This document shows, piece by piece, positions 1 through 44,642 of a stretch of 44,642 bases of DNA; within the stretch, counting starts at the first letter, position 1, and every line of letters starts with the position of its first letter. The position numbers and the translations under genes are program-made. The stretch covers positions 1-44,642 of the forward strand of contig SDNY01000013.1 in assembly GCA_004524535.1 (NCBI GenBank), in the 5' to 3' direction. The stretch is from Promethearchaeota archaeon (GTDB lineage Archaea; Asgardarchaeota; Lokiarchaeia; Sigyniarchaeales; SOKP01). The notes beneath the pieces were generated by a model, which was given only the letters and a program-made list of their open reading frames with translations, searched no databases and was not told where the DNA came from.

Positions 1-54
1 TATATTATTTGATTTCTTATTAGGACCTAGCTCCTTACTCGATTTTTGCGACAA
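1..54 (-). CDS. Possible 5' fragment of a CDS running off the left edge (TTG start, MSQKSSKELGPNKKSNNI...)
   Basis: Open frame from TTG at 54 to the window edge, read manually; too short to confirm. Confidence 0.25.
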   Translation of the reverse strand, partial: MSQKSSKELGPNKKSNNI

Positions 55-393
55 AATTTAAAATAGGATAATCAGAAATTTAGTCGGAATAAGATTTATA
101 ATTTTTAAAAATAAGGTTTATTTATAGATCTAAAAATAAACTCAAGAGAGAGATAAAATAAAAATAAAAAAAAATAGAGTTATGGAATTTTTTTCCAATT
201 TTTTTTCTCGGTTTACTTTAAAATTCCACTAGTAAATAATTTTTATCACACTTAAAGAGAATAAAAATAAGTGAGAAATTCAGGAGAAGTGGATATTGAT
301 TATTCAATAATTTCTTCATTAATTTCAAAATCTTACATTTATTACTAATAAGCAGATTAAATTTTTACTTTTACTTTTTGTTTCATTCTATTC

Positions 394-660
394 TTAATCA
401 CTTCTTCTTCTAGAATAACTTGGTCGAGGTCCTTTTTTAGTCACTACCACATCGGTCGCTTGTGGTCCCTTTTTCCCCTCAGTAATATTAAATTCGACTT
501 CGTCACCTTCAAAAATCTTTTTAAATTCTTCTTCATCCCCTTTAATTCCGCTATAGTGGACAAATACGTCTTGTGATCCGTCTTCGAGGGTGATAAAGCC
601 AAAACCCTTTCTAGAATCAAACCATTTAACTGTTCCTTTTTCCATTGTTCCTTTTTCCAT
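394..660 (-). CDS. cspA: Cold-shock domain protein
   Basis: GTVKWF, RNP1 KGFGFI, RNP2 VFVHYS, KGPQA; short basic C-terminal tail. The true start may be the second ATG (645). Confidence 0.95.
631..660. repeat. Perfect 15-bp tandem duplication (tgttcctttttccat x2) giving [10 protein letters not shown]
   Basis: 631-645 is identical to 646-660. Confidence 0.95.
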
Positions 661-673
661 TATTATATATTAG

Positions 674-747
674 ACAATTTATTTATCATTGTTTCAAAAC
701 AGAAACAATCATATCTAAAAAGGATTAGATTTCTAATAAATAATTGT
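674..747 (-). promoter_or_regulatory. Putative structured 5' leader of the cold-shock gene (three-way junction)
   Basis: Inverted repeats 688-695/702-709 and 713-718/725-730, enclosed by 674-686/736-747 (one bulge); TATA-like TTTATAA on the minus strand at 792-798. Confidence 0.4.
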
Positions 748-814
748 GTTTTTTTCTTTTTTTCATGCTATCAAATAACTCAAGATAAACCTTATAAACC
801 ACTGATCAACGGAA

Positions 815-1186
815 TTAATCGTTAAAATCGCCCAAATCGTTAAAATGTGAAATGTCACCAGTTAAGGCTTTATAACAAATGTCCATAATCCGTTCCATAA
901 TAGTATCTAAAACATCCCGAACTTTTATATAATTATCTTTATCCTGAAATTTCAAATCAATTTTTTGAGATTCCTCGTCAATATAGATTTCCATGGCAAT
1001 ATCTTCATTCAATCCACCAAACATCCTTAACATATCCCTTATTTCAGTTTCTTCTCCTAAGACTTCCTTTGACTTCTTATCTCCTTTTACTATAATGCTC
1101 AAAGTTAGGTCCTTTTCATTATGTTGAAATTCTATACTATCTTCAAACAATTGTTTCGCATTTCCAATAAATCGTTCCATTTTCAA
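815..1186 (-). CDS. Hypothetical acidic protein
   Basis: 123-aa ORF with natural composition filling the gap between recognisable genes; no motif recognised. Confidence 0.75.
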   Translation of the reverse strand: MKMERFIGNAKQLFEDSIEFQHNEKDLTLSIIVKGDKKSKEVLGEETEIRDMLRMFGGLNEDIAMEIYIDEESQKIDLKFQDKDNYIKVRDVLDTIMERIMDICYKALTGDISHFNDLGDFND

Positions 1187-1221
1187 TCATCTCTATAAAG
1201 TTGTTTTAATAATTTATTTTT

Positions 1222-3051
1222 TTAAATATCATTTCTAATTTTAATTGGAAGATCAATAAATGAAGTGTTTACAGCATTTCGACAAATGGTTATCACAGGT
1301 TTACCACCGTCTAGAGGATACTGTTTAAAAGTATCTTTATCCGCACCAGCGATGGCAAGTTTAAGTCTATAACCTTTGGGAATTAATGCGGAAGTTGGTC
1401 TAAATGCAAATGTAGCTTCGACTACTTCCCCAGGCACTAAAGGAGAAGAGTCTTTTTTCTTGAATGTGTGATAAGGACCCAACATCTTATATGGGGGAGT
1501 CTCTGTTGATAATTTTCTGTGAATAAGTCGTAAGTTCCCATCGGTAATATAATATATATTTCCATCTTCATCCAATACTTCCAAATATGCGAACACAGCT
1601 CCATCTTCGTGAGTCGAGGAGAGAAAAAGAGTAATAGTTGCATGACCCGTAATTTCTATGGTTTCCTTTAGAGGGGGACTAGTATAGCATAACAATTTTT
1701 TATCAGCTTTTTCTCTATTTGAGTAATCAATCGGGAGGCCTAATAGGGTCCACCAGCGATTCATCCTACCAGATGTAGCTCGGAAATTGATTTTATAATC
1801 ATCTTCACCAGTTTGATTTTCTGGTTTTGAAATATTTAACATATTTCCCTCATCCAAATACCATCTTTGTCGAGTAAATCCTTCGGGAGGCCAATTATGA
1901 GTTTTTTTCCATTTTTCCTCCTTCATGGTATAATAGTAGAGAGTTTTTCCTTGAATACCCTTACCATATATACAAGTATCGAAAAAATCGATCCATTTTT
2001 TAATTCTTTCTTCTGGTGTGGGTGAAACTTCTTTATCAGGTACCAATGGATTACCATTATAAACACCTCCATGGTTCCAATCCCCTATTATTGCTATTTG
2101 TGGGTTGTTTAAATTAATAAATCGATTAATAGTAGCATCGCAATAGGCTGAATCTAACCAAGAAACCCATCCTAAAATAGGAATATTAGATTTTTCAATT
2201 TCTTGTTTATATCGGTACGTGCTAATATCATCTATAGAAGTTCCATCAGGAAGTAGATCATCTCTGAAATCTTTATCGTTAGATAATTCATAAACATACT
2301 CGTTAGTAGCATGTTCTTGAATGGCTTCATTTAATAAACTTAGATCTGTATCAGAATCAATTGGTTTGACACCTTTCATTATTATCCACCCAATTGGTAA
2401 GAGTTGCTTGAAAGGAGCGGAATCATTGTTATCAAGTTTATTTCCCAGGAATGACCACAACCTCATAAAAGCTTCATCATAACACCCTCCTGGAGCAACA
2501 ACATCGGTAAAAGCATCCCAGAGAGCGTGCCCAGGCATTACAGCTTTCACTGCTGGATGATTATTCACTGCGAGCAAATCCGCCGTTGATCCTGTATATG
2601 ATATTCCATTTGATACAATATTTCCATCAGACCAGGGTTGAGAAATAATCCAATCGGCAATATCTGCTCCATCTTTAATTTCCTCCTTAGAGAAGGGATA
2701 AGGTCGAGTTCCATAGGAAGCTCCACATCCTCTCACATCAGTATAGACTATTGCATAACCATAATTTGTAAATAATCTAGGAGAGGGTGAATGTATTAAA
2801 GTTTCTTTAAACATCCATCTAAAAGGTACACGGAGCTTAGCTGCCCTCCAATAACGTGTTTGATACAATAATGTAGGTATTTTCTTTTCAGGAGATAATC
2901 CCTTTGGAAGGCAAATCGTAGAGGCAATCTTCACTCCATCACGCACCTTAATGTATATTGAACTAACGGCATAATCCTCATAAAGAGTTTTGTCAGTGGC
3001 TTTATCTAATGCCTTAAAAGGATTATTTTCTGAATTAGGAATCGCAACCAT
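1222..3051 (-). CDS. CocE/NonD family (S15-like) alpha/beta hydrolase
   Basis: VRDGVKI, TRY, DVRGCGASYG, nucleophile elbow GISYTG, GDWNHG; C-terminal jelly-roll (YTSPPL...EITG, GYRLKLAI). Confidence 0.9.
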   Translation of the reverse strand: MVAIPNSENNPFKALDKATDKTLYEDYAVSSIYIKVRDGVKIASTICLPKGLSPEKKIPTLLYQTRYWRAAKLRVPFRWMFKETLIHSPSPRLFTNYGYAIVYTDVRGCGASYGTRPYPFSKEEIKDGADIADWIISQPWSDGNIVSNGISYTGSTADLLAVNNHPAVKAVMPGHALWDAFTDVVAPGGCYDEAFMRLWSFLGNKLDNNDSAPFKQLLPIGWIIMKGVKPIDSDTDLSLLNEAIQEHATNEYVYELSNDKDFRDDLLPDGTSIDDISTYRYKQEIEKSNIPILGWVSWLDSAYCDATINRFINLNNPQIAIIGDWNHGGVYNGNPLVPDKEVSPTPEERIKKWIDFFDTCIYGKGIQGKTLYYYTMKEEKWKKTHNWPPEGFTRQRWYLDEGNMLNISKPENQTGEDDYKINFRATSGRMNRWWTLLGLPIDYSNREKADKKLLCYTSPPLKETIEITGHATITLFLSSTHEDGAVFAYLEVLDEDGNIYYITDGNLRLIHRKLSTETPPYKMLGPYHTFKKKDSSPLVPGEVVEATFAFRPTSALIPKGYRLKLAIAGADKDTFKQYPLDGGKPVITICRNAVNTSFIDLPIKIRNDI

Positions 3052-3173
3052 AATTTTCTCATTTCTTTTTGAATTAAATATTATATATGTAAAAGTTATT
3101 TATATAGTTTTAATCTAAATGTGCTTTTTTAAAAAAAAATCTTTTTTAACAATAAAGTTATTTTAAAATTACT

Positions 3174-5627
3174 ATGGTAAGTGAAAAACTACTTTATTTA
3201 GATCCCAGTCAACCTATTGAAAAAAGAGTTGATGATCTAATTTCAAGAATGACTATAGAAGAAAAAGTTGCTCAACTCGGATCTCAATATGCTCCATCGT
3301 TAATGGAACGGACTGAACTATCTCATGATAAAATGAATAAATTAATTGGCAAAGGAATTGGCCAAATCACTAGAATTGGTGGTACATTGAATATAACCCC
3401 GGAAGAATCTGTTAAAATTGCAAATGGTATCCAAAAATTTTTAAAGGAGCAAACTCGCTTAGGAATTCCTGCTATTGTTCACGAAGAGTGCTTATGTGGG
3501 TATACAGCTAAAAAAGCCACTATATTCCCTCAAATCATTGGTGTGGCATCTACATGGGAACCAGAATTAGTAGAAGCTATGACAACAAAGATTGGTGAAC
3601 AAATGCGTGTCGTTGGTGCCCATCAAGGATTATCTCCTGTTCTTGATATTGCGCGCGATCCTAGATGGGGTCGAACTGAAGAGACTTTTGGCGAAGATCC
3701 ATATCTTGTATCGCGGATGGGTGTAGCTTATGTAACAGGTCTACAAGGCGATTCTCTTCAAACGGGGATAATTGCTACCGGTAAACACTTTTTAGGTTAT
3801 GGATATTCTCAAGGGGGTAGAAATTGGGGTCCATCGTTTATCCCCAAAAGAGAATTACTTGAAGTGTTCGCAAAACCATTTGAAGCTGCAATTCACGAAT
3901 CTAATATAGGTTCAATTATGAACTCTTATTCCGAAATTGATGGAATTCCTTGTGGAATTTCCCGTGAAATTCTGACTAATTTATTACGCAACAAACTTGG
4001 TTTTAAAGGTATGGTTGTTTCGGATTACGTTACAATTGAATTAAACTGTAAAGTGCATCGAGTCGCTATGAATACTACAGAGGCTGCAATTCTTGCGTTT
4101 AATGCTGGTCTCGAAGTAGAGCTTCCAAGAACTGCTGGTTTTGGCAAACCATTTGTCAGAGCTGTTAAAAAAGGAAAGGTTAGCGAAGAAGCGTTGAATC
4201 AATCAGTTGCCCGTATATTAAAGAAAAAATTTGAACTTGGATTATTCGATAATCCGTATAGTAATGATGATCAAAAAAGAATCTTGAAAGTCTTTTCAAA
4301 TCCAGAGAATAAAAAATTAGCAAGTGAAATTGCTCGTAAATCCATAATTTTATTAAAAAATGAAGATAATCTTTTACCTCTCAACAAGGACTTAAAATCA
4401 ATTGCTTTAATTGGTCCTAATGCTAATAGTGTGCGTAATTTACTAGGTGATTATACATATGTAGGTCAATTCGAAGCTTCTGCGAGTAATGCTACAGGTG
4501 TAAGTGAGCTTGATGAGGAACAAATGGCTCTATTAAAACAATTATTTGATGATGAAGATCCGGACAAATTTACGAAAAATTCATGCGAAATTAAAAGCAT
4601 TTTAGAAGCTATAAAAGAAAAAGTTTCAAAAAACACTAAAGTCAATTATGCTAAAGGTTGTGAAATTCAAAGCGATGATAAAAGTGGATTTAAAGAGGCA
4701 ATTGAATTGGCAAAAAAATCGGAAGTTGTGATTCTAGTAGTAGGGGAAAAAGCAGGATTGACAAGGGGATGTACGAGTGGAGAATCTCGTGATCGTTCTT
4801 CATTAACTTTACCTGGCGTACAAGATGAGCTGGTTCGGGAGATTCATGCAACTGGCGCTTCAATCGTTTTGGTTTTAATAAATGGACGACCTCTATCAAT
4901 TTCTTGGGAAAAAGAAAACATTCCCGCTATATTAGAAGCATGGTTGCCCGGTGAAGAAGGTGGTGTTGCGGTTGCTGATGTTTTGTTTGGTGATTATAAT
5001 CCTGGAGGAAAATTACCAATCTCTGTTCCTCGAAGTGTAGGACAAATTCCGATTTATCATAACTGTAAACCTACGGGAGGAATTTCTGTATGGGCATGGA
5101 ACTATGTGGAAGAAAACACTACTCCTTTATTTCCCTTTGGATATGGCCTAAGTTATACTAAATTTGAATACGATAATTTGGTAATAAATAAGCAAAATGT
5201 CGACTCAAAAGATACCGTGGAAATTTCTGTTGATGTTAAAAATATTGGCAAAATTCGCGGGGATGAAGTGGTACAATTATATTTACACGATAACGAAGCA
5301 ACAGTTACACGTCCTTTGGAAGAATTATTCGGATTTAAAAGGGTAACCTTAGATCCTGGAGAAAAAGCTACAGTAATTTTCACAGTTTCAATGAAACAAC
5401 TTGGATTTTATAACGAAAACATGGAATATGTTGTAGAACCCGGGAACATTAGCGTTTACATTGGGAGCGTACATGCTAATCATGGCTCAGGATATTTAGA
5501 CTTAGGAGATATTTTTGCTCAAAAAGATGTGAAACTGAAAGGCAAATTTAAAATTACGGGTGAAACTATAGATTTGAGTAAAGATAAGGAATTCTTCTCT
5601 AAAATTGTTGTAAAAAAAAAGGAATAA
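3174..5627 (+). CDS. GH3 glycoside hydrolase (beta-glucosidase/beta-xylosidase type)
   Basis: RDPRWGRTEETFGEDP, KHF, nucleophile VSDY, LLKNE, AWLPGEEGG, PFGYGLSYT, Fn3-like C-terminus; no signal peptide. Confidence 0.95.
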   Translation: MVSEKLLYLDPSQPIEKRVDDLISRMTIEEKVAQLGSQYAPSLMERTELSHDKMNKLIGKGIGQITRIGGTLNITPEESVKIANGIQKFLKEQTRLGIPAIVHEECLCGYTAKKATIFPQIIGVASTWEPELVEAMTTKIGEQMRVVGAHQGLSPVLDIARDPRWGRTEETFGEDPYLVSRMGVAYVTGLQGDSLQTGIIATGKHFLGYGYSQGGRNWGPSFIPKRELLEVFAKPFEAAIHESNIGSIMNSYSEIDGIPCGISREILTNLLRNKLGFKGMVVSDYVTIELNCKVHRVAMNTTEAAILAFNAGLEVELPRTAGFGKPFVRAVKKGKVSEEALNQSVARILKKKFELGLFDNPYSNDDQKRILKVFSNPENKKLASEIARKSIILLKNEDNLLPLNKDLKSIALIGPNANSVRNLLGDYTYVGQFEASASNATGVSELDEEQMALLKQLFDDEDPDKFTKNSCEIKSILEAIKEKVSKNTKVNYAKGCEIQSDDKSGFKEAIELAKKSEVVILVVGEKAGLTRGCTSGESRDRSSLTLPGVQDELVREIHATGASIVLVLINGRPLSISWEKENIPAILEAWLPGEEGGVAVADVLFGDYNPGGKLPISVPRSVGQIPIYHNCKPTGGISVWAWNYVEENTTPLFPFGYGLSYTKFEYDNLVINKQNVDSKDTVEISVDVKNIGKIRGDEVVQLYLHDNEATVTRPLEELFGFKRVTLDPGEKATVIFTVSMKQLGFYNENMEYVVEPGNISVYIGSVHANHGSGYLDLGDIFAQKDVKLKGKFKITGETIDLSKDKEFFSKIVVKKKE

Positions 5628-5648
5628 AGAATTTTCTTAATTCTTATT

Positions 5649-6713
5649 TTATTTTATGTTACTATTAACTGATTTAATTCTTTTTTCTGCGTCATTGACA
5701 ATAGAACTAATTAAATCGGATACCTTTTCTATGCTTTTTATAATTCCAATACTTTGACCTAATAGAACTGCTCCATTCTCAGTGTCTCCTTCATATATAA
5801 CTCTGTAAGCCCTAGCTTCCTTTAAAAACTCTTCAATCGTTGTTTTGTTTTCCATAGCCATCTTTTCTTCTTTAGAACCAACTTTAGGATGAGATGCTGC
5901 GTACGGGTTTTTCCAAAGCCTTATTGGCCCAAACGCCCCTGTGGCTAATACAGTATCTTGAGCTCTTGCTGGAGGAACAATCTTTTTATAGGTTTCATGA
6001 AATTCGCTTTCTTTTGACGCGATAAATCTAGATCCCATTGCTACAGCTCCAGCACCTAAACTTAAAGCTGCGGCTAATGATCTGCCTGTAGCAAAACCTC
6101 CACACGCAACGATGGGAAAGTCCGGATATTTTTCTAAAACTTGTTGTAACAAGACCAAAGTACTTACTTCTTCATAGGACTGATGACCGCCCCCTTCAGT
6201 TCCCGTTATAACTATTCCGTCTACATTTGAAGCAACACACTTATCAGCAAGCCATAATGCTGGAGCTACATGAAAGTGTTTAATATTTGAGACCTCTCTT
6301 AATTTTTGGAAAGATTTTGATTGGGGTAACGTTTTAGAAGACCCTGCACTAGTTACTGCATAAATACATTGTTCTTTTAATTTTGGGTTATTCATGATAA
6401 ATTTAGGAATCTCTTTACACAATATGGCCGCATCCCTCTGTACCCTTGAGGTTCTAATATTAAAACCAAAGGGTTTATCTGTATGTTCTACAACCCTTTC
6501 CATACTTCTTTTCATTGCTTTAAGAGTCGCCTCTCTATCTGTCCATGTTTCTTTTTCAGGACGATCAAAATCAGATGCATGGCTTATTACACCAAGGCCT
6601 CCAGCTTCAGATACTGCTATTGTTAACTCAGTAGTATAAAAGGGACCCATCGGTGCAGCAATAATGGGATGTTTAATCCCTAACATTTTGGTGATATTTG
6701 TTTCAATTACCAT
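5649..6713 (-). CDS. Nitronate monooxygenase / FabK-like FMN oxidoreductase
   Basis: LGIKHPIIAAPM, VSEAGGLG, GTEGGGH, ACGG, ALSLGAGAVAMGSRF, GQSIG. Confidence 0.88.
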   Translation of the reverse strand: MVIETNITKMLGIKHPIIAAPMGPFYTTELTIAVSEAGGLGVISHASDFDRPEKETWTDREATLKAMKRSMERVVEHTDKPFGFNIRTSRVQRDAAILCKEIPKFIMNNPKLKEQCIYAVTSAGSSKTLPQSKSFQKLREVSNIKHFHVAPALWLADKCVASNVDGIVITGTEGGGHQSYEEVSTLVLLQQVLEKYPDFPIVACGGFATGRSLAAALSLGAGAVAMGSRFIASKESEFHETYKKIVPPARAQDTVLATGAFGPIRLWKNPYAASHPKVGSKEEKMAMENKTTIEEFLKEARAYRVIYEGDTENGAVLLGQSIGIIKSIEKVSDLISSIVNDAEKRIKSVNSNIK

Positions 6714-6794
6714 ACTAGTTTCTCCAAATATTTTTTAGTAATTTATTATAATTTGTTATTACTAAAATTTTTAAACTGAATTAATATAAAAAAC

Positions 6795-7934
6795 TTGGGT
6801 ATCATCATGTATTCTAAGCCAAAGAAAATAGGTAATTTAGAGATTAAAAATAGATTTGTTAGGTCAGCAACATATGAAGGTATGGCTACTGAAGAAGGAC
6901 ATGTGACAGAAAAACTTATAAAACTTTATAAAGAATTAGCTGAAGGGGGGGTTGGATTAATAATCACTGGTTATGCAACTGTTCAAAAAAGTGGAATGAC
7001 TTTCGATACACAAACAGGAGTATACAATGATGACTTTATATCAGGGCTAAGTAAAATCGCGGATACTGTCCATGAAAATAGTCAAGATTGTAAAATTGCT
7101 TTACAAATATCGCATTGTGGTCGTCAATCCCGTTATTTAGAAAACACAATAGCACCTTCTGCTGTTTTGGAGAAATTAACAAGAAAAATGCCAAAAGAAA
7201 TGACCATTGAAGAAATAAGAGAAACCATTGAAGCATTTTCTCAAGCAGTAAGGAGAGTAAAAGAAGCAGGATTTGACGCAGTCCAACTTCACGGCGCACA
7301 TGGATATCTGATTAATCAATTTTTATCACCCTATACAAATAAAAGAACAGACGAGTATGGAGGGAGTATTGAAAAAAGAATAAAGTTTGTTGAAGAAATT
7401 TATAATAGGAGTGTAGAATTAGTGGGAAAAGATTTTCCGATTTTAATAAAAATGAATGCTGTTGACTTTTTAGAAGGTGGACTTACAATAGAGGAGTCTA
7501 AGAAAATAGCAGAAAGACTTTCAAAAATCGGTTATGCTGCTATTGAAGTTAGCGCTTGCATGTGGGATACATGTAAACGAAGTAAAAAAGAACTTGGTTG
7601 GAAGCCTACTTTTTTACCTGAAAGCCGAACGTTTGTAGGAACTAAAAATGAGGTTGCCTATAACTTACCTTTTGCTAAAGAAATTAAAAAGGTGATAGAT
7701 ATTCCATTAATAGTAGTTGGTGGGATCAATTCACGAGACTTAGTTGAACAAATTTTAACGGAAGGAAGTGCAGATTTCATTGCTCTAAGCAGACCCTTGA
7801 TTCGAGAACCTGACTTACCAAATAGATGGCTAAAAGGAATTGGAGATTCTAAAGTTGAATGTCTTTACTGCAACGGTTGTTTGTCAAGCTTAATTACAAC
7901 AGGTTTACAATGTGTAAAGAAAGAACCATTATAA
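6795..7934 (+). CDS. NADH:flavin oxidoreductase (Old Yellow Enzyme family) with C-terminal Cys cluster
   Basis: KNRFVRSAT, GGVGLIITG, QISHCGR, HGAHGYL, NKRTDEYGGS, SRPLIREPDLP, CLYCNGC...C. Start may be ATG 6807. Confidence 0.92.
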   Translation: MGIIMYSKPKKIGNLEIKNRFVRSATYEGMATEEGHVTEKLIKLYKELAEGGVGLIITGYATVQKSGMTFDTQTGVYNDDFISGLSKIADTVHENSQDCKIALQISHCGRQSRYLENTIAPSAVLEKLTRKMPKEMTIEEIRETIEAFSQAVRRVKEAGFDAVQLHGAHGYLINQFLSPYTNKRTDEYGGSIEKRIKFVEEIYNRSVELVGKDFPILIKMNAVDFLEGGLTIEESKKIAERLSKIGYAAIEVSACMWDTCKRSKKELGWKPTFLPESRTFVGTKNEVAYNLPFAKEIKKVIDIPLIVVGGINSRDLVEQILTEGSADFIALSRPLIREPDLPNRWLKGIGDSKVECLYCNGCLSSLITTGLQCVKKEPL

Positions 7935-7942
7935 TGATAATG

Positions 7943-9739
7943 TTATTTATATAAGGGTCCATAATTTTTACATGCTCTATAATCTGCTCCCTCTAAATCT
8001 TTAGTTCCAAAAGCATTCCAAGTACTTGGTCTGAATATTTTCTCATCGAGAACATTATGCATACAAACTGGAATTCTGAGGATCGAAGCAAGAGTAATAA
8101 GATCAGAACCTATATGACCGTAAGAGATTGAAGCATGATTCGCACCCCAATTATTCATCACATCATAGACAGTTTTAAAAGCACCATTACCTGTTAATCG
8201 TGGAGCAAACCAAGTTGTAGGCCAAGTAGGATCAGTGCGTTCGTTGAGAGTTTTATGAATATCTTCGGGAAGATCAACCGTCCAGCCTTCAGCTAATTGA
8301 AGTACAAGTCCGAGACCTTTAACAATATTTACTCTTGATATAGTACAGGGCATTCCACCTATTGTAAGAAAATTTGTAGAAAATCCTCCGCCTCTAAAAT
8401 AGACCACTGTAGCAGCGTGCCAAGTAGTTGCATCGCAGCAGTTTTTCACATCCTCTTCGGTTATGTCACAGAATGGCTTAATTGCTGGTTTTCCATCAAT
8501 TAATTGTTGAGCACTTCCATCTAAAGCAGCTGATCCCGAATTAATTAAATGCAGAATTCCATTTTCGGCCCTTCCCGTTAAAACTTTTCCCGTTACTCTT
8601 TTAACTGCGGCAGGACTCCAGTAGGTGCGAACGTCTGCAAATATTTGAGCTGTTCCCGTTAAAAGATGCCCAAAAAGCATAGCAATCCCATTTAATGCGT
8701 CATTTTCAGTAGCTATCAAATAAGGTTGACGAATACCATTCCAATCAAAGGAAGAATTAAGTATTGCTTCTAAGAAATCTCCATTTGGCATCCAATCAGT
8801 CCAGTGTCTTTGCCCTTGAAATCCAGATACAATAGCATTATGACCAAGCGATTCTTCTCCAAATCCTAATTCTTTTAACTTTGGATTCCCTATCATGAGA
8901 TCCCTAACAATCATAGCACTTTTAACAACAATTTCCCACTCTTTATCTTTTTGCTCCCTTGATTTTTGCTGTTCAGGAGGATTATGATCTGTTCCTTCTT
9001 TACAATTTTCTTTTACCCAAGTAAGAGCCCTCTCAAACTCAGCGGAATCATAAATGCCCTCTTTTAATCTCCTATTCACTTCGGACATATCAACATATTC
9101 ATTACGCATACCTAAATACTCTTGAAAGTATTGCTCCATAACAATTGACCCTGCAATACCCATTGAGACCGAACCGACAGAAAGATAGGACTTATCTCTC
9201 ATCCAAGCAACAGCTAAACCCGCCTTGGCAAATCGTAATAACTTTTCTTTAACATCATCTGGAATGGTATTATCATTAGCCTCTTGAACATCTTGCCCAT
9301 ATATCCCAAATGCAGGTATTCCCTTTTGAGTATGAGCTGCTAAAACTGCAGCAAGATATACTGCTCCGGGTCGCTCAGTCCCATTAAACCCCCAAATTGC
9401 TTTGGGAATGAAAGGAGTCATATCCATAGTTTCTGCACCATAACACCAGCTGGGGGTAACCGTTATAGAAAGCCCTACATTTTCGCTCTGAAATTTCTGA
9501 GCACATTCTACGGCCTCAGCTACACCCCCAATTGTAGAATCTGCGATTATGGATTCTACATCCACACCATTAGGATGTTTTAAATTAGATGAGAGGAAAT
9601 CGGCACATAGTTTCGCCATTTCCATAGTTTGTTCTTCGAGAGCATCCCGAACACCCATTTCTCTTCCATCTATTGTAGGTCGTATACCAATTTTTGGAAT
9701 AGATCCTCTCAATCGCTTCTTACCAATATATTTTTCCAT
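7943..9739 (-). CDS. fucI: L-fucose isomerase
   Basis: [73 protein letters not shown]: hallmark FucI sequence throughout. Confidence 0.96.
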
Positions 9740-9789
9740 ATTTTATATCCTAAATTTCAATTTGTTATATATGAATTAATAACTTATAT

Positions 9790-9810
9790 AATAATTCAGA
9801 ATGAATTATT
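9790..9810. promoter_or_regulatory. Inverted repeat AATAATTCA-GAA-TGAATTATT, candidate operator between divergent fucI and dehydrogenase/larA
   Basis: Perfect 9-bp arms with a 3-bp spacer; the AT-rich context weakens its significance. Confidence 0.3.
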
Positions 9811-9927
9811 TAAGTAGTTTAACCTCAATGGAAGTAGTTATAATGGAAATTTTTTTTTATAACAAATAGAATTTTTAATATTCAATCGTTTAAAATCTTA
9901 ATAACGCTTAAAAATGAATTTTCAGCT

Positions 9928-11676
9928 ATGAGTTCCGCATATAACAAGATTTCAGAAGCTCTCTCTCAAAAATTTAAGGAAATTGTAGGGGATGATTACT
10001 TTTTCTCAGAATACGAAATTAGATGGACCTATGCATTTGGCGGTACAATTTTTAGAAAGGATTGGATACCTGATTTAATTTTAGTACCTCAAACTACTGA
10101 ACAAGTTTCTCAAATTTTAAAGTTAGCAAACGATAATAATATTCCAGTCACACCAAGAGGTAGTGCTACCAGTCTATCCGGTGGTCCTATGACACCCTAT
10201 AAAGGGATAAGTGTAGATCTAACTAAGATGAATAAAATTATTAAAATTAATATTGAGAACAACCTTGTAGAAACCGAAGCTGGCGTTATTTGTGATGATT
10301 TAAACGAAAAATTAAAACCACATGGCTATTTCTTTCCTCCTGATCCTGGTTCAAGCTCAGTAGCGACAATTGGTGGGATGGTTGCTACGAATGCTGGTGG
10401 TATTCAAGCGTTTAAATATGGCGTTACAAAAAATTATGTTTTACATTTAGAAGTTGTCCTACCGAATGGTAAAATAATGAATTTAGGCACAGACGTTTTA
10501 AAATCAGTCTCTTCATATAATTTAAAAGATTTATTTATTGGCTCTGAGGGAACCTTAGGAATTATTACAAAAGTAGGGCTTAGGATTATACCTCTCCCAA
10601 AAACTAGAAAATTAGGATTATTTATTTTTGATAATGTAGAAGATTTACAAAAGGCTTCAATTGAGATTCGCAAGAATGGGATTATACCCAATTTATTAGA
10701 GTTTATGGATAAACTTATATTAGAAGCAGTGACCGATTATTTAGGAGGAGAATTCGTAGATTTTCCGAATGGATATGTTCTCTTAGCCGAAGTTGACGGA
10801 GATAATCCTAAAGCGGTAGATGAAAACTTCTCTGTAATGTTTGATATAATTATACAGAATAAACCTATATTCCATAGAATTGCTAAAAACAGTAAGGAGC
10901 GAGAAAGATTGATTCTTGCCCGAAAAGCTAACCTTCCCGCTTTATCAAGAATAAAACCAACAACATGTGTCGAAGACTGTACGATTAAATTATCGGATTT
11001 CGCAGATGTAATTAAAAAGATCGAGAAGATTCCTGAAAGAATTAATGCGAAAAACATGCTTGTCGCTACTATCTGCCATATGGAGGGTAATTTGCATCCT
11101 ACCTTCTTATTTAATGAAAATGATGAACAGGATGTAAAAGATTTTGAAAAAGCTATTGATTATCTATATAAAGAGATTATAATTCCAGTTGGTGGCACAC
11201 TCACAGGCGAACACGGGATCGGAAAAATAAAGACGCCTTATCTCGAACTGGAGCATGGTTCTGAAGTTGTGGATATAATGAGGCAGATTAAGGAATTGTT
11301 TGATCCAAATAGAATTTTGAATCCCGGGATCGGTAAGGGAGATCAGCGCACTCTAGTGAAATCAGAACTGATAAGAAGTTTGAAGAATCAATCATATAAA
11401 ATCTTAGAGTTGAAGTGTATGAGATGCGGCTTTTGTATAGAAATATGTCCTTCGAGAATTAATTATTTGATTGAGCCCTATAGCCCAAGAGGTCGATTAA
11501 GCATTTTAAATGGTCTTGTCTATGGCGAGATTGAATTAAATGAGTTAGTCGTAGATATATTTCAAGCTTGCACACTTTGTGGACTCTGTTATGTAAAATG
11601 TCCTGCAGGAGTTCAGACTCATGAAATTTTTGAAAAAGCTAGGGAAATTATTCATAATCAAGGGGGAAAAGCATGA
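9928..11676 (+). CDS. glcD: GlcD/D-lactate dehydrogenase-like FAD-linked oxidoreductase with fused C-terminal 2x[4Fe-4S] domain
   Basis: PRGSATSLSGG, FFPPDPGS, TIGGMVATNAGG, KYG, GSEGTLGIIT, GNLHP, GEHGIG, FDPNRILNPG; then CMRCGFCIEICP and CTLCGLCYVKCP. Confidence 0.85.
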   Translation: MSSAYNKISEALSQKFKEIVGDDYFFSEYEIRWTYAFGGTIFRKDWIPDLILVPQTTEQVSQILKLANDNNIPVTPRGSATSLSGGPMTPYKGISVDLTKMNKIIKINIENNLVETEAGVICDDLNEKLKPHGYFFPPDPGSSSVATIGGMVATNAGGIQAFKYGVTKNYVLHLEVVLPNGKIMNLGTDVLKSVSSYNLKDLFIGSEGTLGIITKVGLRIIPLPKTRKLGLFIFDNVEDLQKASIEIRKNGIIPNLLEFMDKLILEAVTDYLGGEFVDFPNGYVLLAEVDGDNPKAVDENFSVMFDIIIQNKPIFHRIAKNSKERERLILARKANLPALSRIKPTTCVEDCTIKLSDFADVIKKIEKIPERINAKNMLVATICHMEGNLHPTFLFNENDEQDVKDFEKAIDYLYKEIIIPVGGTLTGEHGIGKIKTPYLELEHGSEVVDIMRQIKELFDPNRILNPGIGKGDQRTLVKSELIRSLKNQSYKILELKCMRCGFCIEICPSRINYLIEPYSPRGRLSILNGLVYGEIELNELVVDIFQACTLCGLCYVKCPAGVQTHEIFEKAREIIHNQGGKA

Positions 11677-12950
11677 AATTTGATTACGGAAAGGATGAAT
11701 TAGAAATAAATCTTGAATCATCATGGAATGTAACAGTCTTTAAACCTGAAGAACAACCAGCAATTCCGAATCCGGTTGAAGCTGTCAGAATAGCGATAAA
11801 AAATCCAATAGAAAGTAAGTCGCTTAAAAAAATATTAGAATCTAAGGAAAATATAAATCAAATCTGTATTGTGGTTTCAGATGCTACACGTCCTGTTCCC
11901 TCGCATTTGATTCTTGAAGGTTTAGTAGAGGAATTAAATGAATATGGAATAGATGATAATCAAATTATGGTATTAATCGCAACAGGACTACATAGACCTT
12001 CTCGAGAAGAAGAGCTTGAAAAAATTTTAGGGGAAAAGTTGAAAAATCGATTAAAAACAGTTGATCATGTCGCAACCGATCAAGGTTCTATGAAATTTCT
12101 GGGACTAGCAGCAGATAATACCCCTATTTTCATAAATAAGCATTATTGTGAGAGTGATTTTAAGATACTTACGGGATATGTAGAGCCCCATTTTTTTTTC
12201 GGATTTGCGGGGGGTCGAAAATCGATTATCCCAGGCATAGCTGGCGCAGTAACAATACAAGCAAATCATTCGGCAGAAAATATAGCTCATAAAACTTCTC
12301 GCTTTGGTTTTTATAAAAGGAATCCTATGCATAAACATGCCATGGAAGCAATGGAATTGGTAGGTGCTGATTTTATCATTAATGTGTGTATTAATGTGAA
12401 ACATCAAATATCAGTTGTTGCTGCGGGAAATCCAATAAAAGTCCATGAGACTTTAGTAAGATTTCAAAAAAGATTTCTGTTCAAGGAAATTACAGCTCCA
12501 TTTGACATCGTTGTGTGTGGAAATGGAGGATATCCCTTAGATCTCAATTTGTATCAAGCGGTTAAAAGCATGGCTATTGGAGAGATGGCAGTCAAAGAAG
12601 GAGGAACTATTATTTCTGTGAATGAATGTTCTGAGGGTGTTGGACAAGAAAAGTTTAAGGAACTCCTTTTTTCGGGGATGAATCCCAAGGAGATTTATGA
12701 TAAGATTCTAAATAAAGAAATTATCGTCCCAGATCAATGGGAAATTCAAGTTTTAGCAAGAGTATTGATGAAAGCGGAAATATATGTCATATCAAAGCTA
12801 AAAGAGAAAGAAATTGGAAATATTGGATTAAAATATGCAGAATCTGTCGAAGAGGCTATTAAATTAGGTTTACAAAAACATGGTATGGATGCCAAAATTC
12901 TGATCTTGCCAAATGGACCACAAGTGCTTCCTATATTGAAAATTAGTTAA
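11673..12950 (+). CDS. larA: Nickel-pincer-dependent lactate racemase family protein
   Basis: SDATRP, ATGLHR, EPHFFFGFAGGRKS, ANHS, GGYPLDLNLYQAVK, PDQW; ATGA overlap with the upstream dehydrogenase. Confidence 0.92.
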   Translation: MKFDYGKDELEINLESSWNVTVFKPEEQPAIPNPVEAVRIAIKNPIESKSLKKILESKENINQICIVVSDATRPVPSHLILEGLVEELNEYGIDDNQIMVLIATGLHRPSREEELEKILGEKLKNRLKTVDHVATDQGSMKFLGLAADNTPIFINKHYCESDFKILTGYVEPHFFFGFAGGRKSIIPGIAGAVTIQANHSAENIAHKTSRFGFYKRNPMHKHAMEAMELVGADFIINVCINVKHQISVVAAGNPIKVHETLVRFQKRFLFKEITAPFDIVVCGNGGYPLDLNLYQAVKSMAIGEMAVKEGGTIISVNECSEGVGQEKFKELLFSGMNPKEIYDKILNKEIIVPDQWEIQVLARVLMKAEIYVISKLKEKEIGNIGLKYAESVEEAIKLGLQKHGMDAKILILPNGPQVLPILKIS

Positions 12951-12961
12951 AATATTTAATT

Positions 12962-13576
12962 TTACCATTCTGAAAAGAACTTTTCTTTAGAAAAATCTCG
13001 TTTTAAAGGCTTTCCTGTAAGCATTGTATAATATCTCAACATTGCAGATTGTTCTGCTCCAGTAACGTTTTGGAGGGCATCATATAGAGTATTCCCCTTA
13101 GCAAATACTCCATGGGCTCTTACAACCACAATAGGATAATTTTTCAACATAGGAGGGACTTCTCGCGCCGCATCTGTAGGCCCCGCGGGATTATCTACCT
13201 CAATAACAGGTATTTTTCTATACATATAAATTCCCTCTGCATCAAGACAAGTAATCTCGTCTTCTATCAGCGATAAAATAACGCAAAAAGGATTATGAGC
13301 ATGAATCACGGCCATTGCATCTGTATTTAAATAAATTTGTCGATGTACATTCGTCTCTGTGCTAGATAGCATAATTCCAGAATCTTGAGTATAGAGATCA
13401 GTCTCAATTATATCTTCAGGCTCTAGAAAACCGAGCATGGCACCCCTTCTTTTAATAAGGATCTTCCCTCCAGCCCTCATACTAATATTACCTGAATGGG
13501 ACGTATTATATCTGTGATCAGTTAATACTTTGCCTACAATTTTAAATTGCTTAAACGTTTCTGGATCGAGATTCAT
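12962..13576 (-). CDS. fucA: Class II aldolase, L-fuculose-1-phosphate aldolase-like
   Basis: SGNISMR, SSTETNVHRQIY (catalytic Glu), IHAH and RAHG metal-binding His residues; genomic context. Confidence 0.8.
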   Translation of the reverse strand: MNLDPETFKQFKIVGKVLTDHRYNTSHSGNISMRAGGKILIKRRGAMLGFLEPEDIIETDLYTQDSGIMLSSTETNVHRQIYLNTDAMAVIHAHNPFCVILSLIEDEITCLDAEGIYMYRKIPVIEVDNPAGPTDAAREVPPMLKNYPIVVVRAHGVFAKGNTLYDALQNVTGAEQSAMLRYYTMLTGKPLKRDFSKEKFFSEW

Positions 13577-13613
13577 TTTTTGTCACTCAAACTAAAATAT
13601 ATAAATTCTGAAC

Positions 13614-15413
13614 TTAAATTAATCTTTTTAATGATAATTTTTCTAATAAACTGTCAGTAGGGATTCCATTTTCATCCCAATTTCTTACTTTATAATACTC
13701 ATCAATTAAATCATCGAGAGGGACAACTCTCCCTTTCGAGGGACCATCTTGTAATGGAGTTTCTAGAAACCTTTTTGGAAGGATATCATCTTTTCTCGAA
13801 AATCCTTCTCTTACGTTAAAAAGTCGCTCTAAAGTATAAATTCTTTCGCCAATGGTGATTAGATCTGTTATTGAAATTTTTCGATCTAATAGAGTGCTTA
13901 AAAATCGAGCAGTGAATTCGAAACCTAATGCATATCCCACAAACTTGCAAATGACTAATGAATCTTCCACTGCGCTCTGATTTTGCTTTAAAAATAACAG
14001 ATCTGATTTACCTCGAACAGAAAATCTATCGATTTTTTTAGGAGCTCCCAAAACTTCTAATGCGACTAAAAATCCCGTTAAGTGGCAGGCCCCGCGTGAA
14101 CTTACAGCATAATTTAGTGCATGACCAAATGCACCTCGGGGATCATATGCCGGAATTTCCATTCCCTTAACCTGCATTGCATAATCTTGAGCATTATATT
14201 TTCTAGAAAATCTTAGAGATCCTTCAGCTAATTCTTCTCCTATGCCTTTTCTCAGAGAAATCTGCTCAATTAATTCACATAAAATATCTTTATTTCCAAA
14301 AGTTAAAGAATCTTGTTTTATCAATCCTTTTTGTTGTAATTCCATAGCACACGCAATAGTCGCTCCAGTAGACATTGTATCCAAACCATAGTCATTACAT
14401 AAATAATTTGCATGAGTGATTGTTTTTAAATCAAAAATTCCTGTTAATGGTCCTAAGGCCCAGAGAGATTCGTATTCTGGACCTTTTCCACTCAGCTCTC
14501 CAGTGTTTGTCATTCTACCACATCTAATTATGCAGTTATAACACCCCTCGCTTTGTTCTAAAAATCTCTCCCTTAATCGTTCCCCACTTACTAAGTCTAT
14601 CTTTTCAGGTTCTGTATATGCGAATTGATAATTTTTAACGGGAAACATCCCAAATGAATTAATAACTTTAACTAAGGCTGCAGTTCCAAATAATGCCAGA
14701 CCTTGAGATGTGATAGGTACAACTTTAATTTTATCTCTGGCTACAATCGCTAACTTTTTCATATATTCTTTATTTTTAACGGGAAATTTGAGCGTACCGT
14801 TTTTCACGACAATAGCTTTTATATTTTTTGAACCCATTACAGCCCCTACGCCACCTCTACCAAAGGCTCTATGAGCTTGGTTCATAATAGCGGAAAATTT
14901 TACTAAGTTCTCACCAGCTGGTCCAATACATAATACTTGACAATTTTTTCCTTCCATTTGTTGAATCTTTTTTAAGGTTTCGGATGTCTTGAGGCCCCAT
15001 AAATTTTCAGCATCATTGATTTCAACTTTATCATATCCATCTATTACAATGTATCCTTTATTATCAGAAGAAAGTGCCCCTTTGATAAACAAACAATCAT
15101 ACCCACATCGTTTGAAATAGGGCCCCCAAAATCCACCTGAATTTGAGTGGAATATTGTATTAGTTAGGGGTGATTTTGTTACTAAAGAGAATCTTCCACT
15201 AGTTGGAGCAATAGTTCCAGTAAGAGGTCCTACAGAAAAAATCAATGGATTCAGTTTTGATAAAGGATCAGTTTTAGCTTTAGCTAAATAATCAGAGAGT
15301 AATTTAATACCTAATCCTCTACCTCCTAAAAAGTCAGAAAAAATCTCTTCTTCAATTGGTGTTTCAGAAACCTTTTTTGAATCTAAGTCAATATTTAAAA
15401 TTTTATTATTCAT
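13614..15413 (-). CDS. aor: Tungsten-dependent aldehyde:ferredoxin oxidoreductase (copy 1)
   Basis: FLGGRGLG, KSPLT, SNSGG, IGPAGENLV, GRGGVGAVMGSKNIKA, CYNCIIRC, GPEYE, GLDT, YDPR, RGACH, ERLFNVREG. Confidence 0.93.
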   Translation of the reverse strand: MNNKILNIDLDSKKVSETPIEEEIFSDFLGGRGLGIKLLSDYLAKAKTDPLSKLNPLIFSVGPLTGTIAPTSGRFSLVTKSPLTNTIFHSNSGGFWGPYFKRCGYDCLFIKGALSSDNKGYIVIDGYDKVEINDAENLWGLKTSETLKKIQQMEGKNCQVLCIGPAGENLVKFSAIMNQAHRAFGRGGVGAVMGSKNIKAIVVKNGTLKFPVKNKEYMKKLAIVARDKIKVVPITSQGLALFGTAALVKVINSFGMFPVKNYQFAYTEPEKIDLVSGERLRERFLEQSEGCYNCIIRCGRMTNTGELSGKGPEYESLWALGPLTGIFDLKTITHANYLCNDYGLDTMSTGATIACAMELQQKGLIKQDSLTFGNKDILCELIEQISLRKGIGEELAEGSLRFSRKYNAQDYAMQVKGMEIPAYDPRGAFGHALNYAVSSRGACHLTGFLVALEVLGAPKKIDRFSVRGKSDLLFLKQNQSAVEDSLVICKFVGYALGFEFTARFLSTLLDRKISITDLITIGERIYTLERLFNVREGFSRKDDILPKRFLETPLQDGPSKGRVVPLDDLIDEYYKVRNWDENGIPTDSLLEKLSLKRLI

Positions 15414-15517
15414 TTAACTGTTTAATAAAAAATTACTTTAAATATTAAAATTCGTTAAAAAACATTAATCCGAATTATTTTAAATTAGTTTTAAAAACTA
15501 AATAGGAAAAATAAATC

Positions 15518-17008
15518 TTGAAATTTCTTGCGGTTGACCTTGGAGCTAGCTCTGGAAGAGTAATTCTTGGTACACTCAGCGAAAGCAAGAAATTGAGTCT
15601 AGAAGAGATATATCGGTTTCCTAATGAAGGAATCCAGGTCAAAAACGAGCTACATTGGGATGTCCCGAATTTATTCAATGAAATAAAGAATGCTATAACT
15701 AAATATGTTAAAAAATATGGAGCTGATTTAAATTCTATAGGAGTTGATACTTGGGGTGTAAATTTTATCCTTTTAGACAAGGATGATAGATTTTTAAGTC
15801 CAATGTATCATTATCGGGATAAAAGGACTGTAGGAATGCTCGAAAAAATGTTTAAAGTAGTCCCGAAAGAGGAAATTTTTAAGCAGACCGGTATTCAATT
15901 CCTAGAACTTAATAGTTCAACTCAGCTTTTTTCTATGGTATATAATAAATCACCTCGTCTTCCTTTGACTAAAACCATAATTATGTTTCCTGATTATATC
16001 AATTATTTATTATCGGGAATTATAGCCTGTGAATTTTCTGACGCAACAACAACTCAGCTTTATAATCCAGTGAAAAAAGAATGGGCTTATGATTTAATAA
16101 AACGCTTAGGTCTCAATCCGGAGTGGTTTATTAAAGTTATATCTGGAGGAACCATTCTTGGTCCTATTAAAAAGGATGTGGCTGATGAAGTTGGGCTTAG
16201 TAGCGACACTAAGATTATTGCACCTCTTACCCATGATACGGGATCCGCTTATGTAAGCGTGCCAGTAGATATGAATAAGTATTTTGAGGGGGATTTTGGG
16301 ATTCTCAGTTCTGGTACATGGAGTGTGTTAGGCGTAGAGTTAAAGGAACCTTTAATTAATGATAAAGTCCTTAAATATAATTATTCTAATGAGGGAGGGT
16401 TTAACGGAACCATTCGATTTTTGAAAAATATCACGGGTATGTGGTTAATCCAAGAATGCAAAAAGATCTGGGAAAAGGAAAATATAAAATTAGATTGGGA
16501 TAAAATTGCATTTGAAGCTGAGAATGCAGATGGATTTCAATCTTTTATAAATCCAGATGATCATAGCTTCTTAGCACCCTCCAATATGATTCAGGCAATT
16601 CAAAAATACTGTAGATCTACAAATCAGAAAGTTCCTGAGACCATTGGAGAAATCTCTAGAACGATTTTTGAATCAATTGCCTTTAAATATAAACAAGTTG
16701 TTGAGAATCTGGAAGATATTATTGAAAAGAAACTGAAAATCCTCTATATGATTGGCGGAGGCAGTCAACATAATTTACTAAATCAATTTACAGCAAATGT
16801 ATTAAATATTCCTGTAAATGCGGGACCATCAGAAGCAACAATAATAGGTAATATATTGGTTCAAGCCTTAGCGTTAGGAGCAGTGGAAGATTTAATTGAA
16901 ATAAGAGAGATTGTTAGAAATTCGTTTGATATCAACTCTTTTTTACCTAAACATCATAAAAAATGGAATGACGCTTATTATTCTTTTTTAGATATAATAA
17001 ATCATTAA
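15518..17008 (+). CDS. rhaB: Rhamnulokinase (FGGY family; rhamnulo/fuculokinase)
   Basis: LAVDLGASSGR, IGVDTWGV, YRD, TGIQF, HDTGSA, SSGTWS, SNEGG, KNITGMWLIQ, GGGS, GPSEAT; TTG start. Confidence 0.92.
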   Translation: MKFLAVDLGASSGRVILGTLSESKKLSLEEIYRFPNEGIQVKNELHWDVPNLFNEIKNAITKYVKKYGADLNSIGVDTWGVNFILLDKDDRFLSPMYHYRDKRTVGMLEKMFKVVPKEEIFKQTGIQFLELNSSTQLFSMVYNKSPRLPLTKTIIMFPDYINYLLSGIIACEFSDATTTQLYNPVKKEWAYDLIKRLGLNPEWFIKVISGGTILGPIKKDVADEVGLSSDTKIIAPLTHDTGSAYVSVPVDMNKYFEGDFGILSSGTWSVLGVELKEPLINDKVLKYNYSNEGGFNGTIRFLKNITGMWLIQECKKIWEKENIKLDWDKIAFEAENADGFQSFINPDDHSFLAPSNMIQAIQKYCRSTNQKVPETIGEISRTIFESIAFKYKQVVENLEDIIEKKLKILYMIGGGSQHNLLNQFTANVLNIPVNAGPSEATIIGNILVQALALGAVEDLIEIREIVRNSFDINSFLPKHHKKWNDAYYSFLDIINH

Positions 17009-17016
17009 TGGATATA

Positions 17017-18288
17017 TTATGATTTATCTCGAGTATTAAGGATTTTATTTTCGTAGGATTCAATTTCTTTTATCCATTCTTTACCTATAGGAACATCGTT
17101 GCTTAAACAAAAGTAATCCCAAACTGCACCAAAAGGCATGGTTTTGCACTCCTCTAATAGTGCTAATCTTTGAAAATATTGCCCATTATCTTCATATTCT
17201 TGCAACAAATCTATGGGCTGAAGCAACGCATATAAAATACTTTTTTGTGTGGCGCGTGCTCCAATAACCCAAGCACCTATACGGTTTATTGAAGCATCAA
17301 AAAAGTCTAAAGCGAGGTGAATTCGTTCCATTTGTCTACTTCTCACTATTTCTTCAGCCAGGTGAATAATTTCATCATTTAAAATCGGAACATGGTCGCT
17401 GTCCCATCGAATTCCGCGACTGATATGTAAGAGTATTCCTTTAACAAATGGTAAAATCGCAGAGATCTTATCACCCACTGATTCTGTTGGATGAAAATGT
17501 CCTGTGTCAATAGTGAGTAGTGTATTATTCGCTATCGCATAACTTAAATAAAATTCATGGCTCCCCACTACATAAGCTTCACTTCCTATCCCAAAGAGCT
17601 TGCCTTCTAAAGAATCTATCATTTGAGAATCAGGATATTTCTTCTTTAAAATCTCATCTAATGATTTTTTGAGCAAGATTCGATGACCTGATCGATCAAC
17701 TGGGATATCTTTCATACCATCAGGAATCCAAAGATTATGGATACATGAGCTTCCTAACTTTTTTCCCATTTCAGCACTGATTTCCCGGCATTTTTTAACA
17801 TGCTCAATCCAAAATTCCCTAATTTCTTTGTTTTTACTGCTGAGGGTGAATCCATCATTAGATTTTGGATGGGAGAATAAAGTTGAATTAAAATCTAATT
17901 TAATATTAATATCTTTAGCCCATTCTATCCAACTTTGAAAATATTCTGGAGTAACCTCGTTTCTTTCAACAAATTTACCCCCAAAATCTCCATAAGATTC
18001 ATGCAATGAAAATCGATGACTCCCTGGTACTAAAGAAAGTACTTTTTCGAAATCTTGCCGAAGTTCACTAATTGTCCTTGCTTTACCAGGGTAATTTCCT
18101 GTCGCTTGGATTCCTCCTCCTGAAATCTCAGCATTTGGTCTTTCAAATCCCCCAACATCATCACCCTGCCAACAAGGAATAGAAATTTGAATCTCTTTTA
18201 ATTGGTTAAGGATTTTATCCGTATCAATACCGAATTCCAAATATTGTTTATTAGCGTTGCTATAATATCTTTCAATCTTTTCTCTCAA
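17017..18288 (-). CDS. rhaA: L-rhamnose isomerase
   Basis: CWQGDDV, GGIQATGNYPGKART, FSHP, NLWIPDG, KLFGIGSE, VGSHEFY, DTGHFHPTE, RWDSDHV, LDFFDASINR. Confidence 0.96.
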   Translation of the reverse strand: MREKIERYYSNANKQYLEFGIDTDKILNQLKEIQISIPCWQGDDVGGFERPNAEISGGGIQATGNYPGKARTISELRQDFEKVLSLVPGSHRFSLHESYGDFGGKFVERNEVTPEYFQSWIEWAKDINIKLDFNSTLFSHPKSNDGFTLSSKNKEIREFWIEHVKKCREISAEMGKKLGSSCIHNLWIPDGMKDIPVDRSGHRILLKKSLDEILKKKYPDSQMIDSLEGKLFGIGSEAYVVGSHEFYLSYAIANNTLLTIDTGHFHPTESVGDKISAILPFVKGILLHISRGIRWDSDHVPILNDEIIHLAEEIVRSRQMERIHLALDFFDASINRIGAWVIGARATQKSILYALLQPIDLLQEYEDNGQYFQRLALLEECKTMPFGAVWDYFCLSNDVPIGKEWIKEIESYENKILNTRDKS

Positions 18289-18386
18289 GGTTTTTCACTT
18301 CGAACCTTCCTATTTTAAGAAAAATTCACTATTTATTAATTTACTGTAGAATTTGTATTATTTATTTTTTACAAATTCAAAAAATC

Positions 18387-19235
18387 CTATAGTTGATTAT
18401 TTAATTTAAATTGTTTAAAAATCTGAGATCTTTGCTTTTGCATTGAATCATTTAAATAAGATTCATAGAGATAAAAACTTAGGATAACAATTACTACTAA
18501 TATTGAAATAGCAATGAAAACATAAACAGGTATTATTTCAATAAAAATTATTAATGACAAGAAAATTCCAATAAAAGAGATTACTAATAATTTTAATGAC
18601 GAATTCATGTTTTTTCTATACTTTAATCCCAAATTCTCTAAATTTGTTAATTTTTCATAATCAATATTCTTGATACTATAACAAATATTTGATTCTTTAA
18701 ACTTATTAGCCCATTCGGAACGTTTAATTGACATAATTACTCCTATTGATGGATAATATTCAAAAAAGAGATTCTTTCTGATCATTAAGTTTTTATTGGT
18801 TTCTTTTCTGTCTTGATATATAAATCCAGATAGACCTACTCCAACACTAATTGCAGTCATGATAAAAGCTAATAGCACTATTCTTGAAGTAAAGTATATA
18901 TTAATAAAAATAATAAAAGGTAAGAAACACATAAGAAAAACTGATAATAAACCGGTTATAATTGATTTTATTTTGTTTATAGAATGTTTTTCACAAAAAT
19001 AAATCCTTAGAGAATTACGATAAACACTATAATCTCTTCTATTCGGAAAAACATAATATCTGGGTTTAATTTTTAATGAATTATCCGCATCCTTGCTTCC
19101 GCATATTGGACAGATTATTGGAATATCAATATATTTATTGATGTATTGATAAGATTGTCTATTCTTTATTGGATCGGGTAAATATAATAATTCAAATCCA
19201 TTTTTTTCCGTTGTTGATTTATAAGCTATTTTCAT
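18387..19235 (-). CDS. Hypothetical membrane protein with N-terminal CxxC...CxxH zinc finger (paralogue A)
   Basis: ICPICG...FCEKH; about 4 hydrophobic segments; shares a SIxRxxWANxFK motif with its neighbour. Confidence 0.75.
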   Translation of the reverse strand: MKIAYKSTTEKNGFELLYLPDPIKNRQSYQYINKYIDIPIICPICGSKDADNSLKIKPRYYVFPNRRDYSVYRNSLRIYFCEKHSINKIKSIITGLLSVFLMCFLPFIIFINIYFTSRIVLLAFIMTAISVGVGLSGFIYQDRKETNKNLMIRKNLFFEYYPSIGVIMSIKRSEWANKFKESNICYSIKNIDYEKLTNLENLGLKYRKNMNSSLKLLVISFIGIFLSLIIFIEIIPVYVFIAISILVVIVILSFYLYESYLNDSMQKQRSQIFKQFKLNNQL

Positions 19236-20038
19236 ATTAAATCTTCCATATCAAGAGTTTCCATAGTATAATAAGCTAATTTTATAACAAAAAAGATAGT
19301 TGCTCCTATCAATAAAAAGTATAGAAAATATCCGATGAAGTACGCTATGATATAGGGTATGATGCCCAGTCCTAAAAGTAAAAATGAAAATATTATTCCT
19401 GGAATACAAATTGTTGCCATAATTCCTATATATATGGCGGAACGATTTCTTTTTTTCTTTAATTCTTCAATTAACTCTAAATCTAATTTATATTCACTAG
19501 TTTGGTTTAAATTCTTAAATTCGTTTGCCCAATCTAGTCTTCTTATTGAAATAATAGAATATTTTCGATAAAATTTAAAATTAACATATTTCTTTTCTAA
19601 ATCTTGAATCCATGTCAATTTAAATCCTCCTTTAATTATATTAAAAGAAAATAAAGCACAAATTATAGGTATTATTAGATAGATAATAGGCCCTGTAAAG
19701 GAACTTGATATTATATTTAAAAGAAGGAGAGAGATAATTAATAGAATTGTAAAAATAGAAATAAAATTCAACAATCTCAAGAATTTGGTTTTTTCATTAA
19801 ATTGAATATGTGTACCACACATAAAAATTGTAATATACTTACGAAAATTATAACTTCTAGATCTTAATTTGTATTTTTCATCAACATTTGTCTTTCCACA
19901 AATAGGACAGATATTAGGAGGGATAATTTTTATTTCATTTCGTTCCTTTCTTTTTGGAGAACTAACGAATCTATTGGGAATTTTAAACCTTTTCTTTTCA
20001 GATTTATTATCTGATAGTTTTTTCATTTTAACCCTCAT
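19232..20038 (-). CDS. Hypothetical membrane protein with N-terminal CxxC...CxxH zinc finger (paralogue B)
   Basis: ICPICG...MCGTH; about 4 TM segments; ATGA overlap with paralogue A. Confidence 0.75.
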   Translation of the reverse strand: MRVKMKKLSDNKSEKKRFKIPNRFVSSPKRKERNEIKIIPPNICPICGKTNVDEKYKLRSRSYNFRKYITIFMCGTHIQFNEKTKFLRLLNFISIFTILLIISLLLLNIISSSFTGPIIYLIIPIICALFSFNIIKGGFKLTWIQDLEKKYVNFKFYRKYSIISIRRLDWANEFKNLNQTSEYKLDLELIEELKKKRNRSAIYIGIMATICIPGIIFSFLLLGLGIIPYIIAYFIGYFLYFLLIGATIFFVIKLAYYTMETLDMEDLI

Positions 20039-20318
20039 GCAAAAAATGATAATTTGCCTATTTAAATTGTGCCATTACTAAGTTCAAAAATTTATTATAT
20101 TCAGAAGATCAAATAATTTCTTTATAATTTGTATTAGAATTATATATTTAGTTCAAAATATAAGAATCTCTAAGTTTATCTAATCAAAAAAGACAAATTG
20201 CAAACGATATTATTTATTTTTTATATTTTAAAATTATGTAAGAATAATAACTCTTAAAAAAGAGTAATACTCAGTGATATTGGGAAATATTTAAATTGAG
20301 CTTATTATAAAAAAAATT

Positions 20319-21587
20319 ATGGCGTCTTTTGATGTAATAATCATTGGTGCGGGAATTGCGGGGAGCTCATTTGCGCTTAAAATTTCCAAATATGCAAAAA
20401 CCTTGCTTCTTGAAGCTAAAGACGAAAAAGATCTTCCAGTTACTACTAATATTTTCCCCGAACATAATAAACGCTTTTTAAGCGAAGTGGATTACTCAGA
20501 TAGATCTCTTTTTCCGTGTATTCACTATAAAATCAATTATATGGATAAAAAATATAATGGAATCATTGATTCGAACGAGTTTGGAGAGCCTTTCGGGTAC
20601 ATAAGCCATTCTGAAAATATTATAAAATATATGCTCCAAAAATGTGAAGAACAAGGGGGAATTATAAAGTATAACGAAAAGGTATCAAAAATCATAAAAT
20701 CTAGTGAAAATATTGAAGTTATTACGAGTAAAGGGCAGTCTTATTCAGGTAAGCTTCTAGCAATTGCTACTGGTTCACATTCCTTTGAATTACAAAAATC
20801 TTTGGGATTTAACGCTCCAGACTCATATATTGGAATTTGTACACACCTTTACGGAGACGATGATACATTGAAAGAGAATATGGAATGGAATTATATCTTT
20901 CATATTAATCGTAATATTAGTCAAAATGGACCATTATTTTTTAACAAGGGAAGAGAAAGGCTATTTTTAGGTTTTTTAGGTAATCCGAAAGAAGACTCTG
21001 CTGATATGGTAAATAAATTAGAGAGGATTTTAAATAACTATCAACCAATCCAACCGTTTATTAGAAATTTAAAAAGAGATCCAAAAACCTTTGTTGGTAA
21101 AATCTCAAAACATCCTATTAAAATTCTGTCCAATGATCGAACATTAATATTAGGAGAAGCAGGGGGTTTAGTCACAGCGTTCTTTTATGAGGGATTTTTA
21201 GGTGGTCTTGCTTCTGCTGATATTGCAACTTCAGTATTAAAGCCATTGTTAGATGCTAATAGCAATTTTACTCGAGCTGAATTAATGAAATATGACCAAG
21301 AAGTTTATCGAATATTAGTAAATAAATATTTTAAGACAAACCTGGCTTCAGAATACTTATTTTATCTGGGAGGATCTAAAATAAAATTATTATGGGAAAC
21401 CTATTGCAAACTCGTTAAGGAAAATCAAACCCTCCGAAAATACATATGGGAGGCGATTCGGAGACAAGATCTTGAAAACCACGACCTAAACAGAGATAGA
21501 TGGACAGGTGAGCAAATTTTTAAAATGTTGCCGCTTCTTTCAAAAGCAACTTATTGGCCACATTTCATTGCAACGCTTAAAAAATAA
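20319..21587 (+). CDS. FAD-dependent oxidoreductase, divergent geranylgeranyl-reductase-like
   Basis: FDVIIIGAGIAGSS Rossmann motif, IATG, LILGEAGG...YEG (GDAAG-like). Confidence 0.75.
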   Translation: MASFDVIIIGAGIAGSSFALKISKYAKTLLLEAKDEKDLPVTTNIFPEHNKRFLSEVDYSDRSLFPCIHYKINYMDKKYNGIIDSNEFGEPFGYISHSENIIKYMLQKCEEQGGIIKYNEKVSKIIKSSENIEVITSKGQSYSGKLLAIATGSHSFELQKSLGFNAPDSYIGICTHLYGDDDTLKENMEWNYIFHINRNISQNGPLFFNKGRERLFLGFLGNPKEDSADMVNKLERILNNYQPIQPFIRNLKRDPKTFVGKISKHPIKILSNDRTLILGEAGGLVTAFFYEGFLGGLASADIATSVLKPLLDANSNFTRAELMKYDQEVYRILVNKYFKTNLASEYLFYLGGSKIKLLWETYCKLVKENQTLRKYIWEAIRRQDLENHDLNRDRWTGEQIFKMLPLLSKATYWPHFIATLKK

Positions 21588-21607
21588 TTAGGAAAAATCT
21601 AAAATAA

Positions 21608-23017
21608 TCAGAGCCTTTTTTCCCATAAACTGTTTTTTAAATTATACAGCTTTTCACCTTTTAAATCGTACCCTATTACCATGATAACCCCTGCTACGAG
21701 GCAGAACATCATTGGAATCAAGGCTCTATGAATTCTAACACCCATAATAGCTAAAGCTGTTTGAGTAACCGTTGGATCTTGATTATATCCTGTCATAATG
21801 TGGACCAATCCTATAATAAGAGCTTGTAATATAATTGCGCTGCGTAAAAAAATTGTTCTAATTCCAAAGAGCGTCGCTTCTTGATGCTTTCCGCAGGCGT
21901 TAGTAACTTCATCATAACAATCTGATGTAATAGGCAACGTCATCACCATGTAGCACGATCCCGCGATTCCGCGAATTGCAGCATAGATAGCATCTTCCTG
22001 CCAAGTTGTTATCCATAAATATGGCAAGAAAGCTAACCCTGATAAAAATATACCCAACATAAACGTGGTCGCATTCCCGTGTTTTCTAGCGAAGGCTACC
22101 CAAAATGGAACTGAAAACATGACAAATATGAAATATACGATAGTAGCAAATATTGAAAGAACTATGGGCTTGCCTAAGACGTCTTTATAAAAATATATGC
22201 CAGACGCAGCGTTTAAAGCAATAGCAACATTGACTAATGTAATGGCAATCAAGGATACCATGAAATTTCTCTGACTAAAAGCATATTTCATCATTTTTAA
22301 AAAGGATATTTGTGATTGATCCCTATGTCCTTGAATATAGCGTTCCTTTGCTTCCTTTGATTCCCACACTCCTGGAATAAGCATAATTACACAAATAGCT
22401 ATGATCGAAACACTTATAGCCGCAGTTAAAACGAAAGTGCTCTTATTTCCATACTCTAAAATAAAAAGAGGGATAGCAGACATTATGAATAGAATTGTCC
22501 CGGGTAATATGAATGCAAACGCACTTGCTCTTCTGCGTTCAAAATCTTCTCGGAATTGGTTAGCAAAGCCTCCGTTGAAGTGCTCCTGAAAAATCATTAT
22601 AAATGTACCGAATAGACACGATATTATCAACAAATACAAAAAAAGAATCAATGAATTTGCTTTAGCATCGACATTTGGAGGAGTAAAGAGAAGGAAATAA
22701 AATAATAATGTTGGGATTGCCGCCATTATAACCCAAGGAGCTCGATATCCTAACCTCTTAGACCATTTAAATGGTCTATCGGTCAAGTAGCCTGTGATAG
22801 GACTAGAAATCATAATCCATATCGAAAATATGATGATCGCAAGTGATACTAGCCCAACTTCTAAACCGACTTCAACTTCGTAGAAGTAAAATATAAGGGT
22901 GTTAAAAGCTACTAGTAGATATAAAGTAAGAATAAAACCAAGAGAGTAGGAGATCATCTTTCCTGTAGAAGCGATTTCCCATTTGTTTTTCATATGATCA
23001 TAATTTTTTTCAGTCAT
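21608..23017 (-). CDS. MFS transporter, GPH (MelB-like) family
   Basis: About 12 TM segments; PITGYLTDR, LGYRAPW, SDCYDE...EATLFG, terminal YDL. Confidence 0.85.
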   Translation of the reverse strand: MTEKNYDHMKNKWEIASTGKMISYSLGFILTLYLLVAFNTLIFYFYEVEVGLEVGLVSLAIIIFSIWIMISSPITGYLTDRPFKWSKRLGYRAPWVIMAAIPTLLFYFLLFTPPNVDAKANSLILFLYLLIISCLFGTFIMIFQEHFNGGFANQFREDFERRRASAFAFILPGTILFIMSAIPLFILEYGNKSTFVLTAAISVSIIAICVIMLIPGVWESKEAKERYIQGHRDQSQISFLKMMKYAFSQRNFMVSLIAITLVNVAIALNAASGIYFYKDVLGKPIVLSIFATIVYFIFVMFSVPFWVAFARKHGNATTFMLGIFLSGLAFLPYLWITTWQEDAIYAAIRGIAGSCYMVMTLPITSDCYDEVTNACGKHQEATLFGIRTIFLRSAIILQALIIGLVHIMTGYNQDPTVTQTALAIMGVRIHRALIPMMFCLVAGVIMVIGYDLKGEKLYNLKNSLWEKRL

Positions 23018-23132
23018 AATTAGTTATATTAATTATATATAATTTTCAAATATATGTTCTAACAAATCTTCTAACTATTATATAAATTTTTAATTTATGT
23101 TTCTAAATATTAATGTAAAATTAAAAAGAGAG

Positions 23133-25634
23133 TTAAGATTCTTTTTTATTTTTGAAGAAATTAGATAATTTCTCTTGAATTGAGTTCACTATATTCTTAA
23201 AATCATTAATAAGCGGATTAACTTCTTTTGATATTTCAGAATCTAGTTGGATTGCTTTTTCAATGTATTCTAATGCTTTGTGGTACTCATTATCATCGAA
23301 GTAAACCCTCCCCTCAAGCAACCATGCCTTAGCATAATCAGGTTTCAAATCTGTCGCTTTTTTATAACTTTCAATTGCTTCATTCGATTGGTTTTTTTCT
23401 TTAAACACATTACCTTTTCGATACCACGCAAGCGCATATTCAGGATTTTTCTCTAGGGCCTCATCAAGTGATTTTAACGCATTATCATAATCATTTTTCA
23501 ATTCAAAAGCTAAGCCTCTGTCAGATAATGCACCAACATGATCAGGATCTAGTTTAATTGCTTTATCAAACTGTTCAATCGCTTTATCATATTCTTCTTT
23601 CTTAATAAACGCATTTCCTAGATTTACATAAGATTCTACATAGGAATTATCAAGATTAATAGCTTTTTGACAATATTCAACGGCAATATCGAATTTACCA
23701 TTATTTATATCTTGTTTTACTTTATTATCAAGTTCCTGTTCATATCGTAATTTTATTTTTCTAATTTCTTCAGTTTGAATGTCATTATCTTTTATCCTTT
23801 CTGTAATATCTAAAGAAGTGTCGTATTGAGTATAGGCATCATCAAATTTATTTTGTTTCGCCAGAAGATTACCAAATCCAGTCACAGTCGAAATAATTTT
23901 CTTTAATTCTTCATCTCTCACAGCAGAATATTCAATAACATCCGTTAATTTCAATGCGTTTTCAATTTCTTTTCCAGCGCCATCAAAATCATTTTGGTCT
24001 CCTTTTACAAGACTCTGCTCAATCACTAATTTGATAAGATTCGAATAGACTATATCAATATCATGTTTTACATCTTCAATCTTTTTCCTCCTTCTTTCAG
24101 CATCAGTGATCGTATTTGCTCGGTCTAATTCCTTCGTAAGATCCTCAAGTTTTTGTTCATATTTCTTTTGTTCTTCTGAAACATAACCCGTTGCTACGAC
24201 TCCTTTCATCTCTGCTTGGTACAATAAATTTTTAATTTTAGCAATTTCCCTTTCCATTTCATCGGAAACATACATTTTATTAGAAATACTTTTCGCCTCG
24301 TTGAATATTTTCGTCGCATCGTCGAATTTCTTTTGATTCAAGAGATCTTTTCCCTTATCTAATATATCATCGATTTGGGCAGAATATATGTGATTTATCC
24401 TTTTTTTGATATCTTCCAATTCAACATTTTCACTTTCGTCATATACCATATACTTTGCGATGCTCATGGCAGAATACATTTCACTAGTAGCTTTTTCATA
24501 TTCCTTTTGTTCTATAAATTGAACCTCCGCATCTTTTCTGACTTTAATCCCAGCTGAACACGTTTTATCGATTAAATTGATGATTTGATCCAATTGATTA
24601 TTTTTTTCTTCAGAATCTACCATTTCTTTAGCAATGTCCAGTGCTTTATTAAATATGACAGCAGCTTCATTGACTTTTGGAACGGATTCCTCATAATTTT
24701 TCTCTTCTGTTATAAGAATTCCCTTTTCTTTTATCGATTTTATGTTCTCAACTAATAAAGGGTTAATTAATTCACCAATTGCATTAAAATCAGTATTCTT
24801 TTGATTAGAATCAAACATCTTGTTTCCAATCTCTATTGCTTCCTTTAGTGTGTTAATGGCTTCCTCCGAGTTATTTTTTTCTATTAATTCTTTTGCACTT
24901 GTTAGTAGAGGTTCTATTTTTTTTGAATGTGTTTCGTTGATTAAATCCTTTATATTCGATATTTCCGATTCTTTTAAATCAGAGTCATACATTTTTTCTG
25001 CCAATTGCATAGCATTCTCATAAGTTTTAATTGCTTCTTCAAATTTTTCGCTTTTTTTTGACTGATTACCTTGATCTGCCCTTATTTTAATTTTATCAGA
25101 ATAAGTTTGATTAATTTGATTTTTTATATTATTTATTATAATAACAATCTCTTGTTTAGAACTATCAATTTTATCTGCATCTTTCAACGCTTTTTGGAAA
25201 ATTTCAATCGCTTTATCAAACTCTTGGTCGTCTTTTAATTTTTTACCTTCTTCTATTAATATTTTTACTTCTATTTTACTGATTTCGTATTTAATTTTAC
25301 TGATTTCTGAATCTTTTAAAGTTGCATCCTCAATATTATTGGCAACATCAATAGCATATTTTAATTTCTTAATTGCCTCGTCAAGTTCTTTTTTTTCTAC
25401 CAATTGCATTGTTTGGTCTATTACATCATTTATTTCAGCAGAATGAGTTTGGTTTATTTTAGCTATTATATTACTTACTTCAACTTCTCGATCTTCCATA
25501 CCGGCAGCTTTCACGCGTAGATAAGTTATTCCTTCCCGATATTTCCTAACGGCTTCTTTATAATTTTTTTTATTTTTTAAATTATCAGCTTCTTTTATAA
25601 TAGGAGTTAATTTTTTTAACGTTTTTTTGTCCAT
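23133..25634 (-). CDS. Large helical repeat protein: ~11 ~58-aa repeats followed by ~5 canonical TPRs
   Basis: C-terminal TPRs (YVNLGNAF...YDKAIEQFDKAIKLDP; AWYRKGNV...YKKATDLKP); the N-terminal repeats align by eye. Confidence 0.85.
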   Translation of the reverse strand: MDKKTLKKLTPIIKEADNLKNKKNYKEAVRKYREGITYLRVKAAGMEDREVEVSNIIAKINQTHSAEINDVIDQTMQLVEKKELDEAIKKLKYAIDVANNIEDATLKDSEISKIKYEISKIEVKILIEEGKKLKDDQEFDKAIEIFQKALKDADKIDSSKQEIVIIINNIKNQINQTYSDKIKIRADQGNQSKKSEKFEEAIKTYENAMQLAEKMYDSDLKESEISNIKDLINETHSKKIEPLLTSAKELIEKNNSEEAINTLKEAIEIGNKMFDSNQKNTDFNAIGELINPLLVENIKSIKEKGILITEEKNYEESVPKVNEAAVIFNKALDIAKEMVDSEEKNNQLDQIINLIDKTCSAGIKVRKDAEVQFIEQKEYEKATSEMYSAMSIAKYMVYDESENVELEDIKKRINHIYSAQIDDILDKGKDLLNQKKFDDATKIFNEAKSISNKMYVSDEMEREIAKIKNLLYQAEMKGVVATGYVSEEQKKYEQKLEDLTKELDRANTITDAERRRKKIEDVKHDIDIVYSNLIKLVIEQSLVKGDQNDFDGAGKEIENALKLTDVIEYSAVRDEELKKIISTVTGFGNLLAKQNKFDDAYTQYDTSLDITERIKDNDIQTEEIRKIKLRYEQELDNKVKQDINNGKFDIAVEYCQKAINLDNSYVESYVNLGNAFIKKEEYDKAIEQFDKAIKLDPDHVGALSDRGLAFELKNDYDNALKSLDEALEKNPEYALAWYRKGNVFKEKNQSNEAIESYKKATDLKPDYAKAWLLEGRVYFDDNEYHKALEYIEKAIQLDSEISKEVNPLINDFKNIVNSIQEKLSNFFKNKKES

Positions 25635-25734
25635 TATTTATTCGCTCAAGTTTTTATTGTGTAAATTTTTAATTATTAAATATTATTAAATATTTTTTAT
25701 TATTTTTTCTCCTTAATTCTTTTTAAATCGCGAT

Positions 25735-26886
25735 TCAATCGGTAAAGTAGAGATGTTCATCAAAACCCGTCTCTGCAACAAGATCTTGACCTAATTTCTG
25801 AATTGCGCGCTTGGTTGGCCTTTGTAGTATACGTCTTGCGAGATTTATGACTTTTGCTAATTTTATATCTTTAAATTCTATGATTATTTTATCGTATCGA
25901 GAAAAGTCTATTCCTGCTGTATATACGCCAGCTTGACCGCGGATTGCTTGAGAAGAAACCTGCCAATGCTCGATTTTAAGCTCAATCGAGCTAAGTAAAT
26001 GGCTACAAAAGAACCATTCTAAGAGAAGCGTAGTTCTTCTTGATTTTCTCTTAGTTTGCTTTAATATTTTAAAAGCAAGATTTAATCTATCAGGATGAAT
26101 TTGTTTTAGGACTCTCTCATATTGGATAGTCATTTTGTCTCTAACATGTTCTTTTATATTCCGTATTATCTCGTTAACTTTTGTAGCTCTTTCTTCAGAT
26201 ATATCTTGATGTATTGAATTTATATGATTCTCAATAGCATCTTGAATGTCTTCACTTCGATCTATCGATAAATCCTTAGGTCTTGTAGAACGTGAACTGC
26301 TTATTCCCTCTTGAAGGTCTGGAGGTGTGGAATAAATTTCTCTTTTTGGAAGGCTAAATAATTCATCCAATTTTGAGGGATCATTTCTTACTTCTAAAAG
26401 TTTTTCTTCAACTTCATCTTTAGAGTATCCCTGATTTAAAAGATAAAAAGCAGCGCTAGCAAGTTGGTCCTCCAAGGCTTGACCTTTGTCGTATTCTCCT
26501 ACAAATTCATTTTGTAATTGTTCATATGACAATTTGCTAATTTCCTCTTCAGTAATTTCTTTTAATTTAAGACCATCAATTTTAGTAAGGATGTATTCGA
26601 TTTGGGTGGGACTTAAAAAATTCAAATTCCCCGTAGGACCAACCATAAATGAAACTAATTCCATTTTGATGAGAATATTGTCTAAGTCTTTTTGGGGTTT
26701 TCCTTTTGATATTATTAAGAAATGTTCTAAAAATTTTTTATTAAATCCGGCAATTATTTTAAGCGCCCTATCATCAAATTTATTTAAATGATTGCTCAAT
26801 TGATCTACGGGCAGATCTCCAGGAAGATCGATTTCAAAAACCATTAAATTATCAATAATCATATAAATATAGTCTGATCTCTGCAT
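25735..26886 (-). CDS. Hypothetical protein
   Basis: 383-aa ORF, apparently two regions joined by a low-complexity linker; no motif recognised; start uncertain. Confidence 0.75.
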   Translation of the reverse strand: MQRSDYIYMIIDNLMVFEIDLPGDLPVDQLSNHLNKFDDRALKIIAGFNKKFLEHFLIISKGKPQKDLDNILIKMELVSFMVGPTGNLNFLSPTQIEYILTKIDGLKLKEITEEEISKLSYEQLQNEFVGEYDKGQALEDQLASAAFYLLNQGYSKDEVEEKLLEVRNDPSKLDELFSLPKREIYSTPPDLQEGISSSRSTRPKDLSIDRSEDIQDAIENHINSIHQDISEERATKVNEIIRNIKEHVRDKMTIQYERVLKQIHPDRLNLAFKILKQTKRKSRRTTLLLEWFFCSHLLSSIELKIEHWQVSSQAIRGQAGVYTAGIDFSRYDKIIIEFKDIKLAKVINLARRILQRPTKRAIQKLGQDLVAETGFDEHLYFTD

Positions 26887-26972
26887 GTGCGAACTGAATT
26901 TTTTTTATTACAACTAATCAAAATGAATTTATTTAATAATGAAAGTATTAATATTAATTTTTTACTTATTCC

Positions 26973-27425
26973 TTATTTTCGATATTTTTGAGCTATTTTT
27001 CTTGCGAGGATCATTTGTTCTTTAGTTTCTAAACTACACGGTCTAAATTTGCGGATCCACTTTACAGGATCCATCCCATTAGGAATATATCCATTAAAAG
27101 CTGCCCATGCAACTACCATTATACCAGTTCTTCCACAACCTGCTACACAATGGACTGCTATAGGATCTCCGATCTTATTATGTTTGTCTGTAATATTGAG
27201 AAATTTTTCTAATTGAGCATTTGTAGGTGTGCCATAATCTGGAATATTTATATGATAATATTTAAAGAACTTAGAGATTTCTCGTTTATTATCGAACTCT
27301 GAACAATTCACCACAACTTTTATTCCTTCCTTTTTGTATATCTCTATTTCACGAGAATTAGGCCACCAACCTGCAGATAATTTATTCTTGACAATCCACG
27401 TAAAGGGGGTTGTTCTTTCAGGCAT
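26973..27425 (-). CDS. Dual-specificity/protein-tyrosine phosphatase (CX5R)
   Basis: VHCVAGCGRTG P-loop, IPDYGTP acid loop, FRPCSLETKEQ; N-terminus may extend upstream. Confidence 0.92.
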   Translation of the reverse strand: MPERTTPFTWIVKNKLSAGWWPNSREIEIYKKEGIKVVVNCSEFDNKREISKFFKYYHINIPDYGTPTNAQLEKFLNITDKHNKIGDPIAVHCVAGCGRTGIMVVAWAAFNGYIPNGMDPVKWIRKFRPCSLETKEQMILARKIAQKYRK

Positions 27426-27591
27426 CCCCCCTTTAGGCCAATACCAAGGACGTATTTTAATTTCCTCCTTTTCATTTGATTTTTTTAATAATGAAGGTAA
27501 CTAACAAAAATTTAATTAAAATTTTTATTTTTCTATACGTTAAAACGCAATTTAATATGAATGTAGATTATAGAAATTGAAAAAAAAAGGG

Positions 27592-30096
27592 TTAATTAAT
27601 ATTATTATTAAATTCATAGTCAATAAATTCATAGTCATCTCTTTTCTTACTAACTGCTTTTTTTATTAAGAGCGCAATTATTATCACTGCAGCGACGCAA
27701 CTAAATATAATAAGCAAACCAAGAGGGCTTAAAAGAAATTCAAATAGAGTCATTTCATCCTCGACTCTTCCGTTGTCATCATCTTCTTCCTCACTAATAA
27801 TAATAATTGGGTCTCCTATTGCTTTTGCTACTAGAAAAAACTTGCCATCATGAGTTGCTGTGTAATTTATAATTTCATCTTTTCCTTTAGTGGATGATAC
27901 ACTTAAGGCAATCGGTATAGGTTCTCCATAAATATTAGGCGTGTTATTATATAGATAAAGATCGTAATCTGCTCCAGCCGGAACGGTTAAATTTATCAAA
28001 TAATTTTGATCCTTTACTAAATTAAGATATCCTGCTGTAGCATGCTTACCATATGGATCAGTTGAGGAAGTATTGAGCCAAATATTCATTTTTGTAATGT
28101 TTATTGGTGAGGTTAGATTTACAGTCCACGCTTCTATAGCAGCATCAATATTAACTCTTCCATAACCCTCATGAACATCTTTATATCCCCGTTCAAGAGT
28201 AGGATAAAATGATGTATATCCCTCTCTTCTTAAACCTGCTGTTTCAGTTGCCGTCATTAATAGTAAAGCTTTTACTAATTTTGATTTTTTTCCTGTATTC
28301 CAATCCCAACTATTACCTCCCCCACCCATAGCCTCAATTAAGAGGTTAGCTGCTCCTGCTACAGCAGGAGCTGCCATCGAAGTGCCTTGAGCTGACATAG
28401 TGTCGTTTATAAAATAATCTGAATAGTAATCCCCATCATCATAATTTGTATCTGCTGAATATATCGGAAGGTGGAGCGAACTACCTCCTGGTGCAGTAAT
28501 ATCGGGTTTTACAGTATTTCCAGAATATGATGGACCTCCTTGACTGCTGTACGAAGTTATTTGGTCTTTAAAGTTCATAGCGGTAACAGCAATAGCATTA
28601 TCTGCGTCTGCTGGGGATCCAATTAGATTTCCGCCCGGTCCATAGTTTCCAGCAGCAACTACGACCACAGTTCCGTTTTCTACAGCGTAATCAACTGCAT
28701 TGATTACAGAGGGGACTGAAATAGGTAAACCTGCAAATTCCCATCCAAAACTCATGGACAAAACAGTTATATTGTATACATCCCTATTTTTAACAATCCA
28801 TTCGATACCAGCTAAAACATTTGTTATATCAGATGTTTTTACTCCAACAAGATGGGTTTTAGGTGCTACGCCTTGCCAGACGTTCCCGCACCCCAAAGTT
28901 GGAGGGTCGAAAGGCCAATGAATTGTCGCTCTAAATATTGAATGTGGATTTTCTACAAATCCATTATTAGTATTATCTTCAAAATGCCCGTAAAAATTTA
29001 AAGTGTAAATCCCTAAAGAATCACTATCAACAAAGTAAGTTAAATTCTCTTCTCTAGTTATATCGGACTTTTGAGAAGAATTTACAACAGAGTTTCCTCG
29101 CTTTAGATAAAACCAACCTTGTATTTGATCATTACTAAATGTTATATCTGTGTAATTAAGCTCAACTTGTATTTTCCCAGAATTAGTTACATTGAACCTA
29201 AAAACATCAAACTTTAAATAAGAACCATCTGGAATCGGGTAAGGATATGTAGTAAAATCAAGATCTTGAGAAACTGTTGAAACTGCTCTACTGCTCAAAT
29301 CAAATTCAGGAGGTCCTTGACCCGCTGCAATACCAGCACAGTGTGATCCATGACCATCATCGTCGTAAGGATCAGATAAATCATTTACCTCATCATTCCA
29401 ACCAATAATTTTATAATCAGGATCGTCATCGCTATAATTATCAAAAAAAGTGTGAGAAACATCGATACCAGTGTCCATTATCGCAATTGAACCATCTCTA
29501 TCTCCCTTATAACCACCATCTAGATCTTTCCAGACATAAGGGCGTAGGTTTAAACTTAAAGAAGTATAATATAAATTCGTTTTGTATTTCTCATTTTGCT
29601 CGATAAAAATTGGTATGTCTGCTTGTTTTAAATGGTCATAAAACTGAAAAAACTTATCAATTTTAATACTACCAGAAAATCCGTTAATAACATATTCATA
29701 TGTATTTATTATAGTTCCTCCGTATTTTTTAAAGAGTGAAGTTGCTAACGAATAATCGTATTTTTCAGGGAATTGTATTATTATTTCAATTTCCGTACCA
29801 GTACCACTTGTTTTTGGCAACGACTTTATTATTGAGGATAAATTATCCTCGAAATGATCGTACAGACCATTGTTATTCTTATCAAACTTTAAAATCATTT
29901 TTTCCCATGTATTTAGTCCAGCTAGATTAAAATCTTCGGAATTAGAGATTATACTGAGATTTTCTTGAGGAGCTAACATTTTGTTGTCGATCCTTTTTAT
30001 GGGAATACGATTAGAGATTAGTAAGACAGAAAAATACGGTCCTAAGAAAAGTAATAAAATGCTAATACAAATTATTTCGCGTTTTTTTAATATCAT
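27592..30096 (-). CDS. Membrane-anchored S8 subtilisin-like serine protease
   Basis: Signal-like N-terminus, propeptide, triad IMDTGID / HGSHCAG / GTSMAAP, oxyanion AAGN, PPC-like ADYDLYLY, acidic linker and C-terminal TM helix. Confidence 0.93.
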   Translation of the reverse strand: MILKKREIICISILLLFLGPYFSVLLISNRIPIKRIDNKMLAPQENLSIISNSEDFNLAGLNTWEKMILKFDKNNNGLYDHFEDNLSSIIKSLPKTSGTGTEIEIIIQFPEKYDYSLATSLFKKYGGTIINTYEYVINGFSGSIKIDKFFQFYDHLKQADIPIFIEQNEKYKTNLYYTSLSLNLRPYVWKDLDGGYKGDRDGSIAIMDTGIDVSHTFFDNYSDDDPDYKIIGWNDEVNDLSDPYDDDGHGSHCAGIAAGQGPPEFDLSSRAVSTVSQDLDFTTYPYPIPDGSYLKFDVFRFNVTNSGKIQVELNYTDITFSNDQIQGWFYLKRGNSVVNSSQKSDITREENLTYFVDSDSLGIYTLNFYGHFEDNTNNGFVENPHSIFRATIHWPFDPPTLGCGNVWQGVAPKTHLVGVKTSDITNVLAGIEWIVKNRDVYNITVLSMSFGWEFAGLPISVPSVINAVDYAVENGTVVVVAAGNYGPGGNLIGSPADADNAIAVTAMNFKDQITSYSSQGGPSYSGNTVKPDITAPGGSSLHLPIYSADTNYDDGDYYSDYFINDTMSAQGTSMAAPAVAGAANLLIEAMGGGGNSWDWNTGKKSKLVKALLLMTATETAGLRREGYTSFYPTLERGYKDVHEGYGRVNIDAAIEAWTVNLTSPINITKMNIWLNTSSTDPYGKHATAGYLNLVKDQNYLINLTVPAGADYDLYLYNNTPNIYGEPIPIALSVSSTKGKDEIINYTATHDGKFFLVAKAIGDPIIIISEEEDDDNGRVEDEMTLFEFLLSPLGLLIIFSCVAAVIIIALLIKKAVSKKRDDYEFIDYEFNNNIN
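27609..27637. repeat. 14-bp direct repeat with 15-bp period (taaattcatagtca) encoding DYEF-I-DYEF
   Basis: 27609-27622 is identical to 27624-27637. Confidence 0.85.
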
Positions 30097-30199
30097 TAGT
30101 AATATTGATTCGGTATTTTTAATTTAAAATTACTTGTTAAGAATTTGTTAGGTATTGGAAATTTAAATTTTATGCACTATTTTTATTATATAAAAAAAT

Positions 30200-30679
30200 T
30201 TGAAAAATATGGTCAATAGAGAAGAATTAACTGTCTATGATACAAGAAGGTATCCTGTTCGTCCACATGTGGGAGTTGGAATTTTATTAATCAGGAATAA
30301 CCATCTACTTTTAGTTAAAAGAAAATACGATCCAGATGCGGGTTATTGGTCAATTCCAGGGGGTCATTTAGAACTTGGCGAGAGAGTTCAAACTGCCGCT
30401 GAGCGAGAGGGTTTTGAAGAAACAGGATTTAAAGTAAAAGTTACTAAGTTAGCCGGAATTATTGATAAAATTATGTATGATGATTTAGGAAAAATTGAAT
30501 ATCATTATGTATTAGTTAATTATTTTGTCGAACAAATCGAAGGCAAATCTGATCAACCACCTAAAGCTGCGTCGGATGCACTTGAGGCTAAGTTTGTACC
30601 TTTTGAGGAGCTAAAAAAATACAAATTAACAGAGTCCTTAATCGAACTTTTAAAACAATTAAAGATTGGATTCGATTAA
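30200..30679 (+). CDS. NUDIX hydrolase
   Basis: Nudix box GGHLELGERVQTAAEREGFEETG, YPVRPHVGVG, YHYV, ASDA; start may be ATG 30209. Confidence 0.92.
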   Translation: MKNMVNREELTVYDTRRYPVRPHVGVGILLIRNNHLLLVKRKYDPDAGYWSIPGGHLELGERVQTAAEREGFEETGFKVKVTKLAGIIDKIMYDDLGKIEYHYVLVNYFVEQIEGKSDQPPKAASDALEAKFVPFEELKKYKLTESLIELLKQLKIGFD

Positions 30680-30816
30680 GTATTGAAATTGAAAAAAAAT
30701 TTTGATTTAAATTGTAAATAATAAGCCAAAAAAATATAACTCTTTTATTATTATTTTGAAATAAGTAAGAAGTTCATAAGATAAGATTATTTAAAAATTG
30801 TTTAAGGTCTTAAGAT

Positions 30817-32145
30817 TTGTCTTCGTTGATGAAACTAGCCAAAGACGGAAAAATTACTAAAGAAATGGAAATTGTTGCAAAGAACGAGCAGCTAGAAGTA
30901 GAATTCATAAGACGAGGATTAGCAAAAGGGAGAATAATAATTCCTAAATCAAATAAGCGCGGCGAGTTGGACCCACCAATAGGCATTGGTAAAGGATTAT
31001 TTGTAAAAATTAACGCTAACATTGGCTCATCGAAGACGATTTGCGATATAGACGCAGAAGTCGAGAAAGCAAAAATTGCCGTAAAATTTGGAGCTGATAC
31101 GGTAATGGATTTGAGTACTGGTGTTACAGAGGCAGATGTAAAAAGCATTAGGAAACGAATTCTTAATGAAATCAAGGTTCCTTTAGGGACAGTTCCTATT
31201 TATCAGTCTGCTTTAAGGGCACTTGAAAATAAAGGTGCCATCATTCATATGGATGAGGATGATCTTTTTAATGTTGTAGAGGAGCAAGCAAAAGAAGGAG
31301 TAGATTTCTTTACCATTCATGTTGGAGTAACGAAAGAGATAATAAATTATTTAGAAAACCATCCCCGAACAATGGGCATAGTTTCAAGAGGCGGAACCTT
31401 CATAGCATCCTGGATTCTAAGAAATAACATGGAAAATCCTTTTAATAGACGATACGACTATTTACTCGATATGGCGAAAGAACACGATTTCACTTTATCC
31501 TTAGGTGATGGATTGCGACCTGGTTGTATCTTTGACTCCACGGATTATGCCCAAATACAAGAGCTACTTGAAATCTCAAAATTAGTAAAGCGTGCTTGGA
31601 AAAACAACGTCCAAGTTATGGTAGAAGGACCAGGACATATCCCAGCTAATGAAATTGAGAGAAATATTACCATGCAAAAATCACTATGCGATGAAGCACC
31701 CTTTTATGTTTTAGGACCACTCGTAACTGATATTGCACCAGGATATGATGATCTTGTAAGCGCAATTGGAGGTACAATTGCCGGTTTAGCTGGAGCCGAT
31801 TATCTATGCTATGTTACTCCTTCAGAGCATTTAGGTTTACCAAACAAAGAAGAAGTTAAGAGAGGAGTAATTGCATCTAAAATCGCTGCTCACGCAGTTA
31901 ATATTGCTAGATATGGCAAAAAAGCATCAAGTTGGGATTATAAAATGGATATCGCTCGAAATAATCTTGACTGGGAAGAAATGATAAACCAATCGATTGA
32001 TCCCGAATTATCACGCGAAATTCATTATCGGGATGGCAGCGCTCCAGAAGATAAAGAATGTTCAATGTGCGGAAGTTTTTGTGCAATTAAGATTTTAAAA
32101 GAAGCTTTAGAGAAAAAAAGATCGACATCAAAGAAGATTTTATAA
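30817..32145 (+). CDS. thiC: Phosphomethylpyrimidine synthase
   Basis: KINANIG, GADTVMDLSTG, GTVPIYQ, VSRGG, SLGDGLRPG, EGPGH, YVTPSEH, CSMCGSFC. Confidence 0.96.
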   Translation: MSSLMKLAKDGKITKEMEIVAKNEQLEVEFIRRGLAKGRIIIPKSNKRGELDPPIGIGKGLFVKINANIGSSKTICDIDAEVEKAKIAVKFGADTVMDLSTGVTEADVKSIRKRILNEIKVPLGTVPIYQSALRALENKGAIIHMDEDDLFNVVEEQAKEGVDFFTIHVGVTKEIINYLENHPRTMGIVSRGGTFIASWILRNNMENPFNRRYDYLLDMAKEHDFTLSLGDGLRPGCIFDSTDYAQIQELLEISKLVKRAWKNNVQVMVEGPGHIPANEIERNITMQKSLCDEAPFYVLGPLVTDIAPGYDDLVSAIGGTIAGLAGADYLCYVTPSEHLGLPNKEEVKRGVIASKIAAHAVNIARYGKKASSWDYKMDIARNNLDWEEMINQSIDPELSREIHYRDGSAPEDKECSMCGSFCAIKILKEALEKKRSTSKKIL

Positions 32146-32207
32146 ATTAAGTTAATATACTTTCTTTTTACTATTATACATTGAAATATTAAATTGAGGG
32201 AATTTAA

Positions 32208-33041
32208 ATGAAAAAAGTTTTAACGATTGCAGGTTCAGATTCAGGTGGAGGTGCTGGGATTCAAGCTGATTTAAAAACTTTTTCTGCTCGAGGGGTTTTC
32301 GGTATGAGTGCGATTACGGCACTTACTGCTCAAAATACCATGGGAGTGCATGGGGTTTTTGAAATCGATCCTAATTTTGTGGCAAAACAAATTGATTCAG
32401 TAATGTCTGATATGGGGGCTAACGCTTGGAAAACTGGTATGCTTTCAAATGCTGAGATTATACAGATCGTGGCAGATCGCGCAACTAAGTATAATATTCA
32501 GCTTTTAATAATTGATCCTGTCATGGTCGCAAAAGGCGGTGATCCGCTATTGAAGGCAGAGGCAACTTCTACTCTCATCTCTAAGCTTCTTCCTTTAGGA
32601 TATGTTTTAACCCCCAATCTTCATGAAGCTAAAGTTTTAACTGGAATTGATATAACAACAATAGAGGACGCACAAGAATCCGCATTAAAGATTTTTGAGA
32701 TGGGAGTTAAGAATGTGGTAATAAAAGGAGGACATTTGCCAAATATCAATGCAGCTATTGATATTCTTTATGATGGAAACACTTTTACCGAATTTCGAGT
32801 GCCTCGTATTAATACAAATAACACCCATGGCACAGGATGTACATTTGCTTCTGCATTAGCTGCAGAATTAGCAAAGGGAAATAATATAATAAAAGCAGTT
32901 CATATTGCTAAAGCATATTTAACCCAGGCGATTAAAAGTGCAGATAATCTCCATATTGGAAAAGGTCATGGACCAACAGATCATTCTCAAGGAACTATCG
33001 TGGATGTTGATCTTTCTATTGTTAATGTGAGAAAATTATAA
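32208..33041 (+). CDS. thiD: HMP/HMP-phosphate kinase
   Basis: TIAGSDSGGGAGIQADLKT, TAQNT, KTGML, DPVM, TPNLHEA, KGGH, THGTGCT. Confidence 0.96.
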   Translation: MKKVLTIAGSDSGGGAGIQADLKTFSARGVFGMSAITALTAQNTMGVHGVFEIDPNFVAKQIDSVMSDMGANAWKTGMLSNAEIIQIVADRATKYNIQLLIIDPVMVAKGGDPLLKAEATSTLISKLLPLGYVLTPNLHEAKVLTGIDITTIEDAQESALKIFEMGVKNVVIKGGHLPNINAAIDILYDGNTFTEFRVPRINTNNTHGTGCTFASALAAELAKGNNIIKAVHIAKAYLTQAIKSADNLHIGKGHGPTDHSQGTIVDVDLSIVNVRKL

Positions 33042-33623
33042 TTGAATGAGCTTAATTAAGTGGAGTATAATTTCGAGTTTCTTAATAATATCTTTAGAAT
33101 TTTCACCAAATAATCTCATCATGGGTTCTTTTCCCATTGCCCCTTTATCCCAGATAATATCCGGAATTCTTCCCTTTTTATGTATATTTTCTTTAATCAA
33201 CCATTGCATAGTTGAATATTCTTTTTTCTTAACTTCTTCTGGTTGCTCTTCTCTAAGTATTTCTTGTAATTCTAAGTCTGAATCATCTTGAATTGATTTA
33301 ATTAATTTGGGTATATATTTTAAATTCATAACAAAATTAATTGAATTTTCAAATTCTTTCGCTGTAAGTATTAATCTAGCAGTATGATCAGAAACTCCAA
33401 ATTTAATTTCACCTGAAGCCTTGGGGAACCCATCTATTATCGTAATCCTTCCCTCAATTCCAGCAATTTCGCTTTTATTTTTTGCGTTAGGTAATGAACC
33501 TGAAATATTAGTGCGAACTTCTGGTATTAATTTACTAAAACTTTTGTTAGATGAAAAAAAATTATAAATTTCCTTGATTTGATTGATGATATCTAATTTT
33601 TCTTTAGGAAGGGATAAATTCAT
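33036..33623 (-). CDS. thiN: Standalone ThiN-type thiamine-phosphate synthase domain protein
   Basis: LIPEVRTNI, AGIEGRI, FGVSDHTAR, REEQP, STMQW, PDII, GKEPM; next to thiD. Confidence 0.85.
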   Translation of the reverse strand: MNLSLPKEKLDIINQIKEIYNFFSSNKSFSKLIPEVRTNISGSLPNAKNKSEIAGIEGRITIIDGFPKASGEIKFGVSDHTARLILTAKEFENSINFVMNLKYIPKLIKSIQDDSDLELQEILREEQPEEVKKKEYSTMQWLIKENIHKKGRIPDIIWDKGAMGKEPMMRLFGENSKDIIKKLEIILHLIKLIQL

Positions 33624-33640
33624 AAAATTAAACCTTTAAA

Positions 33641-34225
33641 TTATTTTACTCGATCAAAAGCCCATTTGGCTTTTTCGCTTAATCCAAGGGCTTCATAAGA
33701 TTTACCAATATACAAAAAAGCGTCTGGAAAATCAAAATCTTCTTTTGTAAGTTTAAATAAATGACCAATAGCCATATCATATCGTCCTTTTAAATAATAA
33801 GTTTTTCCTCTTAAGAAAAGAATTGTATGTCTATTATCCTTAGTTAAATCTTGACTATCAAATATGTTTAACTTTTTGAGAGCCTTATCATATTCTTGTT
33901 TCTCTAGAAGATTGGTAATCACATCAACTTGTTTTAAAAACACCATTTTTTCAGCAACTTGCTTAATTCTTGCTCTTCTCTGCTCTAAAAACGTATCTTC
34001 AAGAGAAATATCTTTCTCTTTTTCTTTTTGTTCTAAAAGGGCTTTAATTTTTGCCATTGTATATGAATTATAATCTTTATCACATAATGGACATTTTGGA
34101 GAGTGAAGTGACCACTCTGCTAGACAAGATTCGTGAACGGGATGCCCATTTGGACAACTGTATGACTTTTCAACATCTTTTCCACCATCTCCTATATCCA
34201 TATGGCAAATCAAACAAGAAGGCAT
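33641..34225 (-). CDS. RING-H2 finger + TPR protein (putative E3 ubiquitin ligase)
   Basis: C4-x2-C7-x16-C24-x3-H28-x2-H31-x2-C34-x10-C45-x2-C48 with W38 and P46; charged helical linker; TPR-like LRGKTYY...YDMAI and AFLYIGKSYEALG. Confidence 0.85.
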   Translation of the reverse strand: MPSCLICHMDIGDGGKDVEKSYSCPNGHPVHESCLAEWSLHSPKCPLCDKDYNSYTMAKIKALLEQKEKEKDISLEDTFLEQRRARIKQVAEKMVFLKQVDVITNLLEKQEYDKALKKLNIFDSQDLTKDNRHTILFLRGKTYYLKGRYDMAIGHLFKLTKEDFDFPDAFLYIGKSYEALGLSEKAKWAFDRVK

Positions 34226-34408
34226 ACGCGGCTTATTTATATATAATTTTATTTATTATAAACGTTTAATAAAAAACATATTATAATCATAATCTTAATA
34301 ATTTATAACAATATTTTTTTTCCTAAGATTTTTAATACTAATAGATTTTTATTTATATTTAATAAACAATTTGAATTCAAATAATTACAATGTTATGAGA
34401 TTAGTCTT

Positions 34409-35968
34409 ATGTCGTTTAATATAACAAAATCATTTAATATACTCTTTAAAAATTTCCTGGAAATTAGCAGTGAAGTAGTTGCATTGATAGTCTCTGATAG
34501 AGGAGGTCTTATTGTTGCGGGGGAAACCTCATCAGATGTTAATATGGAAATCATTTCAGTTTTAACTGCGATTGTGAATCCGATTTTAGACAGAATTCGT
34601 AATGAATTCGCCTTTAAAAAATTTGGAACCGCTTCTTTCGACACAGATGAATATCGGCTTTTATTTATTTCTGTTGATGAAAACATAACTTTAAGCGTAG
34701 TATTAACCACGTTAGCCTCCGTTGATAAAGTTTCACCTTACGCTTACTTCCTTGCAGAGAAAACTGCGCAGATTGTCAATGCCGAAGAGGGTGATGTTAT
34801 TCAGCTTGAGATCCCAAATTTTGAATACGAGGGAGAAACAGTAGAAAGAATTAAAGACCAGATTTATCAATTGAGATTAGAAAGTGGTGGAACGTATCGT
34901 TTCAAATTTATTATTATAGGGGATCATTATGTTGGAAAGACTTCAATCGTGCGACGCTACGTTGATAGAAGGTTCTCTAAAGACTATCGGGCGACAATAG
35001 GTATAAATATAATCACACATTCGTTTGATTTTTTTGAAAATGAAATAAATTTATCTTTATGGGATATAGGGGCACAACAGTATTTTAAACGATTTAGGCG
35101 TACATATTATATGGGTTCACAAGCTGCTTTTATCGTTTTTGACTTAACTAACCGTGAATCTTTTGAGAATGTAAAAATTTGGTTCGATGAATTAATTAAT
35201 TTTTTAGGGAAAATGGATCTTCCAATTGTTATTGTAGGAAATAAAACTGATTTGAAAGAAAAAAGAGAAATTAGTTATGAAGAAGGCGTTTCCTTAGTAC
35301 CAGAATTAGCTGAAAAAGGAGTATCTAAAATTTCTTATATCGAAACGAGCGCATTGACGGGAGAAAATATTAATGATGCATTTAGTTTAATATCATATCA
35401 TTACATAGTGAAAAGTAAAGAAAAAGAAGAAGAATTATTAAGAAAGAGTTTAGAGGACGGGATTAACTGCATTTTAAGAGATAGAGAGAAATTAACGCTT
35501 ACCTTTATCACGGAAAAAGCTTTTTGGAATCCCGGCTTACAAATCATGTCTGAATTAATTGAGTTAGGAAAATATGTAAAAATAAAGGATACAAAAGAAG
35601 AAAAGATCTTTGAATATCCAAACGGTTTAATTCTAAAAAGTCATCTCACTAATAATTTTGATTTATCTGATTCCGATGGTGCCTTTTGCATATTTGATGC
35701 GCGCGGCAAAGAGCATATTGATCCAAAGTGGAAGGAAAAATTGATTGAAATCATTGAAAGTATACAAGAAAATAAAGTTGTATTAATAGGTGTAAGAGTG
35801 GACCCTGAAAAAATGGACTGGTCAGTTTTAATGGAAGAATTTGATGTAAACGAGCAATTAGAGAGAAAGATGGTATCGCTCTTATTCTTTAAAATTGGGA
35901 TTGAATATCGCTTAGAAATCTACGATCAACTAGAAGTCATGTTAAATACAATAAAAACAATCAGATAA
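34409..35968 (+). CDS. Roadblock-like domain + Rab-like small GTPase + degenerate G-domain-like C-terminus
   Basis: ALIVSDRGGLIVA roadblock-like strand; G1 GDHYVGKTS, G2 ATIG, G3 WDIGAQ, G4 NKTD, G5 ETSA. Confidence 0.88.
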   Translation: MSFNITKSFNILFKNFLEISSEVVALIVSDRGGLIVAGETSSDVNMEIISVLTAIVNPILDRIRNEFAFKKFGTASFDTDEYRLLFISVDENITLSVVLTTLASVDKVSPYAYFLAEKTAQIVNAEEGDVIQLEIPNFEYEGETVERIKDQIYQLRLESGGTYRFKFIIIGDHYVGKTSIVRRYVDRRFSKDYRATIGINIITHSFDFFENEINLSLWDIGAQQYFKRFRRTYYMGSQAAFIVFDLTNRESFENVKIWFDELINFLGKMDLPIVIVGNKTDLKEKREISYEEGVSLVPELAEKGVSKISYIETSALTGENINDAFSLISYHYIVKSKEKEEELLRKSLEDGINCILRDREKLTLTFITEKAFWNPGLQIMSELIELGKYVKIKDTKEEKIFEYPNGLILKSHLTNNFDLSDSDGAFCIFDARGKEHIDPKWKEKLIEIIESIQENKVVLIGVRVDPEKMDWSVLMEEFDVNEQLERKMVSLLFFKIGIEYRLEIYDQLEVMLNTIKTIR

Positions 35969-36025
35969 TCTTACAATAACTATAATAAGACTATAAGATT
36001 TCTTATCATCTATAAATAAAGCAAT

Positions 36026-37453
36026 TTATTTGGTTCTCTTAATATTCATTATTTTAGTCTTCTTTTTTAACATTAAAACCCCTTGAACGGCCTCTTCAAT
36101 GCTATGAAATACGGGTATATTTGAAAGCTCTAAAGATTCAATTATAGAACCATACTTAGGTATATAAGGTATGAAGCATATAACGGGTTTTTTTGACATT
36201 GTCACTGTATTAGCAATTCGTCGTCCTATCTGAAAGGTTATAGATGGAGTATAGGGGAGAATTAAAACAATAATACATTCAATCCTATCTATTTTAGAGA
36301 GATATTTAATTATATTCTCTAAATCTTCATCTTTCGCTGATCCTGTAAGATCAATTGGATTTTCAAATGTTGCTATTCCTCGAGCGACAGGATTTACCAA
36401 ATCCCTCATTTCAAGTTTTTCTTCTTGAGTGAAATCCACCGCAGTTAAGCTATAATTTTTTAACAAATCTGCACAAATAACTCCATGACCGCCCGATAGA
36501 GATAGTATAGCAACTTTACCCTCCATAACGAGATGAGGGTCGAAAGGCTTTTTCTTATGAGATAAAATGTCTAATAACTTTAAATCTGTCAATAATTCGA
36601 GTTCTGTAAGCGGTTGTATTATTAAATATTGCTCTAATGCTGCTTGAAGTATTTTTTCATTGCCCGAAAGACTAGCAGTATGAGATTGAGTTGCCTTTTT
36701 ACCTTTTTCAGTCATCCCTCCAAAATATACAATTACATCATCTTCAGATTCTTTAGCTAATTGGAGAAATTTTCTGCTCTTTGAGGGATTAAACGCCTCC
36801 AAATAAAATGCAATATTAGAAGTCTCTTTATCTTTAGTGCTAAAGTATTCTAAAAGCATAGTCTCATCCACTACTGCTCGATTTCCTATTGAAACTGCTG
36901 TGGAAACCCCAATATTAATTTGATTAAATTTATGAAAGAATTGATCTACTAAAACTCCACCTGATTGGCTAATCAATGCAACGGACCCCTTTGGAGGTCG
37001 TGTGATTCGCTCTGTAGGCATAAAAATTGTGTCTAACAATGGGGGTGAATATACACCTATACAATTGGGGCCTAGAACTGCGATATCATTCTCCATTGCT
37101 ATTTTTCTCAGCTTTTCTTGATGTTTTTTTCCTTCTCCTCCTATTTCAGCAAAACCACCGCTTATGATTATGCAACCTGGAATATTATATTCCGCACATT
37201 GTTCTACATATTCTAAAGTAGATTTTGCAGGTATTGCAAGTACCATAAGTTCCGGAACTTTTGGTAAATCCTCTAAACGGGTAAATAATTCTACTCCTTC
37301 AATTTCGCCCCCTTTCGGATGAATCCCAAATACTTCAACCTGCATCTCAAATACATTCTTTATAAAAATGATCCTTCCTGGACTTAAAGGATTGCTTTTA
37401 CTAATACCTACTACTACCATACTCTTTGGTTTAAAAAGTTTCTCTAAATCCAT
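36026..37453 (-). CDS. acdA: ADP-forming acyl-CoA synthetase alpha subunit
   Basis: LFKPKS, ISGGFAE, LGPNCIG, ISQSGG, VSIGN, phospho-His SHTASLSG, NPIDLTG. Confidence 0.85.
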   Translation of the reverse strand: MDLEKLFKPKSMVVVGISKSNPLSPGRIIFIKNVFEMQVEVFGIHPKGGEIEGVELFTRLEDLPKVPELMVLAIPAKSTLEYVEQCAEYNIPGCIIISGGFAEIGGEGKKHQEKLRKIAMENDIAVLGPNCIGVYSPPLLDTIFMPTERITRPPKGSVALISQSGGVLVDQFFHKFNQINIGVSTAVSIGNRAVVDETMLLEYFSTKDKETSNIAFYLEAFNPSKSRKFLQLAKESEDDVIVYFGGMTEKGKKATQSHTASLSGNEKILQAALEQYLIIQPLTELELLTDLKLLDILSHKKKPFDPHLVMEGKVAILSLSGGHGVICADLLKNYSLTAVDFTQEEKLEMRDLVNPVARGIATFENPIDLTGSAKDEDLENIIKYLSKIDRIECIIVLILPYTPSITFQIGRRIANTVTMSKKPVICFIPYIPKYGSIIESLELSNIPVFHSIEEAVQGVLMLKKKTKIMNIKRTK

Positions 37454-37704
37454 GGCTTTTCATTAATTTTCTATGATTATTTTTTATAATTTTCCTTCTC
37501 AATAGTTTTCAAAAACTTGTATATAATTCATTTATATGAATATTTAGATGTATCTTTTATATTATATTATTATTTTCAGATGGCTTTATTTTAATAATAT
37601 ATAAGAGAAATATTAAAATTCTAAAATCAATAAGTTAGGAAATATATAATCTTAACTTTTTTAAGTCTATTTTAATTGAATAAAAATTGGTTTGATGATT
37701 CAAA

Positions 37705-39546
37705 ATGATTAAAGGTTTTAGGGGGCAATTATTAAAAATAAATTTATCCACGCAAGAAATATCAACAGAGTCATTAAATGAAAATTATGCTAAAGATTTC
37801 TTAGGAGGTGCAGGTTATGCCTGTCGGTATTTATATGATTTTATCGATAAATCTACAGATCCACTATCTCCTGATAATATTATAATCTTTATGAATGGTC
37901 CATTAAATGGTACATTTGCTCCTAACACAGGTAGATGGGTGGTGTGTTCCAAATCACCATATACAGGAATTTGGGGTGAGTCAAACTGCGGCAGCTGGTT
38001 TGGTGCTGAAGTTAAGAAGGCAGGTTATGATGGTATTATTATATCTGGTGCTTCGGATCAACCAGTATATCTTGAAATTAAGAACAGTAGTGTAAAAATT
38101 AAAGATGCTAAGTTTTTATGGGGCAAAGGTACGTTTTATACTACAAAAAAGCTTAAAGAGGTTTTTGGTGATGAAAGAGCTATCGTAGCTTGTATCGGTC
38201 AAGCCGGTGAAAACCTTGTAAAATTCGCAAACATTGTATCAGAACAGAGAGCTGCTGGTAGAACAGGCATGGGTGCTATTTTAGGTTCAAAAAAGCTAAA
38301 AGCAATAATTGTAAAAGGAAACAATATTAAATTGGATGTAGCCAATCCCGATAAATTGAAAGAGGTAATAGCTAAAACTAGAGATGATGTTAAATCTTCA
38401 ATGATGACGAAAATCTTAAAGGAATTTGGAACTTCTGGTGGTGTCAACCTATATAACACAACTGGAGAATTACCCATAAAATATTTCACAAAATCAAATT
38501 GGGCTTATTGCGATAATATTTCGGGAGTGACGATGGCAGAAAAAATTTTAGTTAAAAATAGATTTTGTCATTCTTGCGTAATTGGTTGCGGGAGGAGAGT
38601 TATTATTAAAGAAGGTAAGTACAAAACTGATGAAATTGAGGGTCCTGAGTATGAAACCCTCGTGAGTTATGGAAGCCTATATTTAAATGATAATTTAGAA
38701 GCTATCGTTGATATTAATACAAAATGTTATGAGTATGGAATTGATACTATTAGTTCTGGAGCTATAATCTCACTTATAACTTATCATTATAATCAAGGTA
38801 ATATTAAGTTAGAAGCCCTTGATGGATTAACACCAGAATGGGGTAATAATAAAGTAGCTGAAAGATTTTTTGAAAAAATAGTTAAACGTGAAGGAATAGG
38901 AGATCTTTTGGCTGAAGGATCCAATGCGGTTGGTAAAAAATTTAATATCCCTCAAGATGAGATTGCTACAGTTAATGGTTTAGAAATAACTTATCATGAT
39001 CTACGTTCAAATTATGGGATGGCGATAGCATATGGGATGGGTTTAAAAGGGCCTTCACATAATTTACTTGATGCTTATTTTGTATTAACAGGCATTCCAT
39101 TAGAAGAAATTGGTATAAAAATGATAGATAAATATTCTGATAGTAGGGATATGGCTGAATTTTGCTCGTTGCTTATGGATTACCGAGCATTATATAGTTC
39201 AATGATAATGTGTTCTTTTTGTAATCCTCTACCTTCTCAAATTGCATCTATAATTGAACATACTACTGGATTAAAATTTGGACTTGAAGAGATTAAATTG
39301 TATGGAGAGAGAATAGCAACAATTAAACGATTATTTAACATTAAAATGGGATTAACTCAAAAAGATGACAATTTACCACAGATTTTGTTAAGACCTTTTT
39401 CAGATGGCGGTTCAGCGGGTAAATCTCCAGATTTTGAAAAATTAAAGAAGCATTTTTACGAATATAGAGACTGGGATTTAAAAACCGGGATCCCGAGTGA
39501 TTCTAAACTTAATACATTATCATTAAATACTCTAAGATATAATTAA
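37705..39546 (+). CDS. aor: Tungsten-dependent aldehyde:ferredoxin oxidoreductase (copy 2)
   Basis: FLGGAG, KSPYTG, ESNCG, GQAGENLV, GRTGMGAILGSKKLKA, CHSCVIGC, GPEYET, GIDTIS, MCSF. Confidence 0.92.
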   Translation: MIKGFRGQLLKINLSTQEISTESLNENYAKDFLGGAGYACRYLYDFIDKSTDPLSPDNIIIFMNGPLNGTFAPNTGRWVVCSKSPYTGIWGESNCGSWFGAEVKKAGYDGIIISGASDQPVYLEIKNSSVKIKDAKFLWGKGTFYTTKKLKEVFGDERAIVACIGQAGENLVKFANIVSEQRAAGRTGMGAILGSKKLKAIIVKGNNIKLDVANPDKLKEVIAKTRDDVKSSMMTKILKEFGTSGGVNLYNTTGELPIKYFTKSNWAYCDNISGVTMAEKILVKNRFCHSCVIGCGRRVIIKEGKYKTDEIEGPEYETLVSYGSLYLNDNLEAIVDINTKCYEYGIDTISSGAIISLITYHYNQGNIKLEALDGLTPEWGNNKVAERFFEKIVKREGIGDLLAEGSNAVGKKFNIPQDEIATVNGLEITYHDLRSNYGMAIAYGMGLKGPSHNLLDAYFVLTGIPLEEIGIKMIDKYSDSRDMAEFCSLLMDYRALYSSMIMCSFCNPLPSQIASIIEHTTGLKFGLEEIKLYGERIATIKRLFNIKMGLTQKDDNLPQILLRPFSDGGSAGKSPDFEKLKKHFYEYRDWDLKTGIPSDSKLNTLSLNTLRYN

Positions 39547-39576
39547 AATTAGTTAATATTAAAAATAAATAAAAAG

Positions 39577-41067
39577 GTGAAAAAAACGAATAAGGATGAT
39601 ATTTGCTTTATGTCTGCATGTGATATGGCAGAAAAGATAAAAACGCAAGAACTATCTTCACAAGAAATAACCGAAGTTATAATCGAAAGGATTGAGAAAA
39701 TAAATCCAATAATTAACGCCTATTGTACTCCTACGTTCGATCTCGCAAGAGAAACGGCTAAAAAAGCAGATGATGCTGTGAAAAAGGGAGAAAAACTGGG
39801 TTTAGTGCACGGAGTCCCTACTTCTATAAAAGATGAAGTAGAAACTAAGGGGATAAGAAGTACTTTTGGATGTGTAATATTTGAGAATTACATCCCAGAA
39901 GAGGATGATGTAGCAGTTGCCAGGTTAAAAGATGCAGGTATGGTTATGTTAGGAAAAACTAATCTTCCACCATTTGGATATGCTCCTATAACATATAATT
40001 TGATATTTGGTTCAACTAAAAATCCTTGGAATTTAGAGCGAACGCCTGGTGGTTCGAGTGGTGGTGCGGCTGCCGCAGTTGCTTCAGGATTAGGATCTCT
40101 AGCTTTAGGTGGAGATGGAGGAGGATCTATTAGGATTCCAAGTAGTTTTTGTGGTACATACGGGATAAAACCCACTTTTGGTCGAGTTCCTCATCTATTT
40201 GCAAAATTAGGGGGAACAGCAGCTACTATTAGCCAGAGTGGTCCTATTGTAAATTATGTAAAAGATGCAGCATTAATGTTAGATGTGATAGTTGGCCCGC
40301 ATTATTCTGATAAATTTTCTGTTCCAAAACCTAACTATAGCTTTCTTGAAAAGCTTAAGGAAAAACCGAAAAAACTCAAAATTGGATATTCTTTTGATTT
40401 GGGGAACCTAATGGTAATAGATACTGAAGTAAGAAAATCTGTTCAAGAAGGTATTGATAAACTAAATGGATTTGATTGGGATATTGAAGAAAGTAACCTT
40501 ATTAATCTTAAAAACTCTAAGAAAACGATGTTAGGAGTAAAGCGACCAAGAATTCGTGAACCATTTCTAGTCTTAGGGACTATTTGGGCAACGAGTTTTG
40601 CTCATGTATTAGAGGTAACCAAACTTTATAAGAAATGGAAGGATAAAATGGACCCCACCTTGGTTAAAATGGTTGAGTTGGGACAACGATTCTCTGCTAA
40701 GGATATTAAAGTTGCCGAAATTCAAATTGAAATGATTAATGAGAATATCGCAGAACATTTCAAGAAATATGATATATTAATTACTCCAACTACGACAATT
40801 ACCGCAGTTAATGTTACAAATACATTATTTGATTTAATTGAAGTAGAAGGCCAAAAAGTTAGTACTAATGATTGGGTAGCTTTTACTTATCCTTTCAATT
40901 TGAGCGGTCATCCTGCCGCATCTATTCCATGCGGGTGGAATAACGATGGATTACCGATGGGAATGCAAATCGTTGGAAAGAGGTTTGATGAAGTTTCGGT
41001 CCTTCAAGTCTCAAAAGCCTTTGAAGAAGTTGCCCCGTGGCAAGATAAAAAACCTAATTTTAACTAA
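39577..41067 (+). CDS. Amidase-signature family enzyme
   Basis: GVPTSIKD (Lys), GKTN, PGGSSGG, DGGGSIRIP (nucleophile Ser), FNLSGHPAASIP; GTG start. Confidence 0.92.
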   Translation: MKKTNKDDICFMSACDMAEKIKTQELSSQEITEVIIERIEKINPIINAYCTPTFDLARETAKKADDAVKKGEKLGLVHGVPTSIKDEVETKGIRSTFGCVIFENYIPEEDDVAVARLKDAGMVMLGKTNLPPFGYAPITYNLIFGSTKNPWNLERTPGGSSGGAAAAVASGLGSLALGGDGGGSIRIPSSFCGTYGIKPTFGRVPHLFAKLGGTAATISQSGPIVNYVKDAALMLDVIVGPHYSDKFSVPKPNYSFLEKLKEKPKKLKIGYSFDLGNLMVIDTEVRKSVQEGIDKLNGFDWDIEESNLINLKNSKKTMLGVKRPRIREPFLVLGTIWATSFAHVLEVTKLYKKWKDKMDPTLVKMVELGQRFSAKDIKVAEIQIEMINENIAEHFKKYDILITPTTTITAVNVTNTLFDLIEVEGQKVSTNDWVAFTYPFNLSGHPAASIPCGWNNDGLPMGMQIVGKRFDEVSVLQVSKAFEEVAPWQDKKPNFN

Positions 41068-41088
41068 TAGTTCTTTTTATAATCTATT

Positions 41089-42153
41089 TTATTTTTTTAA
41101 TTTATTTCTTAATTTTTCCGAGATTAGATCTCCCATTTCTTTAGTTGAGAGAGTTTTTAAATTAGGATTTTCAATGTCAATTGTTCGCCCCTCTTTAAGA
41201 CCTTCTTCAACGGCATTCTCGATTTCGTTTCCTATTTTGGATTGGAATGATTCCTCCATCATTAATTTTACGCTTAGAATCGTGCCAATTGGATTTGCGA
41301 TATTTTTTCCAGCGATATCGGGAGCTGAACCATGTATTGGTTCGTACATAGAAACTTTATTTGGATGAATATTCCCACTTGAAGCCATACCTAAGCTTCC
41401 AATCAGAAATGCGGCCTCATCACTAATTATGTCTCCAAACATATTTCCAGTGACGACGGTTTGGTAGGCATATGGTGTTCGGATGAGCCATTGACAAAAA
41501 GCATCAATATAGATATCCTCGATCTTTATATTGGGATATTTTGAACCAATATCATGAAATATTTTACGCCATAGCTGGCTGGGTTTTAAAATATTAGCCT
41601 TATCAACAGATGTCACTTTTTTATGACCCTTCCTTTTAGCAAATTCAAAAGCGAATTTGATAATCCGTTCACATCCTTCACGGGTATAATGCATTATGTT
41701 CTGTGCTTCATTTTCCTTTAAATACCCGATATTTTTATATAAACCCTCTGTATTTTCCCTGACAAAATAAATATCAATTCCATCACCAATAAACTCATCC
41801 CTTAAAGGACATCGATCCCTTAATGGTTCATAAAGTTTTATTGGTCTTAAATTCACATATAAATCTAATCCCTGTCTAATGTTCAAAATTGCAATTTCGG
41901 CTACTCCTTGAGGCAATCCAGGAATTCCAATTGCCCCAAATAACAATGCATCCGAATTTTTAATTGTTTCAAATGATTTTTCAGGTAAACTTTCACCATG
42001 TTTTTTCCATACTGCACCACCCGCAGGAGCTTCTTTGAATTCAAACTCAAAATCAGTATATTCATCAATAATCTTTAGAATCTTTATACCCTCTGGAATA
42101 ACTTCTTTACCTACACCGTCTCCTTCTGTAAATGCGATTATTTTTTTCATCAA
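41089..42153 (-). CDS. leuB: 3-isopropylmalate dehydrogenase-like beta-decarboxylating dehydrogenase
   Basis: GDGVGKEV, LFGAIG, NLRP, VRENTEGLY, VDKANIL, NMFGDIISD, EPIHGSAPDIAG, ANP; substrate not certain. Likely start ATG 42150. Confidence 0.8.
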   Translation of the reverse strand: MMKKIIAFTEGDGVGKEVIPEGIKILKIIDEYTDFEFEFKEAPAGGAVWKKHGESLPEKSFETIKNSDALLFGAIGIPGLPQGVAEIAILNIRQGLDLYVNLRPIKLYEPLRDRCPLRDEFIGDGIDIYFVRENTEGLYKNIGYLKENEAQNIMHYTREGCERIIKFAFEFAKRKGHKKVTSVDKANILKPSQLWRKIFHDIGSKYPNIKIEDIYIDAFCQWLIRTPYAYQTVVTGNMFGDIISDEAAFLIGSLGMASSGNIHPNKVSMYEPIHGSAPDIAGKNIANPIGTILSVKLMMEESFQSKIGNEIENAVEEGLKEGRTIDIENPNLKTLSTKEMGDLISEKLRNKLKK

Positions 42154-42222
42154 AAATAATTCTCAATTTATAATTTTAATATCCTATTATAAAAATCCAT
42201 ATTTAATAATCTTTTTAGGAAA

Positions 42223-43815
42223 TTAACCAATTTTTCTAAAATAATCAATATTAATATCTTCAAAACAACTATCTATGGATTCTATTTCTTCAAGTTCTTG
42301 TAATGAAATATGATTTTTCTCATTGAAATTTTTTGCAGCCCATATAAGTTTATTGAATCGTTGATGATGGTGATGAAACCTTTGATTTGCATATTCTTTT
42401 GCTTGTTTCGTATAGATAAGAAATGGCCAATCACTTCCCTCCATTAATATTAATTCCCGAGCGATCTGTTTAAGAATTCTATCTTCCCAATTTTGGGGAT
42501 TTGGATTCGTTTCTAATATCATTTCGAGTTCTTTAATTGAAGCATTAATATAAGGCCAAATCCATCCATGTTCAGGATTTTTCCATACTTGAAAATGACC
42601 TCCTTCACCCCAACTGCTCTCTCCCATTCGAATAACTGAAAATTGATCTTTATATTTTGAAATATATTCAGAAATGGTTATTATTTCCAATTTTTCATCG
42701 TAATAAATCAATTCAAATATTTTTTTTAACCATTGAATTCCCTCCATCCACCAATGACCATATAATTCAAAATCATAAGGTGATAACACTATCCCCTCAA
42801 TATTGAATATGTTTTTAAAATTCTCTAATTCACTGTTTATAGATGATATAAAGTGATTTGCATGAACCTCAATCTGCTGTTGTGCTTCCTTTGTATTATA
42901 GAGCTCTTTTTTTTCGTTTTCTATGTTTTTATCTGTAATTCTCCAATAATGTAATCCGGATTCATGATCCTTTTTATGAAATTCGCGATACCATCCATCA
43001 CCAGGGTATCCTATTTCTGCGTCCCATACTTGTCTACTGGTATTTATATTTCGGCCAAAAACACAAACACCCGTTTCTAAAACATATCCAAAATTCGTAT
43101 TTAAGCCAATTTTATTTTTTTTTTCTAATAATTCAGCATCTAAGATACCGTGAGAATCAACAAAAAAATATTGAATACCAGAATTATTTAACCAATAATC
43201 AATGCTTTCTCTTATCTTTCCATCTTTATACTTTTGAGGTCTGTAAGCACATTCGGGAAGCCAGATACCTTTCGGGTCTCGGTTGAAATATTTCTTATAT
43301 GTATCAACGGCTAGTTGGATTTGAGAAAATATTCCGGAATCGCTCTCCATTAAGGGTAAAAAGCCGTGCGTCGCTCCACAAGTAATTAATTCAATCATAC
43401 CCTCCTCTTGGAGCCATTTAAATGAGCCCAGAATATCCCCGTAATAATTATGGTAATAGGTATCTAACACTTTTTCAAAATTACTTAAATGATACTCAGC
43501 AATTTTTTTCCTTTCTGGGTGGTTCTCAAATCTAATAATATCATTTCTAGCTCTGAATATTATACTCTCCATGTATTCTGAAAATCGTTGTTTCATATAC
43601 TCATCAGAAAGCATTTCAGCTAAAATTGGAGTTATGTTTATAGTTAATGCTGTTTTAATACCTTTTTCTTTTAACTCTCTTAATATGTTTAATGTAGGAA
43701 TGTATGTTTCTAACATAGCTTCAAAAAGCCATTCCTCCCCAGCAGGCCACGTACCCGATTTCTTACACCATGGTATGTGCCCGTGTAAAACAAAACCAAG
43801 ATATCCTAAAATCAT
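42223..43815 (-). CDS. GH57 1,4-alpha-glucan branching enzyme
   Basis: LHGHIP, EEWLFEAMLETYIP, ATHGFLP, WLPECAY, DFELYGHWW, SSWG, SDWPF. Confidence 0.9.
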   Translation of the reverse strand: MILGYLGFVLHGHIPWCKKSGTWPAGEEWLFEAMLETYIPTLNILRELKEKGIKTALTINITPILAEMLSDEYMKQRFSEYMESIIFRARNDIIRFENHPERKKIAEYHLSNFEKVLDTYYHNYYGDILGSFKWLQEEGMIELITCGATHGFLPLMESDSGIFSQIQLAVDTYKKYFNRDPKGIWLPECAYRPQKYKDGKIRESIDYWLNNSGIQYFFVDSHGILDAELLEKKNKIGLNTNFGYVLETGVCVFGRNINTSRQVWDAEIGYPGDGWYREFHKKDHESGLHYWRITDKNIENEKKELYNTKEAQQQIEVHANHFISSINSELENFKNIFNIEGIVLSPYDFELYGHWWMEGIQWLKKIFELIYYDEKLEIITISEYISKYKDQFSVIRMGESSWGEGGHFQVWKNPEHGWIWPYINASIKELEMILETNPNPQNWEDRILKQIARELILMEGSDWPFLIYTKQAKEYANQRFHHHHQRFNKLIWAAKNFNEKNHISLQELEEIESIDSCFEDINIDYFRKIG

Positions 43816-44266
43816 AATTATTATAATACTTAGTTTCTATAATCATTATTTTACATTAACTTAATAGTTCTTAGAATTTTAATATCTCTGTTAACGATCT
43901 CTGGATTTTTCAGATCGCATTTTTTAGTAGCAATAATTTCTCTGAATATCAATTATAATTCTTAAATTAAATATTAGTTTTAAATAAATAGGAATCAAAT
44001 TATAATTTATTTATTCTCTCCCCTTATAATATCCAAAATAAAAATAGATCTCAGAGCTAACAGCTCGGTTTAATCTCGTGGCTTTTCTTCTAAGACTTCT
44101 AATTTTCATTTTTCTGTCGATCGGATAAAATATATTAACCCAAACATAATAAATCGAAAAATTTACACAATCTTTAAATATTTGAAATAAGTATTATTAA
44201 ATAATAAAGTTCATGTTAAAAAATGTGGACTTTGTAACAAAAAATTAATAAATATAATGTGGAGGA

Positions 44267-44488
44267 ATGAAAAAAATGGCTAAAAAAGTTTTTGCTTGGA
44301 GTCCAGTCCGAAAACTAATGAAGGATAACGGCGCTGAAATGGTTGCTCGAGATGCTGTAGATGCATTAATTGATTATTTAGAAAAAACAGCTAAAGGTGT
44401 CACAAACAAAGCTTTAGAAATGACTCGACACGCGGGTCGGAAGAAATTGACCCTCGAGGACATGGACTTGGCAATGAAATTAATGTAA
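44267..44488 (+). CDS. Archaeal histone (HMf-like fold)
   Basis: SPVRKLMK..GAEMVARDA...HAGRKKLTLEDM; GGAGG at 44261-44265 favours ATG 44276 as the start. Confidence 0.92.
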   Translation: MKKMAKKVFAWSPVRKLMKDNGAEMVARDAVDALIDYLEKTAKGVTNKALEMTRHAGRKKLTLEDMDLAMKLM

Positions 44489-44499
44489 AAAACTCTTTA

Positions 44500-44534
44500 A
44501 ATAAATTAAAAAATTATTTATTCTCTTTTTTTTT
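44500..44534 (+). terminator. Probable terminator after the histone gene
   Basis: AATAAAT/ATTTATT inverted repeat followed by a 9-T tract. Confidence 0.4.
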
Positions 44535-44544
44535 ATTAATTTAT

Positions 44545-44642
44545 GTGAAATTTAACGATTTAAGCATAAAGACTGTTACATGTATTCAAGTTATTCTCGC
44601 AGTAATCATCTCAGTCATATTTACTTTTGTAGTTCCACTCGA
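44545..44642 (+). CDS. 5' fragment of a probable membrane/secreted protein (MKFNDLSIKTVTCIQVILAVIISVIFTFVVPL...)
   Basis: GTG start, open to the right edge, hydrophobic TM-like segment. Confidence 0.5.
   Translation, partial: MKFNDLSIKTVTCIQVILAVIISVIFTFVVPL

Follow-up and report, generated by a model that had tools for sequence, protein, structure and literature searches.

The seven genes at positions 7943-18288 of the DNA stretch analysed here (hereafter the window, 44,642 nucleotides, contig C38 of a Promethearchaeota (Asgard) MAG that is 99% complete) are best read, with a probability of about 60%, as two functional modules lying side by side, one leading from deoxyhexoses to an aldehyde:ferredoxin oxidoreductase (AOR) and the other being a lactate (2-hydroxyacid) module able to take L-lactate onward. 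In the first module L-rhamnose would be isomerised by RhaA and L-fucose by FucI, followed by phosphorylation by RhaB, possibly serving both sugars, and cleavage into DHAP and L-lactaldehyde by a single FucA-like class II aldolase. The L-lactaldehyde would then be oxidised to L-lactate, with reduction of ferredoxin, by a predicted tungsto/molybdopterin enzyme from a dedicated AOR clade encoded always just upstream of the aldolase, a step that would stand in for the NAD-dependent AldA or the FucO/propanediol branch. The second module would be a general Asgard one, now neighbouring the first in this lineage, in which LarA may convert L-lactate to D-lactate and the FAD/Fe-S enzyme may oxidise D-lactate to pyruvate. 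The sequence-only reading had taken the host to be archaeal, which it is, and all seven genes to be one pathway unit; it holds in part, because the "pathway" consists of two modules, with glcD-FeS and larA occurring independently in relatives and fucI varying between strains.

Gene content and assembly of the cluster

The seven ORFs (fucI, glcD-like, larA, aldolase, aor, rhaB and rhaA) lie exactly at the coordinates given below, and no further ORFs of at least 80 aa were found between them, apart from short nested ones on the opposite strand. Pfam detects the expected domains in all seven proteins; NCBIfam equivalog cut-offs are passed by FucI and RhaA, and RhaB, LarA, the aldolase and GlcD have the named family as top match yet score below its cut-off. 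The genes are thus real and contiguous, and the family-level names assigned earlier are right. Since the strands alternate, the cluster comprises about five transcription units and not a single operon. A congener (G008, also L019/L034) has a 110-kb contig, assembled independently, that carries NMO-OYE-glcD-larA-aldolase-aor-rhaB-rhaA in the same order as the window, so the misassembly considered in the sequence-only reading is excluded for six of the seven genes, while the fucI junction is confirmed nowhere else.

The fucI gene (7943..9739, minus strand) codes for an L-fucose isomerase of the E. coli type with three FucI Pfam domains, scoring 1075 bits with NF008220 (cut-off 775) and 1048 with TIGR01089 (cut-off 850). 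It is a strain-variable insertion: it is missing at the corresponding position in G008, and in run X4 position 7927 is joined straight to 9864 on one contig, which represents a fucI-less form. Elsewhere, fucI adjoins aldolase-aor in four loci (L037, L039, L042, L161). The rhaA gene (17017..18288, minus strand) encodes an E. coli-type L-rhamnose isomerase (NF002203, 648 bits, cut-off 572), and in 10 genomes of genus g2 it is located 17-29 bp from the AOR gene. The rhaB product (15518..17008, plus strand) is a rhamnulokinase-like FGGY kinase with 491 bits for TIGR02627 (cut-off 528) and just 117 bits for the FucK model, and its orthologues are found near aldolase-aor in L019, L025 and L038. Neither a full-length GH78 nor a clear FucK was found in the source genome.

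The aldolase (12962..13576, minus strand) is a FucA-like class II (metal-dependent) ketose-1-phosphate aldolase of 204 aa with an Aldolase_II domain, scoring 186.6 bits with PRK08660 (cut-off 203) and 78 with FucA_Meth. Its nearest solved structure is the Thermus fuculose-1-P aldolase 2fk5, with the H-x-H, His and Glu positions conserved. The cluster contains no second aldolase. Elsewhere in the genome a single further member of the class II aldolase family was found, on C115, and its best match is L-ribulose-5-P 4-epimerase, with all models below cut-off. The cluster offers a single kinase and a single aldolase for two sugars. As proposed earlier, its genes for isomerisation, phosphorylation and aldol cleavage belong to the bacterial phosphorylative type. 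Outside the cluster, a GPH/MFS_2-family sugar:cation symporter (21608..23017, minus strand; MFS_2 143 bits; TIGR00792 98.8 bits, below cut-off) with homologues close to aor-aldolase in L024, L034, L036, L042 and L073 is possibly involved in deoxyhexose or glycoside uptake.

The aor gene (13614..15413, minus strand; AFOR_N and AFOR_C domains) codes for an enzyme of the AOR-proper type, as seen from its scores with the structures of AOR (1aor, 512 bits), FOR (306) and WOR5 (223). Fe-S and active-site residues are conserved (C288, C291, C295, C494, E313 and H448). The source genome possesses 12 other AOR genes, each at most 37% identical to that of the cluster.

The putative lactate module

The glcD-like gene (9928..11676, plus strand) encodes an FAD (VAO/PCMH-type, GlcD/LctD-like) 2-hydroxyacid dehydrogenase (FAD_binding_4, FAD-oxidase_C and Fer4) with a C-terminal 2x[4Fe-4S] domain in which the CxxCxxCxxxC motif occurs twice, at residues 497 and 548; fusions of this kind, about 580 aa long, are widespread under Asgard labels. 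It scores 379 bits with the GlcD model (cut-off 568), and the closest solved structure is LctD (7qh2_C, 248 bits), the subunit by which a known bacterial complex oxidises lactate. The protein is a candidate D-lactate dehydrogenase, its substrate and stereospecificity being predicted from sequence. Overlapping it by 4 bp, larA (11673..12950, plus strand) codes for an NPN-dependent 2-hydroxyacid racemase (Lar_N and LarA_C; NF033504 422.7 bits, cut-off 460) in which the catalytic, cofactor and substrate residues R75, H108, H174, K184, H200, Y294, Q295 and K298 are conserved, as read from the alignment to L. plantarum LarA with hand-counted positions. It is a candidate lactate racemase, although its scores with lactate, broad-spectrum and malate racemase structures are nearly equal (255-240 bits). 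The genome also harbors larB, larC and larE, each above cut-off. The enzymatic basis of the lactate branch put forward in the sequence-only reading is supported by the intact LarA residues, larB/larC/larE and the similarity to LctD, while its tie to the sugar genes is not, as the pair occurs independently of them.

The glcD-FeS-larA pair was found in 14 related genomes, in eight of which no rhaA was detected, and it adjoins sugar genes only in the source genome (G000) and its closest relative G008. The usual upstream partner is not a sugar gene but an NMO/FabK-like one (8 loci), and in two genomes with aldolase-aor-rhaA (G021, G016) the pair sits on a different contig. Between G000 and G008 the larA slot has been swapped, with 67% identity for larA vs 93% for glcD. 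These observations, together with the below-cut-off LarA that scores like malate and broad-spectrum racemases, favor an alternative which we consider rather unlikely but the most serious one, namely that the AOR step is right and glcD-FeS with larA is a mere neighbour acting on external lactate or other 2-hydroxyacids (e.g., from amino-acid fermentation), with lactaldehyde-derived L-lactate being excreted or oxidised by a LutB-like system. Such a gene is present: a protein resembling LutB/LldF (221 bits, cut-off 444.8) is encoded elsewhere in the genome beside a 2-oxoacid:ferredoxin oxidoreductase and, judging by sequence, could provide a direct L-lactate route, and because of it the earlier claim that a racemase is needed on stereochemical grounds loses force. 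The genome, 99% complete, yielded neither Ldh_1_C nor a genuine FMN_dh enzyme. Coupling of the two modules is favored, on the other hand, by the retention of the juxtaposition in two species-level genomes, by the need for a sink for L-lactate, the expected AOR product, and by the presence of a glcD-FeS orthologue in 7/7 rhaA-bearing relatives of family f1 vs 9/16 without rhaA, although these genomes (39 relatives searched) are kin and not independent.

The aor-aldolase pair across genomes

The aor-aldolase pair was found in 19 distinct Asgard loci including the window. Among the 72 AOR loci fetched, all ten Asgard loci with an AOR of at least 56% identity have the two genes on the same strand in the order aor-aldolase; the 18 non-window loci comprise these ten, G021 and G016, and G155, G184, G187, G259, G294 and G263. 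Because the adjacency recurs in 18 other loci, the linkage is beyond chance and, given also the six-gene order of G008, not unique to this contig. Eleven of the 18 have one or more of rhaA, rhaB, fucI, GH78 and GH29 (for the last two, one representative each was Pfam-scanned, the others being assigned by blastp clustering) in the fetched stretch next to the pair, frequently tens of bases away. A tree of 74 AOR sequences unites the 13 aldolase-linked Asgard AORs in a single clade (SH-aLRT 100), outside which nine paralogues from the source genome fall. Within a phylum sample of 301 genomes, 16 out of the 18 with rhaA or fucI carry this clade (15 by E<=1e-180, the 16th, G263, having its AOR cut by the contig end), and it was not found in the other two, G029 and G311.

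Owing to this distribution, the AOR is a strong candidate for an L-lactaldehyde:ferredoxin oxidoreductase, as suggested earlier; its specific and recurrent tie to aldolase and deoxyhexose genes makes it a good candidate for this step. A dedicated tungsten-type AOR probably takes over from the usual lactaldehyde dehydrogenase.

The pair is patchily distributed (22/301 genomes), and neither aor nor aldolase was found in 7 loci of at least 10 kb around rhaA. In G155, G184, G187 and G259, where rhaA and fucI were not found, it is surrounded by radical-SAM, Fe-S and PadR genes, the nearest 20 kb being free of sugar genes, and in two Chloroflexota it adjoins a permease and an aminotransferase. The DHAP shunt is a salvage-pathway idea from the literature, and it is conceivable, though improbable, that aor-aldolase serves another ketose-1-phosphate pathway of this type, e.g., 5-deoxyribose/methylthioribose salvage from radical-SAM by-products, with the AOR acting on a small aldehyde such as acetaldehyde, and with deoxyhexose-derived lactaldehyde going to Fe-ADH (propanediol) or ALDH. 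A radical-SAM gene lies beside the pair in 3 loci (by blastp clustering, one representative being Pfam-scanned), the aldolase stays below the FucA cut-offs, and the genome holds five Fe-ADH genes and one ALDH gene that could handle lactaldehyde. The deoxyhexose genes adjoining the pair, the 16/18 co-occurrence and the lack of a second aldolase in the cluster argue against it.

Still far less probable is an anabolic role, in which aldolase and AOR would supply L-lactate for cofactor F420. FucA and lactaldehyde dehydrogenase have reportedly been proposed as its L-lactate source in methanogens, the methanogen FucA model matches the aldolase weakly, and among the papers searched lactaldehyde and Asgard archaea co-occur only in an F420 review; the neighbours are catabolic (glycosidases, isomerases, kinase, transporter), however, and the patchy occurrence of the pair does not track a cofactor. 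A chance neighbourhood or assembly artefact, to which only the window-specific fucI junction and the fucI-less form would point, is largely refuted by the six-gene order on the 110-kb contig and the 18 other aor-aldolase loci.

Comparison with known systems

In E. coli, L-fucose and L-rhamnose are degraded by the phosphorylative routes FucI-FucK-FucA and RhaA-RhaB-RhaD, with AldA or FucO. The two-module reading shares with them isomerases passing E. coli-type equivalog models, an FGGY kinase and an aldolase of class II, with DHAP and L-lactaldehyde as expected products. It differs in the Asgard host, in two isomerases sharing a single kinase and a single short FucA-like aldolase, and in having no AldA or FucO in the cluster but an AOR-type ferredoxin-linked enzyme, so reducing power would reach ferredoxin and not NAD. 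Pyrococcus furiosus AOR (1AOR) is a broad-range enzyme for amino-acid-derived aldehydes, matched by the window protein over the full length with the four cluster cysteines, E313 and H448 kept; in contrast to it, the window clade has a fixed aldolase partner in a genome with further AOR genes.

The combination had been thought undescribed, but both halves of the scheme are precedented in bacteria. According to PMC11725836, WOR1 of Eubacterium limosum, a tungsten AOR-family enzyme, oxidises lactaldehyde among other aldehydes in vitro and is a broad-range electron-bifurcating detoxifier; it is not tied to sugar genes, unlike the Asgard clade, which is genetically welded to the aldolase. AORs were also proposed to detoxify rhamnose-derived lactaldehyde in MAGs of the bacterial Lernaellota, which in the passage of PMC9324843 concerned rests on the presence of 'multiple AORs' without linkage evidence, whereas here one single AOR clade is linked to the aldolase. 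For the other half, bacteria have an established lactate module made up of LarA and an FAD D-LDH: as described in PMC7702098, lct clusters encode D-LDH and a Ni-dependent lactate racemase, which opens the other enantiomer to the stereospecific dehydrogenase, and a species without the racemase cannot use L-lactate. As in these clusters (LctD, EtfAB and racemase; Anaerobutyricum, Acetobacterium woodii), the window pairs the gene of a GlcD/LctD-type FAD dehydrogenase with that of a LarA-type racemase, but there is no lactate permease in the cluster, and scanning 27 ORFs of the window revealed no Etf domain, a fused 2x[4Fe-4S] domain being present instead.

Gene content and assembly of the cluster

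The source genome (G000) is 3.66 Mb long and 99% complete, with the window as its contig C38, whose flanks code for Ras/Roc-type GTPase, RING/TPR and ThiN proteins. All seven genes claimed in the sequence-only reading are open reading frames with exactly the coordinates assigned to them, namely fucI (7943-9739, minus strand), glcD-like (9928-11676, plus), larA (11673-12950, plus), the aldolase gene (12962-13576, minus), aor (13614-15413, minus), rhaB (15518-17008, plus) and rhaA (17017-18288, minus), and the expected Pfam domains were found in all seven products. The strands alternate, giving about five transcription units, with divergent promoter regions at 9740-9927 and 15414-15517; three intergenic regions at the locus are very AT-rich. 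No regulator was recognised in the cluster, and neither Rfam families nor tRNA genes were detected in the window.

In the congener G008, an independent contig of 110 kb has the gene order NMO-OYE-glcD-larA-aldolase-aor-rhaB-rhaA, and its cluster proteins are 93–99% identical to those of the window apart from LarA (67%). This synteny rules out misassembly for six of the seven genes, so the fear that the linkage was unique or artefactual is removed for these and stands for the fucI junction, which was seen in the window only. There is no fucI in G008, where OYE is directly followed by glcD. The fucI-less form also occurs in an unrelated sequencing run containing related strains (X4), in which a single contig joins position 7927 to 9864. 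For these two reasons fucI is regarded as a strain-variable insertion, and the region 7935-9927 is a presence/absence polymorphism. The fucI-glcD junction was not bridged among the short related-strain contigs listed, which come from four DNA runs of four other studies; most runs containing related sequence are labelled sediment metagenomes, and among those listed for the cluster there is no RNA run.

A further stretch (18387-20038) encodes two paralogous proteins (282 and 268 aa) for which no family was matched; each combines a zinc-ribbon-like motif, CPICG...C..H, at the N-terminus with two long stretches of hydrophobic residues. Its GC content is 26% against about 34% around it, it is missing in G008 between rhaA and the FAD oxidoreductase gene, and it looks like an insertion.

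The aor-aldolase pair

The conserved core of the locus is aor followed by the class II aldolase gene. Among 72 fetched loci encoding AOR relatives, the aldolase gene lies downstream on the same strand in all ten Asgard loci with an AOR at least 56% identical to that of the cluster, being directly adjacent in seven and separated by one ORF of about 310 aa in three; two Chloroflexota loci also have the pair and the other 60 do not. The rhaA-centred loci and the phylum-wide sample add G021, G016, G155, G184, G187, G259, G294 and G263. With duplicates merged before counting (L073 with G001, L040 with G017, L041 with G116, L034 with G008), there are 18 distinct Asgard loci with the pair besides the window. 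The fetched stretch contains at least one of rhaA, rhaB, fucI, GH78 alpha-L-rhamnosidase and GH29 alpha-L-fucosidase genes in 11 of them, GH78 and GH29 having been assigned from a single Pfam-scanned representative of each and, for the remaining copies, by blastp clustering. As for the seven loci without deoxyhexose genes, two are on contigs shorter than 4.5 kb, one belongs to G001, whose isomerases are elsewhere in the genome, and in G155, G184, G187 and G259 the pair has radical-SAM, Fe-S and PadR genes as neighbours, and sugar genes are missing within 20 kb. Deoxyhexose genes are thus recurrent neighbours of aor-aldolase, whereas glcD and larA adjoin these genes only in G000 and G008.

In both Chloroflexota loci (L044 and L047) the pair is flanked by a xanthine/uracil-family permease gene, and L044 also contains a class V aminotransferase gene. 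These flanks are not related to sugars, so the pair is either more ancient or more mobile than its association with sugar genes. A variant order, SCP2-aor-310-aa ORF-aldolase, is present in L035, L036 and L073/L159 (G001:C5), with a weak creatininase-like match for the 310-aa product; near these variant loci there are genes for a HAD-like protein of 369 aa and an uncharacterised protein of 204 aa, which also occur together on contig C86 of G000.

The aldolase has the Aldolase_II fold (PF00596, 103 bits), and its metal-binding His triad (H-x-H, His) and catalytic Glu align to 2fk5 as read by eye. It scores below all equivalog cut-offs (PRK08660 186.6 against 203, FucA_Meth 78 against 250, TIGR01086 31 against 400), and its nearest solved structure is the Thermus fuculose-1-P aldolase.

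The AOR possesses both AFOR_N and AFOR_C domains, as expected of an AOR proper, and passes no NCBIfam equivalog model. Its scores against solved structures are 512 bits for 1aor, 306 for FOR and 223 for WOR5. The [4Fe-4S] ligands C288, C291, C295 and C494 are kept, as are E313 and H448, in P. furiosus numbering matched by counting on the alignment. G000 has 13 AOR genes, 12 of which encode proteins sharing no more than 37% identity with the cluster AOR. In a maximum-likelihood tree of 74 AORs, produced by a quick short search and having several long branches, the 13 Asgard aldolase-linked AORs form one clade (SH-aLRT 100) and the two pair-bearing Chloroflexota AORs are sister to it (94), leaving outside nine G000 paralogues and the Cloacimonadota and Aminicenantes relatives.

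A second AOR gene of the window (37705-39546), whose product shares 37% identity with that of the cluster gene, precedes an amidase gene and has an ADP-forming acetyl-CoA synthetase alpha-like gene upstream on the opposite strand (region 36026-41067). Three other G000 paralogues adjoin Fe-ADH genes, with the two neighbours located at 5032-5535 and 6247-8058 on C190, 327-797 and 1511-3358 on C87, and 1430-3265 and 3974-4456 on C146; it is possible that these are acid-to-alcohol or alcohol-oxidation pairs.

Co-occurrence with isomerase genes

The sample included 301 genomes across the phylum, G000 among them, and as related genomes are not independent the counts are descriptive and carry no statistical test. 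The cluster-type AOR was detected in 22 genomes (E<=1e-180), rhaA in 16, fucI in six and either isomerase in 18. The AOR is present at the same threshold in 15 of the 18 isomerase-bearing genomes, and in a 16th, G263, the order GH29-fucI-aldolase-aor is interrupted by the contig end. Seven AOR-positive genomes have neither rhaA nor fucI; in two of these the AOR is only 49–50% identical and the aldolase is missing as well. In the genus g2, rhaA is located 17–29 bp from the AOR gene in ten genomes.

Isomerases and kinase

FucI and RhaA both exceed the cut-offs of NCBIfam equivalog models, the former with NF008220 (1075 bits, cut-off 775) and TIGR01089 (1048, cut-off 850) along with all three FucI Pfam domains (PF07881, PF07882 and PF02952), and the latter with NF002203 (648, cut-off 572) and TIGR01748 (588.5, cut-off 584.95). 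For the other five products the best NCBIfam match is likewise the expected family, at scores under the curated threshold. RhaB is a member of the FGGY family scoring below its equivalog cut-off (TIGR02627, 491 bits against 528), which is still its best match by far, the FucK model giving 117. FucI, RhaA and RhaB can be called bacterial-type solely with reference to E. coli-type models. Four XylB-like FGGY kinases were also found in G000.

In G001, L037 and L039, fucI sits instead with GH29 and URO-D-like genes. The URO-D-family genes beside fucI and GH29, located in L037 (17182-18210), L039 and L164 (G001:C3), belong to the fold of methylcobamide methyltransferases and decarboxylases, and one may speculate that they could process modified, for example methylated, fucose. 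A gene for a regulator of the DeoR family, to which bacterial FucR-type sugar regulators belong, lies between rhaA and rhaB in G016 (L025, 8913-9695) and adjoins rhaA-GH78 in G263 (L160, 4416-5180).

The candidate lactate module

The GlcD-like protein has the FAD_binding_4 and FAD-oxidase_C fold and, at its C-terminus, two CxxCxxCxxxC motifs. The nearest structures are LctD (248 bits), glycolate oxidase (239) and mouse D-LDH (201), and the score for the GlcD equivalog model TIGR00387 is below the cut-off (379 bits against 568). The best 120 database homologues of this GlcD-FeS protein are all about 580 aa long and at least 72% identical, and those among them that are named bear Asgard labels with generic names only. 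Orthologues are present in 17 of 39 relatives, and in 14, as seen in 1.5-kb flanks, larA directly adjoins glcD-FeS on the same strand, with glcD first in 13 and larA first in G015. In eight of the 14 genomes rhaA was not found, while the genomes G021 and G016 carry aldolase-aor-rhaA on one contig and the glcD-FeS/larA pair on a different one. This Asgard-wide pair offers a defined target for biochemistry.

LarA contains Lar_N and LarA_C domains and keeps the catalytic H108 and H174, K184 (NPN attachment), H200 (Ni ligand) and the substrate-binding R75, Y294, Q295 and K298, with Ala at the position of H73, as counted by hand on the alignment with L. plantarum LarA. It scores below the cut-offs of the lactate racemase (NF033504, 422.7 bits against 460) and malate racemase (LarAH6, 397 against 500) models, and nearly equally against lactate, broad-spectrum and malate racemase structures (255–240 bits). 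G000 also encodes LarB (236 bits, cut-off 175), LarE (254.8, cut-off 150) and LarC (PF01969, 334 bits).

The window and G008 LarA proteins are 67% identical, about as distant as any other orthologues (55–69%), although the neighbouring products are near-identical (GlcD 93%, aldolase 99%, AOR 95%). To judge by these values, the larA slot was swapped in one of the two lineages and yet stayed filled. The usual neighbour just upstream of glcD-FeS and larA, at eight loci, encodes an NMO/FabK-like FMN protein of about 300 aa (for example, L118, 3324-4217), with 28–31% identity to the window NMO (5649-6713), which suggests a three-gene module.

A genome search of G000 revealed neither an Ldh_1_C enzyme nor a true FMN_dh. 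There is a LutB/LldF-like Fe-S protein (221 bits against a cut-off of 444.8), whose presence makes a direct L-lactate route conceivable. Its gene lies directly upstream of those for the alpha and beta subunits of a 2-oxoacid:ferredoxin oxidoreductase (G000:C95, 5611-9302) at the contig end, possibly as a lactate-to-acetyl-CoA unit.

Proposed pathway

RhaA and FucI would produce ketoses, to be phosphorylated by RhaB or one of the four XylB-like kinases, after which the single FucA-like aldolase would yield DHAP and L-lactaldehyde. The AOR would oxidise L-lactaldehyde to L-lactate with reduction of ferredoxin, and LarA with the FAD/Fe-S enzyme may convert lactate to pyruvate; we infer every substrate, along with the metal, the stereochemistry and what accepts electrons from the FAD/Fe-S enzyme. 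The first half, up to lactate and including the AOR step, is predicted on strong comparative evidence, whereas the lactate half is plausible in itself and from adjacency in two close relatives. The route originally proposed is therefore well supported in its AOR step, with a lactate branch that is plausible but modular and with a variable fucI.

We give odds of roughly two in five to the full reading, according to which this is the first phosphorylative L-rhamnose/L-fucose pathway in Archaea, found in Asgard, with a dedicated clade of tungsten L-lactaldehyde:ferredoxin oxidoreductases in a fixed pair with the aldolase, passing electrons via ferredoxin to H2 for use by syntrophic partners; the GlcD-FeS fusion of about 580 aa found across Asgard archaea would represent a novel type of D-lactate dehydrogenase that carries its own ferredoxin domain and, together with LarA, takes the C3 tail of the deoxyhexose fully to pyruvate without NAD.

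If true, this would assign a physiological substrate to one among many AOR paralogues that lack one, and the trait could be tracked simply by the conserved aor-aldolase pair. These archaea live in marine sediments, where fucose and rhamnose make up a large share of the polysaccharides from algae and bacteria. A ferredoxin-linked lactaldehyde step would alter the balance of redox equivalents and H2 predicted for sugar fermentation in Asgard archaea, a point relevant to syntrophy-based models for the origin of eukaryotes.

Comparison with known systems

The skeleton of the pathway is the classical bacterial one, and, to our knowledge, the rhamnose and fucose routes so far reported from archaea are oxidative. 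The main texts searched, mostly open-access and in part judged by titles and the opening lines of abstracts, yielded no account of deoxyhexose catabolism in Asgard archaea or of genetic linkage between an AOR and fuc/rha genes. WOR1 of Eubacterium limosum, a tungstoenzyme of the AOR family, oxidises lactaldehyde in vitro, and the lct operon of this bacterium has a lactate racemase gene (PMC11725836). Clusters of the lct type with D-LDH/Etf and Ni-racemase are established, and Anaerostipes hadrus, which has no racemase, is unable to use L-lactate (PMC7702098). Among solved structures, the FAD part of the window enzyme best matches LctD, from the lactate dehydrogenase/Etf complex of A. woodii (248 bits); lct clusters have EtfA and EtfB, whereas a scan of 27 window ORFs detected no ETF domain. 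With bacterial precedents for every enzyme type and for both couplings, the finding is not categorically new, and its interest lies mainly in the dedicated aor-aldolase pair and in its bearing on Asgard sugar fermentation.
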